Made by a program: the position numbers and the translations under genes. Source: Betaproteobacteria bacterium (GTDB taxonomy: Bacteria > Pseudomonadota > Gammaproteobacteria > Burkholderiales > WYBJ01). From it: a stretch of 64,000 bases of DNA. The notes beneath the pieces were generated by a model. It had not been told where the DNA came from, ran no database searches, and was given only the letters and a program-made list of their open reading frames with translations. The stretch lies in assembly GCA_009377585.1 (NCBI GenBank), contig WHTS01000012.1:4867-68866 (forward strand), read 5' to 3'. How positions within the stretch are numbered: the first letter of the stretch is position 1; each line of letters begins with the position of its first letter. Below, piece after piece: positions 1 to 64,000 of this stretch.

Positions 1-48
1 CTCGCTCATGACAGCCTCCAGCCCGCCTTTACGCTCAACCGTTGCAGA

Positions 49-1026
49 CTAGTTCAATTGTACGCCCACGCTCTTGACGACCCTGGACCACTTGGCGATC
101 TCGGCGTGATAGTCCTTGGTGAACTGCTCCTGCGAGCTGCCCACTGCATCCAGCCCCTGCGCGAGCAGCGTCTTGCGCATTTCGGGATCGTGCACCAGCC
201 GCGTCACCGCTGCCTGCACCTTGGTGGCGATCGCCTTGTTGGTCGCGCCGGGCATGAACAGCGCATACCAGTTTTCCACCCCGAAACCCGGAACACCCGA
301 CTCCGCAATCGTCGGATACTCGGGCAGCGCCGGCGTGCGCTTCGGTCCGACCACGGCCAGGGCGCGCAGCTTGCCGGTGGTGAAAAACGGCCGGGTCGAT
401 ATGACGCTCGCCACCGTGAGGGCGACGCGTCCGCCGACGAGGTCGGTAATGCTCGGCGCCGTACCCTTGTAGGGGATATGGGTCATCTTCAGGCCGGTCA
501 TCTGGTTGAACAGCTCGATCGACAGGTGCTGCGCCGAGCCCAGCCCGGACGAGGAGTAGAGCAATTGCTCGGGCCGTGTCTTGGCGAAGGCAACCAGCTC
601 CTTGACGTTTTTCACCGGAATGGACGGATGCGTCACCAATACGCCGGGAGAGACCACCGCCATCGTGACCGGAAGCAGATCCTTGGCCGGATCGTACGGC
701 AGCTTCATGATGCTCGGCGTGATGGCGAGTCCGGATGAGGTCATCAGCACCGTATAGCCGTCGGGTGCCGCGCGCGCCACCGCGTCGGCCGCGATCGTGC
801 CGCCGGCGCCGGGCCGATTGTCGGCCACGAACGACTGGCCCCACGACTCGCCCAGTTTCTGCGCGATGATGCGCCCGGTCGTGTCCACGCCGCCGCCGGG
901 TGCGAGCGCAATGATCATGCGGATCGGTTTGGTGGGATACGCTGGCGCCTGCGCCTGAGCGGCGCTGGCGCAGATCGCCGCCGCGAGCGCCGCCAACGCC
1001 CGATCTCGAATGGGCCTGCAATGCAT
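49..1026 (-). CDS. Bug-family (TctC-like) tripartite tricarboxylate transporter periplasmic substrate-binding protein
   Basis: Track ORF 49..1077(-) trimmed to ATG 1026, which is preceded by AGGAGA. Signal peptide ALAALAAAICASAAQAQA. Bug-family motifs PIRMIIALAPGGGVDTTGR, NRPGAGG, YSSSGLGSAQHL, YKGTAP. Confidence 0.9.
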   Translation of the reverse strand: MHCRPIRDRALAALAAAICASAAQAQAPAYPTKPIRMIIALAPGGGVDTTGRIIAQKLGESWGQSFVADNRPGAGGTIAADAVARAAPDGYTVLMTSSGLAITPSIMKLPYDPAKDLLPVTMAVVSPGVLVTHPSIPVKNVKELVAFAKTRPEQLLYSSSGLGSAQHLSIELFNQMTGLKMTHIPYKGTAPSITDLVGGRVALTVASVISTRPFFTTGKLRALAVVGPKRTPALPEYPTIAESGVPGFGVENWYALFMPGATNKAIATKVQAAVTRLVHDPEMRKTLLAQGLDAVGSSQEQFTKDYHAEIAKWSRVVKSVGVQLN

Positions 1027-1173
1027 CGTATTCTCCTGGTGTGATTTTGCAGCGCTATGCTCGAGCTGCGGGCGCAAGTATAGCGGCGCGCTGCATCACA
1101 CCGGGTGATTATTGATGCGTGCCGGACAGGCGGACAGGTTCCTGGGTGGCAGGAGCGACGTAATGTTGCCCGA

Positions 1174-1971
1174 TCAGTGGCGGGCTGCCTGATAGAGCGG
1201 CGTCATCTTGGGCACCAGTTGCTGCAGGTTCGCGATTCGGGTTTGGTCCGAGGGGTGGGTGCTCAGCCACTCCGGTGCGCCCGAACCGCCGCTCAGCTTC
1301 GCCATCTTTTGCCACAGCGAGATGGCCGCGTTCGGGTTGTATCCTGCCCGCGCCGCGATCTCGATGCCCAGCCGGTCTGCTTCGGTTTCTCCGGTGCGGC
1401 TGTTCGGCAGCTCGAGCGCCACCATCGCCACGTTCTCCAGGCCGCTCAAATTCACGCCGGTCGCAATCGATCCCAGGGTGAGGGCGGCATTGGTCGCGAC
1501 GGCGCGCGACATCCGTTCGCGCCCGTGTTGCAGCAACGCATGCGAGATCTCGTGCGCCATCACCTGCGCCAGCTCGTCATCGGTGGGATTGATTTTCTGA
1601 ATGAGACCCGTGTACACGGCCATCTTGCCGCCCGGCATGCACCAGGCGTTGACGCTGGAATCTTCGATCACGTGCACTTGCCATTGCCAATCGGCGCTCG
1701 CCGGAATGATCTTTTCGGCCTGGGCCACGAGCCGGCTGGTGATTCTCTGCACGCGCGCGGCGCTGGCGCTGTTGGTATCGAGCTTGCGCTGGCTGCGCGC
1801 CTGCGACACCGTCTTGGCATAAGCCTGCGCCGACGCCGATTGCGCTTGTTCTTCCGAGACGAGCATCACTTGCGAGCGGCCGGTGACCGGATTGGTCTCG
1901 CAGCCGGCGACCAGCATGCCAGCACCGACGAACGAACACGAGAGCAAGAGGGAACGAAGCTGGGCGTGCAT
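1174..1971 (-). CDS. M48-family zinc metallopeptidase, lipoprotein
   Basis: Track ORF 1174..2484(-) trimmed to ATG 1971. Lipobox MLVAGC, HEISH zinc motif, downstream GETEADRLG and STHPS typical of M48 peptidases. Confidence 0.88.
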   Translation of the reverse strand: MHAQLRSLLLSCSFVGAGMLVAGCETNPVTGRSQVMLVSEEQAQSASAQAYAKTVSQARSQRKLDTNSASAARVQRITSRLVAQAEKIIPASADWQWQVHVIEDSSVNAWCMPGGKMAVYTGLIQKINPTDDELAQVMAHEISHALLQHGRERMSRAVATNAALTLGSIATGVNLSGLENVAMVALELPNSRTGETEADRLGIEIAARAGYNPNAAISLWQKMAKLSGGSGAPEWLSTHPSDQTRIANLQQLVPKMTPLYQAARH

Positions 1972-2042
1972 GACGGACCTCCGGGAAGCGACGGAACGTT
2001 CGATATTTGGCGCGCAACGGCTGGATGGGAGCCTTGTCATCG

Positions 2043-3133
2043 CTAGATCGTGTAGCGGGCGAGCCGGTCGCGATCGATCATCGCGGCGAATCCGGGCTTG
2101 TCCTCCAGGCTCAGCATCCCATCGCGAATGCGCGGCGGCTCGTGCAGAATCTGATCGGCATACGCGAGGTAGTAGCTCGTTTCCGCCGGCAACGTATCGG
2201 CGTGACGCGGAAAGGCCGCGGCCACGTGCGAGGCGGCGAGCGAGCCCAGCGCACTTTCGGCATGCAGGCCGACGTTGACACGCACGTTGCCCTGGTCGCA
2301 GGCGCGCGCGGTTTCCAGCGCGCTGCTGGCGCCGACTCGCGTGGGCTTGATGCCGATGGCGCGCGCCCCGCGCTCGAGGAAGAGCCGCGCGTCGGCGAGC
2401 GTCTGGCAACGCGAATCGACCACCAGAGGCACGGAACTTTCGGCCTGGGTTTTTTCGAACCAGGCGTCGGGGCGTAAATCGCACGGATCCTCGGCGTGCG
2501 TGGCACCCGCTTCGGCCAACAACCGCAGATACGCGGGCGCTTCATCCTGCCGATAGGCGCTATTGGCGTCGACATAGAGCGCAACCGACGCACCGACCGC
2601 CGCGCGGATCTCCTGCAAGGCGCGCGCATCGATCTCGAATCCTTGTCCGCCCTTGATCTTCAAAGTGCGAAAGCCGAAGCGAGTCACCATGTCGGCCGCT
2701 TCCTGCGCCATGACCTTGGGGCGTCGCGCGTAACGGTCCACGAGAGCGCGACCTCGCGCACGCCGCCCCACAGCCGCCACAACGGAGCGCCCTTGGCTTG
2801 CGCGCGCAGGTCCCAGCAGGCGTTGTCGATGAGTCCCTGGGCGAGCGTGTTCTCGGGAAAGCGGTCGAGCCGGCTGCGGACCGCGGCCGGCTCGGAGAGA
2901 TCGACGTCCTCCAGCGCCGGCAGCAGCAGGTCCTCGAGCGCCGCTGCGAGCACGCGCGGCGTGGTTCCGGTCCACGTCGGCTTGATGGGACCTTCTGCAA
3001 CGCCTTCGAGTCCTGCGTCGGTGACAAGTCGAAGAAGCATGAAAAGCCCGCTGTCCTCCACCGTATCCTTCCAGCGCACGGGACGGGGATAGGGCAGCTC
3101 GTAGACGACCACATGGGAACGGACGAGGCGCAT
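2043..3133 (-). pseudogene. Enolase-superfamily (mandelate racemase/muconate lactonizing enzyme-like) gene with a 1-nt frameshift
   Basis: Two overlapping minus-strand ORFs together form one enolase-superfamily protein. N-terminal part: MRLVRSHVVVYELPYPRPV...APLWRLWGGVREVALSWTVTRDAP. C-terminal part: PKVMAQEAADMVTRFGFRTLKIKGG...LYVDANSAY...IKPTRVG. The frames join at the G4 run 2718..2721. Confidence 0.75.
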
Positions 3134-3523
3134 GGCGGGGACTCGCTTTGTTGTTCGGGGGACGAGTCTACCTTGTCGAAAGGCGGTGCACGTTTGCGCT
3201 CGTTGCGTCCGTATCGGATTGCAGGGGCTACTTCGTGCAACAGCATTCGACGGCTCGTGGCTTCGCATGCCAATGGGCTGTTGCCTCGCTCGCCAAAGCG
3301 TCGCGTCGGCCGATTCGTGACGCAGCGTACGGCCTGTGGCAAGCCGCACCCCTCGTGCCCGAGTCCACGATACGATCCGGCAAGCCGACAAATCGTCGCT
3401 GCCGCTTGCCCGGGTTGCCGCGCACGCCGCATAATCCACTCATCTTTCGAATGAATCCGGCACGCGCGAGCCGATCTTCCTCACGTCCTGCTGGTCACTG
3501 CAGCGGGCAACGCGCACACAACA

Positions 3524-4672
3524 ATGGCGGAACAGCAACAGAGCGAGGCATCGCGGTCCGCGCCTGAAAGGACCCCATCCTCGCGGATACGCCGCACCGG
3601 ACGCGGCAAGCTCATCCTGGTTCTCGTTGCCGCCGTTGCCTTGCTCGTCTGGGGCGGGCAGTGGCTGTATTACCGCTATACGCACGTCTACACCGACGAC
3701 GCCCGCATCGACGGCGAAGTGATCACGATTTCCAGCCGCACCGCGGGCTGGCTCACGGAAATGAACGTGATCGAGGGCGACACCGTGACCAAGGACCAGG
3801 TGCTTGCCCGGGTCGATGCGCGCGATTCGCTGCTGCAGCGCGAAGTCCTCATGTCCAAGCTCGAATCGATCCAGAGCCAGATGGCCGTCGTGCGCGCCCA
3901 ATCGGGCAAGGTCGATCAGGAGACGCTCGGCAAGGTGCAAAGCGACACCAACCGCCTGGCGGCAGCCGAGGCCGAGGTGGCATCGCTGGAAGCGCAACTG
4001 AAGCAGGCGCGCTTCGACTACGAGCGTGCGCGCGACCTGACGGCGCAGAAGTGGTTATCGCAGCAGGCGATGGAGCGGGCCCGCACGGCCTTGCGGCAGA
4101 CCGAGGAGCAGTACAACAAGTCGGTGGCCGAGGTGGCAGCCGCGCGCGGAATGCTCGCCGTCGCCGGCGGCGGCCGCAAGCAGTTGCAGGTGCTGGAGAG
4201 TCAGATCGAGGTGCTCGCGCGTCAAGCCGACGAGATCCGCGCCGAGATCAAGCGCCAGGAAGTGGACATCTCCAACCGGATCATCGTGAGCCCCACCGAC
4301 GGCCGCATCGTCATGACCTTCGTTCGCAAAGGCGAGCACGTCTCTGTCGGCCAGCGCATCCTGATGTTCCACGATCCGACCAAGATCTGGGTCGAGGCGA
4401 ACATCAAGGAAACCGACATCGGCCTGCTCGAGCCCGGCATGAACGCGCGAATTCGGGTCGATGCCTACCCGGATAGCGAGTTCGAAGGCACGGTGCATCG
4501 AATCGGCCGGGCCGCGACCAGCCAGTTCGCCTTGCTGCCGGACCCGAACCCCAGTGGCAATTTCACCAAAATCACCCAGCGCCTGCCCGTGCGCATCCTG
4601 CTCGACGAGACCGACGTGCGGCTACGGCCCGGCATGATGGTGGAAGTCGACATTGGCGTCCGAAACCGCTGA
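3524..4672 (+). CDS. HlyD/EmrA-family membrane fusion protein of an MFS efflux pump
   Basis: N-terminal TM anchor (LILVLVAAVALLVWGGQWLYY), the YTDDARIDGEVITISSRTAGWL lipoyl-like motif, a long coiled-coil, and a C-terminal beta-barrel. Overlaps the downstream MFS gene. Confidence 0.9.
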   Translation: MAEQQQSEASRSAPERTPSSRIRRTGRGKLILVLVAAVALLVWGGQWLYYRYTHVYTDDARIDGEVITISSRTAGWLTEMNVIEGDTVTKDQVLARVDARDSLLQREVLMSKLESIQSQMAVVRAQSGKVDQETLGKVQSDTNRLAAAEAEVASLEAQLKQARFDYERARDLTAQKWLSQQAMERARTALRQTEEQYNKSVAEVAAARGMLAVAGGGRKQLQVLESQIEVLARQADEIRAEIKRQEVDISNRIIVSPTDGRIVMTFVRKGEHVSVGQRILMFHDPTKIWVEANIKETDIGLLEPGMNARIRVDAYPDSEFEGTVHRIGRAATSQFALLPDPNPSGNFTKITQRLPVRILLDETDVRLRPGMMVEVDIGVRNR

Positions 4673-6209
4673 AGTCCTGGCCGCGCGCTACGGGCCGCGG
4701 CTGCGTCTGTACGCCACCGGCACCGCCATGCTCGGCATGGTGTCCGCCGTGCTCACGACCACCATCGTCAACGTGGCGATTCCCGACATCATGGGGGCGT
4801 TCGGCATCGGCCAGGACCAGGCGCAGTGGCTCGCGACCGGGGCATTGGCCGCGATGACGGTCGGCATGCTGACCAATGCATGGCTGGTGCGCAGTTTCGG
4901 CGAGCGGCGTACCTTCATCGGGGCGCTGATGCTGTTCGTTTGCGCGCTGCTGATGGCTGGATTCAGTCCGAACGAAGACATCCTCATCTTCGCCCGCATC
5001 CTGCAGGGCGCGGTTGCAGGCATCTTGCAGCCGCTGTCCATGTACGTTCTGTTCCGCGTCTTTCCGCCCGAGCAGCGCGGCACGGCGATGGGCTTCTTCG
5101 GCATGAGCGTCATCCTCGGACCGGCCATGGGCCCGACGCTGGGCGGCATCCTGATCGAGCACTTCAACTGGCGCTACGTGTTCTTCGCCGCGGTTCCGGT
5201 CGCGTTGGCGGCGATGCTGCTCGGCAGCTTCTTCATGCCCGAGCGCGACGAGTCGGGCAAGCGGGCGGAGTTCGATTTCGTCGGCTTCGCGTTGCTGGGG
5301 CTCGCGCTGGGCACATTGCTGACCGGGTTGAGCAATGGCCAGCGCGAAGGCTGGGATTCCGACTTCGTCTTGTCGCTGTTCGCGCTCGCGATCGCGTGCG
5401 GCCTGGCATTTCTCGCCTGGGAGCTCAGGGTCGCGCAACCGCTGGTCGAATTGCGGGTCCTCGGCAACAGCCAGTTCACGGCTGCCGCGGTGGTGGCTTT
5501 CATCTTCGGGGTCGGGCTCTTCGGCACGGTCTACCTGGTGCCGCTGTTCGTGCAGCTGGTGCAGAAGTACACGGCGCTCAACGCGGGGCTGCTGCTGATG
5601 CCCGCCGGACTGATTCTCGGCGCCTTCATGCCGGTCGCCGGCTACATCGCCGACCACACCCCGGCGCGGGTGCTCATCATCGCGGGGCTGCTGTGCTTCG
5701 GCATTTCTTCGTACTGGCTCGCCGCGGTCGATGCGAACACGCCGTTCTGGACCATCGCCTGGCTGGTGGTGCTGAGCCGCGTCGGGCTGGCGCTGATCAA
5801 GCCCTCGCTCAATCTCGCGGCGCTCCGACCGTTGCGCGCCGAGCAGCTATCGCAGGGCGCGGGTATGATCAATTTCGCCCGTCAGCTCGGCGGCGCATTC
5901 GGCGTCAATACGCTTTCCGTGGTGCTGGACCGGCGCACGATGTTCCACAGCGAGGCGCTGACGAGCACCCAGTCCGGAGCGAATACGGCAACCGCCGAGC
6001 TGTTGCAGCACATGCAGGCGCTGCTCGCGCAGGCAGGCGTCTCGCCCGACGTGCAGGTCTCGGGCGCACTGCATTTCCTCGGCCGGGTAGTGCAGGCGCA
6101 GGCCTACACCGCCGGCTTTCGCGACAGCTTCCTGGTGTGCGCGCTGATTTTCACTGTGGCACTGATACCGGCGTGGATCATGGGGATGGGTCGATCGAAG
6201 CCGGCCTGA
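4653..6209 (+). CDS. DHA2-family (EmrB/QacA-type, 14-TMS) MFS drug efflux transporter
   Basis: 518-aa polytopic protein. Motifs VLTTTIVNVAIPDI and GERRTFIGALMLF are typical of EmrB. 20-nt overlap with the emrA-like gene. TTG start at 4653 is uncertain. Confidence 0.88.
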   Translation: MASETAEVLAARYGPRLRLYATGTAMLGMVSAVLTTTIVNVAIPDIMGAFGIGQDQAQWLATGALAAMTVGMLTNAWLVRSFGERRTFIGALMLFVCALLMAGFSPNEDILIFARILQGAVAGILQPLSMYVLFRVFPPEQRGTAMGFFGMSVILGPAMGPTLGGILIEHFNWRYVFFAAVPVALAAMLLGSFFMPERDESGKRAEFDFVGFALLGLALGTLLTGLSNGQREGWDSDFVLSLFALAIACGLAFLAWELRVAQPLVELRVLGNSQFTAAAVVAFIFGVGLFGTVYLVPLFVQLVQKYTALNAGLLLMPAGLILGAFMPVAGYIADHTPARVLIIAGLLCFGISSYWLAAVDANTPFWTIAWLVVLSRVGLALIKPSLNLAALRPLRAEQLSQGAGMINFARQLGGAFGVNTLSVVLDRRTMFHSEALTSTQSGANTATAELLQHMQALLAQAGVSPDVQVSGALHFLGRVVQAQAYTAGFRDSFLVCALIFTVALIPAWIMGMGRSKPA

Positions 6210-6239
6210 GCCGGCCCGACTTGCCGCCCGGCGAAGATC

Positions 6240-6569
6240 TCAGGGGTTGCCGTGCACGATAACCGCGGTACCGCTTACGGTGACCATCAGCATGCCGTTG
6301 CTTTCCCCGAGCACCTCGTAGTCGAGGTCGATGCCGACGATCGCGTTGGCGCCCAGCTCGGCGGCGGCGGCTTCCATGTCCTGCATGGCAATCGTACGCG
6401 CGTCGGCGAGCTTGGATTCGTACGCACCCGCGCGGCCGCCGACGATGTCGCGAACGCGGGCGAAGAAATCGCTGAAGACGTTCGCCCCGATGATCGCTTC
6501 GCCGGTCACGATGCCGACATAGCGCGAAATGGGGTGGCCTTCGATGCTGGGCGTGGTGGTCACGATCAT
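6240..6569 (-). CDS. ybjQ: YbjQ/UPF0145-family (heavy-metal-binding domain) protein
   Basis: 109 aa, [14 protein letters not shown]...[10 protein letters not shown]...[12 protein letters not shown] matches the YbjQ family pattern. AGGAGA RBS upstream. Confidence 0.85.
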
Positions 6570-7525
6570 GGCTGCTCTCCTTTCACCGCGTGAATCGTCT
6601 TCGGTTCGGGCGGTCCGCGGTCGAAGAACGCGGCTGCGGCCCGCGCCGGATTCGCCTGGTACGCCTGGGCGAAGGCGGCGTCGAAATCTGCGCCGTTCTG
6701 CAGCGAGATCAGTAAGCGGCGAAACGCCTGCGGATCACGCCGGTGCAGCCAGCGCACGAACAGCAGCGCCTGGCGGTAGAAGACGCTGACGGGCAGCTTC
6801 CAGTCGTCCGCCATGCGGCGGCTCTGCCACGGCAGGTGTTGCTCGTCGGGCAGGAAGTAGTGCTGGCTCGCGGCCGCTGCCCAGGCCTGCTCGTCGCTGG
6901 CGAGATCGGCACCGCCGCCGTGCGCGACGAACGATGCAAGTCCCTCATGGAACCAGACCGGGATGCCGAGGCTGTAGTGGCCGCGCACCTGGCCCATGTG
7001 CAGGTGGGACAGCTCATGCAGCAGGATCGGAACGAGTCGCTGCGGCTCGCGATCGAACAGCCGCGGCGCGAGCAGCAGCCGGTTGTCGTACACCACCGCC
7101 GCGGTGAAGTTCCAGCGCGGATCGACGAAGCGATGAAAGCAGGCGTCGTTGCCGCACACGTACACCACCGGCTCGTCCCGGAACGGCCGGTAGTGCATCG
7201 TTTCGACGTGCGCGGTTGCGGCCGGAAGCAACGCCGCGACCTGGCGCGCGAATGCTTCGGCGCCCGGCGCATACCGCACCTGGCTCGATTGCGCGAGCGG
7301 CCGGAAGTGCGACAAGCTCTCGATCGCATCGTCGTATCCGACGTGGGCGCAACCGCCATGCGCGAGCACGGATACGACGCACAAGGTGCGTGTCAGCGAT
7401 CGAAATTCTGCGGCGGACTTCGTCGTCGACGCATTCCGATAACCTGCGGCGAGCTTCATCGTTGACGCATTCCTTGGCGAACCGGCCGCTGCCGGGCGGT
7501 CGGGCGGAAAACGATAGCACATCAC
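6566..7525 (-). CDS. Putative secreted gluzincin-type metallopeptidase (HELSH...WFHEG), function unknown
   Basis: HELSH zinc motif with a downstream WFHEGLA glutamate. N-terminal hydrophobic segment [17 protein letters not shown] overlap with ybjQ. Start uncertain (GTG 7525, ATG 7522 or ATG 7459). Confidence 0.6.
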
Positions 7526-8406
7526 TACGCGGGTCCGGTGGCGTCGATCGCTGCGGGCAAGCCGTCGAACACCGTCGGATAACGCAGCTGCACGCCGAGC
7601 TCTTCTCGCATGCGCCGGTTCGACAGGCGGCGCGACTCGCTCATGAACGACAGCAAGGCGGCCGGGATGCGGCTCGCCGCTTGCGCGCGTGCGATGCGGG
7701 GCGGGCGCGGCAGGCCGGCGCGATCGGCGAGGAGATCGAACCAGTCGCCCATGCTGAGCTGCGTGTCGTCGCAGGCGTTGTAGATGCCGTGCGCGCCGGG
7801 ATGAGTAAGCGCCGTAACGCTGATTGCTGCGAGGTCGTCGGCATGGATGTGATTGGTGTAGACGTCGTCCTCAGGCCGGAGCACCGGCGTGCCTTTGCGC
7901 AGGCGCTCGAGCGGAAGCCGATCCGCGGCATAGATGCCCGGTGCACGCAGGATCACGCAGCGCACTGCATGGGCGCGTTGGAATGCCACGATCTGCGCCT
8001 CCGCGTCGACGCGGCGGCGCGCCCGATCCGTCGCCGGGTTCACCGCGCGCGTCTCGTCCACCCAGGCGCCTGCGCAATCGCCGTAGACGCCGCTGGTGCT
8101 GATGTACACGAGGCGCTGCGGCAACGCGCAGGAGGCCAGCATCGCGAGCAGGTTCGCCGTGCGCGGATCGGTCGTGTCCGTGCCCGCAGGCGGGGCGCAG
8201 TGCAGGACGTGGCTCGCGCGGCCGGCGAAGCGTCGCAGCGACGCCGGATCGTCCAGGTCGCCTGGTTCGATGGCGAGCCCCGGACGGGTCGGGATCTCGC
8301 GGACGCGTTCAGGGCGCACGAGCGCAGTGACGCAGAAGCGAGCGGTGAGCCGCGGCAAGGCGCGCTGCGCAATATCGCCGAAGCCGGCGATCAGGAGCGT
8401 GTTCAT
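7525..8406 (-). CDS. SDR-family NAD-dependent epimerase/dehydratase
   Basis: N-terminal Rossmann motif MNTLLIAGFGDIA, YISTSGVYGD, and the overall extended-SDR pattern. Confidence 0.8.
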   Translation of the reverse strand: MNTLLIAGFGDIAQRALPRLTARFCVTALVRPERVREIPTRPGLAIEPGDLDDPASLRRFAGRASHVLHCAPPAGTDTTDPRTANLLAMLASCALPQRLVYISTSGVYGDCAGAWVDETRAVNPATDRARRRVDAEAQIVAFQRAHAVRCVILRAPGIYAADRLPLERLRKGTPVLRPEDDVYTNHIHADDLAAISVTALTHPGAHGIYNACDDTQLSMGDWFDLLADRAGLPRPPRIARAQAASRIPAALLSFMSESRRLSNRRMREELGVQLRYPTVFDGLPAAIDATGPA

Positions 8407-8464
8407 GGCATCATGCTAGCTGCGAATGCGGCTCGCGGGGAAGCGGGTCCGTGTTGGAGATGTG

Positions 8465-9730
8465 ATGCTTCTCGGATGCATTGCCGACGATTTCACCGGT
8501 GCGACCGACCTGGCGAGCATGCTGGTCGCGGGCGGGATGCGCACGGTCCAGAAGATTGGAATTCCCCGGGATCGGTCGATCGCCGACGGCGCCGACGCGG
8601 TCGTGGTGGCGCTCAAGTCACGCACGATCGCCGCCGCCGATGCGGTCGCGCAATCGCTTGCCGCTTTGGAATGGCTGCGTGGCAGCGGCGCGCGCCAGAT
8701 CTACTTCAAGTACTGCTCGACCTTCGATTCGACCGATTGCGGCAACATCGGCCCGGTTGCGGATGCGCTCATGCAGGCGTTGGGCACCGACTTCACCATC
8801 GCCTGCCCGGCGCTACCGGCCAACCGGCGCACGATCTATCTGGGCCACTTGTTCGTCGGCGACATGCTGCTGTCCGATTCGCCCATGCGCCATCATCCGC
8901 TCACGCCGATGACCGACGCCAATCTCGTGCGCGTGCTCGGGCGCCAGACCCGGCGCAAGGTCGGCTTGGTTGCGTATCCCGAGGTTGCGGGCGGCTCGGA
9001 ACGTATTCGGGCCGCGTTCGATCGGCTGCGTGGCAACGGGGTGAACTACGCAATCGTCGACGCGTTGTGCGACGAGGATCTGAGTGCGATCGGCGCTGCT
9101 TGCGCTGATTTGCCGTTGGTCACGGCCGGGTCGGGCGTGGCGCTCGGGCTGCCGCAGAATTTCGTGCGCCAGGGGCTGCTGTCGCTTCGAAAGGACGCCG
9201 CGCTATTGCCTTCGGCGGGTGGTCGCGCCGCCGTGCTGGCCGGAAGCTGCTCCGAAGCAACGCGGCGCCAGGTGGCTGTCATGGCCAGGCACCATCCTGC
9301 TGTGGCGATCGATCCGTTGAGCGGCGGTGATGCGGATACGCTCGCGGGCTCTGCCATCGAGCGTGCGCGGGCCGATATCGCCGCTGGGAGGATCGTGTTG
9401 TTTTATTCCAGCGCCGAACCCAACCAGGTCGCGACGGTGCAGACGCAACTGGGTGCCGAACGGGCCGCTGCGCTGGTCGAAGGAGTGTTCGCGCAGCTCG
9501 CGCAAGAACTGGTCGCGCTCGGCGTGCGCCGGCTGGTGGTCGCGGGCGGCGAGACCTCGGGTGCGGTCGTCCAGGCGCTCGGCGTGAAGGCGCTTGCCAT
9601 CGGCGCGCCGATCGATCCCGGCGTGCCGTGGACCATGAGCCTCGGCGAGCCGCGCATCGCGCTCGCGCTCAAGTCGGGAAATTTTGGCGCGGACGATTTC
9701 TTCGACAAGGCGCTCGGGATGGCGTCGTGA
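8465..9730 (+). CDS. otnK: Four-carbon acid sugar kinase (3-oxo-tetronate kinase, YgbK/OtnK family)
   Basis: Start ATG 8465 after GGAGA. N-terminal CIADDFTGATD signature of the YgbK/DUF1537 kinase family. Followed by the class II aldolase-like partner. Confidence 0.85.
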   Translation: MLLGCIADDFTGATDLASMLVAGGMRTVQKIGIPRDRSIADGADAVVVALKSRTIAAADAVAQSLAALEWLRGSGARQIYFKYCSTFDSTDCGNIGPVADALMQALGTDFTIACPALPANRRTIYLGHLFVGDMLLSDSPMRHHPLTPMTDANLVRVLGRQTRRKVGLVAYPEVAGGSERIRAAFDRLRGNGVNYAIVDALCDEDLSAIGAACADLPLVTAGSGVALGLPQNFVRQGLLSLRKDAALLPSAGGRAAVLAGSCSEATRRQVAVMARHHPAVAIDPLSGGDADTLAGSAIERARADIAAGRIVLFYSSAEPNQVATVQTQLGAERAAALVEGVFAQLAQELVALGVRRLVVAGGETSGAVVQALGVKALAIGAPIDPGVPWTMSLGEPRIALALKSGNFGADDFFDKALGMAS

Positions 9731-9866
9731 GCGGGGCGGAAGCCGGCAAGGTCGCAGACGGAGCGCATTTCCCTCCGCCTTGCTTTACGCGCGGCCGAAG
9801 CCAAGCTATCCCGCGATCGTTTTGCATCCCGCTTGCGCGGCAATCGGCTCGGTAAAGGAACGTGCA

Positions 9867-10499
9867 ATGAAAGAAGCGACACTGCGCGAGGAAATCGCTG
9901 CGCTCGGCCGCTCGATGTTCGAGCGCGGGCTCACTCACGGATCGACCGGCAACATCAGCGCCAGGCTCGACGACGGCTGGCTCCTGACGCCTACCGGCTC
10001 CAATCTCGGGCGGCTCGATCCGGCGCGCATTTCGAAGCTCGACTGGAACGGGAGGCTGGTCGCGGGCGATGCACCGTCGAAGGAGTCGTTTCTGCATCTT
10101 GCGATGTACCAGGAGCGCGACAAGAGCGGGGCAGTCGTGCACCTGCATTCGGTCCATTCGGTCGCCGTCTCGGTGCTGGAACAGATCGACGCAGCCGATC
10201 CGTTGCCGCCGCTGACGGCGTACTATGTCATGCGCATCGGACGGCTCGCGCTGGTGCCGTATTACGCGCCCGGGGACATGGCGCTGGCCGAGGCCGTGCG
10301 TGGCGTGGCCGCGAAGCACCATGCCGTGCTGCTCGCGAATCATGGCCCGGTGGTCGCCGGATCGAGTCTCGCCGCTGCCGCGGACGCGGTCGAAGAGCTG
10401 GAGGCCACCGCGCAGCTCTATCTGCTGCTGCGCGGGAGCCGCGTGCGTGCGCTGACCGAAGCACAGGTTGCCGATCTGAAGCAACGTTTTCCGACCTGA
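9867..10499 (+). CDS. otnC: Class II aldolase/adducin-family protein (3-oxo-tetronate 4-phosphate decarboxylase, YgbL/OtnC-like)
   Basis: ATG 9867 after AAAGGAA. Motifs GSTGNISARL, VVHLHS, LLANHGPVV. Sits directly downstream of otnK. Confidence 0.82.
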   Translation: MKEATLREEIAALGRSMFERGLTHGSTGNISARLDDGWLLTPTGSNLGRLDPARISKLDWNGRLVAGDAPSKESFLHLAMYQERDKSGAVVHLHSVHSVAVSVLEQIDAADPLPPLTAYYVMRIGRLALVPYYAPGDMALAEAVRGVAAKHHAVLLANHGPVVAGSSLAAAADAVEELEATAQLYLLLRGSRVRALTEAQVADLKQRFPT

Positions 10500-10502
10500 C
10501 CG

Positions 10503-10985
10503 ATGGAGGAAGAGATGGCCGAACAGCCGCAATCCCTGCTGAGCGCAGCAGCGATCGCCGCGATGGCGGAGCGCAAGTTCCAGCACATGTTCAATGCCAA
10601 CGGGATCCGCATGACACGTTCCTTGAGCGACGCCTGCGGCTTGAAGCAGCTCGGCGTGCACCTGGTCCGGGTCGAGCCGGGGCGCGAATCGACCGAGTAT
10701 CACACCCATTCGCACGACGAGGAGTGGATCTACATCCTCTCGGGGCGCGCAATCGCCGAAATTGACGGGCGCAAGACCGAGGTCAAGGTCGGCGATTTCA
10801 TGGGCTTCGTCGCAGGTTCGGCGCCGCACACCATGAAGAACGAATCGACCGAGGATCTTGTGTATCTGGTCGGCGGCACCCGGCATGCCTACGACGTGGT
10901 CGACTATCCGCGCCGCGGCATCCGCTCCTACAAGTACGACGGCAAGCGCGACAACGTTGACACGAAGAAGCTCGGGGTGGAATGA
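10503..10985 (+). CDS. Cupin-domain protein
   Basis: Cupin metal motif HTHSHDEEWIYILSG...GDFMGF...PH. 160 aa. An alternative start at ATG 10515 follows GGAGGA. Confidence 0.75.
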   Translation: MEEEMAEQPQSLLSAAAIAAMAERKFQHMFNANGIRMTRSLSDACGLKQLGVHLVRVEPGRESTEYHTHSHDEEWIYILSGRAIAEIDGRKTEVKVGDFMGFVAGSAPHTMKNESTEDLVYLVGGTRHAYDVVDYPRRGIRSYKYDGKRDNVDTKKLGVE

Positions 10986-10989
10986 CCTA

Positions 10990-11068
10990 CTCATTGCGAT
11001 GCGTGGGTGAGTGGAGTGCTCCCCAGGATTGGGTGGTGTGGGCCGATATATCCAGTCCGATCCGATCG
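10990..11068 (+). other. Degenerate remnant of the 3' end of an Rhs/YD-repeat core (ends ...GRYIQSDPI)
   Basis: Translates to ...SPGLGGVGRYIQSDPI, the xGRYIxxDPIG core junction motif. It is truncated right after DPI and has an in-frame TGA upstream. A 29-nt stretch, 11040..11068, is 27/29 identical to 12378..12406. Confidence 0.6.
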
Positions 11069-11223
11069 CAGTACGCGCACCTTCGACCCCGCCTGCTCCA
11101 TTGCAGCGAGCAGGCGCCTCCACTACACTGGCCGCCAACAGGTCGTACGGCGCGATCCCGCCTGAGTGGCTCTTGGCTTGCGGCGGCGGTCGCGGATTCG
11201 ATGCTTACAGCCCGGAGGGGAAC

Positions 11224-12267
11224 ATGAACGCGCCTACCGCAACTTCCGCAGCCACGCGTCCCGCCGCTGTCCGTTCTGACGCGCCGAAGTTCGAGCTCGA
11301 TCCGAAGTGGCCCAAGCCGTTGCCCGAGGGCTGGATCACCGGCCAGCTGCCCTGCGTGTACGTCGATCACAATGACAGTATCCTGATCGTCAATCGCGGC
11401 AACATCACCGACGAAGAACGCGAGACCTGCATCCAGGCACCGCCGGTGATGATCTTCGATCAGGGCGGCAACCTCGTCCACGCCTGGGGCGACTGGGACG
11501 TGATGCCCTCGACGCCGCACAGCTGCGCGGTGGATCGCGACAACAACGTGTGGGTTTCCGCCAACGGCGACGGCATGGTGCAGAAGTACACCTACGACGG
11601 CAAGCTGCTGCTGCAGATCGGCCAGAAAGGGGTGTTCGACACGGCCGACGGCGGCAAGAAAGGCCCGGGGCTCAATGCGGCGCACGATCGCTTCAACAAG
11701 CCGGCCGGCATCGCCTGCGATCCGGCCAACGGCGACGTCTACTTCGCCGACGGCTACGGCAACCGCCGCGTGGTCGTGTTCGACAAGGACGGCAAATACC
11801 TGCGCCAGTGGGGACGGCAGGCGACGCCGGAAGAGATGGAAGCCGGCGTGGGCGGCGCGTTCGCCGAGGTGGTGCACAGCGTCGATATCGGCAACGACGG
11901 GCTGGTCTACGTGGGCGACCGCCAGGGAGACCGTGTCCAGGTGTTCGACAAGCAGGGCAACTTCAAGCGCAATATCTGGGTACGCACTGGCACGCCGCAG
12001 CTTCCCGACAAGCGCGGCACCGCGTGGTGGACGGCGTTCTCACGCGATGCGTCACAGAAATATCTGTACGTGATGAACGGGCGCAACGAGCAGGTGCACA
12101 TCCTCGATCGCGAGAGCGGGGAGATCCTGTCGAGCTTCGGCCGGCCGGGCCACCAGCTGGGCGATTTCACCCATGGGCACAGCATCGCGGTCGATACGCG
12201 CGGTAATCTGTACGTGGCGGAAACGAATTGGGGCCGGCGCGTGCACCGCTTCCGCCCGGCTGGCTAA
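11224..12267 (+). CDS. NHL-repeat beta-propeller protein (peptidyl-alpha-hydroxyglycine alpha-amidating lyase-like)
   Basis: ATG 11224 after GGAGGGG. Repeated NHL-type blades (VDRDNNVWVSANGDGMVQKYTYDGK, IACDPANGDVYFADGYGNRRVVVFDKDGK, VDIGNDGLVYVGDRQGDRVQVFDKQG, IAVDTRGNLYVAE). Confidence 0.8.
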   Translation: MNAPTATSAATRPAAVRSDAPKFELDPKWPKPLPEGWITGQLPCVYVDHNDSILIVNRGNITDEERETCIQAPPVMIFDQGGNLVHAWGDWDVMPSTPHSCAVDRDNNVWVSANGDGMVQKYTYDGKLLLQIGQKGVFDTADGGKKGPGLNAAHDRFNKPAGIACDPANGDVYFADGYGNRRVVVFDKDGKYLRQWGRQATPEEMEAGVGGAFAEVVHSVDIGNDGLVYVGDRQGDRVQVFDKQGNFKRNIWVRTGTPQLPDKRGTAWWTAFSRDASQKYLYVMNGRNEQVHILDRESGEILSSFGRPGHQLGDFTHGHSIAVDTRGNLYVAETNWGRRVHRFRPAG

Positions 12268-12363
12268 CACGCCACTTGCGCGCATCCGGCGTTGGGGCTG
12301 GCTGCGCAGCGTTCGGCGGTGTGATGCTCTACGCGTTTCGGGCTGCTGGCCGATACGTTGTAA

Positions 12364-12819
12364 GCAGCTGCCACCCTGGGCCGATATTTCCAATCCGATC
12401 CGATCGGGCTCGCGGGCGGCATCAATACCTATGCATATGTTCAAAGCAATCCGCTGACTTGGATCGACCCGGATGGTCGCCAGAGCAGAGAAGGAAGAGA
12501 ACGTCCGAGTGATCGAACCCCGCGAGACCGACCCGATGGGCCGTATGGTCCCATTGGTCAGGCAAGCACTGATCCTTCAAAAGTACCCACGCCCTCGGTG
12601 CCTTCGACGTCACTGGTTCCGACGACGTTCCAGGCATGCATGGCGAAAAATCTCGCCGACTGTCCACTCGCTGTAGTGGGTTCGTGCGCGCCAATCTGTG
12701 CAATTGCCGCTCCGACCGGACCTGGGGCATTAGGCTGCGCGATCGGATGCGCATGCACCATCAGCTACACGTGTTATGAGCTTAGCCGGATGCAGTGTAA
12801 CTACTTATCTGGCCGATAG
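12364..12819 (+). pseudogene. Orphan, 5'-truncated Rhs-family C-terminal cassette: core junction plus an unrecognised Cys-rich C-terminal tip
   Basis: The frame opens right after a TAA at 12361..12363 and has no plausible start. It encodes [38 protein letters not shown] (RHS repeat-associated core junction). This is followed by about 113 aa: an R/P/S/T-rich linker, then a hydrophobic tail with 9 Cys. Further degenerate core-like sequence lies in another frame at about 12320..12363. Local GC is clearly below the window average. Confidence 0.75.
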
Positions 12820-12838
12820 TCGTTCAGGGGACGACTCG

Positions 12839-13183
12839 ATGGTTACGATTCGAAAACGCGTTTACTTCAAGTGCCCGAAGTGTGGTCATGCGACGAGCTA
12901 TGCTCTTCAAATCGCCGGAGAGAAAAATAGCTACGTGTGCGAGCGCTGCAGTTCCATTTCGACCCCGAGGAACTATCTGCTCGCAAGCTTTGTTTACGGG
13001 GCGGTCCTCGGCGGGCTCATGGGCGTTATAGCCTATTGGATCTTTACTCGGCATCTGTTCACCGCATCGCCGGCGTTCGCGATATTGGCCGCCGTGCCTA
13101 TCGGGTTAATTCTTGCATGGCTTGTTGCGCCAATCCTGTCGCGAGTGTTTTACCGATGGACCTTGATAAAACCAGGTTCGTAG
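12839..13183 (+). CDS. Small membrane protein with N-terminal zinc ribbon; putative immunity protein for the adjacent Rhs tip
   Basis: ATG 12839 after AGGGGA, 20 nt after the toxin stop. CPKCGH...CERC zinc ribbon, then two or three hydrophobic helices (LLASFVYGAVLGGLMGVIAYWIF; AFAILAAVPIGLILAWLVAPIL). Low GC, like the toxin tip. Confidence 0.6.
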   Translation: MVTIRKRVYFKCPKCGHATSYALQIAGEKNSYVCERCSSISTPRNYLLASFVYGAVLGGLMGVIAYWIFTRHLFTASPAFAILAAVPIGLILAWLVAPILSRVFYRWTLIKPGS

Positions 13184-13288
13184 CGACGAAGGTCCAGTAA
13201 CGGGCAATCGCGGCGATGGACTGGCGTAATGCATCCTGAGTGGTCTCGTTGGGCGCCTGAGTTTTGCGAAGGACGAGGCAGTGCTGCG

Positions 13289-14218
13289 TCAAGGCTGCGA
13301 TTCAGCGTCATCGTCGCCCAAGAGCTTGCCCTGCTCGGGCCCGCGCTCATGGCGAATGACCTGCACGATGCTGTAGATGGCCTTGAGCTTGCCGAGCTCG
13401 ATCCACTGGCGGATCTGTAGCTTCACGTGCAGGATGTCGTTCTTACGGAAAGCCGCCTCGCCCGACTGCACGGCGTGCATGAAGGCTTCATCCTCGATCG
13501 CGACGTAAATCGTGCGGCTGCCATCGGAAACGCGCCACTTGTTCTCTTCCTCGAACGAAGGCGCGACGATGGTGACGCGCGTGTCGGTGACGGAGATCGT
13601 CTCGCCCTCGTGCTCGGTCGGGGCGACGAAGGCGGGGAAGTCGTCGCGCGTGACCTCGACGGTGTCTTTGCCCTTATGGCGGACCTTGAAGAGGTCGATG
13701 CCGCGGCTCTTGAGCGGCTCGACGATGCGCTCGACTGCTTTGCGGGCGCGCAGATTCTTGAACAGCTCCCACACGCGCCGGTCGACGCTGACGGGTTCGG
13801 CATCGCCTTCGAAGGTGATCTTCACCCGTTCGGTATGCTCGACGGTGACGGAGGTGGTTCTCCGACCGCGGCCATGCTTGATGAGCTGGAACAGGCCGAA
13901 CCCTGTGCCGAGGACACCGGAAATCCCGAGGATCTGGAAGAGGTTCGCCCAGGCGCTCGCCTCGCTGCTGCCGAAGAGACTGACGATCTGCTGATAGAAA
14001 GTGGCGAGCTCGAGGCTGACCTCGAAAGAACCCTGCTCGAAGCCGGCGCGCACGCGAAGCCGGATCTGCACCTCGGGCGGCAAGGCCAGGTCGTGGGCCT
14101 CGTCGAAGAGCTCGGCGAGCGCGAGCAGCGCCGGTGCCAGATCCTTCGCGTCAATCGCGCCTTCGGCGACATCCTCCCCGTCGTACACGATGCTGAAGCG
14201 TGCATCGTCTGCCGCCAT
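13289..14218 (-). CDS. Hypothetical protein, 309 aa, no recognisable domain (last gene of the XRE-ORF6N operon)
   Basis: Long ORF with good coding character, 27 nt downstream of the ORF6N gene. Acidic N-terminal region, one Gly-rich hydrophobic segment (ANLFQILGISGVLGTGFGLFQLI) followed by KHGRGRR, and a beta-rich charged C-terminal half. Confidence 0.7.
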   Translation of the reverse strand: MAADDARFSIVYDGEDVAEGAIDAKDLAPALLALAELFDEAHDLALPPEVQIRLRVRAGFEQGSFEVSLELATFYQQIVSLFGSSEASAWANLFQILGISGVLGTGFGLFQLIKHGRGRRTTSVTVEHTERVKITFEGDAEPVSVDRRVWELFKNLRARKAVERIVEPLKSRGIDLFKVRHKGKDTVEVTRDDFPAFVAPTEHEGETISVTDTRVTIVAPSFEEENKWRVSDGSRTIYVAIEDEAFMHAVQSGEAAFRKNDILHVKLQIRQWIELGKLKAIYSIVQVIRHERGPEQGKLLGDDDAESQP

Positions 14219-14245
14219 GGAACTCCTCCCCTTCTTCTTAGCTGC

Positions 14246-14800
14246 TTACTTCTCCTGCGGATGCACGAAGCCGATCGGCCGTCGCCTGGGTACGGGCTCG
14301 GGCGGGGCCATGAGCTTCTTGATCGCGTCGAGGATCTCGAAGATCGTCTCGTCCTGGGTGTCGATGCGCTGCTCAAGGGCGGTGAGCTTGCGAGCAAGGG
14401 CCTTGTGCGTGGCGAGGACCTCGCGCATCTGCACGAAGGCGCGCACGACGTAGACGCCCATCTCGATGGCGCGAGGGCTGTTGAGCACGTTGGCGGCCTG
14501 GATTGCGCCATGTTCGGTGAAGGCGAAGGGAGTGAAGCGCGGGTCGCGGTGCTTCTGGGAACCGGTCGCAATTTGCGACCGGTTCAGCGTATCGAGCTCG
14601 GCACGGGTGAGCCGGAACATGAAGTCCTCGGGGAAGCGCTCGATGTTGCGCTTCACCTGCTCGTTGAGCCGTCGAGTTTCAACGCCATAGAGTGACGCGA
14701 GGTCGGCATCGAGGATGACCTTGTGGGCGCGTACGAGAAGGATGCGGCTGGTGATGGCCTCGACGGCGATCGCGACCGATGCTCGCTTCGATCCCGCCAT
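14246..14800 (-). CDS. ORF6N (KilA-N-like) DNA-binding domain protein with C-terminal coiled coil
   Basis: ILLVRAHKVILDADLASLYGVETRRLNEQVKRNIERFPEDFMFRLT...FTEHGAIQAANVLNS is the ORF6N pattern seen in phage and mobile-element proteins. 5-nt gap to the upstream XRE gene. Confidence 0.85.
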   Translation of the reverse strand: MAGSKRASVAIAVEAITSRILLVRAHKVILDADLASLYGVETRRLNEQVKRNIERFPEDFMFRLTRAELDTLNRSQIATGSQKHRDPRFTPFAFTEHGAIQAANVLNSPRAIEMGVYVVRAFVQMREVLATHKALARKLTALEQRIDTQDETIFEILDAIKKLMAPPEPVPRRRPIGFVHPQEK

Positions 14801-14805
14801 GGGTC

Positions 14806-15198
14806 TCAGTGGCTCGTGCCTGCGAGCACGTCTTCGAGCATCTGAATGACGAGCGGCTGCTTGGCGCGGGGAAGCTGCGCGATGCGCTCCATCTGCTGCT
14901 GGAGCTTCGGTGCCGGCCCGCGTTTACCGGCCGCGCGCACGGGCTCGCCGAGGAGCTCTTCCACACCGACGTGGAGCGTGCGCGCCATTTGCACGACCAT
15001 CGACACTGGCGGGCGGGCGCGTCCCACCGCGTATTGGGGCAAGCGTTTGCTGGGCGATGCCGAGCTCGTCGGCGAGCGCCTGCTGCGACAGACCCTGGAC
15101 TTGCGTGCGGCGGCGAGCCGCGCGCCCAGGTCCTTGAAGAACTGCTGTTCCCCGGGGTTCATGGAAGGCGCTGCTGCAAGCTGCGAGGCGCTCAGCAT
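14806..15198 (-). pseudogene. XRE-family HTH regulator interrupted by two compensating 1-nt frameshifts
   Basis: Frame A gives MNPGEQQFFKDLGARLAAARKS... and ...QYAVGRARPPVSMVVQMARTLHVGVEELLGEP...KRGPAPKLQQQMERIAQLP. The HTH core QGLSQQALADELGIAQQTLA is encoded only in another frame, between the homopolymer sites 15097..15098 and 15036..15039. Confidence 0.7.
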
Positions 15199-15228
15199 AA
15201 GGCCGTGTCCGAGGAGGATGACCGACTC

Positions 15229-15245
15229 TACTCACAATGTGAGTA
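15229..15245. promoter_or_regulatory. Perfect palindrome TACTCACA-A-TGTGAGTA, candidate operator upstream of the XRE-ORF6N operon
   Basis: 8-bp inverted arms, 31 nt upstream of the first ATG (15198) of the XRE gene, within a lower-GC intergenic region. Confidence 0.5.
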
Positions 15246-15506
15246 ACTATATCGCAGAGCGATTGGTACTCAAAACCCTTTCGACAGCGTGCCAGGTCGG
15301 CGGCGAAACCGCACGAGACGGAGTGTGGCGCGGATTCGATCGTTAATCGCCGAAACGCATCTCTTGCCGCTTGCCGCCGGCGTTGCTCTTTGCTGGTTAA
15401 AGCGATCCTGGCCGAGTGCGCCTTCATTCTCGAGCTGCAAGCAACGGATGAATCAAGCAAAGTAGCCTCGACTACGACGCAAGCATGTCGGGTCAACTAT
15501 AGAGTA

Positions 15507-16016
15507 TCAGCGCTGCCTGCTGTGAGCGGGCGGTGTTGTATCAGGCGGCGTAATCATGCCTGCTCGCGCCGCGAACTTCTTGGCGGTGGGGTGATAGACG
15601 TAAGGCTGGTCGTCGACGAGCGCAAGAAATTCCGCGCGTGCCTGCACCGCGCGCTCGAAGGCGCCGCGTTCGCCGTACTTGCACACCGCGAAAGTCCTTG
15701 TTATTTGCTTACCGTCAGGACGTTTGAGCCGCGCCTGCCACGAACCCTGAGGCTGATTGTATGGGCGGATGAAGTGCACGCCGGGCACGCCGCTGGTATT
15801 GGACGAGCGAACGAGCTGATGAAATTCGCGCTTCGCGAGCGTGCGGGTTCGGGCGAGCACCCGATCGCGCCAGGCGATAGCGGCGGCCAGGGCCTTCTTC
15901 GAGCCCCCGCATCGAAGATCGTAGAAGCTCTTGTAGTAGGTCTTGCCGCGCCGGCGGATCGCGACCGCCCAACACCAGACGCTGGGTTTGGCTTGGATAC
16001 GGCTGATGGCGTACAT
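15507..16016 (-). CDS. AP2/ERF-type DNA-binding domain protein (two AP2-like repeats)
   Basis: Track ORF 15507..16220(-) trimmed to ATG 16016. Motifs WCWAVAIRRRGKTYYKSF and SGVPGVHFIRPYNQPQGSWQARLKRPDGKQITRTFAVCKYGERGAFERAVQAR are typical of bacterial AP2 domains. Confidence 0.7.
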   Translation of the reverse strand: MYAISRIQAKPSVWCWAVAIRRRGKTYYKSFYDLRCGGSKKALAAAIAWRDRVLARTRTLAKREFHQLVRSSNTSGVPGVHFIRPYNQPQGSWQARLKRPDGKQITRTFAVCKYGERGAFERAVQARAEFLALVDDQPYVYHPTAKKFAARAGMITPPDTTPPAHSRQR

Positions 16017-16054
16017 AACGATGCCGAACAGAATGGATCGGCTACACTCTCGCT

Positions 16055-18079
16055 TCAGTTGCCGGTTCGCGGGACGCGCTCCTCGAACTCGCGTTCGAAC
16101 ACGTTCGCATCGCCTTCGTAGGCTGCGAGCTTCCCGCGGATGACGAACTCCCGCTTGGTGCACGAGACCTGCGTCCGACTCTGCGTGCGGATGCGCCAGT
16201 CCCCGCGCTCGAACTCCCACGTCCAGTCCACTCTAGCGGTCGCGGACAGCGGATCGTCCTCGACCACGCAATAACGCTCGGTCGAGCGCGCTTCCGCGAT
16301 CAGATCGATCTCGTCGTAACGGTTGCGCCCGCTCGTATCGTGCACCTCGACCACGGTCAAACCCTTGCCTAGATCGGTCGTGATGACGCGATTGCGGCTG
16401 CCGGGCGTGAGCGCCGTGCGCGCGACCGGGGCAGCGGATTCCGGCGCCTTGAAGCGCGACAGTTTGCCGTCGGCGCGCGAGGCTGGCCGAATCGGCAGCT
16501 CGAGCGCGCTCTTTCCGGTGACGAGCGTGAGCGTTACCGGCTCGGGCGAAGGCCACACGAGTGGCCAATACGTGGTCGAGAGCGCGACCCGGATGCGGTG
16601 GCCCTTGGCGAACGAGTAGGCGCAGTCGATCAGATCGAAGCGCACCGTGTACTGCTTGCCCGGCGTGAGCCGGGCCACCTTGTCGGCGCCTTCACGATGC
16701 GTGAGGTTGAAGGTCTGGTACGTGACGCGAGTGGATGCGCCGTCGGGCGCGACATCGCACACGCGCACGCACACGAACGCGACCGGCCGATCGACCGAGA
16801 ACGTGAGCGTGACTGCGGGGGTGCCGAGGATCTCGAGATTCTTGCGCAGCCGCGCGCTGTCGAAGCAGATCGACTGGCCGTCGTCGGCGCGCTGATCGCC
16901 GGGAAGCTCCGGACTGGGCCCGTGCTGGAACCAGGGCATGAGCTCGCCGGCGCCAAGGCCGAGCGTCTGCGGCGATTTCCACGCAAGCTTGGCCGAGCGC
17001 CCGGCGCGTGCGTCGAGCGTGCCGCCGGCATTCATGAAAAAACGCTGTGGCCTGATGCGCGGGCTCGGCCATTGCGCTTCGCTCACCCAGCGCCCGGGCG
17101 ATTCGGCATAGAAGCTCTTGGCGGGCACCGAGCGCGGCATCCAGGCGATGAGTTTGGGATCGCGCGTGACGCCCGTGTCCCGGCCGCGCATCCAGTGGTC
17201 GTACCAGCGCAGCGCTTCCTGCAGGAAACCGATCGCGGGCCCGGGCATGCCGAGGTGCCCGTAACGATGGCCCCATGGCCCGATGAGGCCTTTGCACGGC
17301 GCCTCGAGCTTGCTCAGCGATTCGCTCACCGCCCCGACGTAGGCCCCGTCGGCCCAGCCGCTCACGGCGAAGAACGGCACCTTGATGCGTGCGTGGTCGA
17401 TCGCGCGGCTGCGCCAGTACTTGTCGAACCTCTGGTGCTTCAGCGCCGAGATGATCTGCGGCGTGTTGTTCTCCACGCGCGCCATCCACATTTCGCGCCA
17501 GCGGCTGCCGACCAGCGCCGGATCGGGTGGCCGCGACTTGTAGCCGAACACCTGGCTGGACCAGCGGATCGCTCGCAGGAGAAAACATCCGCCGCGATAG
17601 ACCTGACTGTAGCGAAAACGGTCGGGTGCATACGACTGCGCGATCACGGCCTTGAGCTGCGGCGGCGCGCGAAACGCCGTCTGTATGCCCTGAAAGCCGC
17701 CCCACGATATCCCGAACATGCCGACCTGGCCATCGCTCCATGGCTGTTGCGCGATCCAAGCGAGCACCTGCACGGTGTCTTCGGATTCGTCGCTCGTGGC
17801 GAACACGCCCTGGATGCCGTCGGAATCACCCGAGCCGCGAATGTCCACGCGCATCGTGGCATAGCCGTGGCCGGCGAAGTAGCGGTGATGCATGGCATCG
17901 CGCGGCGCGTAGATGTCACGCTTGCGATACGGAATGACCTCGATGATGGTCGGCACGCGCTGCGTCGATACGATATCGGGCAGCCACAGCTTGGCGGCCA
18001 GCCGCACCCCGTCGGGCATTGGAATCCAGCAATCTTCGGTTTCGGTGTACTTGTGGGGGAAGCGGGTGAGGGTTTTCAA
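16055..18079 (-). CDS. CocE/NonD-family (S15, X-Pro dipeptidyl-peptidase-like) alpha/beta hydrolase
   Basis: 674 aa. Motifs GYATMRVDIRGSGDSDG, the nucleophile elbow GMFGISWGG, and a C-terminal jelly-roll domain. TTG start. Confidence 0.88.
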   Translation of the reverse strand: MKTLTRFPHKYTETEDCWIPMPDGVRLAAKLWLPDIVSTQRVPTIIEVIPYRKRDIYAPRDAMHHRYFAGHGYATMRVDIRGSGDSDGIQGVFATSDESEDTVQVLAWIAQQPWSDGQVGMFGISWGGFQGIQTAFRAPPQLKAVIAQSYAPDRFRYSQVYRGGCFLLRAIRWSSQVFGYKSRPPDPALVGSRWREMWMARVENNTPQIISALKHQRFDKYWRSRAIDHARIKVPFFAVSGWADGAYVGAVSESLSKLEAPCKGLIGPWGHRYGHLGMPGPAIGFLQEALRWYDHWMRGRDTGVTRDPKLIAWMPRSVPAKSFYAESPGRWVSEAQWPSPRIRPQRFFMNAGGTLDARAGRSAKLAWKSPQTLGLGAGELMPWFQHGPSPELPGDQRADDGQSICFDSARLRKNLEILGTPAVTLTFSVDRPVAFVCVRVCDVAPDGASTRVTYQTFNLTHREGADKVARLTPGKQYTVRFDLIDCAYSFAKGHRIRVALSTTYWPLVWPSPEPVTLTLVTGKSALELPIRPASRADGKLSRFKAPESAAPVARTALTPGSRNRVITTDLGKGLTVVEVHDTSGRNRYDEIDLIAEARSTERYCVVEDDPLSATARVDWTWEFERGDWRIRTQSRTQVSCTKREFVIRGKLAAYEGDANVFEREFEERVPRTGN

Positions 18080-18361
18080 ATCGTGGGCTTGGGGGATGAT
18101 CGTGTGAGGCTTTCGATGCTATCAACAGCACGAGCCTGTGTACATGTCGCTCCGACATCGTGCGTGCGGTTCGCGGCGCGCGATTGCTATACTTGGCGCA
18201 ATCCTTCCTGGATGGGGAACGCGACATCCGCGCGGGTATACGCGAGGTCAAGGCGGGGTCGATCGCCGACGGCGGCAAGAAGCGACAGTTCGCCTACTGG
18301 GAAGACATCATGCGCAAGGTCGCGCAAAGCGGTCCAACGCAGAAGTCAGCAGGAGACATCG

Positions 18362-18874
18362 ATGCCCGACACGGTAGCACCGCGCTATTCTCCGCTTGTT
18401 CCGCAGGACATGCTGGACGAGATTTTCTGGAAGGATGGACGTGAGCCGAAGGACGAGCGGCTGTGGGTGCCAAACGGCCCCGGCCGCTGGTCCAGGCCGC
18501 TGTGCCTGAACGTGAGCCAAGGGTATTGGGTGCACCTGGTGAAGATCACACAGGCGGGCGTCGTGTCGCGCCATCGCCATCCTGCGCCCGTCCACGGCTT
18601 CGTTCTCGAAGGTCGCTGGCGCTATCTCGAGCGCGATTGGATTGCAACGGCTGGAAGCTATTTGTTCGAACCGCCGGGTGATGTGCACACGCTGGTCGTC
18701 GACGAAGGCGACTCGATGATTACCCTTTTCCACAACACCGGTGCGCTGCTGTACTGCGACGAGGAGGGCCGAACCGTCGGCTCAACCGACGTGTTCGACA
18801 GGGTCGCCGCAGCGCGCAAGCACTTCGAATCGGTCGGCCTCGGCGCCGACTACGTGAAGCGCTTTATCCGCTAG
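18362..18874 (+). CDS. 2,4'-dihydroxyacetophenone dioxygenase-family cupin protein
   Basis: ATG 18362 after AGGAGA. 170 aa with WVHLVKI...SRHRHPAPVHGFVLEGRWRYLE...FEPPGDVHTL, characteristic of the DAD cupin family. The long upstream part of track ORF 16598..18874 is a shadow of the minus-strand gene. Confidence 0.8.
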   Translation: MPDTVAPRYSPLVPQDMLDEIFWKDGREPKDERLWVPNGPGRWSRPLCLNVSQGYWVHLVKITQAGVVSRHRHPAPVHGFVLEGRWRYLERDWIATAGSYLFEPPGDVHTLVVDEGDSMITLFHNTGALLYCDEEGRTVGSTDVFDRVAAARKHFESVGLGADYVKRFIR

Positions 18875-18882
18875 AAGGAAGC

Positions 18883-18909
18883 GAGCCCCGCGACTCGCGC
18901 CGCGGGGCT
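18883..18909. terminator. GC-rich hairpin between convergent genes (candidate bidirectional terminator)
   Basis: AGCCCCGCG-actcgcgc-CGCGGGGCT, 9-bp stem, located between the stops at 18874 (+) and 18915 (-). Confidence 0.5.
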
Positions 18910-18914
18910 GCCGC

Positions 18915-19454
18915 TCAGTTCTGCTCCTGCCCTTCGCGCAGCAGGTCGATCACCTGCGGTGCGATCTCCCGAGCGCGTTGATCGAGCTGCTCCGGAGTCA
19001 GGTTGGCAATCGGGTGCGGCATCATGACGAAACGGAAATCCGGCAAGCCCCAGGTGCGGGCCATCGCCTTTCCGGTCTTTTCAAAAACGTCCGTGATGAT
19101 GGACGCGGACGGTACGCCTTGCTGTTCGAATACGATACTGTCGAGCACACTGCCCGAGCTGCAGGACCCTCAATCGCCGACGCCGGCTATGACGATGTCG
19201 CAGCCGGCCTTGTACTCCTCGACGATTTCGGTGTGGGGCGCAGAGCCCGAGCTCTTCTTGCGCCGGATGAGATGGGTCTTGGCGCCATGCTCCTTTTCCA
19301 GGATGTCGGCGATGCGCAGCAGCAACTGATCGGAGTTGTGCTTGGTGTTGTCGATCAACCCGATGCGCAATCCGGCCAGGGATTCCGGCCGGGCCGCGTA
19401 GTTGATGCGCCGGTTGCTCACTTCGGTGGTGGGATCCAGAATCTGCACTGCCAT
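18915..19454 (-). CDS. UGSC-family selenoprotein; in-frame TGA at 19170..19172 read as selenocysteine
   Basis: ATG 19454 (MAVQILDPTT...). Track ORFs 19170..19874 and 18915..19148 share one frame and are separated only by one TGA. Read-through gives ...CDIVIAGVGD-U-GSCSSGSVLDSIVFEQQGVP..., the U-G-S-C signature. The 3' half has no RBS or ATG of its own. Confidence 0.8.
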
Positions 19455-19491
19455 ATCGGCTCCTTTCGTGTGAGTTGCCGGCCCCAAGGCT

Positions 19492-20526
19492 TTAGGGCCG
19501 GCGGATCTCCTTGCTGACGCTTTGTGAACCGTTCTTGCCGCCCCAACCCGGGATGTAGCACGACTGCACGCCGGCGCGGCCTCCGGCGGAAATGACCAGA
19601 AAGTCGGACGGCTCCTGCACCAGCGGCACCAGAGTGCGTTCGTCTTCGGCGGTGACGTCATCCGGCTTGACGTGTGCGCGCTTCTGCTCCGCCACCGAGG
19701 TCTGCGAATGCTCGAACGCGTATTGCTGCACTTGTTCGCGCGTCCAGCCGGACTTCTTGATGGTTGCGGAATGCTCGCCGGCGAACACCATTGCGTATTG
19801 CGGCTGGCGCGCCGTACCCGCCGACATGCGCATGTGCGCGCACATGGTTTCGAGTACGCCTTCGGCCGTGGCACTCAGCTGGTTGGAAATCTGGTGCGGT
19901 GCGAGCGCGGCGAAGACGGTGACTGCGTTCTGGTCGGCGCGAAATCCGCGCGTGGTATGAAAGGGCGGCCAGGGACTCTCCGCTTCGTTTTCGGCGATGC
20001 AATAGCTGTATTTGCCGCCGTGCCCCAGGCTGCTGCGGTCGAGCTCGCCCGGAAGCGTGCCGATGACGTTGCGCATGACCAGCCGCACCGCGCGGCCTAT
20101 GGTCGCGTTGGCGCGCCAGCCCGGTCCGAACAGGTTGTCGCCGCAATTGATGTCGAGCTCGCGCGCGATCGGGCCGTTCACGACCATGAATACGGCCGAG
20201 CCGCCGGTGCTGGTGGCGGGCCCGTGATAGCCGTAGAGCGGATCGGCGAGCGCTTCGATGGCGGCGGCAACCACCGGCATGTAATCCGCCTTGCACCCGG
20301 CCATGACCGCATTGATCGCAACCTTCTCGGCGGTCACCGACACCTGCCGGTTCTCGATGAATGCGAGCTGGTGATCGGGCGCCATGCCCGCGGCGTTGAG
20401 CATGGCTTCGACGCGATCGGGCGTGGGCGGTATCACGGGCAACCCGTCGGTCCAGCCGTTGGTGTAGCAAAGCTCGATCGCACCGGACAAATCGGGCGCC
20501 ATGTGGCGTCGCGATCTCAGTTCCAT
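19492..20526 (-). CDS. Conserved hypothetical protein, 344 aa, upstream partner of the UGSC selenoprotein
   Basis: ATG 20526 after AAAGGGG. Strong coding character (CYTNGWTDGLPVIPPT..., INAVMAGC, GPATSTGGSAVFMVVNGP, FGPGWRANATIGRAVRL). 37-nt gap to the UGSC gene. I could not assign a family. Confidence 0.75.
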   Translation of the reverse strand: MELRSRRHMAPDLSGAIELCYTNGWTDGLPVIPPTPDRVEAMLNAAGMAPDHQLAFIENRQVSVTAEKVAINAVMAGCKADYMPVVAAAIEALADPLYGYHGPATSTGGSAVFMVVNGPIARELDINCGDNLFGPGWRANATIGRAVRLVMRNVIGTLPGELDRSSLGHGGKYSYCIAENEAESPWPPFHTTRGFRADQNAVTVFAALAPHQISNQLSATAEGVLETMCAHMRMSAGTARQPQYAMVFAGEHSATIKKSGWTREQVQQYAFEHSQTSVAEQKRAHVKPDDVTAEDERTLVPLVQEPSDFLVISAGGRAGVQSCYIPGWGGKNGSQSVSKEIRRP

Positions 20527-20683
20527 TTCAGCCCCTTTGTCGTTCGTTCGATTCGCAACCCGCTCACCGGCATTGCCGTCACTCCGGCTCCGGCGGAAGC
20601 GACCTCCCGCGCAAGCGGAAATTCGATTCGCAGAAAGTATGCACCGTTCCAGCGACGGGGAAAAGGCTCATGCCGCGACCGGC

Positions 20684-21505
20684 TCATGCTGCCGGTCTGC
20701 CGGCATGGCGCTCGATGAAGGCCAGCGTCTCGCGGGCGCACAGGTCGGAATCGCTCGCCGCGACGTGATACGAGCTGCCTGGGAGAACGAGAAGCTCCGA
20801 GCCGGCGATCTGCCGCTGCCAGGCGCGGGTCTCCTCCACCGACGCGACGCCGCTGCCCTCGGAGGTGATCACCAGGGTCGGGCAGCGGATATTCGGCAGA
20901 TCGGCGCGGATGTCGGCCGTCTCGATATGCGACATGAAGCCGATCTGGCTTTCCAGGTCTGTGCGGCCCATGAGCTCGGCCCACCAGGCGATGCCCGCGG
21001 CGGGAAAGCGTTCGCCCAGCCGGCTGCCCATGCTGTGACGCGCCCACTGCGCCACGCCGAGCCAGCGTAGCTCGGCGATCAGCGCAGGCAACCGTTCGGC
21101 TCGCCCGGGCCACAACGGCGGGGGGGAGCCGACCACCGTGAGCGTGTGGACCCGCTCGGGATGGCGGGCGGCCAGCGCCCGCGCTACGGTGCCCGCCAGC
21201 TTTGCGCCGACCACGTGCACGCGCGCGCAACCGAGGGCATCCGTGAGGGCGACGAAGTCGGCGACCAGGCGCTCGACGCTCCACGCGAATCCGGCCGGCA
21301 TGGGCGTCGACGCGCCGAAGCCGCGCATATCCGGCCTGATGATGCGCAGATGCCGTGCAAGGTGCGGAACCCAGCCGAACCAGACCGCGCCGCTTTCACC
21401 GAGACCGTGCAGCAGCAGGATCGATTCCGGCGCGCGCCACGGATCGGTGTAGTCGTCGAGCGTGTAGTGCAGCAGGCAGCCGTCGTCGAGACGCAGTTCG
21501 GGCAT
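20684..21505 (-). CDS. Alpha/beta-fold hydrolase-family protein with a non-canonical nucleophile elbow
   Basis: LLLHGLGESGAVW...IIRPDMRGFGAS...VHVVGAKLAGTVARALAARHPERV. The fold is clear, but the GxSxG position reads G-A-K-L-A-G. Confidence 0.8.
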   Translation of the reverse strand: MPELRLDDGCLLHYTLDDYTDPWRAPESILLLHGLGESGAVWFGWVPHLARHLRIIRPDMRGFGASTPMPAGFAWSVERLVADFVALTDALGCARVHVVGAKLAGTVARALAARHPERVHTLTVVGSPPPLWPGRAERLPALIAELRWLGVAQWARHSMGSRLGERFPAAGIAWWAELMGRTDLESQIGFMSHIETADIRADLPNIRCPTLVITSEGSGVASVEETRAWQRQIAGSELLVLPGSSYHVAASDSDLCARETLAFIERHAGRPAA

Positions 21506-21569
21506 GGCGCGCTCCTCGCTGCGATTCTATTGGAACTTTCGCAGAGTGAACGATGCCCCTCACCCCCAA

Positions 21570-21592
21570 CCCCTCTCCCGGCGGGAGAGGGG
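21570..21592. repeat. REP-like GC hairpin CCCCTCTCCC-ggc-GGGAGAGGGG
   Basis: Perfect 10-bp stem in the divergent intergenic region between the hydrolase and capA-like genes. Same CCCCTC.../...GAGGGG flavour as the elements at 23.3 and 59.2 kb. Confidence 0.6.
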
Positions 21593-21680
21593 AGCATTGC
21601 GCGCCAGGCAATCGGGCTGGCGCCGCCCCGCGTCTTGCTGCATGATGCGGCAGATCGAAACGCGTGCGGCAGGAGGAAAC

Positions 21681-22721
21681 GTGAAGCACACACTGGCCCT
21701 GATGGGCGACATCAACCTGATGAAGATTAGCGACGCCACGGTGCCGTTTCGCCAGGTGCGCGAGCTGGTGGCGGATGCGGACTGCCGGTTCGCCAACCTC
21801 GAGTGCTGCCTGTACGATCAGGCGACGCAGCACGAGTTGCGCGACGAAGGTTTCTTCGCGCTGCCGCGCATCGGCGAGGCGCTGAAGCTGCTCGGCATGG
21901 ATGCGATCGGCAATGCCAACAACGTCAACTACGGCGCCGATCCGATCCGGTCGTCGTGCGTCGCCCTGAAAGCGCTCGGCATTCCGAACACCGGCGCCGG
22001 AGAAAACCGTGAGGCTGCGTATGCGCCCGTGGTGGTCGAGCGCAAAGGCGTGCGCTACGGATTCCTGCAACGCAGCTCGGTCTACTGGCCGACCAATCAC
22101 GAGGCGGGTGAGAGCTCCCCGGGCATCGCGGTGTTGCAAGGCCATACCGCGTATCAGCCGATGCTGTACAAGATCCGTCCCGAACTGCCGCCGGCAAACC
22201 GTCCCGGCGTCCCGCCGGCGGTCGTCACCTGGGCCGATCCGAAATCGCTCGCGCGCTACAAGGAAGACGTCACGGCCTTGCGCGCGCGTTGCGACATCCT
22301 GACCGTATCGCACCACTGGGGCCTGTTCGAGGAGGTGCTCGACTACCAGGTCGAGATTGCGCATGCGGCGATCGACACGGGCGCCGATGTCGTCATCGGC
22401 CACGGACCGCACTACTCGCTGCCGATGGAGATGTACAAGGGAAAGCCCGTGTTCTATGGGCTGGGCAACTTCTCCTTCCATACCGGTCACGGCGGGCGCC
22501 TGCATGGCAACTGGGTCGGCGAGGCCGTGCGGGTCAGCTACGAGGACAAGGTGCTCAAGCGGGTGGCGCTGCGGCTCGTGAGGCACAACGAGGCGAACGA
22601 AACGCTCTTCACGCATCCGAAGGACGAGGCGCCGGCGATCGCGCGGCTGCAGTCGCTGTGCGACCGCTTCGGCACCAAGCTCACGCCCGAGGGCGACGAG
22701 CTGGTGGTGTGGAAGGCCTGA
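21681..22721 (+). CDS. CapA-family (poly-gamma-glutamate synthesis/metallophosphatase-like) protein
   Basis: GTG 21681 after AGGAGGA. Motifs LALMGDINL, NLECCL, GNANNVNYG, ILTVSHHWG, VVIGHGPH, YGLGNF are typical of CapA/PGA_cap. Confidence 0.82.
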   Translation: MKHTLALMGDINLMKISDATVPFRQVRELVADADCRFANLECCLYDQATQHELRDEGFFALPRIGEALKLLGMDAIGNANNVNYGADPIRSSCVALKALGIPNTGAGENREAAYAPVVVERKGVRYGFLQRSSVYWPTNHEAGESSPGIAVLQGHTAYQPMLYKIRPELPPANRPGVPPAVVTWADPKSLARYKEDVTALRARCDILTVSHHWGLFEEVLDYQVEIAHAAIDTGADVVIGHGPHYSLPMEMYKGKPVFYGLGNFSFHTGHGGRLHGNWVGEAVRVSYEDKVLKRVALRLVRHNEANETLFTHPKDEAPAIARLQSLCDRFGTKLTPEGDELVVWKA

Positions 22722-22831
22722 GGGTCGTTGAGAGGTCGAGTCATACAGCTTCACCGGTGCGATCAGGTCGTAGTCGTACCTAGTCGTACCGTATCTTTTG
22801 CGAGCAAGTACGTTGACGCGAAGAGGAGCCC

Positions 22832-23212
22832 ATGAGCCAAAGCCCGATTCGAAGCTACACGGTGCAAGCGCGCTCGACCGACACGTTCGGGCGCGTGCTG
22901 TGCGCCGCGCGCAATCATCATTTCGTCGTCGACGGGCCGGTGCAGAATGGTTGCCCTGGCGAGGCGGTGAATCCGGGAGAGCTTTTTCTCGCCGGCGTCG
23001 CTGCCTGCGGCGTGGAGCTGGTGCAGGTGATCGCCAAGGAGCAGCAGCTCGCACCGAGCTCGATCGCGGTCGACATCGAAGGCACGATGGATCGAAGCCG
23101 GCCGGTGCGGCAGGACGTCACCGTCTTCAACGCCGTCACGCTACGCTTTCAGCTCTCCGGCGTGACGCAGCCGCAGGCGGTCGATCTCATCGAACGCTTC
23201 AAATCGAGGTGA
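22832..23212 (+). CDS. OsmC-family protein
   Basis: 126 aa. NPGELFLAGVAACGVEL... is the OsmC/Ohr-like pattern. GAGGAG RBS. Confidence 0.8.
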   Translation: MSQSPIRSYTVQARSTDTFGRVLCAARNHHFVVDGPVQNGCPGEAVNPGELFLAGVAACGVELVQVIAKEQQLAPSSIAVDIEGTMDRSRPVRQDVTVFNAVTLRFQLSGVTQPQAVDLIERFKSR

Positions 23213-23290
23213 CCGCTCTACGGCAGCGTCGCAGTTGCGACGCCGGATGTGAAAGTCGACGTGAGCGTCGCGGATTGATTTTCCGCGGAC

Positions 23291-23470
23291 CACCCCGTCC
23301 GCGCGGCTCGCGCGTCCCGCCCCTCCTTCACAGGAGGGGAAGTGACCAAGCATTCCCCTCCTCTCTCAAGAAACCCAACCAGGTTTCTTAACTGCGCCTG
23401 CCCGCCTGCGGGCTAATACTGCTCATGAGGAGGGGTGGCGCGAAGCGCCGGGGTGGTGTGGTTTATTCCG
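23291..23470. repeat. Mosaic REP/BIME-like cluster (CCCCTCCTT-N3-AGGAGGGG hairpin plus GAGGAGGGGTG...GGGGTGGTGTGGTTT module)
   Basis: 23291..23358 aligns closely with 59133..59200 (CACCCCGTCCGCG...CGCGTCC..CCCCTCCTTnnnAGGAGGGGA...). The module at 23428..23460 recurs at about 59226..59296. Also contains the hairpin AAGAAACC-caacca-GGTTTCTT at 23369..23390. Confidence 0.7.
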
Positions 23471-23509
23471 GGGCGGTACGGCTTTACTCGCAGGTTATGT
23501 GAGGCTCCC

Positions 23510-23881
23510 TCAACCGCGCAGCGCCGCCTCTTCCCAGTGCTGTCCGTCGAAGTGCCGGATCTCGATGCCGGGCAGCAGGCGATGGAAGTCGTCCAGCGTG
23601 CGGAGGTTGACCGCATATTGATCCGGCGCACGGCGCGGATTGCTGAAGACGTGCATGCCGCACTGCTTGCAGTACCAATGCTTGGCGGTATGCGTGCCGA
23701 ACTGATAGAGCCCGAGCGTGTCATCGCCCCGCACGATGCTCAGGCGTTCGGGCGCGACGCGATGGTTGATCACGCCCTTTTTGGTGCAGATCGAGCAGTT
23801 GCACTCGGTCGCGGTCTTCAGTTCCGATTCGATCGCGTAGCGCACGGCCCCGCAATGACAGCCGCCTTCGTAGCGTTCCAT
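23510..23881 (-). CDS. GFA-family (glutathione-dependent formaldehyde-activating/CENP-V-like) zinc protein
   Basis: ATG 23881. GGCHCGAVRY...CNCSIC...WYCKQCG cysteine pattern of the GFA family. Only the last 123 codons of track ORF 23510..24910 are credible. Confidence 0.85.
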   Translation of the reverse strand: MERYEGGCHCGAVRYAIESELKTATECNCSICTKKGVINHRVAPERLSIVRGDDTLGLYQFGTHTAKHWYCKQCGMHVFSNPRRAPDQYAVNLRTLDDFHRLLPGIEIRHFDGQHWEEAALRG

Positions 23882-23904
23882 TATCGCCTCTCCGTGATCA
23901 CCGC

Positions 23905-25434
23905 TCAGGAATCGAGCAGAAACTCCAGCAGCTTGAGCCGCTGCACCTTGCCCGACGGACCCTTGGGCAATTCCTGCAGCAGGAGTATCGTCTTCGGCGT
24001 CTTGTAGCGGCCGAGCTCGCGCTCGCAGAACGCTTTCAGTTCCGTTGCGTCGCACGCTAGCCCGGATTTCAACACCACGGCCGCGGCGATCTCCTGACCG
24101 TACTGCGCGTCGGGAATGCCGACCGCGGCGGCTTCGAGCACGGCGGGGTGCGCGAGCAGCACCTCGTCGATCTCGCGCGGCGCGATGTTCTCGCCGCCCT
24201 TGATGATGAGCTCCTTGATGCGGCCGGTGACGAACACGAAGCCGTCGGCGTCCATGAAAGCCAGGTCGCCGCTGTGCATCCAGCCATCCGCGTGCAAGGT
24301 GCGCGCGGTGTTCTCCGGGTCCTTGTAATAACCCTTCATGACATTGTCGCCGCGCACCATGATTTCGCCCGCCTGTCCGGGTGGCAGCGGACCGCCGCTG
24401 GCCGGATCGACGATCTTCGCCTCGTTGCCGAAGGCGCGCCCCGGGCTTCCGATCTTGCGTTGCTCTGGCTGGTACGGATTGGTGAAACACGGCGCCGCGG
24501 TCTCGGTCATGCCGAAGGTCTCGATAATGCCGATGCCGAAGCGGCGCTCGAACGCGCGATGCTGCTCCGGGGGCAGCGGCGCCGAGGCCGAGCGGCAGAA
24601 TCGCACCTGGTCGATCGACAGTCCGCGCGCGCGCGGGTCGGCGCCGTTCAACAGGTAGGCGATGATGGTCGGGACGACGTTGATCCAGCTGCAGCGGTAG
24701 TCGGAGACCAGTCGCCAGTAGCTCGAAGCGCTGAAGCGGTGCGGCATGACGATCGAACCGCCGTGCACGAGGGGTGCTACCGCGGTCACGATCTGGCCGT
24801 TGATGTGGTAGAGCGGGAGCGCGCACAGCACGCGATCGGACTCGGTCAGGCGGTGCGCGCTGGAAGTGAACTCGCCGCCCGCGACGCAGTTCCGCTGGCT
24901 CAGCAGGCAACCTTTGGGCATTCCGGTCGTGCCCGAGGTGTACATCAGCAGCGCAGCATCGTCCTCGTCGATGTCGGGCAGCGCGCTCTCGGCTGGAAGT
25001 GCCGCGTCGAACAACTGCTCGGCATCGACGTCGGTGGGCACGACATGAATCGGCCGATCGATCGCGGCCAAGGCCTCGTCCAGGCGGCTACGGTACTCGT
25101 CGGCCACGAACACCGCGCATGTGTCCGCATGGGCCAACACGTATTCGAGCTGCGAGCGTTGCGACAGCAGGTTGATCGGCTGTACGACGAATCCGCCGTA
25201 CATGGCCCCGATCAGCAGTCGCGCCGCCTGGTAGCCGTTGTGCAGCATGAACGACACTTTGTCGCCCTTGCTCAAGCCCAGGCCGAGGAGATGGTGCGTG
25301 AGCGAGCGCGACTTGCGCTGCAGTCCGGCATACGTCAACGCAAGCCCGGTCTCGGGCGCAAGCAGATAGGGTCGATCGCCTTGGATCTCGGCGCGCCAGT
25401 CGACGTAGTGGCGGATCGTTCGTACGGCGCTCAT
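23905..25434 (-). CDS. AMP-dependent acyl-CoA synthetase/ligase
   Basis: ATG 25434. AMP-binding motifs LMYTSGTTGMPKG, FGMTE, GWMHSGDL, IKGGENI, PKGPSGKV. Confidence 0.9.
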   Translation of the reverse strand: MSAVRTIRHYVDWRAEIQGDRPYLLAPETGLALTYAGLQRKSRSLTHHLLGLGLSKGDKVSFMLHNGYQAARLLIGAMYGGFVVQPINLLSQRSQLEYVLAHADTCAVFVADEYRSRLDEALAAIDRPIHVVPTDVDAEQLFDAALPAESALPDIDEDDAALLMYTSGTTGMPKGCLLSQRNCVAGGEFTSSAHRLTESDRVLCALPLYHINGQIVTAVAPLVHGGSIVMPHRFSASSYWRLVSDYRCSWINVVPTIIAYLLNGADPRARGLSIDQVRFCRSASAPLPPEQHRAFERRFGIGIIETFGMTETAAPCFTNPYQPEQRKIGSPGRAFGNEAKIVDPASGGPLPPGQAGEIMVRGDNVMKGYYKDPENTARTLHADGWMHSGDLAFMDADGFVFVTGRIKELIIKGGENIAPREIDEVLLAHPAVLEAAAVGIPDAQYGQEIAAAVVLKSGLACDATELKAFCERELGRYKTPKTILLLQELPKGPSGKVQRLKLLEFLLDS

Positions 25435-25454
25435 GCGGCGCTCGCGGCTGCGAA

Positions 25455-26873
25455 TCAGAGGCCGTACTTGGCGCGGTAGCCGGCGAACACGTCCTCCGCG
25501 CTCGGCTCGTTCGGCGCGATCGGACGCACGATGCGCGTCGTATTCAGGAAATGCCGGTAGTTGAGATTCTCGGAGAAGCCGTTGCCGCCCCAGGTGCCGC
25601 AACCCATCGAGAGCGAGAACGGCAGCCCGTTGTCGAAGCTGCCGCCGTTGGCGATCGCATGCGCCTGATTGACGATGACGCGGCACACGGTCATCTCCAG
25701 GCCGAGCTTCATGACGTGCGCATCGTCGCTGGTGTGGATGCCCACCGAGTGGCCGTTGCCCTGGTAGTCGTAGATCGACTGCGCGAGCGCGAACGCATGC
25801 TCGAAGTCGCGCGCCCGATACACGGTGAGAACGGGGCAAAGTTTTTCGCCCGAGAACGGGTGCTCGCGTCCGGTGCCGCTCTCCTCGACCATGAGGAAGC
25901 TCGCGCGCGTCAGCTCGGACCGCGTGAGCCCGGCAAGCTCGCAAATCCTCGCTACCGATTGCGCCGTCGTTGCCGAGCCGAGCTTTCCATGCGGGAACAT
26001 CACCGCCTGCAGTCTTGCCTTTTCCTCGGCATTCAGAAGCGCGCCGCCCTGGCGTTCGAATTCATTCAGCATCACAGCATAAATCGGTGCGAGCAGCACG
26101 GCGGAATTCTCCGACGAGCAACTGGTTGCGTGATCGAAGACCTTCGAACGCGCGATCTTGGCCGCGGCCGCCGCGAGATCGGCGCTCTCGTCCACGATCA
26201 CCACCACGTTGCCCGCGCCCACGCCGAGCGCCGGCGTCCCGCTCGAATAGGCTGCGCGCACGTTGGCCTGTGAGCCGGTGACCACGACCAGGTCGGCCTG
26301 CTTCATCAGTTCTTCGCTCATCGCCTTCGAAACCGGCTGCGGCAGCATCTGCACCAGATCCTGCGGCGCACCCGTACGGCCGAGCTCGGCATGAACGAAT
26401 TCGAGCAGCTTGGCACTGGTGGAATGGCCCTTGGGTGACGGCGCCAGGATGACCGCGTTGGCGCCTTTCAATGCGTTGATGATGTTGTTGGCCGGGGTGG
26501 CACCCGGATTGGTCGAAGGCACGACCGCGGCGACGACGCCGACCGGGCGTGCGATCTCGACGATGCCCTTCTCGGGATATATGGCCACCACGCCGACCGA
26601 TTTTGCACCGCGCAGATCGCGCAGCAAGCCGAGGGTCTTGCGATGATTCTTGTCGAGCTTGTCCTGGACGCGCCCCAGCCCAGTGTCGCGTACGGCGAGC
26701 TCGGCCAGTATGCGATTGCGCTCCGGTGCCATGATCGCCCAGCCGGCGGCGAGCACCAGCTCGTCGATCCGGGACTGATCGTAGCTTGCCGCGATGCGCT
26801 GCGCCGCGCGTGCGCGCGCCACCAGGCGGGCAACGATGTCCTTCGCCGGGATCTCGGGCACTGCGGTATTCAT
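25455..26873 (-). CDS. Acylating (CoA-dependent) aldehyde dehydrogenase-family protein (EutE/PduP/SauS-like)
   Basis: ATG 26873. VVPSTNPGATP, catalytic-Cys region FDHATSCSSENS, and an overall length of 472 aa. Confidence 0.8.
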   Translation of the reverse strand: MNTAVPEIPAKDIVARLVARARAAQRIAASYDQSRIDELVLAAGWAIMAPERNRILAELAVRDTGLGRVQDKLDKNHRKTLGLLRDLRGAKSVGVVAIYPEKGIVEIARPVGVVAAVVPSTNPGATPANNIINALKGANAVILAPSPKGHSTSAKLLEFVHAELGRTGAPQDLVQMLPQPVSKAMSEELMKQADLVVVTGSQANVRAAYSSGTPALGVGAGNVVVIVDESADLAAAAAKIARSKVFDHATSCSSENSAVLLAPIYAVMLNEFERQGGALLNAEEKARLQAVMFPHGKLGSATTAQSVARICELAGLTRSELTRASFLMVEESGTGREHPFSGEKLCPVLTVYRARDFEHAFALAQSIYDYQGNGHSVGIHTSDDAHVMKLGLEMTVCRVIVNQAHAIANGGSFDNGLPFSLSMGCGTWGGNGFSENLNYRHFLNTTRIVRPIAPNEPSAEDVFAGYRAKYGL

Positions 26874-27042
26874 GGCTCTGCTCCTCTGCACCGGCGCACG
26901 CACGACGCTCGACTGCAATGATAGCAAGACGCCTCATGCCGCTTCGGACTTGCTTTTTGCGATGCAGAAACGATATTGCTACACTCGCCCGGTTTGCTCG
27001 GCTGTCGAGCAGGCGCTGCATTCATGGAGGCTCTATCGAGAA

Positions 27043-28461
27043 ATGATCGAGGAAACGAAGCATGCCCGGCTTCCGGGGAAATTGGTGTTCGTCGGTTTCG
27101 GTTCGGTGGGTCAGGGCACGTTGCCGTTGCTGCTGCGCCACTTGGACATTCGCAAGGACGGTGTCCTCATCATCAACGCCGACGAGCGGGGTGCAGCCGA
27201 AGCTGCAGAGTACGGAATTCCGTACCGCGTCGAACCGCTGACCCAGGCGAACTGGCGCACGGTGCTCGATCGTGTCCTCGAGCCTGGAGACTTTCTGCTC
27301 AACGTTTCGGTCGACGTAGGCAGCGTGGACCTGATCGATTACAGCCTCGAGCGCGGCATTGCCTATCTCGACACCTGCATCGAGCCCTGGCTGGGCGGCT
27401 ACACCGATCAGAGCGTACCGGCAGCGTGGCGCACCAACTACGCGCTGCGCGAAAAGGCGCTCGCCTTGAACGAGAAGCACGGCAAGCGCTCGACCGCGAT
27501 CGTGACACACGGCGCGAATCCCGGGTTGGTGTCGCACTTCGTCAAGCAGGCGCTGCTCGATCTGGCGCGCGACCGTGGGCTGGATGTCGCTGTGCCGACC
27601 TCGCGCAGCCAGTGGGCGCTGTTCGCCGAGCGCATCGGCATGAAGGTCGTGCACGTCGCCGAACGCGACACGCAGTTCGCGATCCCACAAAAGCGCCCGG
27701 ACGAGTTCGTCAACACCTGGTCGGTGGATGGCTTCGTCGGCGAAGGCGCGCAGCCAGCCGAGCTCGGTTGGGGCTCGCACGAGCGCCATTTTCCTCAAGA
27801 TGGCAGCGAGTACGACTTCGGCCGGCGCTGCGCGATCTATCTGAATCGCCCCGGCGTCTCGGTGCGCGTGCGCAGCTGGACGCCGCTCAACGGCCCCTTC
27901 CACGGCTTTCTCATCACGCACAGCGAATCGATCTCGATCGCAGACTACTTCACCGTGAAGGATGGGGATCGGGTGCGCTTCCGTCCCACGGCCCATTACG
28001 CCTACCACCCGTGCGATGGCGCGGTGCTTTCGATCCATGAGTTTTGCGGGCGCAACTACCAGCCGCAATCGCGCTATCGCGTGCTCATGGACGACATCCA
28101 GGGCGGCATCGACGAGCTCGGCGTCCTGCTGATGGGGCACGAGCGCGGCGGCTACTGGTTCGGCTCGCAATTGAGCGTCGGGGAAGCACGCAAGCTCGCG
28201 CCGTACAACAACGCGACCACGCTGCAGGTGGCTGCCGGAGTGCTCGGCGCGATTGTATGGGCGTGCGAGAACCCGAATGCCGGCGTGGTCGATCCGGACG
28301 ACATCGACTTCGAGCGCGTGCTCGAAGTCGCCCGGCCGTATCTCGGTAACCTGGTCGGTGTGTATACCGACTGGAATCCGCTGCAAGCCCGCGGCACGCT
28401 GTTTCCCGAGGAGCTGGATGCCACCGACCCGTGGCAGTTCAGGAATTTTCGGGTGATCTGA
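27043..28461 (+). CDS. hss: Homospermidine synthase (bacterial type)
   Basis: ATG 27043, 472 aa. Near-continuous similarity to the bacterial Hss pattern: FVGFGSVGQGTLPLL, THGANPGLVSHFVKQAL, HVAERDTQ, FVNTWSVDGFVGEG, PAELGWGSHE, AHYAYHPCDGAVLS, DPWQFRNF. Confidence 0.9.
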   Translation: MIEETKHARLPGKLVFVGFGSVGQGTLPLLLRHLDIRKDGVLIINADERGAAEAAEYGIPYRVEPLTQANWRTVLDRVLEPGDFLLNVSVDVGSVDLIDYSLERGIAYLDTCIEPWLGGYTDQSVPAAWRTNYALREKALALNEKHGKRSTAIVTHGANPGLVSHFVKQALLDLARDRGLDVAVPTSRSQWALFAERIGMKVVHVAERDTQFAIPQKRPDEFVNTWSVDGFVGEGAQPAELGWGSHERHFPQDGSEYDFGRRCAIYLNRPGVSVRVRSWTPLNGPFHGFLITHSESISIADYFTVKDGDRVRFRPTAHYAYHPCDGAVLSIHEFCGRNYQPQSRYRVLMDDIQGGIDELGVLLMGHERGGYWFGSQLSVGEARKLAPYNNATTLQVAAGVLGAIVWACENPNAGVVDPDDIDFERVLEVARPYLGNLVGVYTDWNPLQARGTLFPEELDATDPWQFRNFRVI

Positions 28462-28655
28462 CCTCTCAGGCGGTGCCTCCTCGGCGCCGCCTTCTTGTCG
28501 CAATACGTCCACGCAGCGTCCGGTACGGTGCACAGCTTCTGCGCGATGCACTGCTGCAGTGCGGCGAAAGGTTTCCGTGGGTGCGTCGCGCGCTCGCCGA
28601 AACCGTTAAAAATCCTGTGATGCCAAGGCCCTAGCGACGCGCGTGCAACATGGCA

Positions 28656-28780
28656 CGTCGGTTGCTCAGCAGCAACCGACGCCGCTTGATCGAAGCGCGA
28701 CCGGTGGGCCGGTTGCGGTAAACGGGGACAACGGCGTCCATGTGTGCGGACCTATCGCCGCCATGGACGCCTTCATTTGC
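28656..28780 (+). promoter_or_regulatory. Structured leader of the nitrate-assimilation operon (candidate antitermination/attenuation region)
   Basis: Perfect 11-bp hairpin CGTCGGTTGCT-cagc-AGCAACCGACG (28656..28681). Second stem GGCGTCCATG...CATGGACGCC (28733..28771) is followed by TTCATTTGC just before the cobA ATG. Confidence 0.4.
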
Positions 28781-28781
28781 G

Positions 28782-29585
28782 ATGCGCGAAGCGATATCCA
28801 GCCAAGGCAAGGTGTACCTGATCGGAGCGGGGCCGGGCGCGGCCGACCTGCTCACGTTGCGCGCGGCCCGTGTGCTCGCGACGGCGGAAGTCGTGCTGGT
28901 CGACGCGCTGGTCGATCGCAGCGTGCTCGATCACTGCGCCGCGCAGGCACGCATCGTCCATGTTGGCAAGCGCGGCGGCTGCCGCAGCACCCCGCAGGCT
29001 TTCATCCAGCGGCTCATGGTGCGCTATGCCCGGCAGGGACGGATAGTGGCGCGTCTCAAGGGCGGCGATGCCTTCGTGTTCGGCCGCGGCGGCGAGGAAG
29101 CCGCCTTCCTGCGCCGCCATGGCATCGCAGTCGAGATCGTCCCGGGCCTGACCGCCGGCATCGCCGTGCCGGCCGCGCTCGGCATCCCGGTCACCCAGCG
29201 CGGAATCGCACACGGCGTCACCTTCGTCACCGGTCATGCCAGCGGCATTGCGGAGCCCGACTGGCGCGCACTGGCGCAAAGCCGCACCACACTCGTCATC
29301 TATATGGGCCTGCAGCGGCTGGCGGACATTGCGCGTGCCCTCATGGCAGGCGGTTTGAGCGGGGCAACGCCGGCTGCCGCGATTGCGCAGGGCACGCTGC
29401 CGGGCGAGCGCCACGTCATCGCGCCGCTGTCCGATATCGCGCGCGCGGTCGCGCAAGCAGCGCTCGCCGCGCCGGTCGTAATCGTCGTCGGCGAAGTCGT
29501 GTCACTCGCCGACGCGCGCATGGACGCTCCAGCGACGTTCGCGCGCCGCAGTGGAACACAGGCAAGGGAGGCAACGCAGGCATGA
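28782..29585 (+). CDS. cobA: Uroporphyrinogen-III C-methyltransferase (siroheme branch)
   Basis: ATG 28782. VYLIGAGPGAADLLTLRA, LKGGDAFVFGRGGEE, VPGLTAG. ATGA overlap with nirB. Confidence 0.88.
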   Translation: MREAISSQGKVYLIGAGPGAADLLTLRAARVLATAEVVLVDALVDRSVLDHCAAQARIVHVGKRGGCRSTPQAFIQRLMVRYARQGRIVARLKGGDAFVFGRGGEEAAFLRRHGIAVEIVPGLTAGIAVPAALGIPVTQRGIAHGVTFVTGHASGIAEPDWRALAQSRTTLVIYMGLQRLADIARALMAGGLSGATPAAAIAQGTLPGERHVIAPLSDIARAVAQAALAAPVVIVVGEVVSLADARMDAPATFARRSGTQAREATQA

Positions 29586-32077
29586 AACGCGCAAACCTGG
29601 TGATGGTCGGCAACGGCATGGCGGGCTGCCGCACGCTCGAGGAGCTGTTGAAGATCGCGCCCGACTTGTATGCCATCACGGTGTTCGGCTCGGAGCCGCA
29701 TCCGAACTACAACCGCATCCTGCTCTCGCCGGTGCTCGCCGGGGAGATGACGGTGCAGGACATCATCCTGAACGATCTCGATTGGTACCGCGACAACGGC
29801 ATTACCCTGCACGCCGGCAAGCGGATCGCGCGCATCGACCGCATCGCCCGCAAGGTGATCGCCGAGGACGGCACACAGGCCGAGTACGACCGGCTGTTGC
29901 TGGCAAGCGGCTCCGACCCGTTCATTCTCCCGGTGCCGGGAAAGGATCTGCCCGGGGTCATCAGCTATCGCGACATCGCCGATACCGAAGCGATGATCGA
30001 GGCGGCCGGCCGTCACAAGCAGGCCGTCGTCATCGGCGCCGGATTGCTCGGGCTGGAGGCGGCCAACGGCCTGGCGCTGCGCGGTATGGATGTGACCGTC
30101 GTGCATCTCATGCCGTGGATCATGGAGCGGCAGCTCGATCGCGTCGCCGCCGGCATGCTGCAACGCTCGCTGGAGTCGAAGGGCCTGCGCTTTTTGCTCG
30201 AGAGGCAGACCAGCGCAATCGTGGCCAATGCCGCCGGTCGGGTCGGTGCGGTTCAGTTCGCCGACGGCGGCTCGATCGCGGCCGACCTGGTGGTGATGGC
30301 GGCTGGTATCCGCCCGAACGCCGAGCTCGCCCGGGCGGCGGGTTTGCACTGCAACCGCGGCGTGGTGGTGAGCGACACGATGCAGACCTTCGATCCGCGC
30401 ATCTACGCCGTGGGGGAATGCGCCGAGCACCGCGGCACTGCCTACGGACTGGTGGCGCCGCTGTTCGAGCAGGCGAAAGTCTGCGCCACGCATCTCGCCT
30501 ACTTCGGCATCGGCCGTTACTCGGGCTCGTTCGTATCCACCAAGCTCAAGGTCACCGGCATCGACGTGTTCTCCGCGGGCGATTTCACGGGCGGCGAGGG
30601 CATCGACGAGATCACGCTCAACGATCCGTCCGGCGGCGTGTACAAGAAGCTGATGCTGAAGGACGACCGCATCATCGGCGGCGTTCTGTACGGCGATACC
30701 GTGGACAGCTCCTGGTATCTGCAGCTCATGCGCGACCGGCAGAACGTGCACGAGATCCGCGACCACCTCATGTTCGGCCAGACCAACCTGGGTGATGCCG
30801 GCCACCAGGGCGAGAGCCGCGCCGCAGCCATGCCCGATCACGAGCAGATCTGCGGCTGCAACGGCGTGTGCAAGGGCACCATTGTCAAGGCGATCAAGGA
30901 AAAGGGCCTGTTCACGCTCGAGGACGTGCGCAAGCACACCAAGGCATCCAGCTCCTGCGGATCGTGCACGGGCCTGGTCGAGCAGTTGCTCGCCTCGACC
31001 ATCGGCGGCGCCTACCAGCCCGCGGAGGGCAAGGACAAGGCGGTGTGCGGCTGCACCGATCTGTCGCACGGCGCGCTGCGACGTGCGATCCGCGAGAACA
31101 AGTGGCTCGACATTCCGACCGTCACGCGCGCGCTGGAGTGGCGCACGCCGAACGGCTGCGCCACCTGCCGCCCGGCGCTCAACTATTACCTGATCGCCAC
31201 CTGGCCGCACGAGGCGCGCGACGATCCGCAAAGCCGCTTCATCAACGAGCGCGCGCACGCCAACATCCAGAAGGACGGCACGTTCTCGGTGGTGCCGCGC
31301 ATGTGGGGCGGCGTCACCACGCCGCAGGAGCTGCGCGCGATCGCCGACGTGGCCGAGAAGTATGCCGTGCCGACGGTCAAGGTCACCGGCGGCCAGCGCA
31401 TCGACCTCCTGGGCGTGCGCAAGGCGGACTTGCCGAAGGTCTGGGCGGAGCTCGGTCAGGCCGGGCTCGTATCGGGTCATGCCTACGGCAAGTCGCTGCG
31501 CACGGTCAAGACCTGCGTCGGCGCCGAGCATTGCCGCTTCGGCACCCAGTCGTCGATGAGCATGGGGGCCGAGATCGAGCGCATGCTCTTCGGCATGTGG
31601 GCGCCCCACAAGGTGAAGCTCGCGGTCTCCGGCTGCCCGCGCAACTGCGCCGAGTCGGGCATCAAGGATGTCGGCGTCATCGGGCTCGAAGGTGCCTGGG
31701 AGATCTACGTCGCGGGCAACGGCGGCATCAAGACCGAGGTGGCGCAGTTCCTGTGCAAGGTCGCCACGCGCGAGGAAGTGCTCGAACACACGGCGGCCTT
31801 CCTGCAGCTCTACCGCGAAGAAGGCTACTACCTCGAGCGCACGGTGCACTTCGTTGCGCGCGTGGGGCTGGAGTACGTCAAGAAACAGGTCGTGGCCGAT
31901 GCCGCCAACCGGGCTGCGCTGGCGCAGCGACTGCAGTTCGCGCTCCAGAACCATGTCGATCCGTGGGCGCAGCGCGCCGGCAACGAGCGCTCCGACGACA
32001 GGCCGGCGACGCTGCGCCGGGAATTCGAGCCGCTTGCGCTTGGGTCCGAACGGCGCGAGGAGACGGCCCGTGGCTGA
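29582..32077 (+). CDS. nirB: NAD(P)H-dependent assimilatory nitrite reductase, large subunit
   Basis: ATG 29582, 831 aa. FAD/NAD folds (VMVGNGMAG, AVVIGAGLLGLE), BFD-like CGCNGVCKG, and a siroheme/4Fe-4S region (KTCVGAEHCRFG, VSGCPRNCAE). Confidence 0.93.
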   Translation: MKRANLVMVGNGMAGCRTLEELLKIAPDLYAITVFGSEPHPNYNRILLSPVLAGEMTVQDIILNDLDWYRDNGITLHAGKRIARIDRIARKVIAEDGTQAEYDRLLLASGSDPFILPVPGKDLPGVISYRDIADTEAMIEAAGRHKQAVVIGAGLLGLEAANGLALRGMDVTVVHLMPWIMERQLDRVAAGMLQRSLESKGLRFLLERQTSAIVANAAGRVGAVQFADGGSIAADLVVMAAGIRPNAELARAAGLHCNRGVVVSDTMQTFDPRIYAVGECAEHRGTAYGLVAPLFEQAKVCATHLAYFGIGRYSGSFVSTKLKVTGIDVFSAGDFTGGEGIDEITLNDPSGGVYKKLMLKDDRIIGGVLYGDTVDSSWYLQLMRDRQNVHEIRDHLMFGQTNLGDAGHQGESRAAAMPDHEQICGCNGVCKGTIVKAIKEKGLFTLEDVRKHTKASSSCGSCTGLVEQLLASTIGGAYQPAEGKDKAVCGCTDLSHGALRRAIRENKWLDIPTVTRALEWRTPNGCATCRPALNYYLIATWPHEARDDPQSRFINERAHANIQKDGTFSVVPRMWGGVTTPQELRAIADVAEKYAVPTVKVTGGQRIDLLGVRKADLPKVWAELGQAGLVSGHAYGKSLRTVKTCVGAEHCRFGTQSSMSMGAEIERMLFGMWAPHKVKLAVSGCPRNCAESGIKDVGVIGLEGAWEIYVAGNGGIKTEVAQFLCKVATREEVLEHTAAFLQLYREEGYYLERTVHFVARVGLEYVKKQVVADAANRAALAQRLQFALQNHVDPWAQRAGNERSDDRPATLRREFEPLALGSERREETARG

Positions 32078-32378
32078 ATGGATACGCATCTGCACGCTGG
32101 ACGAGATTCCGGTGCTCGGTGCGCGTGTCGTGCGCGATCCGTTCGGCGATATCTGCGTGTTCCGCAACGCGAACGACGAAGTGTTCGCCCTTAACGACCG
32201 GTGCCCGCACAAGGGCGGCCCGCTGTCGCAAGGCATCGTGCACGGGCGCAGCGTGACCTGCCCGCTGCACGGCTGGAGGATCGACCTGGCCAGCGGCGAC
32301 GCGGTCGCGCCGGACCAGGGTTGCACGCATTCGTATTCCGTCAAGGTGGAGAACGGCGATGTGCTGCTTGCGTTGTGA
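32070..32378 (+). CDS. nirD: Nitrite reductase small subunit (Rieske-like)
   Basis: GTG 32070 after GGAGA. WIRICTLDEIPVLGARVV...DRCPHKGGPLSQG...CPLHGW. 8-nt overlap with nirB. Confidence 0.85.
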   Translation: MAEWIRICTLDEIPVLGARVVRDPFGDICVFRNANDEVFALNDRCPHKGGPLSQGIVHGRSVTCPLHGWRIDLASGDAVAPDQGCTHSYSVKVENGDVLLAL

Positions 32379-32459
32379 TTTGGCGCGCGGCGTGCGTGCG
32401 TGCGCGTCCGCTTGCCTTGGATGCGAACGGCGTGTGAATGGCGCACGGGGGAAACGCGC

Positions 32460-33674
32460 ATGAACCGCGAGTCGTTCCTGCGGGCCGGACATCTGCCCAC
32501 GCTGATCGCCGCATTCCTCTACTTCGACCTCGCGTTCATGGTCTGGGTGATGCTGGGCCCGCTCGGCGTCCAGATCGCCGCAGAGCTGCACTTGAGCCAT
32601 GCGCAAAAGGGCTTGATGGTCGCCACACCCGTGCTCGCCGGTGCGTTGCTGCGCATCGTCATGGGCCTCATGGTCGATCACTTCAAGCCCAAGCTCGCCG
32701 GCGCGATCGGCCAGGCGATCGTGCTGGTCGCGCTTCTGTGGGCGTGGCATTTCGGCGTGCAAAGCTACCACGGCGTGCTGCTGCTCGGCGTATTCCTCGG
32801 GGTCGCCGGCGCTTCTTTCGCCGCGGCGCTGCCGCTTGCTTCGCGCTGGTATCGCGCCGAGCACCAGGGAACGGCGCTCGGCATTGCGGGCGCCGGCAAC
32901 TCCGGCACGGTGCTGGCGGCGCTGTTCGCTCCCGCGCTCGCGGCGGCATTCGGCTGGCGCAACGTGTTCGGCCTGGCCGCGATCCCGCTGGCGCTCGTGT
33001 TCGTGCTCTATCTCGTGCTCGCGCGCGACGCGCCAGACTGTCCGCCGGCCAAGCGGCTCCCCGAATATTTCCGCGTGTTGAAGGAAATCGACGCCTGGTG
33101 GTTCATGTTTCTGTACTCGATCACGTTCGGCGGCTTCGTCGGCCTCGCCTCCTCGCTCACCATCTACTTCAATTCGCAATACGGTCTGGATGCGACCACG
33201 GCCGGCTTCTTTACCGCCGCGTGCGTGTTCGCGGGCTCGCTGGTGCGACCGATCGGCGGGATGGTCGCCGACGGGATAGGCGGCGTGCGCACCTTGTCGG
33301 TGATGTACGTGCTGGCCGCGGCGGCGCTCGCGCTGGTGAGCATCGGGCTGGCGCATGCCTGGGCCGCGCTGGCGGTGTTCGTGATCGCGATGCTGGCACT
33401 GGGCATGGGCAACGGCGCGATCTTCCAACTGGTGCCACAGCGCTTTCGCCAGGAGATCGGCGTCATGACCGGCATGGTCGGCATGGCGGGCGGCGTCGGC
33501 GGCTTCTACCTCGCCTCCTCCCTCGGCTACTCCAGGCAGTTCACCGGCAGCTATCAGGCGGGGTTGGTGACGTTCGCTGCCCTGGCTGTGCTGGCCTTGC
33601 TCGCATTGAGTGGGGTCAAGCAGCGCTGGCGCACGACCTGGGGGGCGCCGCATCTCAGCGCGGCCAGGATCTGA
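32460..33674 (+). CDS. narK: MFS nitrate/nitrite transporter (NarK/NasA-type)
   Basis: ATG 32460. A 12-TMS protein with NNP-family motifs (GLMVATPVLAGALLRIVMG, GIAGAGNSGT). Confidence 0.88.
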   Translation: MNRESFLRAGHLPTLIAAFLYFDLAFMVWVMLGPLGVQIAAELHLSHAQKGLMVATPVLAGALLRIVMGLMVDHFKPKLAGAIGQAIVLVALLWAWHFGVQSYHGVLLLGVFLGVAGASFAAALPLASRWYRAEHQGTALGIAGAGNSGTVLAALFAPALAAAFGWRNVFGLAAIPLALVFVLYLVLARDAPDCPPAKRLPEYFRVLKEIDAWWFMFLYSITFGGFVGLASSLTIYFNSQYGLDATTAGFFTAACVFAGSLVRPIGGMVADGIGGVRTLSVMYVLAAAALALVSIGLAHAWAALAVFVIAMLALGMGNGAIFQLVPQRFRQEIGVMTGMVGMAGGVGGFYLASSLGYSRQFTGSYQAGLVTFAALAVLALLALSGVKQRWRTTWGAPHLSAARI

Positions 33675-33684
33675 TCGGCTGGCG

Positions 33685-36396
33685 ATGGTCGAGACACGCT
33701 CTACCTGCTGCTATTGCGGCGTCGGCTGCGGGCTTGTCATCGAGCATGACGGCAGCCGCATTCACGGCGTGCGCGGCGATCCCGATCATCCGGCCAACCA
33801 CGGCATGCTGTGCAGCAAGGGCGCGACCCTGCACTTGACGGCAACGCGGCAGGGACGGGCGCTGTATCCGCAACTGCGCCGCAATCGCTCCGAGCCCCGT
33901 GCCCGCGTTGGCTGGGATGCCGCGCTCGATACGGCCGCCGCGACCTTCGGTCGCATCATCGCGGCGCACGGTCCCGACGCAGTGGCCTTCTATGTCTCCG
34001 GCCAGTTCCTGACCGAGGACTACTACGTCTTCAACAAGCTCGCCAAGGGACTGATCGGAACCAACAACCTCGACAGCAATTCGCGCCTGTGCATGTCTTC
34101 GGCCGTGGCGGGCTACAAGCTGACGCTGGGCGCGGACGCGCAGCCGGCATGCTACGAGGATATCGACCACGCCGATTGCGTGCTCGTCTGGGGTGCGAAT
34201 CCCGCGTTCGCGCATCCGGTGCTGTTCCAGCGCCTGGAGCAAGCCAAGGCACGCAATCCGGCGCTGCGGCTGATCGTGGTCGATCCGCGTCGTACCGATA
34301 CCGCGCAGGGTGCGGACTTGCACCTGCCGATCCTGCCCGGTACCGATCTCGTCTTGCTGAACGCGATGCTGCACGTTCTGCTGTGGGAGGGGCTCATCGA
34401 TTGGGCGTTCGTGCGCGCGCACACCGAGGGCTTCGACGTCCTGCGCGATGCCGTGCGGGAGACGACGCCGGTCACCGCCAGCCAGATCTGCGGGCTGCCC
34501 GCGGACGCCATCGTGACGGCGGCGCGCTGGTTCGGCCAGGCGAAAGCGGCGCTGTCGATGTGGTGCCAGGGCCTGAACCAGTCCACGCACGGCACGCACA
34601 ACAGCGCCGCGCTGATTCACCTGCACCTGGCCACGGGACAGATCGGGCGTCCCGGCGCCGGACCGCTCTCGCTCACCGGCCAGCCGAACGCCATGGGCGG
34701 ACGCGAAGTGGGCGCCATGGCGAACCTCATGAGCGCGCATCGCAGCCTTGCCGATGCCGCCGATCGCGCCTGGATCGCGCGCTTCTGGGGCGTGGAGGCG
34801 GTGCCGGAGCGCCCGGGAAGAACCGCGGTCGAAATGTTCGATGCGCTGGGCTCGGGAGAGATCAAGGCGGTGTGGATTGCCTGCACCAACCCGGCGCAAT
34901 CGATGCCGCACCAAAGCCGCATTCGCGAGGCACTGACTCACGCCGAGTTCGTGGTGGTGCAGGAGGCATTCGCGACCACCGAGACAGCTGCCTTCGCCGA
35001 CCTGCTTCTGCCGGCGGCGACCTGGGGCGAAAAAGAAGGCACGGTGACCAACTCCGAGCGGCGCATCACGCACGTGCGCAAGGCGATCGAAGCGCCGGGC
35101 GAGGCGCGAGCCGATTGGCGCATCGGCTGCGACTTCGCTTTGCGGCTCGGTGCGCGGATCGGCAAGGATGCTGCGGCGCTGTTTGCCTACGACAAGCCCG
35201 AGGACGTGTTCGTGGAGCACGCGGCGAGCACCCGCGGGCGCGACCTCGACATCTCGGCCCTGAGTTATGAAGTGCTCGATCGCGATGGGCCGCAGCAGTG
35301 GCCGTATCGCGAGGGCGCCGCAACGCCACGGCTTTACGGCGACGCCCGCTTCGCGACGCCCAGCGGGCGCGCGCGCTTCGTCGCGATCGAACCGCGCACC
35401 GTCGCCGAGCCGATCGATGCGCGCCATCCGTTGCGGCTCTCGACCGGGCGCCTGCGCGATCAGTGGCACGGCATGAGCCGTACCGGGCGGGCCGCGCGCC
35501 TGTTCGGCCATGCGCCGCAGCCGGTAGCCTCGATGCATGCCGACGACATGGCGCGGCGCGGGTTGCGCAGCGGAGATCTCGCCTGGTTGAGCAGCCGGCG
35601 CGGGCGTGTCTTGCTCGAGGTCGAAGCATCGACCGAGATGTACCCCGGACAGGTGTTCGTGCCCATGCATTTCGGTGCGCGCCATCTCTCGCATGCCGGC
35701 ATCAACGAGCTGACGCTCGCGGCCTTCGACCCGTTCTCGAAGCAGCCCGAGCTCAAGCACGCCGCCATCCAGGTGGACAAAGCCGTGCTGCCGTGGAATC
35801 TGCTCGCGGTGCGGGCCGCGGCCCCCGGCGATGCCGAGCAGGTGCTCGCATGGCTCGACCGGTTGCAACCGCTGCTGGCCGGTTTCGCCTACGCCTATGC
35901 TGGATTGCTCGGCCACGACCGCTCCGCGGTCGCCCTGCGCGTCGCGCACGACCAGCCGATTGCCCCGGAGCGGATCGCGCAGATCGACGCCTGCCTGGAC
36001 TTGTCCGCGGAAGCGTGCGCGTCCTATACCGATGCGCGCCGCAATATCGCCAAGCAGGCGCTGCTCGCGGACGGCCGCCTGCACGGCTTTCGGCTGTGCG
36101 GGGATCTGGCCGCCGCCGACTGGCTGCGGGAAACGCTGCTGGACGCACGCCCGGCGGACGCGCTGCGGCGCTGGATGCTGGGTCCGTTCGAATCGCCGCC
36201 GGTGGGTGCGCAGGCGCGCAGGCGCGGCCGGATCGTGTGCAATTGCCTCGACGTATCGCAAGCCGAGATCGAAGCGAAGCTCGATGCCGGCGCAAGCGTG
36301 GAAGACATCCAGTCCGCGCTGCGCTGCGGCACTTCGTGCGGATCGTGCCTGCCCGAGCTGCGGCGCATGGCGCGCTCGGCGACGCAAGCCGTCTAG
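33685..36396 (+). CDS. nasA: Assimilatory nitrate reductase catalytic subunit (molybdopterin), with C-terminal BFD-like [2Fe-2S] domain
   Basis: ATG 33685. N-terminal 4Fe-4S motif CCYCGVGCG...C, molybdopterin oxidoreductase body, C-terminal CNCLDVS...CGTSCGSC. Confidence 0.92.
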   Translation: MVETRSTCCYCGVGCGLVIEHDGSRIHGVRGDPDHPANHGMLCSKGATLHLTATRQGRALYPQLRRNRSEPRARVGWDAALDTAAATFGRIIAAHGPDAVAFYVSGQFLTEDYYVFNKLAKGLIGTNNLDSNSRLCMSSAVAGYKLTLGADAQPACYEDIDHADCVLVWGANPAFAHPVLFQRLEQAKARNPALRLIVVDPRRTDTAQGADLHLPILPGTDLVLLNAMLHVLLWEGLIDWAFVRAHTEGFDVLRDAVRETTPVTASQICGLPADAIVTAARWFGQAKAALSMWCQGLNQSTHGTHNSAALIHLHLATGQIGRPGAGPLSLTGQPNAMGGREVGAMANLMSAHRSLADAADRAWIARFWGVEAVPERPGRTAVEMFDALGSGEIKAVWIACTNPAQSMPHQSRIREALTHAEFVVVQEAFATTETAAFADLLLPAATWGEKEGTVTNSERRITHVRKAIEAPGEARADWRIGCDFALRLGARIGKDAAALFAYDKPEDVFVEHAASTRGRDLDISALSYEVLDRDGPQQWPYREGAATPRLYGDARFATPSGRARFVAIEPRTVAEPIDARHPLRLSTGRLRDQWHGMSRTGRAARLFGHAPQPVASMHADDMARRGLRSGDLAWLSSRRGRVLLEVEASTEMYPGQVFVPMHFGARHLSHAGINELTLAAFDPFSKQPELKHAAIQVDKAVLPWNLLAVRAAAPGDAEQVLAWLDRLQPLLAGFAYAYAGLLGHDRSAVALRVAHDQPIAPERIAQIDACLDLSAEACASYTDARRNIAKQALLADGRLHGFRLCGDLAAADWLRETLLDARPADALRRWMLGPFESPPVGAQARRRGRIVCNCLDVSQAEIEAKLDAGASVEDIQSALRCGTSCGSCLPELRRMARSATQAV

Positions 36397-37604
36397 CGGG
36401 CGCGCGCCCGGGTCGCCGCACGCAGATGGTCCAGCACGCGACCGCCAGCCCGACCATCCGCCGGCAAGCCGTTCGCCGACTGATAGGCGCGAATCGCCTC
36501 ACGCGTCTTCGGTCCGATCATGCCATCCGCATTGCCGATGTCGAACCCCTGGCCGATGAGGTGCTCCTGTACTTCGCGCCGCTCGGTGCGCGACAGGCCG
36601 CGATCGTCGGTCGGCCAGGGCGTTTGGAACGTGCCGGCGCCGCGCAGCCGATCGGATAGATGCGCGATGGCGAGCGCGTACGACTCGGCGGCGTTGTAGG
36701 AATAGATCGCGTCGTAGTTCTTGAAGGCGAGAAATGCCGGGCCCGCGGCTCCAGCAGGGAGCAGCAGTGCCGCCGCGCCCGCACCGGTGAGCGCGGCGCC
36801 GTCGATTCGCCGAATGCCGAGCGCCGACCACTGCGCGAGGCTTTGCTTCTGGCGGCGTCCGGAGGGTCCGCTGTAGCCCGCCGGCAGCCGCACTTCGTAT
36901 CCCCAAGGGGCGCCAGTCACCCAGCCCGCCCGGCGCAGATAGTTCGCGGTCGAGCCGAGCGCATCGGGCACCGAGGCGACGATGTCGCGGCGGCCGTCGC
37001 CGTCGAAATCGACCGCGAGGCGCAGATAGGTCGATGGCATGAACTGGGTCTGGCCGAAAGCGCCCGCCCAGGAGCCGGTCAGCATGTCAGGCGTCAGGTC
37101 GCCGCTTTGGACGATCTTGAGCGTGTCGAGGAGCTCGCCGCGAAAGAACCGCTGCCGCGAACCGAAACAGGCGACGGTTGCGAGCGAGCGCAGCAGCGGA
37201 CGCGTGCCCATGACGCGCCCGTAATCCGACTCGACTCCCCAAACCGCGAGGATCGTGTAGCGGTCGACGCCGAACTGTTGTTCCGCTTTGGCGAGCGTCG
37301 CCTCCCATTGCTGCAGCTTGCTGCGGCCGTCGGCGATCCGCTGCTCGTCGACCAGGCCGGCAAGGTAATCCCAGATCGACAAGCGAAACTCCGGCTGGAA
37401 GCTCATCGCCTCGAGCACGCTCGGATCGGGCTCGATCGTCGCCAGCGCGGTATCGAATGTTTCCGCGCGCACGCCCTTGTTCATCGCCTCGGTGCGGATC
37501 TGCGCGAGGCAATCGCGGAATTCACCCGCCGGCGCATCGGCAGCGCGCGCGGCCGGGCTTGCCAAGGCGAGGGTCAAGGAGCAGACCAGGAGCGCTATTC
37601 TCAA
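36393..37604 (-). CDS. Lytic murein transglycosylase (MltB-like) with C-terminal peptidoglycan-binding domain
   Basis: Signal peptide LTLALASPAARA, catalytic region ILAVWGVESDYG, GAFGQTQFMPSTY, and a PG_binding_1-like tail (EVQEHLIGQGFDIGNADGMIGPKTREAIRAYQ). TTG start. Confidence 0.88.
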   Translation of the reverse strand: MRIALLVCSLTLALASPAARAADAPAGEFRDCLAQIRTEAMNKGVRAETFDTALATIEPDPSVLEAMSFQPEFRLSIWDYLAGLVDEQRIADGRSKLQQWEATLAKAEQQFGVDRYTILAVWGVESDYGRVMGTRPLLRSLATVACFGSRQRFFRGELLDTLKIVQSGDLTPDMLTGSWAGAFGQTQFMPSTYLRLAVDFDGDGRRDIVASVPDALGSTANYLRRAGWVTGAPWGYEVRLPAGYSGPSGRRQKQSLAQWSALGIRRIDGAALTGAGAAALLLPAGAAGPAFLAFKNYDAIYSYNAAESYALAIAHLSDRLRGAGTFQTPWPTDDRGLSRTERREVQEHLIGQGFDIGNADGMIGPKTREAIRAYQSANGLPADGRAGGRVLDHLRAATRARAR

Positions 37605-37761
37605 ATCGGTGTTCCAATCGTGGTCGAGAATGGTTGCGGGCGCGACAGGCGCCTGCGCCGGTTTCTAGACGGTGCGCCTGCGCCGGTTTCTATAATAGCG
37701 GCGTGCCCGCGCTGCCGATGGCATTGCCGATGGTTGCGGGCGCGACTGGCGAGACGAGCGA

Positions 37762-38334
37762 ATGACTGCAGCCGATACGAATCACGCCGCACCAGGGCCT
37801 TCGGTCTGGGTGCGCCGTTGGGCCGACCATATTCCCCGCGGCGGGCGGGTGCTCGACCTGGCGGCGGGTTCCGGCCGGCATGCCCGGCTGCTCGCCGCGC
37901 TCGGTCACCCGGTGGAAGTGGTCGATCGCGATGCGGCGGCGATGAGCGGGCTCAAGGGCGTCGCCGGCATCCGTACCCGCGTCGCCGATATCGAGGCGGG
38001 CAGCTGGCCTTACCCGGGCGAAGCGTTCGCTGGCGTGGTCGTTACCAACTATCTGCATCGGCCCTTGCTTGCTTTGCTGGTTGCCGCCGTCGCGCCGGGC
38101 GGCGTGCTCATCTACGAAACGTTCGCTGCCGGCAACGAGCGTTTCGGCCGTCCAACCAACCCGGATTTCCTGCTCAGGCCCGGCGAGCTGCTCGATGCGG
38201 TGCGAGGGCGGCTGCGCGTGCTGGCCTACGAGGACCTGGAAGTCGAGGTGCCGAAGCGGGCCATGGTGCAGCGAATCTGCGCACAGAGAAGCACTGCGCA
38301 GAGAAGCACTGCGCAACGAGGCGCTTCCGAGTAG
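37762..38334 (+). CDS. Class I SAM-dependent methyltransferase
   Basis: VLDLAAGSGRHA motif I, GGVLIYETF. The C-terminal end contains the AQRST tandem repeat. Confidence 0.8.
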   Translation: MTAADTNHAAPGPSVWVRRWADHIPRGGRVLDLAAGSGRHARLLAALGHPVEVVDRDAAAMSGLKGVAGIRTRVADIEAGSWPYPGEAFAGVVVTNYLHRPLLALLVAAVAPGGVLIYETFAAGNERFGRPTNPDFLLRPGELLDAVRGRLRVLAYEDLEVEVPKRAMVQRICAQRSTAQRSTAQRGASE

Positions 38335-38421
38335 CCCGGCCGCAGGCTTGTCCAAGTCGAGTCCCGCGGTCCGTGCGCCGAAACGATGCGATAGAATAGC
38401 CACCTTTCAAGCGAGAGACCC

Positions 38422-39300
38422 ATGCTCACCGGCAGCCTGGTCGCTATCGTAACGCCCATGCACGAGGACGGCAGCCTGGACCTGGAACGGTTCCGGCGCC
38501 TGATCGACTTCCATGTGCACGAGGGCACCGACGGCATCGTCGTGGTCGGAACGACCGGTGAGTCGCCTACGGTCGACTGGGACGAGCATCGGCTGCTCAT
38601 CAAGACCGCGGTGGATCACGTGGCCGGCCGTGTCCCCGTGATCGCAGGCACCGGCGCCAACTCCACCCGCGAGGCGATCGAGCTTTCCGCGTACGCGAAG
38701 GAGGCGGGCGCGGACATGAGCCTGTCGGTCGTCCCGTACTACAACAAGCCCACGCAGGAGGGGCTGTATCTGCACTTCAAGGCGATCGCCGAGGCCGTCG
38801 ACATTCCGCAGATCGTATACAACGTACCCGGGCGCACAGTGGCCGATCTTTCCAACGGCACGCTGCTGCGACTGGCCCGCATTCCGAATATCGTGGGTGT
38901 GAAGGACGCGACCGGCAATATCGAGCGCGGCTGTGATCTCGTCCGTAACGCGCCGGAACGTTTCACCATCTACAGCGGCGACGACGGAACGGGGCTGGCG
39001 CTCATGCTGGTCGGCGGCCATGGCGTCGTTTCGGTGACGGCCAACGTGGCGCCGCGGCTGATGCACGAGATGTGCGTGGCTGCCATTGCTGGTGACACGC
39101 GTCGCGCCCGCGAGCTGAACGCGCGGCTGATCCCGCTGCACAAGGCGCTGTTCGTCGAGCCCAGTCCGATACCCGTGAAATGGGCGGTGCGCGAGCTCGG
39201 TCTGATCGAGCCGGGCATTCGTCTCCCCCTCACGCCGCTCTCCACCAGTTGCCACGATGTCGTGCGCAACGCCATGCGCCAGGCGGAACTCATCGCTTGA
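38422..39300 (+). CDS. dapA: 4-hydroxy-tetrahydrodipicolinate synthase
   Basis: [10 protein letters not shown]...[11 protein letters not shown]...[10 protein letters not shown]...[10 protein letters not shown], the classic DapA pattern. Followed by bamC as in many proteobacteria. Confidence 0.95.
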
Positions 39301-39344
39301 ATGCGCGTCTCACAGGCTCTTCTCCGAGCCGCTTCGAGAGTTCT

Positions 39345-40490
39345 ATGAAGTCGATTGCCGCTGTGATCATCGCCGTTGCGTCGGTTGCCGCGGGGTGTTC
39401 GTCGCTGGACGGCATGCTCGACTCGCGTAAGGTCGATTACAAGAGCGCCGGACAATTGCCACCGCTCGAGATCCCGCCCGACCTGACGCGTCCTACGACC
39501 GACGACCGTTTCGCCGTTCCGGACATCAACCCCAAGGGCAGCGCAACCTACTCGGCCTATTCCAGGGAGCGATCGGCCAAGCAGGTCTCGACCAATTCCG
39601 ACATCCTGCCGAAGGTGAGCAACGCGCACATCGAGCGCGCGGGCACGCAGCGCTGGCTGGTGGTCGAGGCCAACCCGGATGCGTTGTGGCCCACGGTGAA
39701 GGCGTTCTGGCAGGAGATCGGCTTCCTGGTCAACCTCGAGGTGCCCGAGGCGGGTGTGATGGAGACCGACTGGGCCGAAAGCCGCGCTCGGATCGATGAC
39801 GGCGTGATTCGCGGCGCACTCGGCAAGCTGTTCGGGAGCGTGTCCTCCACGGCCGAGCGCGACAAGTTTCGCACCCGCCTGGAGCGCGGCGTCAACGGCA
39901 AGACGACGGAGATCTACATCAGTCATCGCGGCATGATCGAAGTGTTCGCGAACTCGGCCATCGGCGACGAGAAAACCATGTGGCAGCCGCGCCCGGCCGA
40001 TCCGGACCTGGAAGCCGAGATGCTGCGCCGCTTGATGGTGCGCTTCGGTGTGCAGGAGGCGCGCGCGCAAGCCGATCTGCAGCGCGCCAGCGCCAACCCC
40101 AACCCCAAGGCGCAGATCACGCGCTCCGCCGATGGCGCTGGGCGTCTCACCATCGAAGACCCGTTCGACCGTGCCTGGCGGCGGGTGGGGCTCGCACTGG
40201 ACCGGGTCGGCTTCACGGTCGAGGATCGGGACCGCTCCAAGGGTCTGTACTTCGTGCGCTACGTCGACCCGGACGCCGATGCCCGCAGCAAGAAGTCCAC
40301 GGGTCTGCTGTCGAAGCTCGCCTTCTGGCGCGACGATGACGATCCCAAGAACCGCAAAGCGCAGTACCGCATCGCGGTCAAGGATGCGGCCAACGGCTCG
40401 GAAGTGAACGTGCTGGACATGGAAGGCAAGCTCGACCGCTCGGCGACGGCCAACCGCATCCTGACGCTGCTCTACGAGCAGCTCAAATGA
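39345..40490 (+). CDS. bamC: Outer membrane protein assembly factor BamC (NlpB) lipoprotein
   Basis: ATG 39345. Lipobox VAAGCSS, LEIPPDL motif, conserved dapA-bamC synteny. Confidence 0.8.
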   Translation: MKSIAAVIIAVASVAAGCSSLDGMLDSRKVDYKSAGQLPPLEIPPDLTRPTTDDRFAVPDINPKGSATYSAYSRERSAKQVSTNSDILPKVSNAHIERAGTQRWLVVEANPDALWPTVKAFWQEIGFLVNLEVPEAGVMETDWAESRARIDDGVIRGALGKLFGSVSSTAERDKFRTRLERGVNGKTTEIYISHRGMIEVFANSAIGDEKTMWQPRPADPDLEAEMLRRLMVRFGVQEARAQADLQRASANPNPKAQITRSADGAGRLTIEDPFDRAWRRVGLALDRVGFTVEDRDRSKGLYFVRYVDPDADARSKKSTGLLSKLAFWRDDDDPKNRKAQYRIAVKDAANGSEVNVLDMEGKLDRSATANRILTLLYEQLK

Positions 40491-40650
40491 GCGGTGAAGG
40501 GCGCCGGGCGAGCATCTCCCCGCAGCCTTCGAGTGTTCGCGTCACCCTGCCGATCTGCGCCGAGCAGGTCATGCCTGCATGCCCCGGTTCGCCCGAGTAC
40601 GCGCCGCGCTGCCGCGCCTTGGCTCGCAGGCGCAGGCCGGGCTGATCGCC

Positions 40651-41418
40651 ATGCGCTTCGCCTCGCTCGGTAGCGGCAGTCGCGGCAACGCCTTGCTGGT
40701 GGAGGCGGGCGGCAAGCGCGTGCTGCTCGACTGCGGCTTCTCGTTCGCCGAGACGGTCGCGCGGCTGCAAAGGCTCGGCTGCGCGGCCGAGGACATCGAC
40801 GCCATCGTCGTCACGCACGAGCACGACGACCATATCGGCGGGGTGGCGCGCTTCGCTGCGCGCGTCTGCATTCCGGTCTACATGACGCCCGGCACGCGGG
40901 CGGCTGCCGGGTCGCGCTTCGACGACGTGGATTGCCGCGCGTTCGACCCCCATACGGCTTTCAAGCTGGGCGAGCTCACCGTGGAGCCGTTTCCCGTTCC
41001 GCACGACGCGCGCGAGCCGGCCCAGGTGGTTTTCGACGACGGCCGTCATCGGCTCGGCGTATTGACCGATGTCGGGGTCCCGACCGCCCATATTCGCACG
41101 GTGCTCTCCGGCTGCTCGGCGCTCGTGCTGGAGTGCAACTACGATGCCGCGCTGCTGCGCGACGGGCCATATCCGCCGTCGCTCAAGGCCCGCATCGGCT
41201 CGCGCTTCGGTCATATGCGCAACGAGGATGCCGCCGAGCTGCTCGCGGCGCTGGACCGTTCGCGCCTGCGTCACGTGATCGGCGCTCACCTGTCCGAAAC
41301 CAACAACCATCCGGAACTGGTCCAGGCGACTCTCGCGCAGGCGCTGGGAACGGGCGCCACGGCGGCCGTCTCGGTCGCGCACCAGGACCAGGGATTCGAC
41401 TGGGTCTGCCTGGATTGA
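40651..41418 (+). CDS. MBL-fold metallo-hydrolase
   Basis: ATG 40651 (MRFASLGSGSRGN...). HEHDDH metal motif. Confidence 0.85.
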   Translation: MRFASLGSGSRGNALLVEAGGKRVLLDCGFSFAETVARLQRLGCAAEDIDAIVVTHEHDDHIGGVARFAARVCIPVYMTPGTRAAAGSRFDDVDCRAFDPHTAFKLGELTVEPFPVPHDAREPAQVVFDDGRHRLGVLTDVGVPTAHIRTVLSGCSALVLECNYDAALLRDGPYPPSLKARIGSRFGHMRNEDAAELLAALDRSRLRHVIGAHLSETNNHPELVQATLAQALGTGATAAVSVAHQDQGFDWVCLD

Positions 41419-41428
41419 CGCCTGCAAA

Positions 41429-41450
41429 AAGCCGGCCAAGGGGCCGGCTT
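41429..41450. terminator. Bidirectional rho-independent terminator
   Basis: AAGCCGGCC-aagg-GGCCGGCTT, 9-bp stem flanked by A-run and T residues, between convergent stops at 41418 (+) and 41474 (-). Confidence 0.7.
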
Positions 41451-41473
41451 GTGTGGGTGAATCCCGGAAGACG

Positions 41474-41875
41474 TTACTTCTTCATGGCATCCGTGACCGC
41501 TTCCTTGGCGTCCTTCGCCATCTCCTTGGTCTTGTCCGCGGCATCCTTGGCCATCTGCTTGGATTCTTCCGCAGTGTAGGAAGGCGTGGTCTCGAGCGCA
41601 GGCGACTTGGGATCCATCGGGTGGCCGGCGGAGGTGGCGCTATCGGAGGGTTTGGACTCCGCGGTGCTCGGAGCCCCCGCGGGCGCGCTGGCATCGGCCG
41701 CTGGAGCGCTGGTGGTCGGCGCGGCGGGCGCGGTTGCCGGGTCGGCCGCCGGCGCAGGAGTGGCTGGTGCCGTTGTCGTAGGAGCGGGTGCGGACGCGGG
41801 CTTGTCGCCAGACTGCTCGCCACAGCCGGCCAGGAACAATGCAAGTACGGCGCCAGCGATCATGGTGCGGTTCAT
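41474..41875 (-). CDS. Lipoprotein with Pro/Ala/Thr-rich linker and Lys/Glu-rich C-terminal tail
   Basis: ATG 41875 after AGGAGA. Lipobox LFLAGC, a low-complexity PAPTTTAPATPAPAADPATAPAAP region, and the tail EESKQMAKDAADKTKEMAKDAKEAVTDAMKK. Confidence 0.7.
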   Translation of the reverse strand: MNRTMIAGAVLALFLAGCGEQSGDKPASAPAPTTTAPATPAPAADPATAPAAPTTSAPAADASAPAGAPSTAESKPSDSATSAGHPMDPKSPALETTPSYTAEESKQMAKDAADKTKEMAKDAKEAVTDAMKK

Positions 41876-42007
41876 CGTTTCTCCTAATTTGTGAATGACA
41901 ATCGAAGCAGCGTATTGCCCGATCATCACAGCTTCTACGGCAAATGCGTACAGTCTAGCACGTACCGTATGATCTGCTGCAACGAAAATCGGGCAAGCGC
42001 ATTCGCA

Positions 42008-42535
42008 TCATAGACCCAGTGTTGTACCGGTCACAGCGGGCTGCGACGCCTCCCAGATCTCCTCGAAGCGCTGCACCAGCAAGCCCGCGCCGTCGGCATC
42101 GTTCAGGACCAGAATGCCGCGTGCATTATCGAAGTGGAAGCGGCGGGCATAGTGGCTGCCGTCGACGACGCAGAACGGGTCGTAGACGCCGCGCGCGATC
42201 GGCTGTGTGCGGTGGATGCTTACGGCATGGGCGAAGTAGCGCTGCAAGGCGACCAGGCGCGGGCAATCGAGCCGTATGCGGTCGGCATCGTGCACCACGA
42301 TGGCGACTCGGTTCGCCTTGTCGGCGAGCAGAAACCGGCGCAGAGCGTCGGTGCGCGCTTGCGCGTTGTGAGCGCGATGGAGGCTCCGATCGAAGATCCG
42401 GATGCGGCCGAGCGCCATGCCGATCAGCTTGTCGATCGCCGCTTCGTAGGCGCTGACCCCGGAAAGCGGCTGCTCGTCGCGCAACAGCGCGGCCCCGTGT
42501 TCGCCGTCGTGCGGGGTTTCAGGCGAGCTCGACAT
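42008..42535 (-). CDS. Hypothetical protein
   Basis: ATG 42535, overlapping the stop of the upstream cupin gene by 17 nt. 175 aa, no confident family. Confidence 0.55.
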   Translation of the reverse strand: MSSSPETPHDGEHGAALLRDEQPLSGVSAYEAAIDKLIGMALGRIRIFDRSLHRAHNAQARTDALRRFLLADKANRVAIVVHDADRIRLDCPRLVALQRYFAHAVSIHRTQPIARGVYDPFCVVDGSHYARRFHFDNARGILVLNDADGAGLLVQRFEEIWEASQPAVTGTTLGL

Positions 42536-43637
42536 AACCGGCTCGATACCATTCGTGCATTTGTCGCGCAGCCTGCAGCGAACGGCTGCGCCACGGCAGG
42601 GCCGCGCGTTCGTCGGCCAAGGCAATCAGCGCGGCGCGCGCCGAGGGCGGCATACGAACGCACTCGCCGTTGACGAACAGGCGATCGCCGCGAAACAGCA
42701 TCCGCGTGGAAGCCGCGAGCCGAACGCCGTGCGCGCGCGCATGTGCGAGGAAGCGCGCGAACGGTACGATGCGCTCCGGCGCGCGGAACCAGACCTGCGC
42801 CTTGGGCTCGGTCAGCTGCTCGCCGGCGAATTGCTCGACGGTGGCGCGCGACCAGCGAACGGCGGCCAGCATCGCTTCGATCTCGCGCACCATGGAAGTG
42901 CCGATCTGTGCCGGGTGCTTCGGCAACGTCGTTTCGCGATCGCGATAGCGCCCGGTCAGTGTGAGCCTGTCCGGCAGCCATTGCAGGAAGCTGGTCGCGA
43001 TCTCCTGCCGGCTCGGCGCACGAAAGCCGACCGAGCAGGTGATGCACTGGGTCGTGGCCACGCCTTCGTGCGCATAGCGCGGCGGCAGGTACAGGACATC
43101 CCCGGGCTCGACCGCGTACTCGCGCTCGGGGCGAAACGATTTCAGGATGCGCAGGGGAGCGTCAGGCTGAAGCGCGAGATCGCGCTGGCGCCCGATGCGC
43201 CAGCGCCGGCAGCCAAGAGCTTGCACCAGGAATACGTCGTAGGAGTCGAAGTGCGCGCCGACTCCACCCCCCGGGGGAGACAAGCTCAGCATCACGTCGT
43301 CGTGGCGCGCATACGGAATGAAGTCGAACCGGTCCATCAGTGCGCGCGCCGCAGGCAGATGCAGATCCGCGCCTTGCACGAGCAGCGACCAGCCGCGCGC
43401 AGGCAGGCGCTCGAGCCGCCGGCGCGGGAACGGACCGTGCTCGACGCTCCAACGTTTGCCTTCTCGGCGCACCAGGCGCGATTCGACGTCGTCGCGGCTC
43501 GCGAGCTCGATCAGCATCGCGGGCTCGAATCGTTGTGCGACTTCGGTGAGCGCGGATCTCGCGAACAGCGCTTTTTTCTGCCAATAGGTGCGCAGGAAAC
43601 GCGCTGCCGTGAGCGCGCCTGCCGTGCCCTCGCTCAT
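42519..43637 (-). CDS. JmjC/cupin-domain ribosomal oxygenase-like protein (RoxA/YcfD family)
   Basis: FLRTYWQKKALF N-terminus, metal site GVGAHFDSYDVFLVQ...H, and a winged-helix C-terminal part. The start was chosen by analogy with YcfD (ATG 43637); upstream ATGs at 43655..43685 are also possible. Confidence 0.75.
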   Translation of the reverse strand: MSEGTAGALTAARFLRTYWQKKALFARSALTEVAQRFEPAMLIELASRDDVESRLVRREGKRWSVEHGPFPRRRLERLPARGWSLLVQGADLHLPAARALMDRFDFIPYARHDDVMLSLSPPGGGVGAHFDSYDVFLVQALGCRRWRIGRQRDLALQPDAPLRILKSFRPEREYAVEPGDVLYLPPRYAHEGVATTQCITCSVGFRAPSRQEIATSFLQWLPDRLTLTGRYRDRETTLPKHPAQIGTSMVREIEAMLAAVRWSRATVEQFAGEQLTEPKAQVWFRAPERIVPFARFLAHARAHGVRLAASTRMLFRGDRLFVNGECVRMPPSARAALIALADERAALPWRSRSLQAARQMHEWYRAGYVELA

Positions 43638-43790
43638 CCATTCGTGCCCGCGCATGTTCACATCGGCCTCGTCAGCCATCCGCATGCACGCCGTGCGCGC
43701 GGCATCTCGCGACAGCGGAACTGGCGCTACGCTTGTTCGTCGCCACGCGATTATAGCGGCCGCGATCGCGCGCGTTCTCCGGGGCGCGCT

Positions 43791-43947
43791 CCGTGCGCGG
43801 CTTTTATGCGCACGCAACAGATCCGTGCGCGGCTTTTATGCGCACGCAACAGATCGGTGCGCGGCTTTTATGCGCACGCAACAGGTTGGTGCGAGGTTTG
43901 TGTGCACGCAGCAGTTTCGTGCGAGGCTTCCGCGCACGCAAAAGGTT
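43791..43947. repeat. Five head-to-tail 30-32 bp repeat units, each with an internal GTGCGC-N9-GCGCAC hairpin
   Basis: Units at 43791..43822, 43823..43854 and 43855..43886 are near-identical: CCGTGCGCGGCTTTTATGCGCACGCAACAGAT. Units at 43887..43916 and 43917..43947 are degenerate. The array ends at a TATACT -10-like hexamer (43948..43953), 48 nt upstream of the bcp ATG. Confidence 0.9.
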
Positions 43948-44000
43948 TATACTGTTGCCCGATTCTTCGCGCGAGGCGATCGGTCGAAAGGATTCAGCCT

Positions 44001-44474
44001 ATGCAGCTTCGGGCCGGGCAACCTGCACCGCAGTTCACGCTTCCTGATGCGGACATGGAGATGGTGAGCCTTGCGGATTTTCGCGCTCAGAGCAACGTCG
44101 TGCTCTATTTCTATCCGAAGGACGACACGCCCGGCTGCACGCGCGAGGCGATCGATTTTTCCGATCTCGAGAACGAATTCACCGAGCTGCACACGGTCGT
44201 ACTGGGAGTGAGCCGCGACGACTGCCTGTCGCACGGCGCCTTCCGCGACAAGCACGGTCTGTCGCTGCGGCTGCTCTCGGACGCGGATTCGGAAGTCTGC
44301 GAGCAATACCGCGTGTTGCAGGAAAAGGAAGTCGAGGGTGTGCGCCGGGTGGGAATCTCGCGCTCGACCTTCATCATCGACCGGCAGGGCGTGCTGCGTC
44401 ACGTGCTCTACGGCGTGAAGGCGGCCGGACACGCGCACGAGGTCCTGGAGCTCTTGCGCCGAATGAAAAAGTGA
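44001..44474 (+). CDS. bcp: Thiol peroxidase/peroxiredoxin Bcp
   Basis: ATG 44001. FTLPDADMEMVSLADF...VLYFYPKDDTPGCT peroxidatic Cys motif. Confidence 0.92.
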   Translation: MQLRAGQPAPQFTLPDADMEMVSLADFRAQSNVVLYFYPKDDTPGCTREAIDFSDLENEFTELHTVVLGVSRDDCLSHGAFRDKHGLSLRLLSDADSEVCEQYRVLQEKEVEGVRRVGISRSTFIIDRQGVLRHVLYGVKAAGHAHEVLELLRRMKK

Positions 44475-44481
44475 GCCGACC

Positions 44482-44961
44482 ATGAAGATCCAGAAGGACA
44501 CGGTGGTGTCGTTGAACTTCGAGATGAGCGATGCCGAAGGAGCGGTGCTGGAAAAAAGCGACGAGCCGGTGGGCTATCTGCACGGCGGCTATTCCGGCAT
44601 GTTCGAGGCCGTGGAGGAAAGACTCGAAGGGCTGGACGAGGGCGCCGAGGTTGCGGTGACACTCGAGCCCGACGACGCCTTCGGCGAGTACGACGAGAGC
44701 CTGAAACGCAGCGAACCGCGATCGGCGTTCCCGGCCAATATCGCGGTCGGCATGCGCTTCGAAGGCACCGGCGCGGAGTCGGGCGAGACTCGCGTCTATA
44801 CCATCACGGCCGTACAAGGCGATCAGGTCGATGTCGACGGCAATCATCCCTATGCCGGCAAGACGCTCGACTTTCGCTGCACGGTGTTGTCGGTGCGTCC
44901 GGCGACCAGCGAGGAACTGACGCACGGGCACGCGCACGGCCCTGGCGGCCATCACCACTAA
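44482..44961 (+). CDS. slyD: FKBP-type peptidyl-prolyl cis-trans isomerase SlyD-like
   Basis: MKIQKDTVVSLNFEM..., an IF-domain insertion, DGNHPYAGKTLDF, and the His-rich tail HGHAHGPGGHHH. Confidence 0.88.
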   Translation: MKIQKDTVVSLNFEMSDAEGAVLEKSDEPVGYLHGGYSGMFEAVEERLEGLDEGAEVAVTLEPDDAFGEYDESLKRSEPRSAFPANIAVGMRFEGTGAESGETRVYTITAVQGDQVDVDGNHPYAGKTLDFRCTVLSVRPATSEELTHGHAHGPGGHHH

Positions 44962-44986
44962 GACGCCCGCCATCCGCCCCTGAGGC

Positions 44987-45013
44987 GTCATTCCCGCGAA
45001 AGCGGGAATCCAG
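44987..45013. repeat. REP hairpin GTCATTCCCGCGAAAGCGGGAATCCAG
   Basis: 8-bp stem ATTCCCGC/GCGGGAAT with a GAAA loop. A second copy is at 51714..51740. Confidence 0.85.
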
Positions 45014-45160
45014 GCTGCGGCGCGCAGGCTGTCCGATGGCGCAGCGGCGCACGCAGTCTTCATCCACCATCACGCCGAGCCGCGGCTGCATCGCCAGGTT
45101 CGCATGGCCGGCTGTGACGGCGAACAGTTTGCGCGTCACGTCGGCTGGGAGGTTGCTTGC

Positions 45161-45937
45161 TCAGCGCGGCGCGCGCAGCTCGCGGCGGAATTCCATCGAG
45201 TACGTAAAGCGTCCCTCGGGGTGAATGGTCACCGTGGTCTCGAAGTTGCGCGCGTCCCTGTCGATGTAGCGCCGGATGATCGTGATCGCCGGCGTGCCCG
45301 TCTTCACTTCCAGCAGCGGCGCGATCTTTCGCGGCACGCGGCTGGGAAAAAGCTGCAGGCGCGCGCACTCGGTGGTCTGGCCGAACATGCGCTCGAGCTG
45401 CGCGTAGACGGGCTCGCGGTCGAGGTTCGGCGAGCGCACCACGCCGGCAAAGGGCGGCAGGATGTAGATGTCCTGCCACGCGAGCGGAAGCGCGATTCCT
45501 CCGGAGCGGCGCACGCCGCTGATGCGAAACCAGCGCGTCCCGACCGGACAGCCGAGCAGGGCGGCGAGCCGCCGGTCCGCCACGACGTTCGCGGTCGTGC
45601 TGCCGTCGCGGTACGTCTCCGAGGGATAGCTCAGGATCTCGCCGAGCGAATTGAGCGTCTGCGTGTACACCGAGGGTTGCGCGGCCGCGATCACGATGGA
45701 TCCCGCGCCCGGCCGGCGCGTGACCAGCCCTTTCTCGGTGATGACGCGCAGCGCCTCGCGCACGGTATAGCGGCTGGCGCGGAAGCGGGCGCACAGCTCG
45801 ATCTCGGTCGGCAGCAACGTGCCGACAGCGTGCTTGCCGCTCGCGATCTCGGCCAGCAGGCGCTCGGCGATCACGCGATAACGTGGGCGCGAGCGCCCGC
45901 GACGGGAACCGTCGACCCGGCTGGGCGCGCGCAACAT
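45161..45937 (-). CDS. GntR-family (HutC subfamily, UTRA domain) transcriptional regulator
   Basis: ATG 45937. HTH LPTEIELCARFRASRYTVREALRVITEKGLV plus a UTRA-like C-terminal half. Confidence 0.85.
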   Translation of the reverse strand: MLRAPSRVDGSRRGRSRPRYRVIAERLLAEIASGKHAVGTLLPTEIELCARFRASRYTVREALRVITEKGLVTRRPGAGSIVIAAAQPSVYTQTLNSLGEILSYPSETYRDGSTTANVVADRRLAALLGCPVGTRWFRISGVRRSGGIALPLAWQDIYILPPFAGVVRSPNLDREPVYAQLERMFGQTTECARLQLFPSRVPRKIAPLLEVKTGTPAITIIRRYIDRDARNFETTVTIHPEGRFTYSMEFRRELRAPR

Positions 45938-45977
45938 GGCGGGCGCGGAAGATGCCGAACGCGGGCTTCCCATTCGC

Positions 45978-47714
45978 TTACCAGGCGAGCGCGTAGGCCT
46001 CGCGGCGCGGGTCCGCGCCCGCGTGCAGCAAGCGAGTGTCCGGATCGCGGCGCACGGCGCACACGGCGCCCGCGAGCCAGACGGCCGCACCCCAACGCTC
46101 GACGTTGTGCCCCAGCCGCTCCAGGTCCGCAAGGCAACTTTCCGGGATGCGGCTTTCCGCGCACAGGCGTCCCGGCAGGTAGGCATGGGGCGCAAACGAA
46201 TTCGGGAAACTGAACGTGCCAAAACGCGGCGCTTCGATCGCCCGCTGCAATGGCATGCCGAGCTCGGTGACGTTCAGGAATGCCTGCAGCATCGCCTGGC
46301 TCTGGATATCGCCGCCCGGCGTACCGAACGCCATGAAGAACTTGCCGTCACGAAGCGCGAGCGCCGGGCTCGGCGTCAGGCGCGGCCGTTTTCCCGGCGT
46401 GACGCAAGCCGGATGATCGGGCTCGAGCCGTGACTGGCTGCCGCGCGAGCTGATCGACAGGCCCATGCCGGGCACCATCGGATTGTCGTAGCTGGTATCG
46501 GACAGCGTGGCCGAGTATGCATTGCCGAAGCGATCCACGGTGCAGGCGTAGCTGGTATCCGCCGGGGCCGGCACCTTGCCGTGTGCGTGGCGCAGCGCCG
46601 CTGTGCGCTGCGCCGACGCACCAGGCGGCAATCCGGGCTGGGGCATCGCACCGAACGCCCGCTCGGGATCGATCCGGCTGCGCTGGCTGCCCGCGTAGTC
46701 GTCGCTGAGCAACCCGGCCACCGGCACGGCGACGAATTTCGGGTCGCCGACGTACGCTTCCCGATCGGCAAAGGCGAGGTTCAGCGCCTCGGCCACCGTG
46801 TGGACGTAGGCGCTGCTGTTGAAGCCCAGCGCAGGAAGATCGATGCCCTCCAGGATCTTCAGCGCTTCGAGCAGGACGATGCCCTGGCACCAGGTATCGC
46901 ACGAATGCACGGTGTAATGCTTGTAGCGACAGGCGATCGGATCCTCGACCGGAACTTCGAAGGAAGCGAGATCGGTACGCGTGAGGAATCCGCCTGCGCG
47001 CGCATGAAACTCGGTGATGTCGGCGGCGATCGGACCGCGATAGAAGCACGCGTGCACCGCGCGCAGCTTCGCATCCCGGTCGCCGCGGCAGGCGCGCTCG
47101 GCTTCGATCAGGCGCCACAGCGTACGAGCGAGGTTCTCCTGGCGCAGAAGGCTTCCCACCGCCGGGGTCTGCCCGTTGGGACGGAAGATGCTGCGGTTCT
47201 CCGGGTAGCGATCGAAGTCGGCCGCGTGCGATTCGATGCCGTAATGCAGGAAGGGATAGAGATAGAAGCCCTGCCGTGCGAGCTCGAACGCGGGGCCGAC
47301 GGCTTGCTCGAACGAGAGCGTTCCCCAACGGCGCAGCGCCTCGATATGCGTGGCGGGCGCGGCCGGCAGCACGGTACGCAGGATGCCTTCGGGAACGGCT
47401 TCGCCGCCTTCGCGACGCAGTCGCTCGACATCGGTGGCTGCGGGCCAATAGCCGAGCCCGGCGAGGCTGACGACGCGCGCTTCGTTTTCCAGGTAGATCA
47501 GCGTCGGCGCCACGCCGGCGAAGCTGACGATGTCCGGTTGCAGCACGGCGAGCGCCATGGCAGCCGTGACGCCGGCATCGATCGCATTGCCGCCTGCGTC
47601 CAGGACGCGTTGCGCGGCGAGGGTAGCGAGATAATGGCCGCTCGCCACGGCGCATTCGCGCCCGGCGAGGGTCGGGCGCCAGCTCAACGCATCGAATGTG
47701 CCGTTACCGGCCAT
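45978..47714 (-). CDS. Gamma-glutamyltransferase-family protein (paralog 1)
   Basis: ATG 47714 after AAGGAGG. GNAIDAGV, autoprocessing region DTSYACTVDRFGNAYSATLS, GTPGGDIQ. Confidence 0.85.
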   Translation of the reverse strand: MAGNGTFDALSWRPTLAGRECAVASGHYLATLAAQRVLDAGGNAIDAGVTAAMALAVLQPDIVSFAGVAPTLIYLENEARVVSLAGLGYWPAATDVERLRREGGEAVPEGILRTVLPAAPATHIEALRRWGTLSFEQAVGPAFELARQGFYLYPFLHYGIESHAADFDRYPENRSIFRPNGQTPAVGSLLRQENLARTLWRLIEAERACRGDRDAKLRAVHACFYRGPIAADITEFHARAGGFLTRTDLASFEVPVEDPIACRYKHYTVHSCDTWCQGIVLLEALKILEGIDLPALGFNSSAYVHTVAEALNLAFADREAYVGDPKFVAVPVAGLLSDDYAGSQRSRIDPERAFGAMPQPGLPPGASAQRTAALRHAHGKVPAPADTSYACTVDRFGNAYSATLSDTSYDNPMVPGMGLSISSRGSQSRLEPDHPACVTPGKRPRLTPSPALALRDGKFFMAFGTPGGDIQSQAMLQAFLNVTELGMPLQRAIEAPRFGTFSFPNSFAPHAYLPGRLCAESRIPESCLADLERLGHNVERWGAAVWLAGAVCAVRRDPDTRLLHAGADPRREAYALAW

Positions 47715-47775
47715 GCGTGTTGCCTCCTTGTGGGCATCGCGGCCGCGAAGCGCGCTCGTCGGCGATGCGCCGCAA

Positions 47776-48234
47776 TCAGCCCGACGCCTGTTCCTTGACA
47801 CTCACCTGGGTCGAAACCGAGTTGGCGATGAAGCAGCCGTGATGCGCTTCGTCGTGCATCCGCCGCAGCATCTCGGCATCGGGCTGGCGCTCGCCGGCAA
47901 ATACGATGCGCGGGCTGAGCTCCGCGCGCGTGATAGCGAGCTTGCTTTGCGCATTCTTCTCCAGATATCCGACCGCGGCGTCCTCGTAGCGATCCACCAC
48001 GAAGCCGTGCTTGGCGGCGACGGCCAGGAAGGTGAGCATGTGGCAGCTCGACAGCGCGGCGACGAATGCATCCTCCGGATCGGGCAGATCGGGGTTGCCC
48101 TTGTACTGCGGCGAGGCCGAAGCGCCGACCGTCACTGCACTCTTGAAGCGCCATTCGTGATCGCGGTTGTAGCTGGCGTAGGTGAAGTCGGCAGACGTTC
48201 GCTGCCAGATCGTCTGTATGCGGTGCTCGGACAT
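47776..48234 (-). CDS. OsmC-family peroxiredoxin-like protein
   Basis: 152 aa. PEDAFVAALSSCHMLTFL and HHGCFIANS are the two OsmC Cys motifs. Confidence 0.82.
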   Translation of the reverse strand: MSEHRIQTIWQRTSADFTYASYNRDHEWRFKSAVTVGASASPQYKGNPDLPDPEDAFVAALSSCHMLTFLAVAAKHGFVVDRYEDAAVGYLEKNAQSKLAITRAELSPRIVFAGERQPDAEMLRRMHDEAHHGCFIANSVSTQVSVKEQASG

Positions 48235-48253
48235 TGCCCTGCTCCGGAAGAAT

Positions 48254-49831
48254 CTAGAAACCGACCGCCTGGCCGTCGGTGCGCCATTCGGATGCGCCGA
48301 CGTAGCCGCCTTCGGTCTTCAGAATGATTTGCGCGCGGCCGAAGTCGGTATCGAAGCGCTCGGCGACCACGACCGAATGGCCCAGACGCTGCAAGGCTTC
48401 GATCGCTTGTTGCGGCATCGCTTCCTCGACATTCACGACCGATCCGTCCACGCGCCAGCGCGGCGCGTCGATCATCGCCTGCGGATTCTGCCCGTGGTCC
48501 ACCCGCCGCAGCGCCATTTGCAGGTGACCCTGCGCCTGCATGTAGCCTCCCATCACGCCGAATCCCATCACGGGCTCGGTGCCCCGCGTCATGAACGCCG
48601 GGATGATGGTATGGAACGGACGCTTGCGCGGGCCCACCTGGTTGACGTGGCCTTCGGTGAGCACGAAGCCGATGCCGCGGTTCTGCATACTGATGCCGGT
48701 TCCTGGAACTACGACTCCGGAGCCGAAGCCCTGGTAGTTCGACTGGATGTACGACACCATCATGCCGGAGGCATCGGCGGTGGTGAGGTACACCGTGCCG
48801 CCGCGCGGCGCACCGAAGGTTGGCGTGCCTGGACACGATCGGTCGATCAGCTTGGCGCGCTGCGCGAGATAGGCCTTGTCGAGCAGCGCAGCTGTGCTCA
48901 CGCGCATGGCTGCAGCATCTGCGACATGCTGTTGCGCATCGGCGAACGCGAGCTTCATCGCTTCGACCTGCAGGTGCAGCGACTGCGCCGATTCGGGCGC
49001 AAGGCTCGCCATGTCGAAATTCTCCAGCATGCCGAGCGCCATCAGGCAGGCTATGCCCCAGCCATTGGGCGGGATCTCGTGCACCTGGTAGCCGCGATAG
49101 TCGATCCCGATCGGCGCCACCCAATCGGCCTGGTGGCTCGCGAGATCCTCCATCGACAATGCGCCGCCGTTTTCCTTCGAATGCGCGACCATGCGCTCGG
49201 CGAGCTCGCCGTGATAGAACGCTTCGCCGCGGCTTTCGGCGATCAGCGCGAGCGTGCGCGCCTGTTCGGGATGGCGGAACAATTCCCCCGCCTGCGGCGC
49301 ACGCCCGCGCGGCATGAACGCCTCGCGAAAGCCCGGTTGATCGGCCAGGTCGGGCGCCTGTCTTGCCCATAGCCGCGCGATGGTCGGGCTCACGAGATAG
49401 CCGTCGGCGGCGTAGCGGATGGCCGGTTGCGCCAGATCCGCGAACGGCAGCTTGCCGAATTTTTCCGATAGCGTGCGCCAGGCGGAAACGCACCCTGGCA
49501 CCGTGACCGAGTCCCAGCCGCGCTTCGGGATCGCGCTCGAGCCCGCGAACCGTTTCGGGCTCCACGCCGCCGGCGAGCGGCCCGATGCGTTCAGGCCATG
49601 CAGTTGCTTGCCGTCCCAGACGAGTGCGAAGGCGTCGGCTCCGATGCCGTTGCTGGTGGGCTCCACCACGGTCAATGTCATCGCGGTAGCCAGCGCGGCA
49701 TCGACCGCGTTGCCGCCCGCAGCCAGTATGCGCAAACCGGCCTGGGCGGCCAGCGGTTGCGAGGTGGCGACGATGTTGGAGGCCAGCACGGGCATGCGCT
49801 GGGACGTATAGGGAAATTGCCACTCGAGCAT
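48254..49831 (-). CDS. ggt: Gamma-glutamyltransferase-family protein (paralog 2)
   Basis: ATG 49831. ATSQPLAAQAG, GGNAVDAA, nucleophile region GGTVYLTTADASGMMVSYIQSNY, GVMGGYMQ. Confidence 0.85.
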   Translation of the reverse strand: MLEWQFPYTSQRMPVLASNIVATSQPLAAQAGLRILAAGGNAVDAALATAMTLTVVEPTSNGIGADAFALVWDGKQLHGLNASGRSPAAWSPKRFAGSSAIPKRGWDSVTVPGCVSAWRTLSEKFGKLPFADLAQPAIRYAADGYLVSPTIARLWARQAPDLADQPGFREAFMPRGRAPQAGELFRHPEQARTLALIAESRGEAFYHGELAERMVAHSKENGGALSMEDLASHQADWVAPIGIDYRGYQVHEIPPNGWGIACLMALGMLENFDMASLAPESAQSLHLQVEAMKLAFADAQQHVADAAAMRVSTAALLDKAYLAQRAKLIDRSCPGTPTFGAPRGGTVYLTTADASGMMVSYIQSNYQGFGSGVVVPGTGISMQNRGIGFVLTEGHVNQVGPRKRPFHTIIPAFMTRGTEPVMGFGVMGGYMQAQGHLQMALRRVDHGQNPQAMIDAPRWRVDGSVVNVEEAMPQQAIEALQRLGHSVVVAERFDTDFGRAQIILKTEGGYVGASEWRTDGQAVGF

Positions 49832-50046
49832 GTGAACCACCGGCCGAAGGAGAGTGCTTCGATGATACACCCGGGGGTCGGGCCGGCGGAACGCGCGGGC
49901 GCGGATGCTAGACTGGCCGCAGCCGGCAGCCGCCAAGTCCCTGACCTGATTGGACGCCGCTGCCGTATGCCGCGCGCTCGAGGCTTTGCACCACGCGCTT
50001 TGCACCACCCAAATTGCGCGCCGATTTCTCCGAAAGGACGAAGGCC

Positions 50047-51654
50047 ATGACGCGACCCGATCCTCTCCTGCGCCCGCCGTTTCGGCATTGGTTGCGCGGG
50101 CTGGCTGCGCTGTGCGCGACCGTGCTGGCTGCGTTGCCCCTGCAGGCGATGGCCCAGACGCTGCGCATCGGCATGGCGGCCGACGTTACGGCGCTCGATC
50201 CGCACTACGCCAACATCGCGCCCAACAATGCCGTCGCCTGGCACGTGTTCGATGCGCTGGCGAACGTCGACGCGGATACGCGTCTCATCCCGGGCCTTGC
50301 CACGTCGTGGCGTGCGCTCGACGACACGAACTGGGAGTTCGTGCTGCGCAAAGGTGTGCGCTTCCACGACGGCTCGCCGTTCGACGCGCGCGATGTCGAG
50401 TTCTCCATCCGGCGCGCGGCCGCCCTGGCCGACAAGGGCGGGCAGTTCGGCGGCTTCGTGCGCGCAATCCGCGAAATCCAGATCGTCGATCCGCACACGA
50501 TCCGCTTCAAGACGGCCAAGCCGCACGCGGTGCTGCCGCAGGATCTGAATTCCATTTTCATCGTCTCGCGCGCCGTGGGGGACGCAGGCACCGAGGATTT
50601 CAATGCCGGGCGTGCGGCCGTCGGCACCGGGCCGTTCCGGCTGGAATCGTTCGCCCGCGGCAACCGCGTGGACCTGGTGCGCAACGATACCTACTGGGGC
50701 GACAAGCCGGCGTGGGCGCGCGTGACGCTGCGCATCCTGTCGCAGGACGCGGCGCGAATGGCGGCGCTGCTCGCCGGTGACGTCGATGCGATCGAGAACA
50801 TCCCGACCAGCGATGTCGCGCGCATCGCCCGCGATCAGCGCCTGCGCATCGAACGCAAGGTCTCGTGGCGCACGATCTTCCTGCATCTCGACCAATACCG
50901 CGACGCTCCCCCTGGCGCTACGGACGCAAACGGCAAGCCGCTCGCACGCAATCCGTTTCGCGACCGGCGCGTGCGCGCGGCGCTGTCGGCCGCGATCGAC
51001 CGCAAGGCGCTGGTCGACAAGGTGATGGAGGGGCTCGCCGTGCCTGCCGGCAACCTGGTGGCGCCGCCCGTGTTCGCGCACGACGCTTCGCTTCGCCCGC
51101 CGCCCTTCGATCCGAAGGCGGCGCGGCAGTTGCTCGCCGAAGCCGGCTATCCCGAAGGCTTTCGCCTGACGCTTTCGACGCCGAACAACCGCTATATCAA
51201 CGACGAGCAGGTGGCGCAGACGGTCGCGCAGATGTGGGCCCGGATCGGCGTGCAAGTTGTGCGGGTCGAGGCGCTGCCGGCCGCAACTTATTTCACCAAG
51301 GCTCGCAACGGCGATTTCGGCGTCGCGCTGCTCGGCTGGGGCTCCTTTGCCGGCGATCTCGCGTTGCGCTCGCTGGTCGCCACGCCTTCAGCGGAGAAAG
51401 GCCTGGGCAGCTGGAACTGGGGCGGCTATTCCGATGCGCAACTCGATCGCGCGGTCGAACAGGCGCTGGGAACGGTCGATCAGGCCAGGCGCGAGGCGCT
51501 CGCCAAGGCCGCCATGGCGATTGCGGTGAAGGATTACGCCGTCATTCTGCTGCATCATCAGGTCGCCACCTGGGCGATGCGCTCGGATTTGCGCTATCCG
51601 GGCCGCACCGACGAATACACGCTCGCGCAATTTTTCTCCGCGCGTCCGAAGTAA
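50047..51654 (+). CDS. ABC transporter substrate-binding protein, family 5 (peptide/glutathione/nickel type), orphan
   Basis: ATG 50047. Signal peptide LAALCATVLAALPLQAMA and the family-5 pattern (DPHYANIAPNNAV, WEFVLRKGVRFHDG, YINDEQVAQ). No permease or ATPase genes are adjacent. Confidence 0.85.
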   Translation: MTRPDPLLRPPFRHWLRGLAALCATVLAALPLQAMAQTLRIGMAADVTALDPHYANIAPNNAVAWHVFDALANVDADTRLIPGLATSWRALDDTNWEFVLRKGVRFHDGSPFDARDVEFSIRRAAALADKGGQFGGFVRAIREIQIVDPHTIRFKTAKPHAVLPQDLNSIFIVSRAVGDAGTEDFNAGRAAVGTGPFRLESFARGNRVDLVRNDTYWGDKPAWARVTLRILSQDAARMAALLAGDVDAIENIPTSDVARIARDQRLRIERKVSWRTIFLHLDQYRDAPPGATDANGKPLARNPFRDRRVRAALSAAIDRKALVDKVMEGLAVPAGNLVAPPVFAHDASLRPPPFDPKAARQLLAEAGYPEGFRLTLSTPNNRYINDEQVAQTVAQMWARIGVQVVRVEALPAATYFTKARNGDFGVALLGWGSFAGDLALRSLVATPSAEKGLGSWNWGGYSDAQLDRAVEQALGTVDQARREALAKAAMAIAVKDYAVILLHHQVATWAMRSDLRYPGRTDEYTLAQFFSARPK

Positions 51655-51713
51655 CGAAGAAGAGGTTGCGACTGCGTTGCGTCTTGCGCGAAGCGCGCTT
51701 TCGCTTGAAGCAC

Positions 51714-51740
51714 GTCATTCCCGCGGAGGCGGGAATCCAG
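51714..51740. repeat. REP hairpin GTCATTCCCGCGGAGGCGGGAATCCAG
   Basis: Second copy of the 44987..45013 element; only the loop differs. Sits between convergent genes. Confidence 0.85.
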
Positions 51741-51746
51741 AAGCGT

Positions 51747-53219
51747 TTACTTCGCCTGGGCCCCCGCTTCCGCGGGGGCGACGGGGGGCGTTTCCCAGCC
51801 GCCGCCCAACGCCTGCAGCAGGGCGGCGATAGCGACCCGATGCGCGCGTAACGCTTCGATGCGGTTCAGCTCGGCGGCCAGGAGATTGCGTTGCGCATCG
51901 AGCAGCTCCAGCTGGCTCGCAAGCCCACCTTCGTAGCGCAGGCGCGCGAGGCGCACGGTTTCGGCGAGCGCGCGCACGCGCGCCTGCTCCGCGTCGAAAC
52001 TTGCACGCGCCTGCGTCTGGCTTGCGAGCGCACTGCGAACGTCGCGGAACGCGGCCTAAATCACGCCCTGGTAAAGCGCGAGCATCTGGCGTTCGCGTGC
52101 ACTGGCGGCTTCGAGCTCGGCATCGAGGCGGCCGCCGGCGAATATCGGCTGCGCCAGCGCAGCCGCCAACTGCCAGATGCCGGCGGGGCCGGAGAACAGA
52201 CCGCCCAGCGCCGCGCTCTCGGTGCCGAGATAGCCGGTCAGCGCGATGGAAGGAAAGTGCGCGACGCGCGCAATGGCGACCCGGGCGTTCGCTGCCGCCA
52301 GCCGCCGCTCCGCCTCGACGATGTCGGGCCGCCGCAGCAACAGCTCAGAAGGAACGCCGGCCGGGACAACCGGGGCGATCAGACCGAGATCGGCGTCGCC
52401 CTGCGCGGCCACCACCTCGGCCATGATGGCTCGCGGCGAGCGCCCGAGCAGGACGGCCAGCGCCGCCTCTTCCCGCTCCCGGCCGCCGATCAGCGGAGGC
52501 AGCTGCGCACGCACGGCGGCAAGCTCCGCTTCCACCTGGCGCAGATCGAGCTCGGCCAATACGCCCGCTTCGACGCGCTTGCGCTGCAGCTCGAGCGCGC
52601 GCTCGCGCACATCGATCGTGCGCTGTGTGGTCGCGATTTGCAGGTCGAGCGCGCGCAGCGTGAAGTACGATTGGGCCACCGATGCCGCGACCGCGATGCG
52701 CACGGTGTCGCGTGCGGCCTGCGCGGCGAGCAGCTCGGCGCGCGCAGCCTCGGTCGCGTTGCGCAGGCGATTCCACAGGTCCAGCTCGTAGGAGGCATTG
52801 AGCGCAAGGCGGTAATTGTTGCGCTCGACCGGGCTGCCCGGCGGCAGGGCCCCCGTGCGCCGCGAAATCCGGCTGCGATCCGCGTCCGCGGTCACATCGA
52901 TTACGGGCCGGCGGTCGGCTTCGGTTACCGCGACCAGCGCACGTGCTTCGTCGACACGTGCCACGGCCGCGGCGATGTCGGTGCTTTGCGCCAGCGCTTC
53001 GTCGACCAGGCGCTCGAGCACCGGATCGCCGTAGACGTTCCACCAGTCGGCCACCGTGATTGCGCGTCCATCGGCCGGAAGCGCCTGCCATGCGGCCGGC
53101 ATCTCGAGTGCCGGCTTCACTGTCTCGGCGGCCTTCGGCAGGCAGCCGGCCAGCACGCACGCGGCCAACGCGACGGCGGCGCTGCGCAGCGGTGCGCGAA
53201 CGTCAATGCGGGCGCACAT
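51747..53219 (-). pseudogene. RND efflux outer-membrane factor lipoprotein (NodT family) interrupted by an in-frame TAG
   Basis: Track ORFs 52056..53219 and 51747..51977 are in the same frame. Translation reads ...RERQMLALYQGVI-TAG-AAFRDVRSALASQTQ... with no indel. Lipobox VLAGC. The combined length of 490 codons is typical of an OMF. Confidence 0.8.
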
Positions 53220-56200
53220 GCGGAAGGTCGGTTGCTTTATGGGCGACGTCGCGCACGTGCGCGACCTCGGCCTTCAGCTCGTCGGTGGAACGCCGTTCGA
53301 CGAGCTTGCGGTCGATCAGCACGCGGAAGAACAACGGCACGAAAAAGATCGCGAGAAACGTGGCCGCGATCATGCCGCCCATCACGCCGGTGCCCGCCGA
53401 GTGGCGCGCGCCCGCACCCGCGCCGGTGCTGATCGCCAACGGCAGCACGCCCAGGATGAACGCAAGCGAGGTCATGAGGATCGGCCGGAAGCGAAGGCGC
53501 GCGGCTTCGATGGCGGCGGCCGACGCGGTCATGCCCTCGTTCTTCTTGTAGATCGCATACTCGACGATCAGGATCGCGTTCTTGGCCGCGAGTCCCAGCA
53601 GCGTCACTAGTCCGATCTGGAAATAGACGTCGTTGGTGAGCCCGCGCAGATGCACGGCGGCCAGCGCGCCGAAGGTGCCGAACGGCATCGCCAGCAGCAC
53701 CGACAGCGGCAGTGACCAGCGCTCGTACTGTGCGGCCAGGATCAGGAACACCATGAATGCGCCCAGGCCGAGCGCGAGCGTCGAGGCGCCGCTTGCGCGC
53801 TTTTCCTGATACGAGGCGCCGCCCCAGTCGTAGCTGAATTCGCTCGGCAGCACTTCGGATGCGATTCGCTCGACCACCTGGATCGCCTGGCCGGAGCTCA
53901 CACCCGGAGCCGCCTGGCCGATCAGCTTCACGGCCGGGCGGTTGTTGAAGCGGTCGAGCGTGTCGGGACCCGCGGTGAAGCGGATGTCGGCGAGCGCGGA
54001 CAGCGGCACCATCTCACCGCGTACCGAGCGCAGGTAAATCTCGCCGATCGCGTCCGGGCGCATGCGGTAGGCGGGCTCGGCCGACATCAACACCTGCCAG
54101 GTGCGCCCGAAGCGGTTGAAGTCGTTGACGTAGTAGCTGCTCATCGTGGCGGCGAGCGTGCTGTACAGGTCGTCCAGCGCAATACCGCGTGCCTTGGCCG
54201 CGGTCCGGTCGAGGTCGACGTACAGCTGCGGCACCGATGCACGCCACAGCGTCTGCACGCCGGCCAGCATCGGCTCGCTGTTGGCCTTGGCAAGGAATTG
54301 CTGCATGACCTGCGCCATGCGATCCGGACCGCCCTCGCCTCGATTCTGAATGTAGAACTCGAAGCCGCCTGCCGTCCCCAGGCCGAAGATGGGCGGCGGC
54401 GCGAACGCCAGCACCAGGGCCTCCTTGATGTGCGCCGTCTTCATGAAGAGCTCGCCCACCAGCTGCGGTGTGGCAATACCCTTGCGCTCGTCCCAGTGCC
54501 TCTGCGTGACGAAGATGGTGGCGGCGTTGTTGCGAAATCCGCCGCCGATGAAGTCGAAGCCGGTGAAGGCGACCGCGTCCTCGTTGGCCGGATTGGATTG
54601 GATGACCTCGAGCACCTCGGCCACCACCTTGTCGGTGCGCTCCAAGGTCGCGCCGTCGGGCAGGATCACGGCCGCGATGTAGAAGCCCTGATCCTCGTCG
54701 GGCACGAGGCTGCCGGGCGTGAGGCGCCACAGCCACGCGGTGATCGCGACCATGCCGGCAAAGAGCAGCAGGCCGACGGCGCCGCGACGGATCATCCAGG
54801 CGACGCCGTTTTCGTAGCGATCCGTCACGCGTCCGAACCAGCGATTGAAGCCGCGGAAGAAGCGGTTGGGCTCGCCGCTGCCGTGCTTGAGCAGCAGCAC
54901 GCACAGCGCCGGGGTGAGCGTGAGCGCCACCAGGCCCGAGATCACCACCGCGATGGAGATCGTCACCGCGAACTGCCGATACAGCTCGCCGGTGAGGCCG
55001 CCGAAGAACGCGATCGGGACGAACACCGCGCACAGCGCCAGCACGATCGCGATCACGGGTCCGGTGACCTCGTGCATCGCCTTGATCGCCGCCTCGCGCA
55101 CCGACAAACCCTCTTCGCGCATGATGCGCTCGACGTTCTCCAGCACGACGATGGCGTCGTCGACCACGATGCCGATGGCGAGGACCATGCCGAACAGCGT
55201 CAGCGTGTTGATCGAGTAACCGAGCGCGAGCAAACCGGCGAAGGTGCCGATCAGCGACACCGGCACAGCGACGATCGGAATGAGCGTCGCGCGCCACTTC
55301 TGCAGGAACAGGAAGACGACCAGGAACACGAGGATCATCGCCTCGCCGAGCGTGAACAGCACCTCGCGGATCGACACCTCGACGAAGCGCGTGGTGTCGT
55401 ACGGGATCGAATAGGCGAGGCCGGCCGGAAAGCGCGTGGAGAGCTCCTGCATGGTATCGCGCACCTTCTGCGCGACTTCGAGCGCATTGGCGCCGGGCAG
55501 CAGGAAGATGCCCATGAGGGTGGCCGGCTGGCCGTTGATGCGGCCGATGAACTCGTAGTCCTTGGATGCGAGCTCCACCCGCGCCACGTCCTTCAACTTC
55601 AAGGTCGAGCCGTCGGGATTGGCGCGCACGATGATCTCTTCGAACTCGCGCGGTTCCGACAGCCGGCCCTTGGTCCTCACGGTGTAGACCAGCTCCTGCG
55701 GCCCGCTGGTCGGCGCGGCGCCGACCTTGCCGACGGCGAACTGGGCGTTCTGCTCGTTCAGCGCGTTGATGAGATCGACCGTGGTGAGCTCGAGCTGCGT
55801 CAGGCGATCGGGCCGCACCCAGATGCGCATGGCGTAGTCCTTGGCGCCGAAAATCTGCACGTTGGTCGTGCCCTGCAGGCGCTTCATCTCGTCCAGCACG
55901 TTGAGCGTGACGTAGTTGCTGGTGTAGAGATCGTCGAAGCGCCCGTCCGGGGAATAAAAGGCGAGCACCTGCAGGAACGAGGACGAACCCTTTTCCACCA
56001 TCACCCCGAGGCGACGTACCTCCAAGGGCAGGCGCGGCTCGGCCTGCTTCACCCGGTTGTTGACGGCGACCGCGGCCTGATCGACGTCGGTGCCGATGTC
56101 GAACGTCACCTGGATCTGCACGACGCCGTTGGAGCCCGAGCTCGAGCTCATGTAGATCATGCGCTCGACGCCGTTGATCTGGTTCTCCAGCGGGGCAGCG

Positions 56201-56385
56201 ACCGTCTGCTCCAGCACCTCGGCCGAAGCGCCGGGATAGGTTGCGGTGACGGTCACCACCGGCGGCGCGATCTCCGGATACTGCGCGATCGGCAGCACGC
56301 GCATGGCGGCGAGCCCGGCCAGCACGATGAACATCGAGAGCACCGCCGCGAAGATCGGGCGATCGATGAAGAAACGCGAGAGCAT
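53203..56385 (-). CDS. RND (HAE1, AcrB/MexB-type) multidrug efflux permease
   Basis: 1060 aa. MLSRFFIDRPIFAAVLS N-terminus, 12-TMS RND architecture. Confidence 0.95.
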   Translation of the reverse strand: MLSRFFIDRPIFAAVLSMFIVLAGLAAMRVLPIAQYPEIAPPVVTVTATYPGASAEVLEQTVAAPLENQINGVERMIYMSSSSGSNGVVQIQVTFDIGTDVDQAAVAVNNRVKQAEPRLPLEVRRLGVMVEKGSSSFLQVLAFYSPDGRFDDLYTSNYVTLNVLDEMKRLQGTTNVQIFGAKDYAMRIWVRPDRLTQLELTTVDLINALNEQNAQFAVGKVGAAPTSGPQELVYTVRTKGRLSEPREFEEIIVRANPDGSTLKLKDVARVELASKDYEFIGRINGQPATLMGIFLLPGANALEVAQKVRDTMQELSTRFPAGLAYSIPYDTTRFVEVSIREVLFTLGEAMILVFLVVFLFLQKWRATLIPIVAVPVSLIGTFAGLLALGYSINTLTLFGMVLAIGIVVDDAIVVLENVERIMREEGLSVREAAIKAMHEVTGPVIAIVLALCAVFVPIAFFGGLTGELYRQFAVTISIAVVISGLVALTLTPALCVLLLKHGSGEPNRFFRGFNRWFGRVTDRYENGVAWMIRRGAVGLLLFAGMVAITAWLWRLTPGSLVPDEDQGFYIAAVILPDGATLERTDKVVAEVLEVIQSNPANEDAVAFTGFDFIGGGFRNNAATIFVTQRHWDERKGIATPQLVGELFMKTAHIKEALVLAFAPPPIFGLGTAGGFEFYIQNRGEGGPDRMAQVMQQFLAKANSEPMLAGVQTLWRASVPQLYVDLDRTAAKARGIALDDLYSTLAATMSSYYVNDFNRFGRTWQVLMSAEPAYRMRPDAIGEIYLRSVRGEMVPLSALADIRFTAGPDTLDRFNNRPAVKLIGQAAPGVSSGQAIQVVERIASEVLPSEFSYDWGGASYQEKRASGASTLALGLGAFMVFLILAAQYERWSLPLSVLLAMPFGTFGALAAVHLRGLTNDVYFQIGLVTLLGLAAKNAILIVEYAIYKKNEGMTASAAAIEAARLRFRPILMTSLAFILGVLPLAISTGAGAGARHSAGTGVMGGMIAATFLAIFFVPLFFRVLIDRKLVERRSTDELKAEVAHVRDVAHKATDLPHVRPH

Positions 56386-56389
56386 GGCG

Positions 56390-57580
56390 CTATTTCTTTG
56401 CGGGTGACGGTTCGGCCGGCGGCTTGGGTGCGCCGGGTTTGGTGGCGTCCGGGCTCGCGATGCGCACCGGCGCTCCCGGGCCGATCTTCATCAGGCCCGC
56501 CACGATCACCTTGTCCCCCGTCGCGAGCCCCTTGTGGATGATCCAGTCATCGCCTTGCCAGTCGCCGACTTCGACCAAACGCATCTCGACCTTGCTTTGC
56601 GCGTCGACCAGATAGACGAACTTGCCTTGCGGTCCGTCGAGCACCGCGCGCTGCGGCACGGCGATCGCATTCGGACGCATGGCGCCGCTCAGGACGACGC
56701 GCACGAACTGACCGGGCCTGAGCCGCCCACCTGGGTTCGGAAGCTCGGCGCGCGTTTCGGTGGTGCCGGTGGCGGGATTCAGGCGCACGTCGGTGAAATC
56801 GAGCCGGCCCTTCGGGGCGTACTCGGCTCCGTCGGAGAGCCGCACTTTCACGTCGAACCCGCTGCCGCCGGGCAGTTTCAGCCGCCCCTCGTCGACGGCC
56901 TTCCGAATCGCCAGATGCTCGCGCTCCGGGATGCCGAACGTGACCCAGATGGGATCGACCTGCGTGATCGTGGTGAGAAGCACATTCGGCCCCGATACGA
57001 GCGTGCCTTCCGATTGGCTCGCGCGGCTGGTCAGGCCGGCGATCGGGGCTTCCACCCGCGTCCACTCCAGGTTCAGCTTCGCTTCGGCCAGGCGTGCATG
57101 CGCGAGCTTCACGTCCGCGCTGGCAATGCGCTCGGCCGCTACCGCATCGTCGTAGTCCTTCTGGCTCGCGGCCTTCGCCTCGGCGAGCGGCTTGAGCCGT
57201 GCGCTGTTGCGCCGGGCCTGATCGAGGCGTGCCTCGGCCGCGGCCAGCTCCGCGTCCGCTCTTTGCAGTGCGATCTGAAACGGCGCCGGATCGATCGTGA
57301 ACAACGATTGACCGCGCTTCACAGCCGCGCCCTCGCGATAGTTGCGTTTGAGCAGAATGCCGGTCACGCGCGCGCGCACTTCGACATCGCGCGATCCGGC
57401 AGTCTGGCCCACGTATTCGTAAGCGGCCGGCAGATCGCGCGGCTGTACCTCGACCACCGACACTTCCGGCGGGGGCCTGCCGCCGCTGGGCTGGGAGTCC
57501 GCACGCTCGCAGGCGGTGAGCGCCAGGCAAACGACGACGCAGCCGAGCCGTGACAAACCATGCAAGTGCGTTCGCTTCAT
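56390..57580 (-). CDS. RND efflux periplasmic adaptor (membrane fusion) lipoprotein
   Basis: ATG 57580. Lipobox LALTAC, lipoyl/hairpin/beta-barrel pattern (RVTGILLKRNYREGAAVKRGQSLFTIDP). 4-nt gap to the RND gene. Confidence 0.9.
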   Translation of the reverse strand: MKRTHLHGLSRLGCVVVCLALTACERADSQPSGGRPPPEVSVVEVQPRDLPAAYEYVGQTAGSRDVEVRARVTGILLKRNYREGAAVKRGQSLFTIDPAPFQIALQRADAELAAAEARLDQARRNSARLKPLAEAKAASQKDYDDAVAAERIASADVKLAHARLAEAKLNLEWTRVEAPIAGLTSRASQSEGTLVSGPNVLLTTITQVDPIWVTFGIPEREHLAIRKAVDEGRLKLPGGSGFDVKVRLSDGAEYAPKGRLDFTDVRLNPATGTTETRAELPNPGGRLRPGQFVRVVLSGAMRPNAIAVPQRAVLDGPQGKFVYLVDAQSKVEMRLVEVGDWQGDDWIIHKGLATGDKVIVAGLMKIGPGAPVRIASPDATKPGAPKPPAEPSPAKK

Positions 57581-57743
57581 AGGAGCGCAGCCGATGCGAG
57601 TGGGGTCAGGGCGATCGCGGCGGCGCTGCCGCGAAGGCAAGAGAAACGAAGCGCAGGACTTTACCGGCTTTCCGGGGGCAGTGTAAACGCCGCGTTTGTT
57701 GCCGGGATGTTATCGCCGGGCTGCAAGCGTATGATGCATTATG

Positions 57744-57850
57744 TACGCAACACGGCACGCAACACGAAGGCGCGAAATGCAACAAGGGCACGCAACACAC
57801 GGGCACGCTGGGCAAACCATACAACGGCACGCGACACAGGGCGCAACAAT
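57744..57850. repeat. Cluster of degenerate direct repeats with core (G)CACGCAACA
   Basis: TACGCAACACGG, CACGCAACACGAAGG, ATGCAACAAGGG, CACGCAACACACGGG, CACGCGACACAGGG and CGCAACAAT lie in series just upstream of the ATG at 57868. The core matches the TTATGCGCACGCAACAG part of the 43.8 kb units. Confidence 0.6.
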
Positions 57851-57867
57851 CCCGCGCCGATTCGGCC

Positions 57868-59088
57868 ATGGCGGTTTCGCATACTGAAGCGTCGTTGCGC
57901 ACGCTGCTGCACGACTGGCACGTCGGCAACGGCGCGCGCATGGTGGTCTTCGGCGGCTTCAGCATGCCGCTCAATTACGCCGAAGGCGTCGTCCGCGAGC
58001 ACCTGGCAACCCGCACGCAGGCCGGCTTGTTCGATGTGTCGCACATGGGCCGCTTTCGCGCCTCTGGGCAGGCCACGCAGGATTTTCTCTCGCGCGTGCT
58101 CACCAACGACGCGTCCGCACTGGCGCCGGGGCAAGCTCATTACACGCTGCTCGCCAACGAACGCGGCGGCGCGATCGACGACGCCTACCTGTATCGCCTG
58201 AGCGCGGAAGACTTCCTGCTGGTGGTGAACGCGTCGAACCGGGCGTGCGATTGGGATTGGCTGCACGCGCAGTCGATTCCCGATTCGGTGCGGGTGACCG
58301 ATCAGAGCGACGCGTTGGCGATGTTCGCCTTGCAGGGGCCGCGCTCGGAAGCCTTGCTTGCGGAGCTCGTGGATGCAAGCGCACTGCCGCAGGCGCGCCG
58401 CAACCGATTGCGCATGGGCAAGTACGAGGGTCACGCCCTGATCGTCGCGCGCACGGGATATACGGGCGAGGCGGTCGGCTTCGAGCTTTTCGTGGATGCG
58501 CAGGTTGCGGCCGCGTTATGGCAGCGCCTGGTCGATGCGGGCGCCGTACCCGCCGGCCTCGGCGCACGCGATTCGTTGCGCCTGGAAGCTGGTCTGCCGC
58601 TCTATGGCCACGAGCTCGGGAGCGATCGCGACGGCGCCGAGATCCCGATTTTCGCCAACCGGCTCGCGCGCTTCGGTGTGCGCAAGCCGGGGATGGGCGA
58701 CTATGTCGGTAGGCGTGCGCTGGATGCGCAATGCGAAGAGTATGATGCCGTCGTGGCGGGCGCCATCGGCTTTTCGCAAGCGCGATGGTTGCCGCGGCTG
58801 GTTCAGCCACTGGCGGTGTTCGATGGGCGCCGGCCGTTGCGCGCAGGCTACGATCTCCTGCTCGCTGACGAGCCGGTCGGTTACGTCACGTCGGGGACCA
58901 GTGTCCCGGTCGGCTGCGCCGGCGCGACCGAGCCCTACCGGATGCGCCCGGTCGGTCTCGCCCTGGTCCGCTGCGATATCCGTTTCGATCCCGCAGCGCC
59001 CGTGCGCTTCACCGTGCGCGCTGCGCGCCAGGCGCTGATGGAGGCGCAGCTGGTCGAGCGCAATCTGCCGCCGGCTCGCATGACCTAG
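57868..59088 (+). CDS. Glycine cleavage T-protein-family aminomethyltransferase (folate-binding)
   Basis: GLFDVSHMGRF, ARTGYTGEAVGFEL, ARDSLRLEAGLPLYGHEL. No gcvH or gcvP nearby, so it may not be the canonical gcvT. Confidence 0.85.
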   Translation: MAVSHTEASLRTLLHDWHVGNGARMVVFGGFSMPLNYAEGVVREHLATRTQAGLFDVSHMGRFRASGQATQDFLSRVLTNDASALAPGQAHYTLLANERGGAIDDAYLYRLSAEDFLLVVNASNRACDWDWLHAQSIPDSVRVTDQSDALAMFALQGPRSEALLAELVDASALPQARRNRLRMGKYEGHALIVARTGYTGEAVGFELFVDAQVAAALWQRLVDAGAVPAGLGARDSLRLEAGLPLYGHELGSDRDGAEIPIFANRLARFGVRKPGMGDYVGRRALDAQCEEYDAVVAGAIGFSQARWLPRLVQPLAVFDGRRPLRAGYDLLLADEPVGYVTSGTSVPVGCAGATEPYRMRPVGLALVRCDIRFDPAAPVRFTVRAARQALMEAQLVERNLPPARMT

Positions 59089-59132
59089 GCGTCGAGTTCA
59101 GGTCAGTGCGCGCGGCGGCTTGCGAATTGGAC

Positions 59133-59300
59133 CACCCCGTCCGCGACGTTGTCGCGTCCAGCCCCTCCTTGTCAGGAGGGGAGGGCCTTCACTTTCCCGC
59201 CTGTCGCGAGAAGCGGTTCCCGCGATTGCGGGCGAGGTGGTGTGGTTTCGCCTCCTTTTACGAGGAGGGGTGCCTGCGATCGCGGGCGGGGTGGTGCGGT
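59133..59300. repeat. Mosaic REP/BIME-like cluster, same family as 23291..23470
   Basis: CACCCCGTCCGCGACGTTGTCGCGTCCAGCCCCTCCTTGTCAGGAGGGGAGG..., then GGTGGTGTGGTTT and GAGGAGGGGTGCCTGCGATCGCGGGCGGGGTGGTGCGGT modules. Confidence 0.7.
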
Positions 59301-59304
59301 CAAC

Positions 59305-59811
59305 TCAACTCACATGGACGGTATGGCTGGCCGGCTTTCCGGGTGAAGCTTTCGGCAGCACGACTTTCAGCACCCCATCGTTGTAGCTCGCGCTCGCCTG
59401 GTCGGGAAGCACCCGGGTCGCGAGCGGCACCACGCGGCGGAAGTTGCCGTAAGCGCATTGCAGTACCCGGTAGCGGCCCTCGGCCGACTCGCGCTCGAAG
59501 CGCTTCTCGCCGCTCACCACCAGCGCGTCGTCGGTGACCTCGATCTTGATCTCGTCCTTGCGCATACCCGGGATTTCGACTCGCACCAGCACGCGCTGGT
59601 CGTCCTCGAACACGTCTCCGCCCAGCAGAGCCCAACCCTGCGACGGGAAGTAGAAGTCGTCGTCGACTTCCGACTTCCCGGGCAGGGCGGAGTTCTCACT
59701 CGGCATGAAGCGGATCAGCGCCCCGGCGGCCGACTGGCGCACGCGTTGCCAGCCTTCCGATACCGATTCCCACAGCGATGCAAAGCCTTGTCTGACGTCG
59801 TTCAATACCAT
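59305..59811 (-). CDS. Hsp20/alpha-crystallin-family small heat-shock protein (long N-terminal arm)
   Basis: Alpha-crystallin domain: DVFEDDQRVLVRVEIPGMRKDEIKIEVTDDALVVSGEK...F.R...LP...A.Y.DGVLKVVLPK. Confidence 0.9.
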   Translation of the reverse strand: MVLNDVRQGFASLWESVSEGWQRVRQSAAGALIRFMPSENSALPGKSEVDDDFYFPSQGWALLGGDVFEDDQRVLVRVEIPGMRKDEIKIEVTDDALVVSGEKRFERESAEGRYRVLQCAYGNFRRVVPLATRVLPDQASASYNDGVLKVVLPKASPGKPASHTVHVS

Positions 59812-59851
59812 GGTTCGCTTCTCCGCATTTCGCTTGCCGTTTGCTTGCCGA

Positions 59852-60244
59852 TCAATTCGCGCGCACCTCGATGCGTCGCGGCTGCGCGTGTTGCGCCTTT
59901 GGAATGCGCAACTTCAACACGCCTTGCGCAAACTCGGCCGAGATCTTGCCCGCATCGAGCTCCTTGCTGAGCGTGAACACGCGCCGAAATTGCGACGAGT
60001 TGACTTCCGCATAGCTCGCCTGCATGGCTTGCGGCATGGCGATCGAAACGGTGCCCTCGATGCTGAGCACGTCGCCTTCGACGTTCAGGTTGAGCTGGTC
60101 CTTCGGTACGCCCGGCATGTCGGCATACAGGGTGATGCCGGTGCTGTCTTCGATCACGTCCACCGGAGGCATCAGCGGGATTGCGTCCTGGCCCGCCCCG
60201 TTGCCGCGCTTGTCCTGGCTCTTGACGGCACTTGACTGGTTCAT
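59852..60244 (-). CDS. Hsp20/alpha-crystallin-family small heat-shock protein
   Basis: PPVDVIEDSTGITLYADMPGVPKDQLNLNVEGDVLSIEG...FRRVFTLSKELD...AEFAQGVLKLRIPK. Confidence 0.9.
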   Translation of the reverse strand: MNQSSAVKSQDKRGNGAGQDAIPLMPPVDVIEDSTGITLYADMPGVPKDQLNLNVEGDVLSIEGTVSIAMPQAMQASYAEVNSSQFRRVFTLSKELDAGKISAEFAQGVLKLRIPKAQHAQPRRIEVRAN

Positions 60245-60258
60245 GGCATGCTCCTTCG

Positions 60259-60693
60259 TTACTGGATGGTGATGCGGCGCGGCTGCGAGTGCTCGCGACG
60301 CTTGATCTTGATGTGCAATATGCCGTCGCGATAATCGGCGCTCACGCCGTTCGGGTCGGCATCGTCGGGCAGCGATACGACACGCTGAAACTTGCCCTGG
60401 AAGCGCTCGTTGATGTGCACCGAGGCCTTCTGCTCCGGCGCCGGCAGCTCGGTCTTGCGGCTGCCTGCGATGCTCAGCACAGCACGATCGAGGTTCACTT
60501 CCACGGTGGTCGGATCGAGCCCGGGTGCGAACACGTAGAGCTCGAGCGTTTCGGGCAAGGTGCCGACATTGATCGCCGGAAACCCGCCGCGGCCCAGCCC
60601 GCGAATGCTGGGCGAGATATCGAAAGCCCGCTGAACCTCGCCTTGCAGGCGGCTCAGTTCAGCCAGGACATCGCGCGGAAATAACCCATACAT
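60259..60693 (-). CDS. Hsp20/alpha-crystallin-family small heat-shock protein
   Basis: PAINVGTLPETLELYVFAPGLDPTTVEVNLDRAVLSIAG...GKFQRVVSLPDDADPNGVSADYRDGILHIKIKR. AAGGAGAA RBS. Confidence 0.9.
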   Translation of the reverse strand: MYGLFPRDVLAELSRLQGEVQRAFDISPSIRGLGRGGFPAINVGTLPETLELYVFAPGLDPTTVEVNLDRAVLSIAGSRKTELPAPEQKASVHINERFQGKFQRVVSLPDDADPNGVSADYRDGILHIKIKRREHSQPRRITIQ

Positions 60694-60924
60694 TGTCCGT
60701 TCTCCTTACATAGCCGGTAGACAGCCCGTCTGCGGGCCAATTGCAAGCCTGCCAAGCGAGCCGACCAAATGCCCGCCAGGCGGGCCCAGACTTAAAATCG
60801 GGTCGTGGCCCGTGAATTCAATGGCCTTGATGAATGGCCTTGATGTTTGGTGCGACGGCCACCAAGTAGTTCGGGATCAATGCGTGCAGGCACCGGCCGG
60901 GCGCCGCTATCACGGGAGAGCGGG

Positions 60925-61899
60925 TTGGATTTCAAGGACTACTACGCGACCTTGGGCGTTGCCAAGGATGCGACCGCGGACGACGTCAAGAAGTCGTTCC
61001 GCAAGCTCGCGCGCAAGTACCACCCGGACGTTTCCAAGGAGCCCGATGCCGACGCGCGCATGAAGGAGATCAACGAGGCGTATACGGTGCTCTCCGATCC
61101 GGAGAAGCGTGCCGCCTACGATCAGCTCGGACGCGCGTATCAGCCGGGGCAGGATTTCCGCCCGCCGCCGGATTGGGATGCCGGTTTCGAATTCTCCGGT
61201 CGCCGCGGCCCGGGCGCCGGGGCCGGCGATTACGGCGACTACAGCGATTTCTTCGCCGAGCTGTTCGGCCGCATGGGCGCCCGTGGCGCGCGTGCGCGCG
61301 GCGAGCCATTCGAAGCCGAAGGTTTGCATGCGCGCGGCGAAGATCATCACGCTAAGATCCTGGTGGACCTCGAGGACGTATATCGCGGTGCATCGCGCCA
61401 GATTTCGCTGCGTGTGCCGAAGGTCGATGCCGAAGGGCGGCTCCTGCTGCAGACTCGCACGCTCAACGTGCAGATTCCAAAAGGTCTGCGGGAAGGCCAG
61501 TTGATGCGTTTGGCGGGCCAGGGCGGGCCCGGGCTGGGCGAGGGCAAGCCGGGCGACCTGATGCTCGAAGTGCACTTCAAGCCGCATCCGCGCTTCCAAG
61601 CGCAGGGCGCTGACGTGACAATGACGCTGCCGGTGGCGCCGTGGGAAGCAGCCTTGGGCGCGGTCGTTGCGTTGCGTCTACCGGATGGCGCGAATCTGAA
61701 CGTCCGTATTCCTCCGGGCGCACAAAGCGGGCGCCAATTGCGCGTACGCGGCAAGGGGATACCGGCGAACCCGGCCGGCGACTTGGTGCTCGATGTGCGG
61801 GTGGTCGTGCCGCCGGCCGATACGCCGCGCGCGAAGGAGCTGTACGAAGCGATGGCGCGCGATCTCGAATTCGATCCGCGCGCCGGCATGGAGAACTGA
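60925..61899 (+). CDS. cbpA: Curved-DNA-binding DnaJ-like co-chaperone CbpA
   Basis: J-domain KDYYATLGVAKDATADDVKKSFRKLARKYHPDV. No zinc-finger region, and DnaJ C-terminal domains are present. TTG 60925 after GGGAGAG is preferred; ATG 60880 is possible. Confidence 0.85.
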   Translation: MDFKDYYATLGVAKDATADDVKKSFRKLARKYHPDVSKEPDADARMKEINEAYTVLSDPEKRAAYDQLGRAYQPGQDFRPPPDWDAGFEFSGRRGPGAGAGDYGDYSDFFAELFGRMGARGARARGEPFEAEGLHARGEDHHAKILVDLEDVYRGASRQISLRVPKVDAEGRLLLQTRTLNVQIPKGLREGQLMRLAGQGGPGLGEGKPGDLMLEVHFKPHPRFQAQGADVTMTLPVAPWEAALGAVVALRLPDGANLNVRIPPGAQSGRQLRVRGKGIPANPAGDLVLDVRVVVPPADTPRAKELYEAMARDLEFDPRAGMEN

Positions 61900-61900
61900 A

Positions 61901-62206
61901 ATGCACGACGAGGAACTGCTGCAGGGCACGATTCTGGACGACGCCGCATTGAGCGCCGACGAACTGGCCTGCGCCTGTTCCGTCTCCACGGAGTGGGTCG
62001 TACGCCATGTTCGCGAGGGCTCCTTCGGCGAGATTCGCGCCAGCGCCACCGAATGGCGCTTCAGCAGTCGCGACCTCGGACGCGCACGCCGTATCCGGGC
62101 ACTGGAGCGCGATTTCGATGCGGTACCCGAGCTTGCCGCGCTGGTGGCCGACATGCTGGAAGAGCTCGATTCGCTGCGCGTCCGCGTCCGCCGTGCCGGG
62201 CTCTAG
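61901..62206 (+). CDS. cbpM: Chaperone-modulator protein CbpM (MerR-like)
   Basis: ATG 61901, 1 nt after the cbpA stop. 101 aa. LSADELACACSVSTEWVVRHVREG...RIRALERDFDAVPELAALVADMLEEL fits CbpM. Confidence 0.8.
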   Translation: MHDEELLQGTILDDAALSADELACACSVSTEWVVRHVREGSFGEIRASATEWRFSSRDLGRARRIRALERDFDAVPELAALVADMLEELDSLRVRVRRAGL

Positions 62207-62380
62207 CGCCACGGCGGCAATGCCGAACCGCATGGCAGCGAATCCGACAGGCTGAGCCACCCATGCCGTGCGCGATTGCGGCCCGGAGCCTCCCGTGCTA
62301 CGGTGCTTCTTCGCCATCGCCGACAAGCAATCATGCTGCGCGCCCCCGGCGCGCATGCCGCCCGTCTGGGGAGATCTGCA

Positions 62381-62938
62381 ATGAAAGTTCACGAGCTGGT
62401 AGCGCGCTGTACCGATGCCGCACAGAGCGCCGAGCCGATGCGCGCGGTGCGCGAGGTGGTGGAATCCTGGAAAGATCGCATCGCGCAGATCGAGCAGGCG
62501 CTGGCCTACGTTTCGGGCGTGGGCGGCAACGCCCGTCAGGTGTTCTACCGCTCGCCCGATCTCACCCTGTTGAAGGTCTGCTTTCCCGAGGGCCGCCGCA
62601 CGCCGCCGCACGATCACGGCGCCTGGGCGATGATCCTGCTGCTGTCGGGACGCGAGAAGAATACGCTCTATCGGCGCGAGCCTGGCGGGCTGCGCAAGGC
62701 AGGCGAGGTGACGCTCGAGCCCGGAGCGATACTCCCCATGCTCGCAGACACCGTGCACGTGGCCGAATCGATCGGAGACAAGCCCGCGATCGGCTTGCAC
62801 GTCTATGGCGGCGACATCCTGGAGTTGCCGCGGCGCATGTGGGATCCGCAGACGCTTGCCGAGCATCCGCTCGACTGGACGTTGTACGAGAATTTCGCGC
62901 GGGTTGCTTCCAAGGCGGGCTCCGCTCCGCTGGCCTAG
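62381..62938 (+). CDS. Cupin-fold (cysteine dioxygenase type I-like) metal-dependent protein
   Basis: ATG 62381 after GGGGAGA. PPHDHGAWAMILLLSG...VHV...GLHVYGG double-stranded beta-helix metal motif. Confidence 0.65.
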   Translation: MKVHELVARCTDAAQSAEPMRAVREVVESWKDRIAQIEQALAYVSGVGGNARQVFYRSPDLTLLKVCFPEGRRTPPHDHGAWAMILLLSGREKNTLYRREPGGLRKAGEVTLEPGAILPMLADTVHVAESIGDKPAIGLHVYGGDILELPRRMWDPQTLAEHPLDWTLYENFARVASKAGSAPLA

Positions 62939-62982
62939 GCAGCGCCGCCCGAGGCATTGGGGCGCCGTTCTCGCCAGCGTCC

Positions 62983-63468
62983 TCAGAACTCGATGGAAGA
63001 CCCGGCCCAGTTTGCATCGCGCGGCCGGGCGCGCGCCAGTGCGTGCGCCGCCGAGGTCCATCCGTCGCATGCATTGCGCCCTGGACGTCCGCGCACGGCG
63101 TTCATGAGCCCCTTGCAGCGCGCGTAGAAGCGAAAGAAGCGCAACACGCGCTCGCATTCGGCGTAGGAAGGGATGGTCGCGCTGCAGACCAGCTTGTCAT
63201 CGCTCAGGCCGCGGTCGGTGAGCGTGATCGCACCCCAGGCCTTCAGGCGGACCCGTGTGCCGAGCGGTAGCCTGGGGCCCAGAACGAGCGCGTCGAGCAG
63301 GTCGCCTTCGAGCCCGATATGGGTCGGTACGCAGCCGTAGTTGTATGGGCACGGCAGCGGAGAGACGAAGCTCACGCGGCCGGTCGAATCGCGCTTCAGA
63401 TGACTTCCGCGCGGCACTTCGATCAGTACTTCGACTTCGGGTGCTGGCAATTCGGTATCGGTTCGCAC
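62983..63468 (-). CDS. Inorganic pyrophosphatase-like protein (family I fold, diverged metal site)
   Basis: VLIEVPRGSHLKRD...PYNYGCVPTHIGLEGDLLDALVLGP resembles IEIPxGSxxKYE...YPxNYGFIPxTxxxDGDPxDxLVL. The DGDPLD motif is replaced by EGDLLD. Confidence 0.55.
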   Translation of the reverse strand: MRTDTELPAPEVEVLIEVPRGSHLKRDSTGRVSFVSPLPCPYNYGCVPTHIGLEGDLLDALVLGPRLPLGTRVRLKAWGAITLTDRGLSDDKLVCSATIPSYAECERVLRFFRFYARCKGLMNAVRGRPGRNACDGWTSAAHALARARPRDANWAGSSIEF

Positions 63469-63480
63469 GCCGACCGGCTC

Positions 63481-64000
63481 TCAGCACGGAACGCCGCCGC
63501 CGACTGTTATGCGTTGCATCAGTCGGCGGTGCTTCGGCCACTCGTAATTGAACGTGGCCAAGTGCTGAACGGTGCAATTGTCCCACATGACGACGTCCCC
63601 GACTCGCCAGTGGTGGGTATGCCGAAACCGCGGCTCGACGATGCGATCGGCCAGGCGCTCGATCAAGGCGAGCGCCTCATCGCCGTCCATGCCTTCGATG
63701 GCCTGGCACTCTCCCTTGCTCAGGTAGAGGCACTTGCGGCCGGTATGGGGATGCGTGCGCACCACCGGGTGCACGACCGCGGGCTGTTCGCGTCGCAGCG
63801 CCTGATCCTGCTGTCCCGTTCCGGTGCGCGCGCGCCGTCCGGCGACCTGGTGCAGCGCGCGCAGGCCGGCAAGTTGCCGCCTCTGTTCCTGCGGCAGGCT
63901 GTCGTGGGCATCCGCCGCGCTGGCGTAATGCGTCTCGCCGAGCGCGACGCCGTTTTCCGTCGGGACTTCGATCGCGTAAAGCAGTGTCGCCCGCGGCGGT
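63481..64000 (-). CDS. TauD/TfdA-family Fe(II)/2-oxoglutarate dioxygenase, 5' end outside the window
   Basis: C-terminal pattern VHPVVRTHPHTGRKCLYLS...HHWRVGDVVMWDNCTVQHLA...R.M.R.T. The frame stays open up to position 64000. Confidence 0.75.
   Translation of the reverse strand, partial: PPRATLLYAIEVPTENGVALGETHYASAADAHDSLPQEQRRQLAGLRALHQVAGRRARTGTGQQDQALRREQPAVVHPVVRTHPHTGRKCLYLSKGECQAIEGMDGDEALALIERLADRIVEPRFRHTHHWRVGDVVMWDNCTVQHLATFNYEWPKHRRLMQRITVGGGVPC

Follow-up and report, generated by a model that had tools for sequence, protein, structure and literature searches.

A 3.8-kb islet carrying an orphan Rhs tip and an immunity gene in a Burkholderiales genome looks like a worn remnant of a mobile element

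How did an orphan Rhs tip, a putative immunity gene, and an XRE-ORF6N-LAPAL operon come to lie between a cupin gene and a CocE/NonD gene in a bacterium whose assembly contains no genuine RHS-repeat gene? The host is an uncultured soil or water bacterium from a genus of the order Burkholderiales that is known from MAGs, and its assembly is itself a MAG (242 contigs, 99% complete, 4.85% contamination). The window, the whole 64,000-nucleotide stretch of DNA analyzed here, belongs to the 91-kb contig C86 of this assembly. A first-pass annotation had proposed an accessory island of about 5 kb that occupied the entire cupin-to-CocE/NonD interval (10986-16054) and differed throughout from its flanks in character. 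Every gene it listed there is present, namely the Rhs debris, an NHL-propeller gene, the tip and immunity genes, the XRE and ORF6N genes, a gene for a 309-aa protein, and an AP2-domain gene (Table 1). The locus was compared with those of two sister species, G003 (the closest) and G001, giving three genomes in all. Two more genomes (G004 and G005) were considered as empty-site references and dropped, being uninformative because the surroundings of their cupin and CocE genes differ.

Table 1. Features of the cupin-to-CocE/NonD interval, in window coordinates
Feature	Coordinates	Strand	Details
Cupin gene	10503-10985	+	Confirmed
Genome-specific replacement segment	10977-11089		113 nt; blastn block boundaries; contains W1
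W1, Rhs core-end debris	11039-11068	+	Sharply bounded 30-nt copy, encodes GRYIQSDPI; repeat search and local alignment
Conserved NHL block	11090-12271	+	~130 nt upstream plus NHL-propeller CDS (11224-12267); NHL/SGL Pfam matches
Genome-specific insertion	12272-16048		3,777 nt; 32-nt hairpin at this place in G003
Orphan Rhs C-terminal tip	12364-12819	+	TIGR03696, 48 bits (cutoff 32.5); GC3 0.553
Putative cognate immunity gene	12839-13183	+	114 aa; zinc ribbon (weak matches) and 2 TM
LAPAL-motif protein	13289-14218	-	309 aa; PADLOC PDC-S42 candidate
ORF6N (KilA-N-like) anti-repressor-type protein	14246-14800	-	184 aa; PADLOC PDC-S05
XRE-family regulator gene	14806-15198	-	Damaged helix-turn-helix
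Candidate sigma-70-like promoter and operator	15229-15273	-	-35 TTGAGT, -10 TATAGT; in low-GC gap 15199-15506
AP2-domain protein	15507-16016	-	169 aa; PF00847, E 8.6e-7
CocE/NonD gene	16055-18079	-	Confirmed

Comparison with the sister species revealed where the foreign DNA begins and ends. The gene order in G003 is cupin-Uma2-NHL-(32 nt)-CocE, blastn homology blocks against this genome stop at 12271 and 16049, and the sequence between them is missing from the syntenic site in both G003 and G001. The 32 nt in G003 form a well-formed, bidirectional convergent-terminator hairpin, and two contigs (C509 and C367) both show the NHL stop, a 42-nt gap with the hairpin, and the CocE stop. In G001, a TctC gene stands in place of the insert, and a decayed Rhs core-end remnant of ~75 nt, the score of which was reached by 0 of 300 shuffles, is retained 17 nt past the NHL stop, with no other island gene. 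No target-site duplication was found at the insert ends, where only a CAC microhomology occurs. The second genome-specific segment, next to the cupin gene, replaces 618 nt with a Uma2 (PF05685) gene in G003; this gene is also present in G001, and no orthologue of it was found in the host genome. The proposed accessory island is therefore a true insertion of smaller size, 3.8 kb plus the short replacement, and no relative has the empty site that had been suggested, in which the cupin and CocE/NonD genes would adjoin directly. Among the three genomes compared, gain in the host and loss in G003 are both compatible with this pattern, and the interval as a whole is probably a turnover hotspot in the genus.

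By gene order and composition, the NHL gene belongs to the resident core, lies outside the insertion, and is ancestral to the locus, because the closest relative carries it in the same place. The block is common to the two sister species at this locus, with a nucleotide identity of 94.7% to G003 (93.4 to 94.5% for the flanking core genes) and 87.6% to G001, and its composition is native (GC3 0.856). Conserved synteny without compositional deviation, which had been named as the observation that would mark the entire block as ancestral, thus holds for the NHL part and fails for 12272-16048. Nor is the NHL gene habitual Rhs cargo, since none of 79 other NHL loci has Rhs motifs nearby. The only direct repeat found, the 30-nt copies W1 and W2 (12377-12406, inside the orphan tip; 28 of 30 positions identical), lies on either side of the NHL gene, not of the insert, which the origin proposed below leaves unexplained. 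A reading of W1 and W2 as attL and attR of the integrase-primase family described below was unsupported, because no attachment-site core matching them was found at the DPxGL junction of intact arrays. Junction copies in those arrays differ at synonymous sites, and the repeats of contig L096 begin sharply at a near-exact block of ~22 nt, ~290 nt upstream.

The GC content of 10986-16054 is 62.5% (15th percentile of genome windows), and that of the insert is 61.7% (11th percentile). Atypical GC is confined to the tip and immunity genes, with 56.1% (1.4th percentile) and GC3 values of 0.55 to 0.62 versus 0.80 to 0.86, and to the promoter gap, with 55.2% (1.8th percentile); these correspond to the dips noticed earlier by eye at 12.42-13.29 kb and 15.20-15.51 kb. 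The recommended GC and codon-usage check did not confirm a difference in character across the entire interval: the NHL gene is native and conserved, and the GC3 values of the LAPAL, ORF6N, and XRE genes (0.82 to 0.85) resemble those of the host. Given such values, the LAPAL operon could be old or could come from a close relative.

The open frame of the tip, preceded by a TAA at 12361, has neither a start codon nor a YD-repeat shell and reads from the core end (W2) through a Pro/Ser/Arg-rich linker into a Cys-rich hydrophobic domain of ~65 aa. The putative immunity gene (GC 53%, 0.7th percentile) begins 20 nt past the tip stop and is preceded by a Shine-Dalgarno-like AGGGGA. Homologues of the tip were recovered at 93% (P0121) and 73% (P0122) identity, and its CT-domain family also occurs on long Rhs proteins. 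In P0121, from an unrelated metagenome, the tip is attached to a longer Rhs core and a gene starts 20 nt downstream, while contig L107 carries a second orphan tip (73%) followed by an immunity gene 70% identical to that of the window. Judging from the 93% copy and the second orphan copy, the tip is in circulation in the environment. The composition of the locus is that of an orphan cassette, in which a core end at the 5' end opens a start-less CT that is accompanied by a close, covarying immunity gene; no full-length rhs gene lies upstream of it in this nearly complete assembly. No second TIGR03696 match exists in the host assembly, the missing rhs gene being not absolute because MAG assemblies can lose Rhs genes, and no PAAR gene was found there. 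A type VI sheath gene is present in the host genome. A protein scan of metagenome contigs with the toxin part of the tip alone gave no matches, and neither did PADLOC for the tip, immunity, XRE, and AP2 genes.

On the opposite strand, the LAPAL protein matches NF053583 (4.6e-75), PDLC05015 (2.1e-84), and phrog_3243 (1.3e-62). Its predicted structure (AF2 pLDDT 82) has an OB-fold-like C-terminal part, for which Foldseek returned weak SSB/OB matches in the PDB and uncharacterized phage proteins in BFVD; there was no whole-protein fold match in the PDB. A protein scan of viral contigs with LAPAL alone found nothing, and the LAPAL relatives used here came from an alignment query, not from single-protein scans. 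The ORF6N protein matches PF10543 (6e-29), PDLC04869 (4.3e-47), and the anti-repressor family phrog_4792. An ORF6N-LAPAL adjacency was seen at 0 of 88 other LAPAL loci, with L092 and L093 having only an 86-aa gene before LAPAL that resembles the C-terminal 57 aa of ORF6N. All ORFs are intact except that of XRE, the helix-turn-helix segment of which (~15036-15099) is out of frame in the MAG assembly between two compensating 1-nt shifts. GLSQQALADELGIAQQTLA appears in another frame in a three-frame translation, the gene product has no Pfam HTH match, and intact homologues stand upstream of LAPAL in L096, L116, and L094. The predicted promoter is followed directly by a candidate operator in the form of a perfect palindrome, TACTCACA-A-TGTGAGTA (15229-15245); the promoter scan itself gave one match, equal to the shuffle expectation and weak alone. 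Beyond the promoter gap, the AP2-domain protein scores 29.6 against Pfam, below the gathering score of 33.3, and has 207 homologues, mostly from Burkholderiales and Rhodocyclales, many of them with PF00847 and in varying contexts that include XRE-AP2 pairs. A gap of 38 nt follows the CocE/NonD stop before the AP2 gene starts, and read-through from CocE/NonD probably accounts for its transcription.

The first-pass annotation had left the route of acquisition unclear, which has now been narrowed by metagenome contigs that share the layout of the islet. At least six of them (L094, L096, L115, L116, L118, and L121) carry a conserved integrase-primase-XRE-LAPAL block inside orphan Rhs-tip arrays, in the same convergent layout. 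Results of tblastn revealed that Rhs core ends adjoin LAPAL in L094, L096, L115, L118, L121, L158, and L181, and integrase and primase genes were seen wherever such contigs extend far enough. L094 and L116 have in common a 5.65-kb block (79% identity), the ends of which coincide exactly with the LAPAL stop and the integrase gene's 3' end and which has Rhs-core homology on both sides, and in L115 two cassettes are followed by another integrase. Relatives of LAPAL with less than 50% identity never stand beside Rhs, while one close relative (L092, 66%) and several at 56 to 61% also lack an Rhs neighbor; the window LAPAL falls in the same well-supported clade, its position within the LAPAL tree being not fixed. 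The islet, with LAPAL convergent to the tip/immunity cassette and XRE ahead, matches L094, L096, L115, and L121, and its proteins are 59 to 66% (LAPAL) and ~42% (XRE) identical to those of the elements. Its ORF6N gene is intercalated between XRE and LAPAL, as another gene is in L118, and neither ORF6N nor AP2 is a part of intact elements.

As had been reported, the islet contains no integrase; a primase is likewise absent, and the window as a whole has no tRNA. A tblastn search of C86 with the L094 integrase and primase, which in the elements are divergent from XRE, detected neither gene, no integrase of this element type occurs in the host assembly, and, except for an ORF6N paralogue of 40% identity, the host genome has no second copies of the island genes. 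Because integrase and primase are absent, the islet is a remnant and not a member of the element family, and, with no trace of either gene, its descent from a full element rests on the layout and on the LAPAL and XRE identities given above.

We consider that 12272-16048 is most likely the surviving, truncated, and decaying arm of an integrative element that resides in Rhs tip arrays, as far as comparison of sequences can tell. The complete element comprises a tyrosine integrase, a DnaG-type primase, XRE, and LAPAL, convergent with an orphan Rhs tip/immunity cassette. The islet lacks the integrase-primase arm, has ORF6N between XRE and LAPAL, and carries the AP2 gene at its other end. Lacking both a start codon and an Rhs shell, the tip could presumably be neither made nor delivered. 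With the native terminator lost and a ribosome-binding site of its own, the immunity gene would probably still be expressed through transcripts that continue from the NHL gene, and could protect against neighbors firing the same toxin. Moreover, without a DNA-binding helix in its repressor, the ORF6N-LAPAL operon may be derepressed and may serve as phage-defense or mobile-element cargo. The Rhs core-end scrap may mark a landing pad of older date, with the low-GC tip as a later replacement. More tentatively, the islet might be the fossil of a dedicated tip-carrying element with XRE-LAPAL as its conserved control/maintenance module, W1, W2, and the G001 remnant being scars left as tips were repeatedly replaced, in a site-directed manner, at a single chromosomal landing pad that outlived its rhs gene.

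It is unlikely that 12272-16048 is instead a decaying old resident, ancestral to the three-species group, that was cleanly deleted in G003 and replaced by TctC in G001. The degenerate core-end remnant after the NHL gene of G001, the host-like GC3 of the LAPAL operon, the damaged XRE gene, and the lack of a mobility gene and of a target-site duplication would suit such a history, but the tip and immunity genes are not ameliorated, a 93%-identical tip occurs in an unrelated metagenome, the G003 site holds a well-formed hairpin on two contigs, and G001 has nothing of the island beyond the short core end. Still harder to favor is an independently acquired, functional defense/competition islet, unrelated to the integrase-primase elements and introduced through recombination or the action of an integrase in trans, in which XRE-ORF6N-LAPAL would be an anti-phage system (PDC-S05 plus PDC-S42) and the tip/immunity pair a reserve cassette. 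Strong PADLOC matches, intact ORFs besides XRE, and a candidate promoter with a palindromic operator agree with it, and one PDC-S05 representative lowered the plating of T7 and T5 ~1000-fold in E. coli B (bioRxiv 10.1101/2024.09.26.614923). That member, however, had a RhuM domain and not ORF6N, a literature search found no phage-resistance test of PDC-S42, the XRE helix-turn-helix is scrambled, no rhs gene is available for a reserve tip to recombine onto, and ORF6N-LAPAL adjacency is confined to this locus among those compared. An assembly or binning artefact that joined foreign DNA into C86 is very improbable despite the fragmented, partly contaminated MAG and the foreign composition of the tip and immunity genes, since the flanks are collinear with two sister genomes, so that an artefact would require exact chimeric joins at two intergenic points, most of the insert is host-like in codon composition, an Rhs remnant occupies this site in G001 too, and the contig is long.

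As the probable truncated arm of a mobile element, the islet looks like an ordinary small accessory region of a known kind. It is a dated relic, an orphan tip and immunity gene surviving in a genome without an Rhs shell and probably wired into host-gene transcripts. LAPAL/PDC-S42, an unstudied family, is now linked to integrase-primase elements inside Rhs tip arrays, which suggests that its calling as a defense gene may partly reflect its location on such elements, and the XRE-LAPAL pair offers a concrete handle for finding them. If the fossil reading is true, these elements seed toxin/immunity cassettes even into genomes without an Rhs delivery shell.

Orphan rhs-CT/immunity cassettes and C-terminal displacement are known from Jackson et al. 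2009 (PMC2935791) and Koskiniemi et al. 2014 (PMC3967940), cited in Steele et al. 2017 (PMC5727410). Like those cassettes, the islet has a start-less fragment from the core end (GRYxQSDPIGL...), a variable toxin domain, and a small immunity gene, and its tip is foreign in composition and found elsewhere on a longer core. Unlike in those cassettes, its tip is not downstream of any rhs gene in an assembly without an Rhs shell, and a second 30-nt core-end scrap lies across an unrelated NHL gene; the core homology kept is ~30 to 70 nt, where typical arrays keep ~300 nt. Rhs-associated integrases in Snodgrassella and Gilliamella are mentioned in passing by Steele et al. 2017 (PMC5727410). Compared with the integrase-primase-XRE-LAPAL blocks, the islet likewise has a tip and immunity gene convergent with an XRE-preceded LAPAL, but it lacks integrase and primase, has ORF6N inserted, and carries AP2 beyond the promoter. 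PDC-S42 and PDC-S05 are candidates by genomic association, both matched here by full-length HMMs and joined in one operon with a damaged regulator. In acquired interbacterial defense islands, immunity genes lie in arrays with which recombinase-type elements are associated. Such orphan-immunity islands were reportedly described by Ross and colleagues in Nature in 2019. The islet differs from them in being a single cassette, without a recombinase and in a different phylum, and resembles them in its association with recombinase-type elements and in that its immunity gene persists with no usable toxin beside it and may guard against the effectors of neighbors.

Most of the DNA that distinguishes this genome at the site lies in a small islet of 3,777 nt, inserted beside an NHL propeller gene that is a resident of the locus. 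The window derives from a metagenome-assembled genome of 6.76 Mb (242 contigs, 64.9% GC, with the window at C86:4867-68866), whose closest public records are uncultured Burkholderiales MAGs; its status as a MAG is the principal caveat on the results below. The nearest relative, G003 (MAG JBOIEI01), carries a contig, C509, with four blocks collinear to the window (92 to 95% identity; see the table) and the gene order kinase, aldolase, cupin, Uma2, NHL, and CocE. There, the NHL and CocE stops are separated by 42 hairpin-forming nt, and the same junction is repeated on a second G003 contig, C367. Since the block ends and junctions of these two contigs exclude them, two segments were specific to this genome, namely, positions 12272 to 16048 (the islet, where G003 has 32 nt) and positions 10977 to 11089 (113 nt, in place of which G003 has 618 nt with a Uma2 gene). 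The NHL block was as similar to G003 (94.7% identity) as the flanking core genes, and another compared genome, G001 (MAG AOB1), also keeps NHL at the locus, in the order NHL, TctC gene, and CocE, which makes it a resident gene.

The first-pass annotation was partly confirmed in what it observed, and its reading of a 5-kb block at positions 10986 to 16054 as an accessory island received partial support, after correction of the boundaries and with a probable source now assigned: the insertion itself, absent from G003, stood, but not the 5-kb extent, as the NHL block is shared with G003 and G001. The empty site that it had envisaged, with the cupin gene directly beside CocE, was found in no relative; G003 has cupin-Uma2-NHL-CocE, and the cupin and CocE genes of G004 and G005, two further compared genomes, lie in other contexts. 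All of the genes that it had named were present, and the absence of integrase and tRNA was borne out, with no tRNA within the window and no integrase within the 5-kb block.

Genes at the locus and blocks shared with the nearest relative (window coordinates)
Feature	Position	Strand	Evidence or remark
Cupin gene	10503-10985	+	ORF listing, profile searches
NHL propeller gene	11224-12267	+	ORF listing, profile searches
Rhs C-terminal tip, without start codon	12364-12819	+	TIGR03696, 48 bits
Zinc-ribbon/2-TM gene (putative immunity gene)	12839-13183	+	114 aa; start 20 nt past tip stop
LAPAL gene, 309 aa	13289-14218	-	NF053583, PDC-S42, and phrog_3243 matches
ORF6N gene	14246-14800	-	PDC-S05 and phage anti-repressor PHROG matches
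XRE-like gene	14806-15198	-	ORF listing, profile searches
AP2-domain gene	15507-16016	-	ORF listing, profile searches
CocE/NonD gene	16055-18079	-	ORF listing, profile searches
Collinear blocks, G003 C509	8170-9730, 9850-10976, 11090-12271, 16049-16329		

The window genome, G001, and G003 all diverge at one point ∼130 nt 5' of the NHL start, so that the NHL block behaves as a separate unit whose flanks change. In G001 (locus L014, positions 30 to 100), a ∼30-nt tandem duplication, cagactcataccccgtt[a/g]gaaa..., lies immediately 5' of the conserved NHL promoter region. Several MAGs with 80 to 88% identical NHL genes have been deposited as Bordetella parapertussis or Streptomycetaceae; these names are implausible, and the MAGs are evidently uncultured Betaproteobacteria.

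Ranking against all windows of the genome revealed no island-wide GC deviation: the 5-kb block (62.5% GC, 15th percentile) and the 3.8-kb islet (61.7%, 11th percentile) were both unremarkable, contrary to the earlier view that the whole block differs in character. The two GC dips seen at that stage were real, corresponding to the tip together with its immunity gene (GC of 56.1%, at the 1.4th percentile; GC3 of 0.55 and 0.62) and the gap at positions 15199 to 15506 (55.2%, 1.8th percentile). The GC3 values of NHL, LAPAL, ORF6N, and XRE (0.82 to 0.86) were core-gene-like.

The tip, an orphan Rhs C-terminal toxin end, gives the only TIGR03696 match of the genome and consists of a 21-letter core-end motif, a linker, and a hydrophobic, Cys-rich domain (∼65 aa) to which no Pfam family corresponded. 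An all-against-all HMMER search retrieved P0121, a 93%-identical tip that is attached to a longer Rhs core and followed at 20 nt by another gene; P0122 (locus L107), a 73%-identical orphan tip with a 70%-identical immunity homolog after it; and more remotely related domains that terminate long Rhs proteins. The domain (window positions 12598 to 12816) belongs to a conserved, hydrophobic, Cys-rich family occurring on both orphans and long Rhs proteins, and it has the look of a small toxin acting at the membrane or in the periplasm. The genome has a type VI sheath gene; because it contains neither PAAR nor a genuine RHS-repeat gene, the tip, which has no start codon, is without a shell or an evident delivery route. 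The sole RHS_repeat match of the genome (C102:30595-30687, 27.8 bits) lies inside an unbroken 9,594-aa open frame, which is a giant protein gene rather than a canonical Rhs.

A 30-nt Rhs core-end repeat with sharp edges, identical at 28 of 30 positions, occurs at positions 11039 to 11068 (W1) and 12377 to 12406 (W2), flanking the NHL gene and not the islet. In G001, what remains of this core end, now decayed, lies 17 nt past the NHL stop (its score was reached by none of 300 shuffles); an Rhs end at this site therefore seems older than the divergence of these species. The tip now in place, by contrast, is fresh in composition and almost identical to one in circulation elsewhere. The simplest reading is of an old landing pad at which the tip was replaced more recently and G003 later underwent loss; this reading does not account for W1, the upstream copy. 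No exact core matching W1/W2 was found at the same junction of intact arrays; the repeats of one array (metagenome locus L096) start instead at a near-exact ∼22-nt block ∼290 nt upstream.

On the minus strand, LAPAL matched NCBIfam NF053583 over its full length (4.6e-75; "LAPAL motif-containing putative phage structural protein"), as well as phrog_3243 and the PADLOC candidate PDC-S42 (2e-84), on which no paper was found. Its AlphaFold model (pLDDT 82) had no whole-protein match in the PDB, only a weak SSB/OB-fold resemblance in the C-terminal part, and its BFVD matches were uncharacterized phage proteins. The ORF6N protein matched phage anti-repressor PHROGs and the PADLOC candidate PDC-S05 (4e-47), a RhuM-type representative of which gave E. 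coli B protection from T7 and T5 (bioRxiv 10.1101/2024.09.26.614923). The last 57 residues of the ORF6N protein (window positions 14246 to 14419) share 44% identity with an 86-aa protein whose gene lies directly 5' of LAPAL at another locus, after a PIN gene (L092, 5645-5905; L093, 658-918), a hint of a domain that partners LAPAL independently of the ORF6N domain.

No helix-turn-helix match was obtained for the XRE gene in the profile search; the expected helix, GLSQQALADELGIAQQTLA, lies in another frame between two compensating 1-nt shifts, and intact XRE homologs 5' of LAPAL at other loci confirm the missing segment. Both shifts (window positions 15036 to 15099, minus strand) occur at short homopolymer runs, and exactly the helix-turn-helix is out of frame, while the remaining protein and the 5-nt spacing to ORF6N are kept. 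The shifts may be real, suggesting selection to keep downstream translation, or they may be assembly errors. The region 5' of XRE carries a sigma-70-like promoter as well as a perfect palindrome (8-1-8; positions 15229 to 15245). AP2 homologs occur commonly in Burkholderiales and Rhodocyclales, in neighborhoods that vary and at times include an adjoining XRE gene. A 66%-identical homolog on >100 contigs (L108 to L112) always follows a 97-aa XRE gene, the pair being oriented divergently from two genes without annotation (367 and 316 aa); this arrangement is a further small islet that recurs, in a Burkholderiales MAG.

Overall, this is a small, decaying competition and defense islet. The insertion would have taken away the terminator lying between the convergent NHL and CocE genes; because of this loss, the absence of any plus-strand terminator-like site from NHL to the immunity gene, and the Shine-Dalgarno-like sequence of the immunity gene itself, that gene is probably cotranscribed with NHL, and its product could shield the cell from neighbors carrying the toxin of the tip. 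The AP2 gene, 38 nt past the CocE stop, is probably read through from CocE, and the ORF6N-LAPAL operon may be constitutive, as its repressor has no DNA-binding helix.

The source of the islet was approached through LAPAL contexts (four look-ups and 80 metagenome loci from an alignment query). LAPALs 59 to 65% identical to that of the window (L094, L096, L115, L116, L118, and L121) lie in a conserved block ordered as tyrosine integrase, DnaG-type primase, and XRE reading into LAPAL. The block common to L094 and L116 (5.65 kb, 79% identity) is bounded precisely by the LAPAL stop and the integrase 3' end. Such blocks sit in orphan Rhs tip arrays with Rhs core ends on both sides (five to the right in L094), and a second integrase after two cassettes indicates tandem units in L115. 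LAPAL is convergent with tip and immunity genes in the arrays, as in the window, and is likewise paired with an Rhs core end in L158 and L181. Among the gathered loci, none of the LAPALs <50% identical adjoined Rhs, their neighbors being varied. In the LAPAL tree, the window's copy fell in the same well-supported clade, on a long, unresolved branch. Most likely, the tip, immunity gene, LAPAL, and XRE of the window represent the surviving arm of such an element, to which ORF6N and AP2 are extras. In L096, the orphan Rhs cassettes flanking the block (375-674, 7632-7931, 8611-8910, and 9851-10150) all start abruptly at a near-identical ∼22-nt block, ATGCCGATCATCTGGGCACGCC (encoding ADHLGTP), past which their identity falls to ∼70%; the ∼22-nt block is a candidate site at which the element family recombines. 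The integrase-primase arm was not detectable in the window. Rhs-associated integrases are on record from bee-gut bacteria, with no role demonstrated (PMC5727410).

Follow-up and report, generated by a model that had tools for sequence, protein, structure and literature searches.

A start-less orphan Rhs cassette with a Cys-rich, candidate membrane-acting tip and its putative immunity gene

Anatomy of the cassette

The window (the whole stretch of DNA analysed, 64 kb of a betaproteobacterial contig) contains an orphan Rhs C-terminal cassette, followed directly by a small gene on the same strand (Table 1). The open frame of the cassette (12364-12816, stop 12817-12819) encodes 38 aa that end with the Rhs core remnant, a 47 aa linker and a 66 aa tip. 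Residues 4-38 align to positions 41-75 of the 76 in the Rhs_assc_core model TIGR03696 (E 1.8e-12, 47.6 bits against a cutoff of 32.5 bits), a match well beyond chance. The two DPxG motifs that belong to the C-terminal autoproteolysis module are both present, as SDPIG and IDPDG, and their Asp residues may have the roles of D1141 and D1164 in Tse5 (PMC10684867). The second motif is followed by R and not by the usual L. Homology with an intact relative, P0005, runs from LGRY (~12373) onward. In tblastn searches of the window with two Rhs queries (P0005 and the Rhs of L025), Rhs sequence was found at 12379-12477/12816 only, and no full-length rhs gene was found with which the cassette could recombine. 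This agrees with the earlier note on this DNA, in which the locus was read as an orphan cassette: it holds the last ~35 codons of an Rhs core, beyond three in-frame stops that follow an NHL-repeat gene, with no other Rhs sequence in 64 kb.

The frame is also start-less, as described previously. After the TAA at 12361, the first ATG, GTG or TTG in frame is GTG 12598, so that the junction and the linker are without a start codon. No purine-rich, Shine-Dalgarno-like sequence precedes this GTG, no sigma-70-like promoter was found in 12000-13500, and scans for Rfam families, tRNAs, promoters, terminators and repeats gave no RNA element, att-like repeat or expression signal at the borders of the cassette. 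Read-through from the upstream NHL-repeat gene (11011-12267), which is in the same frame, was rejected because three stops intervene (12265, 12322 and 12361) and GC content shifts at ~12300. Two ORFs on the minus strand over the tip (12422-12754 and 12558-12761) were discarded as coding candidates, since it is the plus-strand frame that is conserved, with low dN/dS. GC content is 53-59% in the cassette and 64-69% in the flanks. Neither cassette ORF is present in the protein collection, and thus neither was called as a protein. The cassette lies not in an rhs locus but in an island of low GC content, next to a mobile-element remnant and candidate genes for phage defence. The adjoining XRE-like ORF looks frameshifted.

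The linker is basic and rich in Pro, Ser and Thr, as was noted earlier, with a GRAVY of -1.41; tip residues 15-52 have a GRAVY of +1.38. Among family members, linkers vary both in length (14-47 aa) and in sequence. The tip peptide quoted in the earlier note is exact and has nine Cys, but it stops four residues early, as CNY is followed by LSGR.

Table 1. Features of the cassette and the adjoining gene, in window coordinates.
Feature	Position	Strand	Basis or remark
Upstream frame-closing stop (TAA), left edge of the orphan open frame	12361..12363	+	
Rhs-associated core remnant, 3' end, 35 residues	12373..12477	+	TIGR03696 match
Linker, 47 aa, basic, Pro/Ser/Thr-rich, probably disordered	12478..12618	+	
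GTG, sole start-like codon in frame, 8 codons 5' of the tip	12598..12600	+	Probably unused
Tip domain, 66 aa, Cys-rich, plus stop	12619..12819	+	Alignment A1, AF2, relatives, dN/dS
Apolar hairpin core (tip residues 15-53), candidate membrane-embedded segment	12661..12777	+	Alignment columns, GRAVY
AGGGGA, Shine-Dalgarno-like, 7 nt 5' of the partner ATG	12826..12831	+	Read from sequence
Partner gene, putative cognate immunity protein, 114 aa	12839..13183	+	

A rare family of Rhs tips

The tip had been assigned to no named toxin family, and this stands for searches with the single sequence and with the profile. The tip sequence has no match in Pfam (no model at E<=10), NCBIfam, PADLOC or PDB sequences, and the profile built from the family alignment (A1) has no PDB-sequence match at E<=10. 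Among family members, one has a marginal Pfam match to Metallothio_5 (E=10) and another to TIL (E=2.2), both uninformative. In comparison with class II bacteriocins, the bacteriocin models of Pfam do not match the tip and the window copy has neither a leader nor a start; one relative, P0008 (below), starts with a Sec-signal-like stretch. The tip family is uncatalogued and absent from curated libraries.

An exhaustive HMMER search of 1.84 billion proteins recovered ten tip relatives (E 1.5e-29 to 7e-5), and scans of DNA added more. A word-indexed protein search returned nothing with the tip alone and only two members with profile A1. In a scan of genome contigs that used window-derived patterns and not diverged ones, only the Rhs core part was matched, and the window-derived tip patterns were absent from GTDB representative genomes, among which the source species is therefore not represented; a scan of viral contigs found no tip relatives. 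Two further candidates were rejected as spurious, one being a tandem-repeat protein (P0014) and the other a short low-complexity match (L022). The family is very rare: in roughly 15 billion proteins there are about 20 loci, which all come from soil, sediment or groundwater-type metagenomes or MAGs of varied bacteria. Most carriers are probably hidden in 90% clusters that are represented by other Rhs tips.

The possibility raised in the earlier note that the tip is conserved in no other Rhs protein does not hold, as it recurs behind Rhs cores elsewhere, always at the extreme C-terminus after the core junction (for example P0004-P0013 and L013-L021). Its carriers are heterogeneous and include YD-shell proteins, shell-less Ig/Golvesin fusions and a Sec-signal mini-protein. 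Matches to TEN_YD-shell were found for P0005 and for a 635-aa protein linked to P0001. P0008 is a small stand-alone tip protein that starts MNKAVITTLILVLASFCNIASA, which is Sec-signal-like by inspection, and is followed by the partner gene described below. The L025 locus has a main YD-Rhs with its own immunity-like TM ORF, then an orphan tip and its partner, and is a classical main-rhs-plus-orphan array for this family. Damaged copies also occur: P0005 is short of nine tip residues, the partner at L018 has no zinc ribbon, and that at L014 is truncated.

Values of dN/dS in the family are 0.03-0.22 (comparisons of the window copy with its closest relatives, P0001 and P0005, left out), and the tip family is under purifying selection. 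Judged from its ten relatives and these values, the tip is a real, conserved coding domain. All nine Cys are invariant down to 36% identity (A1), as are E54, G36 and G43. The Cys follow the spacing Cx7Cx7Cx3C...Cx3CxCx5Cx7C, with 9-11 Cys across the family, and include a CxC and a twin Cx3C (C23x3C27 and C40x3C44) that flanks a TGPG turn. Eight of them form mirror pairs around this turn (7/60, 15/52, 23/44 and 27/40, i+j=67), while C46 is invariant without a ladder partner. Such symmetry has P~0.001-0.003 by simulation, in a test devised after the pattern was noticed. P0010-P0013 have two extra Cys, gained jointly at positions 3 and 64, which also sum to 67; this fifth pair appears as presence/absence covariation in the alignment. 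Disulfides between the two helices are suggested by the mirror symmetry and by the co-gained fifth pair.

The AlphaFold2 model of the tip, made from an input alignment of only ten sequences, has a helix at 4-30, the TGPG turn and a second helix at 35-64 (pLDDT 77.3). When this model was compared with PDB by Foldseek, no match was significant (best E 9.2, TatC), since two-helix hairpins discriminate poorly. Within the hairpin, just one of the ~390 cells in the central 39 consecutive columns of the family alignment is a charged residue. With only ~18 residues, each apolar arm is of marginal length for spanning a bilayer. On an ideal helix, Cys eight residues apart rotate by ~80 degrees per step, and a ladder of four rungs could therefore be continuous only with supercoiling or Pro kinks.

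The partner gene

The partner gene starts 19 nt 3' of the tip cassette, with its own ATG and the Shine-Dalgarno-like AGGGGA. Its product has an N-terminal zinc ribbon (CPxC...CxxC, residues 12-37), with matches to zinc-ribbon profiles that are below their cutoffs, and two TM helices predicted from hydropathy (~47-69 and 78-100), the first with an invariant GxxxG. The residues C12, C15, C34, C37, G54, G58, P78, W94, P98 and W107 are invariant in the partner alignment (A2), and the window partner keeps every one of them. The predicted topology is N-in/C-in, with only ~8 residues on the periplasmic side. An AlphaFold2 model from a four-row alignment has three strands and helices at 44-73 and 78-110; with a pLDDT of only 59, it was used for secondary structure only. 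Homologs of the window partner were found at 96% (P0001), 70% and 65% identity.

An ORF with a zinc ribbon and two TM segments directly follows the tip in 16/16 loci with readable downstream DNA (the window, L010-L021, L023, L025 and L026; P0012, which has no DNA, left out), at offsets from a 4 nt overlap with the tip stop to 28 nt after it. On two JGI contigs, 3300056388 with P0001 and 3300043331 with P0005, a gene is called at this spot, as read from gene calls without the DNA. The adjacency holds even for tips that are only ~40% identical. Tip and partner identities are correlated (Spearman 0.93), as is expected for any two linked genes. By analogy with known toxin and immunity pairs, the partner is most likely the antidote of the tip, that is, its cognate immunity protein.

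Comparison with known systems

The closest likeness is to the Rhs tip Tse5-CT of Pseudomonas aeruginosa, which is non-enzymatic and depolarises cells, and for whose immunity protein, Tsi5, two TM regions are predicted (PMC9637101). In Tse5 the CT has to be cleaved off, and the toxin acts preferentially from the periplasmic side (PMC10684867). Both Tse5-CT and the window tip are hydrophobic C-terminal tips that have no enzyme motif and follow an Rhs core DPxG junction, and both Tsi5 and the window partner are small inner-membrane proteins with two TM segments, encoded directly downstream. However, depolarisation and action from the periplasmic side, which have been shown for Tse5, are for the window tip only suggested by this likeness. 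The two tips also differ in size and architecture: at 149 aa, Tse5-CT is predicted to contain several TM and amphipathic helices, whereas the window tip has 66 aa in a single predicted hairpin. No similarity to PDB sequences, a library that holds the Tse5 shell chain 8cp6_B, was found with the tip or with profile A1. Cysteine is not mentioned in the Tse5 paper (0 occurrences; PMC10684867), while nine Cys are invariant in the window tip; and Tsi5 is not described with a zinc ribbon, as is predicted for the window partner.

A second precedent is Tox-WTIP, a predicted pore-former that polymorphic toxins of proteobacteria carry, RHS-repeat toxins among them (Zhang et al. 2012, PMC3482391, section 36). 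Its RxxR in helix 1 and Wx[ST]IP in helix 2 are absent from both the window tip and the family consensus, which have no Trp, and it is not described as Cys-rich. The earlier note had presented the tip as unusual in being non-enzymatic. The membrane reading behind that statement is retained, but the tip is less exceptional than implied, because non-enzymatic hydrophobic Rhs tips have precedent in Tse5-CT (PMC9637101) and Tox-WTIP (PMC3482391).

In Serratia, the pore-forming T6SS effectors Ssp4 and Ssp6 act on membranes in the periplasm without lysis, and their immunity proteins, Sip4 and Sip6, are integral to the membrane; where an immunity protein is located usually tells where its effector acts (PMC12669606). 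The periplasmic effectors Ssp2 and Ssp4 require DsbA of the target cell (PMC5792426), and Ssp4 is thus a precedent for an incoming effector that is activated by the disulfide machinery of its target. Unlike the tip, Ssp4 is much larger (13 helices and a sheet, as predicted), unrelated in sequence and not an Rhs cargo, and Sip4 differs from the window partner in having four TM helices and no zinc ribbon.

In its anatomy the cassette resembles the orphan rhs-CT/immunity cassettes of Enterobacteria (E. coli, Salmonella and Serratia), which are start-less and consist of a core 3' end, a divergent tip and an immunity gene (PMC3150448, PMC7043789, PMC10539506). In both, GC content is below that of the surroundings. 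Unlike these, the window orphan is solitary, with ~35 core codons and no main rhs within 64 kb.

Mitochondrial small Tims are alpha-helical hairpins with a twin Cx3C, stapled by cystines. Plant alpha-hairpinins, which are antimicrobial, likewise have a Cx3C-Xn-Cx3C pattern on a helix-loop-helix, with facing mirror Cys as in the inner four Cys of the tip (PMC11591084, PMC7191063). Both are, however, soluble and charged with four Cys, whereas the tip is an Rhs cargo with a charge-free core, 9-11 Cys in the family and a longer ladder. No Pfam or PDB sequence similarity indicates common ancestry with these hairpins, and the best Foldseek match has E 9.2; the likeness is best taken as analogy only.

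Proposed mode of action

The best reading is that the tip founds a rare, uncatalogued family of membrane-acting tips. The locus is a 5'-truncated orphan Rhs/YD cassette in which, on balance and by a modest degree, the tip is probably a membrane-acting hairpin and the partner an immunity protein working within the bilayer. The earlier suggestion of a membrane-inserting peptide is the best supported of those considered for the tip, as judged from the nearly charge-free 39-column core, the predicted hairpin and the adjoining two-TM partner.

In an intact carrier, the aspartyl-protease motif of the core would cut at the DPxG junction and free the linker together with the tip. The freed tip would fold into an alpha-helical hairpin with its arms kept in register by the mirror Cys pairs, of which the window tip has four and distant members have five. 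The pairs are most likely disulfides, made in the oxidising periplasm, either by the Dsb system of the target cell once a T6SS has delivered the tip or, where the carrier is exported by Sec, in the producer. If T6SS-Rhs delivery brings the tip into the cytoplasm, they would not form. The charge-free, turn-proximal half (~18 residues per arm, with small-xxx-small faces of Ala, Gly and Cys) would then enter the cytoplasmic membrane from the periplasmic side, and the inserted hairpin, alone or as an oligomer, would dissipate the membrane potential. The partner, with its cytoplasmic zinc ribbon, two-TM hairpin and GxxxG, may neutralise the toxin by helix-helix binding in the bilayer, since it has almost nothing exposed to the periplasm.

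A bolder version of this mechanism is tentative, and in its full detail unlikely. Here the tip would represent a new class of warhead, a transmembrane alpha-hairpin of ~60 aa with a disulfide ladder of four to five rungs, which is delivered reduced and unfolded in the Rhs shell or is exported by Sec, becomes toxic only after oxidation by the Dsb system of the victim, and is disarmed in the bilayer by a zinc-ribbon/two-TM protein, with C46 linking a covalent pore-forming dimer.

Among the Rhs, CdiA and T6SS warheads characterised so far, enzymes are the majority, and only a few membrane-active ones are known (Tse5, Tox-WTIP, Ssp4/Ssp6 and Tse4). To these the family would add one of very small size, with a turn-proximal half free of charge, four or five Cys pairs in mirror positions, an invariant Glu and an unpaired Cys, together with a matched putative immunity protein of 114 aa. 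The peptide is short enough for synthesis, and the family makes testable whether an effector can be activated by the disulfide machinery of its target, how two helices would depolarise a membrane and how TM immunity would work inside the bilayer.

Alternative explanations

Class II bacteriocins target man-PTS, UppP or RseP. The hairpin could similarly be a receptor-targeting peptide that jams or opens a specific inner-membrane protein, with the two-TM partner protecting by joining the complex. The charge-free core, the hairpin and a membrane partner with little periplasmic exposure fit this equally well; the strict invariance of E54, G36 and G43 would suit a specific protein interface, and simple blocking of a pore would not require the partner to have a cytoplasmic zinc ribbon. 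However, no candidate receptor is evident in a family that spans varied soil and sediment bacteria, and Tse5-CT, the Rhs tip that comes nearest as a precedent, enters pure lipid spontaneously (PMC9637101). Targeting of a receptor is considered unlikely.

A further explanation concerns the state of the window copy and not the function of the family, and so overlaps with membrane action of the tip: the whole cassette, including the partner, may be a functionless, decaying remnant of an rhs locus or mobile element that was deleted or displaced. The missing start codon, the absence of a promoter-like site, the ~105 bp of core and the lack of an rhs gene in 64 kb would fit such a relic, as would the fact that neither ORF was called as a protein, the damaged copies elsewhere and the frameshifted look of the neighbouring XRE-like ORF. 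Against this, both frames are intact (152 and 114 codons), and the partner keeps its ATG, the AGGGGA and all invariant residues and is 96% identical to P0001; orphan immunity genes are also known to be kept for protection (PMC10539506). A relic without any function is thus doubtful.

The toxin part, taken by itself, is probably silent in this genome, because it lacks a start codon and a promoter-like signal and the 64 kb contain no rhs gene. The earlier note held that the cassette would need recombination into a full rhs gene to be expressed; reactivation by that route is doubtful because core homology is only ~105 bp and no rhs gene is in view. The downstream immunity gene, to which the earlier note refers just in passing, is most likely the unit kept by selection here, and may give protection from neighbouring cells that carry this toxin. 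What follows for this genome is modest: a small island, acquired horizontally, contains a toxin relic that is probably silent and an orphan immunity gene that is probably functional.

Proteins with a reduced twin Cx3C, such as the small Tims, bind Zn. It is conceivable, if rather improbable, that the tip is a metal-binding or redox hairpin, its Cys serving as Zn, Cu(I) or Fe-S ligands, and works in the reducing cytoplasm, where it might for instance sequester metal or cause redox damage. Ligands would be consistent with the nine to eleven invariant Cys, among them a CxC and a twin Cx3C, and some Rhs toxins do act in the cytoplasm; the marginal Metallothio_5 and TIL matches are uninformative on this point. 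However, Cys pairs eight residues apart on a helix are too spread for compact metal sites, no His, Asp or Glu co-ligands other than E54 are present, and the 39-column charge-free segment and the two-TM partner are hard to explain for a soluble cytoplasmic binder.

Finally, a toxin-antitoxin-like module, in which a 73-aa tip peptide would be made from GTG 12598 together with the partner, as is reported for the orphan Rhs of Salmonella, is highly improbable: the GTG lies 8 codons before the tip domain, orphan Rhs elements can work as type II TA modules (PMC7043789) and P0008 shows that the tip can be a small stand-alone protein, but the GTG has neither an SD-like sequence nor a promoter-like site before it, and a peptide made in the cytoplasm would be without the signal peptide seen in P0008. 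Nor is GTG 12598 conserved as a start; at this position the window and P0005 have V, and the residue varies elsewhere in the family.

Features of the cassette and its surroundings (window positions)
Feature	Position	Strand	Remarks
NHL-repeat gene	11011-12267	+	Upstream; frame shared with cassette
Upstream stop TAA	12361	+	Sequence reading
Orphan open frame	12364-12819	+	Opens after TAA; no start codon at its head
Partner ORF, 114 aa	12839-13183	+	ATG 12839, 19 nt past tip stop, AGGGGA ahead
309-aa protein, PADLOC candidate PDC-S42	13289-14218	-	E 2e-84; NCBI MPZ43026, hypothetical
ORF6N-domain protein, PADLOC candidate PDC-S05	14246-14800	-	E 4e-47; NCBI MPZ43027
XRE-like ORF	14806-15198	-	48% identical (E 5e-34) to the XRE-like ORF of metagenomic locus L014

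The window carries a solitary orphan Rhs cassette

The orphan frame encodes a 38-aa opening segment, then a linker of 47 aa that is basic and rich in Pro/Ser/Thr, and last a hydrophobic, Cys-rich stretch of 66 aa, the tip. Residues 4-38 match positions 41-75/76 of TIGR03696 (NCBIfam, RHS repeat-associated core; E 1.8e-12, above the curated cutoff), and homology to P0005, an intact relative, starts at LGRY (~12373). Together with the position of the frame after a stop and the lack of an initial start codon, this match bears out the earlier note's description of an orphan Rhs C-terminal cassette. The tip peptide quoted there was exact in its letters and stopped four residues short of the protein end, …CNYLSGR*. 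Three in-frame stops lie between the NHL-repeat gene and the cassette. A tblastn search with two Rhs proteins found no other Rhs sequence in the 64-kb window and the core remnant spans only ~35 codons; thus, the cassette is a solitary orphan. The Rhs cleavage junction reads DPDG-R in the window subgroup (window 12475-12480, P0004 and P0005) and DPxG-L in all other family members.

A rare tip family with several kinds of carrier

A word-indexed protein search with the tip found no relatives. Exhaustive HMMER searching of 1.84 billion cluster representatives identified ten true relatives (P0004-P0013, E 1.5e-29 to 7e-5); loci L014-L021 were added by a degenerate-pattern scan of JGI metagenomes, and L010 and L011 via contigs of downstream-ORF homologs. 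The family is very rare: some 20 loci were found, every one in an environmental metagenome or a MAG, and no tip relatives were found in the viral contigs scanned. In every case the tip is the extreme C-terminus, lying behind an Rhs-core junction from which a linker of variable make-up separates it; this holds for the ten relatives and the further loci. Pairwise dN/dS over the 66 tip codons is 0.03-0.22 where dS is unsaturated; purifying selection acts on the tip, which is a genuine protein domain.

The TEN_YD-shell family is matched by P0005, the closest relative (94% identical), and by the 635-aa protein encoded directly 5' of P0001, which is itself a homolog of the window partner (96% identity). 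Locus L025 is a classical Rhs array, in which a main YD-Rhs gene with a different tip is accompanied by a TM ORF, an orphan tip of the window family and a partner. Other carriers are without a YD shell: L021 combines Big_7, core and tip, P0007 combines Golvesin_C, core and tip, and the 174-aa P0008 has an apparent Sec signal, a degenerate core and the tip. Shell-less Rhs-core proteins were seen at L014 (266-2065), L021 (2-1231) and P0007 (L013, 236-1084), with a signal peptide, CBM96/DNRLRE and two Big_7 Ig domains (or Golvesin_C) fused to a ~76-aa Rhs-associated core and tip; the L014 protein has a tip of another kind.

The tip is predicted to be a helical hairpin

The tip, as a single sequence and as a family profile, has no match even at E<=10 in Pfam, NCBIfam, PADLOC or PDB sequences, and Foldseek of its predicted structure against PDB returned nothing (best E 9.2). 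Tse5 and further Rhs structures are included in the PDB library. This agrees with the earlier suspicion that it lies outside any named toxin family.

In an alignment of 10 sequences with identity down to 36%, nine Cys, G36, G43 and E54 are invariant, and T33 and G34 nearly so. The Cys (positions 7, 15, 23, 27 and 40, 44, 46, 52, 60) are mirror-symmetric around a TGPG turn, with C46 lacking a mirror partner. For four pairs i+j=67, an outcome reached in only 0.1-0.3% of simulations with nine random positions, in a test devised after the pattern had been seen. Two extra Cys, gained jointly in the four most distant members (positions 3 and 64, sum again 67), give the strongest indication that mirrored Cys belong together as partners. 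Whether these pairs form the predicted disulfide ladder we regard as an even call.

AlphaFold2 with the 10-sequence alignment predicts helices at 4-30 and 35-64 joined by a loop (mean pLDDT 77.3). Positions 15-53 (39 columns) contain one charged residue in ~390 cells; on either side, segments 4-14 and 54-66 are amphipathic and bear charges. Ala, Gly and Cys abound in the core, which has small-residue faces spaced i,i+4.

A zinc-ribbon membrane protein accompanies the tip

The partner combines a CPxC…CxxC zinc ribbon with two hydrophobic helices. A homologous ORF follows the tip in 16 of 16 loci with readable downstream DNA (the window, L010-L021, L023, L025 and L026; P0012 has no DNA and L024 meets its contig end), starting between a 4-nt overlap and 28 nt past the tip stop. 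A gene is also called at this position on the two contigs known without DNA, those of P0001 and P0005, and adjacency is kept even at ~40% tip identity (L025, L026). Invariant are the four zinc-ribbon Cys, GxxxG in TM1, P78, W94, P98 and W107. Charge distribution and AlphaFold2 secondary structure (pLDDT 59, low) suggest an N-in/C-in topology that leaves about 8 residues on the periplasmic side. The more similar two tips are, the more similar are their partners (Spearman 0.93), as expected of linked genes; the correlation also shows that the two are never reshuffled, the hallmark of a toxin with its immunity gene.

In an exact look-up in a 15-billion-protein collection both ORFs were absent; the neighbours MPZ43021, MPZ43026 and MPZ43027 are present in it. 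Public annotation of the MAG (MPZ43021-27) apparently skipped both ORFs.

Some alleles are damaged: P0005 (JGI 3300043331) is without nine tip residues (ACTISYTCY, including C46 and C52), the L018 partner (656-898) has lost its entire zinc ribbon by internal deletion, and that of L014 (10160-10250) ends after 26 residues. These are natural inactivations or assembly artefacts.

Proposed mechanism and state of the window copy

The locus is very probably an orphan Rhs tip with its cognate immunity gene. The data show the anatomy of the system, its conservation and its synteny; the steps of cleavage, stapling, membrane insertion and immunity are inferred, in a scheme that we hold to be slightly more probable than not as a whole. 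In an intact carrier, two core Asp (SDPIG…IDPDG) would cut off linker and tip; core cleavage is essential for toxicity in Tse5 (PMC10684867). In the periplasm the tip would fold into a helical hairpin with mirrored disulfides as its staples. Target-cell DsbA is known to activate the incoming effectors Ssp2 and Ssp4 (PMC5792426); with Sec-exported carriers the tip would be oxidised in the producer. Its charge-free half would then enter the inner membrane and collapse the membrane potential. Such collapse has been shown for Tse5-CT, an unrelated Rhs tip whose immunity protein Tsi5 has two TM segments (PMC9637101), as does the partner, and Tox-WTIP is, like the window tip, a two-helix Rhs tip by prediction (PMC3482391). 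The partner would neutralise the toxin within the bilayer, because it exposes almost nothing to the periplasm; immunity proteins generally reside at the effector's site of action (PMC12669606).

With no start codon, no promoter-like site found at the cassette, core homology limited to ~105 bp and no rhs gene in view, the toxin part of the window copy is probably silent and its reactivation by recombination doubtful. The partner gene is intact with its own translation signals, and its retention as an orphan immunity gene, a concept stated in PMC10539506, is the most economical reading.

That the tip is instead a receptor-targeting peptide is improbable. A pure relic, functionless in the window genome, is less probable still and overlaps the preferred toxin-immunity reading. 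There is only a slim chance that the Cys hairpin binds metal or is redox-active in the cytoplasm. Internal-start, TA-like expression, as described for Salmonella orphan Rhs (PMC7043789), is very improbable; GTG 12598, the first start-like codon, lacks an SD-like sequence ahead of it.

Polymorphic Rhs toxins with orphan cassettes and immunity genes are well known, and there are precedents for Rhs tips that act on membranes. New are the tip family, its hairpin design with invariant mirrored Cys, and a family of dedicated partners of the Zn-ribbon/2-TM type, a system notable to specialists and easily tested, and not paradigm-changing.

Genomic neighbourhood

GC content is 53-59% in the cassette versus 64-69% in the flanks. 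The PDC-S42 and PDC-S05/ORF6N genes lie directly to its right, which places the toxin-immunity relic in a small island of defence type. In L014 (4036-8705), an XRE-like ORF, a 1015-aa primase/helicase-like gene and a tyrosine-integrase-like gene lie just 5' of the orphan tip cassette. In L016 (1529-2727), a similar XRE-like ORF neighbours a primase-like gene; the latter is broken off after ~135 aa and continues, out of frame, into the orphan core and tip. The cassette seems to travel with, or insert beside, this mobile primase/integrase element. Over its HTH region (residues ~35-57) the window XRE-like ORF fails to align, suggesting frameshifts. A 237-aa ORF (15507-16220, minus strand) that resembled by eye an AP2/integrase-type DNA-binding protein, as a candidate only, marks the right border of the low-GC island, where GC falls to 0.57-0.60 (around 15200-15800).

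What the first reader, a model, noticed from the sequence alone, without database searches (positions are those of the whole stretch)
13289..15245. XRE - ORF6N - 309-aa unknown: compact three-gene operon with a palindromic operator, a candidate undescribed mobile-element or defence-type module
Three co-directional minus-strand genes are separated by 5 and 27 nt and preceded by the perfect palindrome TACTCACA-A-TGTGAGTA (15229..15245). The first is an XRE-type regulator. The second has an ORF6N/KilA-N-like DNA-binding domain plus a coiled coil, an architecture typical of phage and island regulatory or anti-repressor proteins. The third is a 309-aa protein in which I recognise no domain: an acidic N-terminus, one Gly-rich hydrophobic segment followed by KHGRGRR, and a beta-rich C-terminal half. 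A regulator, a phage-type DNA-binding protein and an unknown possibly membrane-active effector, all inside an accessory island, resemble small abortive-infection or toxin-antitoxin-like systems. That function is inference only.
Basis: partly seen in the sequence, partly recalled or inferred. Interest (0 to 1): 0.65.

Follow-up and report, generated by a model that had tools for sequence, protein, structure and literature searches.

The report
Decayed mobile-element arm carrying defence-candidate genes
The three genes are real, but they are a mosaic left over from a small integrating element (a broken repressor plus two separately catalogued, untested anti-phage candidate genes), not a dedicated new three-gene system; the middle gene also hides a conserved DNA palindrome that I found described nowhere.

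Summary
Three points need correcting.

1. The "XRE" gene is crippled. Two compensating 1-nt indels put the helix-turn-helix into another frame.
2. The 309-aa protein is not unclassified. It belongs to NCBIfam NF053583 (LAPAL family), PHROG 3243 and PADLOC candidate PDC-S42. The ORF6N protein is PADLOC candidate PDC-S05.
3. The trio is not a conserved unit. LAPAL is a large stand-alone family (about 5,500 50%-identity clusters). It is found inside type I R-M operons, beside prophage integrases, or, in the closest clade, directly after an XRE repressor divergent from a primase-integrase operon.

ORF6N occupies a variable slot between XRE and LAPAL in only a few relatives. The window's copy is closest to solitary ORF6N genes. 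Integrase and primase are missing here, so this is a remnant.

The palindrome is probably the repressor's operator. It abuts the only promoter-like site, and relatives carry differently sequenced TAC...GTA palindromes at the same place.

The LAPAL model shows an unmatched N-terminal part and a C-terminal OB fold. A defence or exclusion role is inferred, not shown.

Unexpectedly, ORF6N genes carry a position-conserved, covarying perfect palindrome inside the coding sequence.

The parts
15246..15273 (-). Promoter-like site (-35 TTGAGT, 16-nt spacer, -10 TATAGT) for the XRE-ORF6N-LAPAL transcript
   Evidence: It is the only sigma-70-like match in 12300-16300. It overlaps the remnant of the conserved intergenic motif CTGTCGAAAGGGTTTTG (15271-15287), which is CTGTCAAGGGGGTT in intact relatives.
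15229..15245 (.). 17-bp palindrome TACTCACA-A-TGTGAGTA, the probable operator of the XRE repressor
   Evidence: It is an exact, single copy. It starts right after the -10 hexamer and ends 30 nt before the XRE start codon. Relatives have TAC...GTA palindromes of different sequence at the same place: L043 TACTCTAATGTAGAGTA, L071 TACGCCATATTGGCGTA, L068 TACGCCACTACGGCGTA.
14806..15198 (-). XRE-family repressor gene with a compensated double frameshift (about 15036-15098) that scrambles 19 residues of the helix-turn-helix
   Evidence: The raw frame has no Pfam HTH hit; the HTH_3 fragment lies in the overlapping ORF 14924-15496. The repaired protein scores 61.9 bits against 28.1 bits on NF041951 and gains HTH hits. 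Alignment with five kinds of XRE from related loci confirms this. An independent Logan assembly has the identical sequence.
14246..14800 (-). ORF6N-domain protein (184 aa) with a conserved C-terminal helical tail ending in PIGF; a PADLOC PDC-S05 family member; cargo in the variable slot
   Evidence: Pfam PF10543 E=6e-29. PADLOC PDLC04869/04856/04849, E down to 4e-47. More than 8000 related clusters exist, the closest at about 80% identity in solitary contexts.
14559..14585 (.). 27-nt perfect palindrome GAACCGGTCGCAA-A-TTGCGACCGGTTC inside the ORF6N coding sequence (codons L-N-R-S-Q-I-A-T-G-S)
   Evidence: It is the longest perfect palindrome in the window. Its position is conserved and its sequence covaries across 36 distinct ORF6N genes. 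It is far beyond what synonymous-codon resampling gives. Folding z-scores are -4.7 (DNA) and -4.2 (RNA).
13289..14218 (-). LAPAL-family protein (309 aa; NF053583 / PHROG 3243 / PADLOC PDC-S42). Layout: N-terminal alpha/beta part with the DLAPALLAL helix (aa 1-75), hydrophobic Gly-rich helices plus basic cluster (aa 84-120), middle alpha/beta part (aa 121-197), C-terminal OB fold (aa 205-291, nt 13346-13606)
   Evidence: Family matches are. AlphaFold gives pLDDT 81.4 for the full length and 85.8 with pTM 0.85 for aa 1-200. The only PDB similarity is to OB folds of the SSB/RPA/Rim1 type. A GGAGG ribosome-binding site lies at 14225-14229.
12379..12486 (+). Orphan Rhs-core end motif ([33 protein letters not shown]) convergent with LAPAL; the same motif follows LAPAL in related elements
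   Evidence: Translation is. tblastn and blastn match ORFs downstream of LAPAL in L043, L049, L064, L067 and L092. One of those ORFs has a weak Pfam RHS hit. Identification as an Rhs-core motif rests on my own knowledge of the motif.

Best explanation
The region is the surviving 'immunity and cargo' arm of a small integrative element. In intact relatives, a tyrosine integrase and a ~1010-aa DnaG/Toprim primase are transcribed one way. An XRE repressor, a variable cargo slot and a LAPAL gene are transcribed the other way. The two arms are separated by a short control region with a conserved motif and a TAC...GTA palindrome.

Proposed roles:
- The XRE protein is the element's repressor. It binds the palindrome that abuts the -10 hexamer (inferred).
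- LAPAL (PADLOC PDC-S42) is a stand-alone cargo gene expressed together with the repressor, much as lambda rexAB is expressed with cI.
- ORF6N (PADLOC PDC-S05) is a second, independent cargo gene that has landed in the slot between them.

In this window the integrase and primase are gone. The repressor's DNA-binding helices are scrambled by two compensating frameshifts. ORF6N and LAPAL are intact and keep every family-invariant residue. They are therefore probably expressed constitutively from the now unrepressed promoter (inferred).

LAPAL most likely acts alone as a phage-exclusion or abortive-infection protein. Its best-conserved residues (NKWRV, FRKGD, QW) lie in a C-terminal OB fold, so it probably binds single-stranded nucleic acid. 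The structurally unmatched N-terminal 200 residues, including a hydrophobic Gly-rich helix pair, would be the effector or the membrane or oligomerisation part (inferred; lowest confidence).
For: Family identity:
- LAPAL is identified.
- It is a stand-alone family of about 300-aa proteins: 5537 50%-identity clusters at E<=1e-3, all full-length matches.

No fixed partner:
- Clustering of upstream and downstream neighbours over 66 distinct loci gives only small groups: XRE, ORF6N, HsdM/HsdS, MmeI/helicase.

Defence-type contexts:
- HsdM-LAPAL-HsdS-HsdR in L023, L024 and L030.
- MmeI-like enzyme + LAPAL + helicase in L025.
- N6_N4 methylase-LAPAL in L037, plus one nSTAND/WD40 neighbour.
- In four temperate phages the gene sits between the lysis genes and the integrase or attachment end, not among structural genes.

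Close clade (57-66% identity):
- XRE-LAPAL is divergent from primase + integrase in L043 and L049/L066.
- Conserved primase-like sequence lies upstream of XRE-LAPAL in L063-65, L068 and L076.
- The slot is empty there. It holds ORF6N in the window and L067, and a different 137-aa ORF in L071.

ORF6N independence:
- Its closest homologues (80%) are solitary. LAPAL-linked ones are only 52% identical.
- ORF6N-bearing loci are interspersed among XRE-LAPAL loci in the LAPAL tree.

Operator.

Remnant status:
- tblastn finds no integrase or primase in the 64-kb window.
- The intergenic motif is only partly kept.
- GC dips to 0.60-0.63, and the flanks are metabolic genes.

Frameshifts.

Structure.
Against: - No experiment shows any activity for a LAPAL protein. 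The PDC label is guilt-by-embedding only (bioRxiv 10.1101/2024.01.29.577857).
- Some LAPAL genes have ordinary neighbours (L010, L022).
- ORF6N lies directly upstream of LAPAL in at least two divergent lineages, and an ORF6N C-terminal fragment does so in a third. This could reflect functional coupling rather than a shared insertion slot.
- The two indels sit in C runs and could be read errors. The identical Logan contig may derive from the same reads.
- The compensating second indel suggests selection to keep the XRE C-terminal part or downstream translation, which a simple decay story does not need.
- The OB assignment rests on Foldseek E-values of 4e-3 and above.
- Membrane association is contradicted by the compact AlphaFold model (pTM 0.85) and by a family member with a charged version of the segment (P0111).
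Confidence: 0.6

Rival explanations
1. A dedicated three-component (or ORF6N+LAPAL two-component) defence system. XRE regulates, ORF6N senses or binds DNA, and LAPAL is the effector.
For: The full trio recurs in L067, whose LAPAL is 64% identical. ORF6N-LAPAL without XRE occurs in L052-54. An 86-aa ORF matching only the ORF6N C-terminal tail precedes LAPAL in L046-48. The order and tight spacing are the same each time.
Against: ORF6N is next to LAPAL in 0 of 41 genome and phage loci. It is absent in most close relatives, which have XRE-LAPAL directly. The window's ORF6N is nearest to solitary genes (80%), not to the LAPAL-linked ones (52%). Another gene fills the same slot in L071. PADLOC models both as single-gene candidates.
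Confidence: 0.12
2. XRE-LAPAL is a type II toxin-antitoxin-like pair, with the XRE protein as antitoxin and LAPAL as toxin.
For: XRE and LAPAL are adjacent and co-oriented in at least five distinct sequence groups of the close clade. The repaired XRE hits antitoxin-type HTH models weakly. The second indel restores the frame of the XRE C-terminal 75 residues.
Against: More than 90% of sampled LAPAL loci lack an adjacent XRE. The XRE sits as a divergent switch partner of a primase-integrase operon, which is the position of an element repressor. LAPAL is intact in the window although the XRE DNA-binding part is destroyed. ORF6N or another ORF can separate the two genes.
Confidence: 0.08
3. LAPAL is a phage structural (virion) protein, as the NCBIfam name suggests, and the locus is a prophage scrap.
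For: The NF053583 description reads 'LAPAL motif-containing putative phage structural protein'. One genome locus has a Mu-type portal gene within 3.5 kb upstream. Relatives occur in a few phage genomes.
Against: In Lactobacillus phage A2, Listeria phage 188, Bifidobacterium phage PMBT6 and M. abscessus prophiT48-1, the gene lies after the lysis genes or next to the integrase, outside the head and tail modules. Only 8 of 50,697 phage records have a match. Many copies sit in R-M operons or non-phage contexts. PHROGs lists the function as unknown.
Confidence: 0.04
4. The whole block is non-functional debris of a dead element.
For: Integrase and primase are lost. The repressor is frameshifted. An Rhs-core fragment without a start codon lies next door.
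Against: ORF6N and LAPAL are full-length. They retain every invariant residue of their families. The promoter-like site, the LAPAL ribosome-binding site and the gene spacing are preserved. The XRE frame was restored by a second indel.
Confidence: 0.12

Closest known systems
PADLOC phage defence candidate PDC-S42 = NCBIfam NF053583 'LAPAL motif-containing putative phage structural protein' = PHROG 3243
   Same: The match is full-length and far above threshold (PDLC05015 E=2e-84; NF053583 253 bits against a cut-off of 60; phrog_3243 E=1e-62). The length is the same, about 300 aa, and the LAPAL motif is present. Relatives are embedded in type I R-M operons, which is how PDCs were defined.
   Different: The window copy is not embedded in a defence system. 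It follows an XRE repressor and an ORF6N gene in a remnant of an integrative element. The 'structural protein' name is not borne out by gene positions in phages. No function has been tested for this family.
PADLOC PDC-S05 (ORF6N/RhuM-type single-gene candidates)
   Same: The 184-aa protein matches three PDC-S05 models (E down to 4e-47) and Pfam ORF6N.
   Different: The only PDC-S05 member reported to protect E. coli B against T7, T5 and T4 carried a Virulence_RhuM domain (bioRxiv 10.1101/2024.09.26.614923). It is not this ORF6N + helical-tail architecture. Activity of this subfamily is untested.
Lambda cI-rexA-rexB and other repressor-linked prophage exclusion genes (from established knowledge)
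   Same: A cargo gene is transcribed with the element's repressor from an operator-controlled promoter, divergent from the replication and integration genes. It is therefore expressed in the resident state.
   Different: There is no sequence or fold similarity to RexA/RexB. The element is an integrase-primase element, not a lambdoid phage. Co-transcription and exclusion activity are inferred here.
PrrC-type genes embedded in type I R-M operons (guilt-by-embedding, Payne et al., bioRxiv 10.1101/2024.01.29.577857)
   Same: LAPAL relatives lie between hsdM and hsdS in the same orientation (L023, L024, L030).
   Different: LAPAL has no ABC ATPase or nuclease domain. The window copy has no R-M neighbours.

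Membership tests
NCBIfam NF053583 LAPAL family | HMM score above the curated cut-off (60 bits) over the full length | tested here: met
   252.7 bits, residues 8-291 on profile positions 1-291 of 292
NCBIfam NF053583 LAPAL family | LAPAL sequence motif | tested here: met
   The window protein has DLAPALLALAELF at residues 26-38. A28 and P29 are invariant, and L27, A30, L31 and L32 are at least 90% conserved, across 107 homologues.
NCBIfam NF053583 LAPAL family | Phage structural role implied by the family name | tested here: not met
   In four phage genomes the gene lies next to the integrase or after the lysis genes, outside the structural modules. Virion content was not tested.
PADLOC PDC-S42 | Match to the PDC-S42 HMM | tested here: met
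   PDLC05015 E=2.1e-84, residues 5-299 on profile positions 3-298 of 302
PADLOC PDC-S42 | Embedded in BREX, DISARM or type I R-M systems (the basis of the candidate call) | tested here: met
   Met for relatives: HsdM-LAPAL-HsdS-HsdR in L030 was confirmed with Pfam, and L023/L024 have the same layout. It is not the situation in the window itself.
PADLOC PDC-S42 | Anti-phage activity | not testable with these tools
   No paper in the library mentions PDC-S42. PDCs are described as untested.
PADLOC PDC-S05 / Pfam ORF6N | ORF6N domain and PDC-S05 HMM match | tested here: met
   PF10543 E=6.1e-29. PDLC04869 E=4.3e-47.
XRE-family HTH repressor (Pfam HTH_3 type) | Intact helix-turn-helix in the translated gene | tested here: not met
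   The in-frame 130-aa product has no HTH hit. After repair of two 1-nt indels it has many and aligns with intact relatives.
Dedicated multi-gene defence system (XRE-ORF6N-LAPAL) | Conserved co-occurrence of the component genes across lineages | tested here: not met
   The trio occurs only in the window and L067. ORF6N-LAPAL also occurs in L052-54. ORF6N is absent in all 41 genome and phage loci and in most close relatives.
Type II toxin-antitoxin pair (XRE antitoxin + toxin) | Obligate pairing of the toxin with an adjacent antitoxin gene | tested here: not met
   Most LAPAL genes have no adjacent XRE. Toxicity and neutralisation were not testable.
OB-fold nucleic-acid-binding domain | Five-stranded barrel with a helix between strands 3 and 4, and structural similarity to SSB/RPA | tested here: inconclusive
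   The secondary-structure order E207-219, E228-231, E236-241, H244-252, E262-274, E277-291 fits. Foldseek hits to SSB, Rim1 and Rfa1 have probability 0.98-1.0 and TM up to 0.63-0.67 on the target, but E is only 4e-3 or worse. Binding was not tested.
Single-pass membrane protein | Hydrophobic helix of about 19 residues or more, with flanking positive charges | tested here: inconclusive
   The Kyte-Doolittle 19-residue maximum has a median of 1.81. It is 1.6 or more in 74% of 107 homologues and 1.47 in the window protein, followed by a K/R cluster. AlphaFold gives residues 1-200 as a confident compact unit with pTM 0.85.

The most novel reading that the evidence does not exclude
ORF6N genes may be self-contained, self-regulating cassettes. 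The perfect 11-16-bp-arm palindrome sits in the codons for L-R-S-Q-[FI]-[AV]-T-S. It would be a DNA site bound by the gene's own KilA-N-like product (or by a partner). This would give promoter-independent feedback by transcriptional roadblock wherever the gene lands, here also throttling the downstream LAPAL gene. What is shown: the palindrome is under nucleotide-level selection, covaries between lineages, and almost never uses G-U pairs. That it is a protein-binding site is conjecture.
Probability: 0.25. Interest if true: 0.7.

Novelty: new member of a known kind. Interest (0 to 1): 0.42.

Why it matters
As a three-gene defence system the finding does not hold, and both large proteins are already listed as untested candidates. 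That part is ordinary. Three results add value.

1. LAPAL/PDC-S42 gains a concrete natural setting. It is expressed with the repressor of integrase-primase elements, sits in prophage accessory-gene (moron) positions, and sits inside type I R-M operons. It also gains a first structural picture: an OB fold carrying the conserved residues, plus an N-terminal part with no PDB match. This argues against its database name 'phage structural protein' and gives clear experiments.

2. The slot between repressor and LAPAL looks like a small cargo hotspot.

3. The conserved intragenic palindrome of ORF6N genes is a sharp observation that I found undescribed, in a very abundant gene family. It may explain how such single-gene cassettes are regulated or moved.

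Tried and rejected
- **Rfam on 13000-15600:** no match at E<=1.
- **PDB by sequence profile:** nothing for LAPAL or ORF6N.
- **Foldseek against PDB:** the full-length LAPAL model gave only OB-fold hits. Residues 1-200 gave nothing better than generic ferredoxin-like matches (E>6e-3, TM<0.3).
- **Foldseek against viral models:** only uncharacterised proteins (a DUF6575 protein, Mycobacterium phage Pipsqueaks, Leptospira phage LE1).
- **Related-loci scan with the 29-sequence alignment:** I repeated it with 12 close sequences.
- **Pattern scan for GGTCGCAAWTTGCGACC in viral contigs:** 81 sites, but only 5 lie in ORF6N genes by HMM, plus one in a Bro-N/ANT antirepressor gene. 40 look like terminator hairpins. 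The core motif is therefore not specific to ORF6N and the scan says little.
- **Greedy longest-ORF neighbour calling:** it picked shadow ORFs in this high-GC DNA, for example missing the true XRE in L005. I relied on tblastn and on the collection's own gene calls instead.
- **Literature:** no paper mentions PDC-S42 or 'LAPAL motif'. Only 11 papers mention ORF6N, and none discusses a palindrome.
- **Rejected readings:** structural protein, TA pair and three-gene system, for the reasons given under the rival explanations.
Full report
**Observation**

The three minus-strand ORFs exist exactly as described: 14806-15198 (130 aa), 14246-14800 (184 aa) and 13289-14218 (309 aa). They are separated by 5 and 27 nt. 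A GGAGG ribosome-binding site lies 6 nt before the last gene's ATG. The palindrome TACTCACA-A-TGTGAGTA at 15229-15245 is exact and unique in the window.

A scan for perfect palindromes with arms of at least 8 nt and loops up to 4 nt returned 24 hits in the 64 kb, some sites listed more than once. The palindrome is therefore not remarkable alone. It does start directly after the -10 hexamer of the only sigma-70-like site in 12300-16300 (-35 TTGAGT at 15273, -10 TATAGT ending at 15246). It ends 30 nt before the first gene.

**The first gene is a damaged XRE gene**

- Its in-frame product has no Pfam hit. A fragment of HTH_3 appears in the overlapping ORF 14924-15496.
- Reading the DNA, the helix-turn-helix QGLSQQALADELGIAQQTLA lies in another frame. 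It sits between a missing C near 15096-15098 and an extra C in the run 15036-15039.
- Repairing both indels raises the score on the RstR-type repressor model from 28.1 to 61.9 bits. It also brings in many HTH models.
- The repaired 22-residue segment matches the XRE of the related locus L067 at 21 of 22 positions. The raw frame has 19 unrelated residues there.
- A Logan assembly of run SRR10173838 is 100% identical to window 8707-23318. The indels are therefore not an artefact of one assembler. Read-level error cannot be excluded.

**The other two proteins belong to catalogued families**

- The 309-aa protein has no Pfam domain. It is a full-length member of three catalogued families: NCBIfam NF053583 'LAPAL motif-containing putative phage structural protein' (253 bits, cut-off 60), PHROG 3243 (function unknown), and PADLOC PDC-S42 (E=2e-84).
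- The 184-aa protein has the ORF6N domain (E=6e-29) and matches PADLOC PDC-S05 (E=4e-47).
- PDCs are 145 untested candidates. They were defined because family members are embedded in BREX, DISARM or type I R-M systems (bioRxiv 10.1101/2024.01.29.577857).
- One PDC-S05 member, of RhuM type, protected E. coli B against T7, T5 and T4 (bioRxiv 10.1101/2024.09.26.614923).
- No paper in the library mentions PDC-S42 or a LAPAL motif.

**LAPAL across genomes**

- A profile search finds 5537 50%-identity clusters at E<=1e-3 and 1786 at E<=1e-30. All are about 300 aa and match end to end.
- In 37 loci from representative genomes of many phyla and 4 phage loci, tblastn finds an ORF6N relative next to LAPAL in none. 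It finds the XRE in one distinct locus.
- Neighbours are heterogeneous but often defence-related:
  - HsdM-LAPAL-HsdS-HsdR in Limnobacter and two Nitrosomonas genomes.
  - An MmeI-like enzyme, a CoiA_N protein, LAPAL and a helicase.
  - A DNA methylase, and one nSTAND/WD40 protein.
  - Some plain metabolic genes.
- Clustering of immediate neighbours over 66 distinct loci shows no general partner.
- Only 8 of 50,697 phage records have a match. In Lactobacillus phage A2, Listeria phage 188, Bifidobacterium phage PMBT6 and M. abscessus prophiT48-1, the gene lies between the lysis genes and the integrase or prophage end. That is the usual place for accessory 'moron' genes, not structural ones.

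**The close clade explains the window**

- Among LAPAL proteins 57-66% identical to the window's, the commonest layout is integrase and a ~1010-aa Zn-ribbon/Toprim primase on one strand, with XRE followed directly by LAPAL on the other (L043-45, L049-51/L066). L063-65, L068/69 and L076 show XRE-LAPAL with the primase-like upstream sequence.
- The full trio recurs in L067. ORF6N-LAPAL without XRE occurs in L052-54, with integrase and primase 3 kb away. In L046-48 an 86-aa ORF equal to only the C-terminal tail of an ORF6N protein precedes LAPAL. In L071 a different 137-aa ORF fills the gap between XRE and LAPAL.
- In a neighbour-joining tree of LAPAL, the ORF6N-bearing loci are scattered among XRE-LAPAL loci.
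- The ORF6N family is huge. The search saturated at 8000 candidates. The window's copy is about 80% identical to solitary copies among housekeeping or toxin-antitoxin genes. It is only 52% identical to the LAPAL-linked copies of L052 and L067.
- On plasmids, ORF6N genes follow site-specific integrases or sit next to a Tn3 transposase. Only three phage records have this subtype.
- Together this points to a variable cargo slot between repressor and LAPAL that has captured ORF6N genes more than once. It does not point to a fixed three-gene machine.

**Control region**

- In all intact relatives, the region between the primase start and XRE contains the motif CTAAAACCTGTCAAGGGGGTT. Just before XRE there is a 15-17-bp palindrome of the form TAC...GTA.
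- Its sequence differs between XRE types: TACTCTAATGTAGAGTA, TACGCCATATTGGCGTA, TACGCCACTACGGCGTA, ATACAAGCGTTGTAT.
- The window keeps a degraded motif (CTGTCGAAAGGGTTTTG, 15271-15287) and its own palindrome.
- Conserved position with changing sequence is what an operator matched to its repressor would show. Binding itself is inferred.

**The window copy is a remnant**

- tblastn with the integrases, primases and downstream ORFs of L043, L049 and L052 finds no integrase or primase anywhere in the window.
- Upstream of the control region there is instead a co-directional AP2-domain ORF.
- Downstream of LAPAL and convergent with it, 12379-12486 encodes [34 protein letters not shown] recognise this as the end motif of Rhs-core domains (my knowledge; there is a weak Pfam RHS hit on a related ORF).
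- The same motif occurs in several ORFs downstream of LAPAL in L043, L049, L064, L067 and L092.
- GC falls to 0.60-0.63 across the islet against 0.65-0.68 around it. The flanking genes are metabolic.

**LAPAL structure**

- With 107 homologues, AlphaFold gives mean pLDDT 81.4 and pTM 0.66.
- Residues 205-291 have the strand-strand-strand-helix-strand-strand order of an OB fold. They are the only part with PDB similarity: SSB, Rim1 and Rfa1, probability about 1, target TM up to 0.63, E 4e-3 or worse.
- Many of the family's invariant or near-invariant residues lie in this part: F222, N226-K227-W228-R229-V230, D243, F257, D261, Q271-W272.
- Residues 1-200, modelled separately, form a confident compact unit (pLDDT 85.8, pTM 0.85). 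It has no convincing PDB match.
- The hydrophobic Gly-rich segment (aa 84-116) passes the Kyte-Doolittle membrane threshold in 74% of homologues. It is followed by a basic cluster. The window protein scores 1.47, and one homologue (P0111) has charges there. Membrane insertion is therefore open.

**Most likely mechanism**

1. XRE is the element's repressor and acts at the palindrome. Position is shown; binding is inferred.
2. LAPAL is cargo expressed with the repressor. Gene order is shown; co-transcription is inferred.
3. ORF6N is independent cargo. This is supported by the comparative data.
4. In the window the repressor is disabled, so the two cargo genes are probably constitutively expressed (inferred).
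5. LAPAL acts alone in phage exclusion or abortive infection by binding single-stranded nucleic acid through its OB fold (inference from context and fold only).

The rivals are a true multi-component system, a toxin-antitoxin pair, a virion protein, and dead debris. They are weighed in their own section.

**Unexpected: a palindrome inside ORF6N genes**

- The longest perfect palindrome in the window is not the operator. It is GAACCGGTCGCAA-A-TTGCGACCGGTTC at 14559-14585, inside the ORF6N coding sequence.
- Twenty of 36 distinct ORF6N genes (32-100% protein identity) have a perfect palindrome with 11-16-nt arms. It is centred on the first base of the codon after the conserved Gln. Most of the rest have it with one or two mismatches.
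- The arm sequences differ between lineages with matching changes on both sides. 83% of cells are paired against 28-42% for slid controls. The covariation score is 0.52 against 0.07-0.14, and 0 of 500 shuffles reach it.
- Resampling synonymous codons for the same peptides gives 5.3 of 13 pairs on average against 11.7 observed. 29 of 36 genes fall at p<=0.001.
- G-T pairs are very rare: 4 against 15 A-C mismatches. This speaks against a sense-strand RNA hairpin and for a DNA-level (or antisense) element.
- A RefSeq example is the Bacteroides ovatus plasmid NZ_CP081918.1, positions 16795-17346. Some ORF6N genes (Sulfuricurvum, Butyrivibrio) lack the palindrome.
- Rfam has nothing here, and no paper found links ORF6N to a palindrome. 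Its function is unknown. A self-binding site giving context-independent feedback is my favoured conjecture.

**Verdict**

The locus is a decayed arm of an integrase-primase element. It carries a broken repressor and two already catalogued, functionally untested single-gene defence candidates. As a system it is a new member of known kinds. Its main value lies in three things: the comparative setting and first structural picture it gives LAPAL/PDC-S42, the doubt it casts on that family's database name, and the conserved intragenic palindrome of ORF6N genes.

Noticed in passing
window 14559-14585 (inside ORF6N CDS 14246-14800); also L126, L067, L052, L127, L134, L135, L139, L143, L200, L246, L255 and others: A perfect palindrome with 11-16-nt arms is centred on the codons S-Q-[FI]-[AV]-T of ORF6N genes. 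Its position is conserved and its arm sequence covaries. Codon choice is far from random for the same peptide, and G-U pairs are almost absent. I found it described in no paper and in no Rfam family.
   Followed up: partly
window 15036-15098: Two 1-nt indels in C runs, 58-60 nt apart, shift and then restore the XRE reading frame. They scramble only the helix-turn-helix. The restoring second indel suggests selection for the C-terminal part or for translation reaching the downstream genes.
   Followed up: yes
window 12379-12486 (+) and 11039-11068 (+): An orphan Rhs-core end motif ([14 protein letters not shown]...[10 protein letters not shown]) without a start codon lies convergent with LAPAL. 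A truncated second copy (GRYIQSDPI) forms a 30-nt, 93% direct repeat on the other side of the NHL-propeller gene. The same motif recurs in ORFs downstream of LAPAL in L043, L049, L064, L067 and L092. The Zn-ribbon plus membrane-segment ORF at 12776-13183 could be an immunity-type gene.
   Followed up: partly
L071 about 3474-3890: A different 137-aa ORF with a hydrophobic C-terminus occupies the slot between XRE and LAPAL where the window has ORF6N. It has no Pfam hit.
   Followed up: partly
L046-L048 (86-aa ORF at L046 4645-4905): A short ORF corresponding only to the C-terminal helical tail of ORF6N proteins (ending in PIGFV) sits directly upstream of LAPAL, next to a PIN_3/DUF2281 pair. It is either a deletion remnant or a free-standing tail module.
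   Followed up: partly
window 15507-16220 (-); L075 1219-1614: An AP2-domain ORF lies where intact relatives have the primase. A 27%-identical AP2 ORF lies downstream of LAPAL in L075.
   Followed up: no
L176 895-911 and L217 1821-1837 (viral contigs): The window's exact 27-mer GAACCGGTCGCAAATTGCGACCGGTTC occurs in apparently non-coding, A-run-flanked positions in two viral contigs. The 17-nt core GGTCGCAAWTTGCGACC is frequent as a terminator-like hairpin in AT-rich viral contigs, and it also occurs once in a Bro-N/ANT antirepressor gene (L177).
   Followed up: partly
window 21570-21592, 28305-28330, 28656-28681: Three further perfect palindromes have 11-nt arms: CCCCTCTCCCG-G-CGGGAGAGGGG, CGACTTCGAGC-GCGT-GCTCGAAGTCG and CGTCGGTTGCT-CAGC-AGCAACCGACG.
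   Followed up: no
L255 (B. ovatus plasmid), L256 (L. oakridgensis plasmid), L257 (S. kujiense plasmid): ORF6N genes sit immediately after site-specific integrase genes or next to a Tn3 transposase. This hints at a link between ORF6N genes and recombination modules.
   Followed up: no
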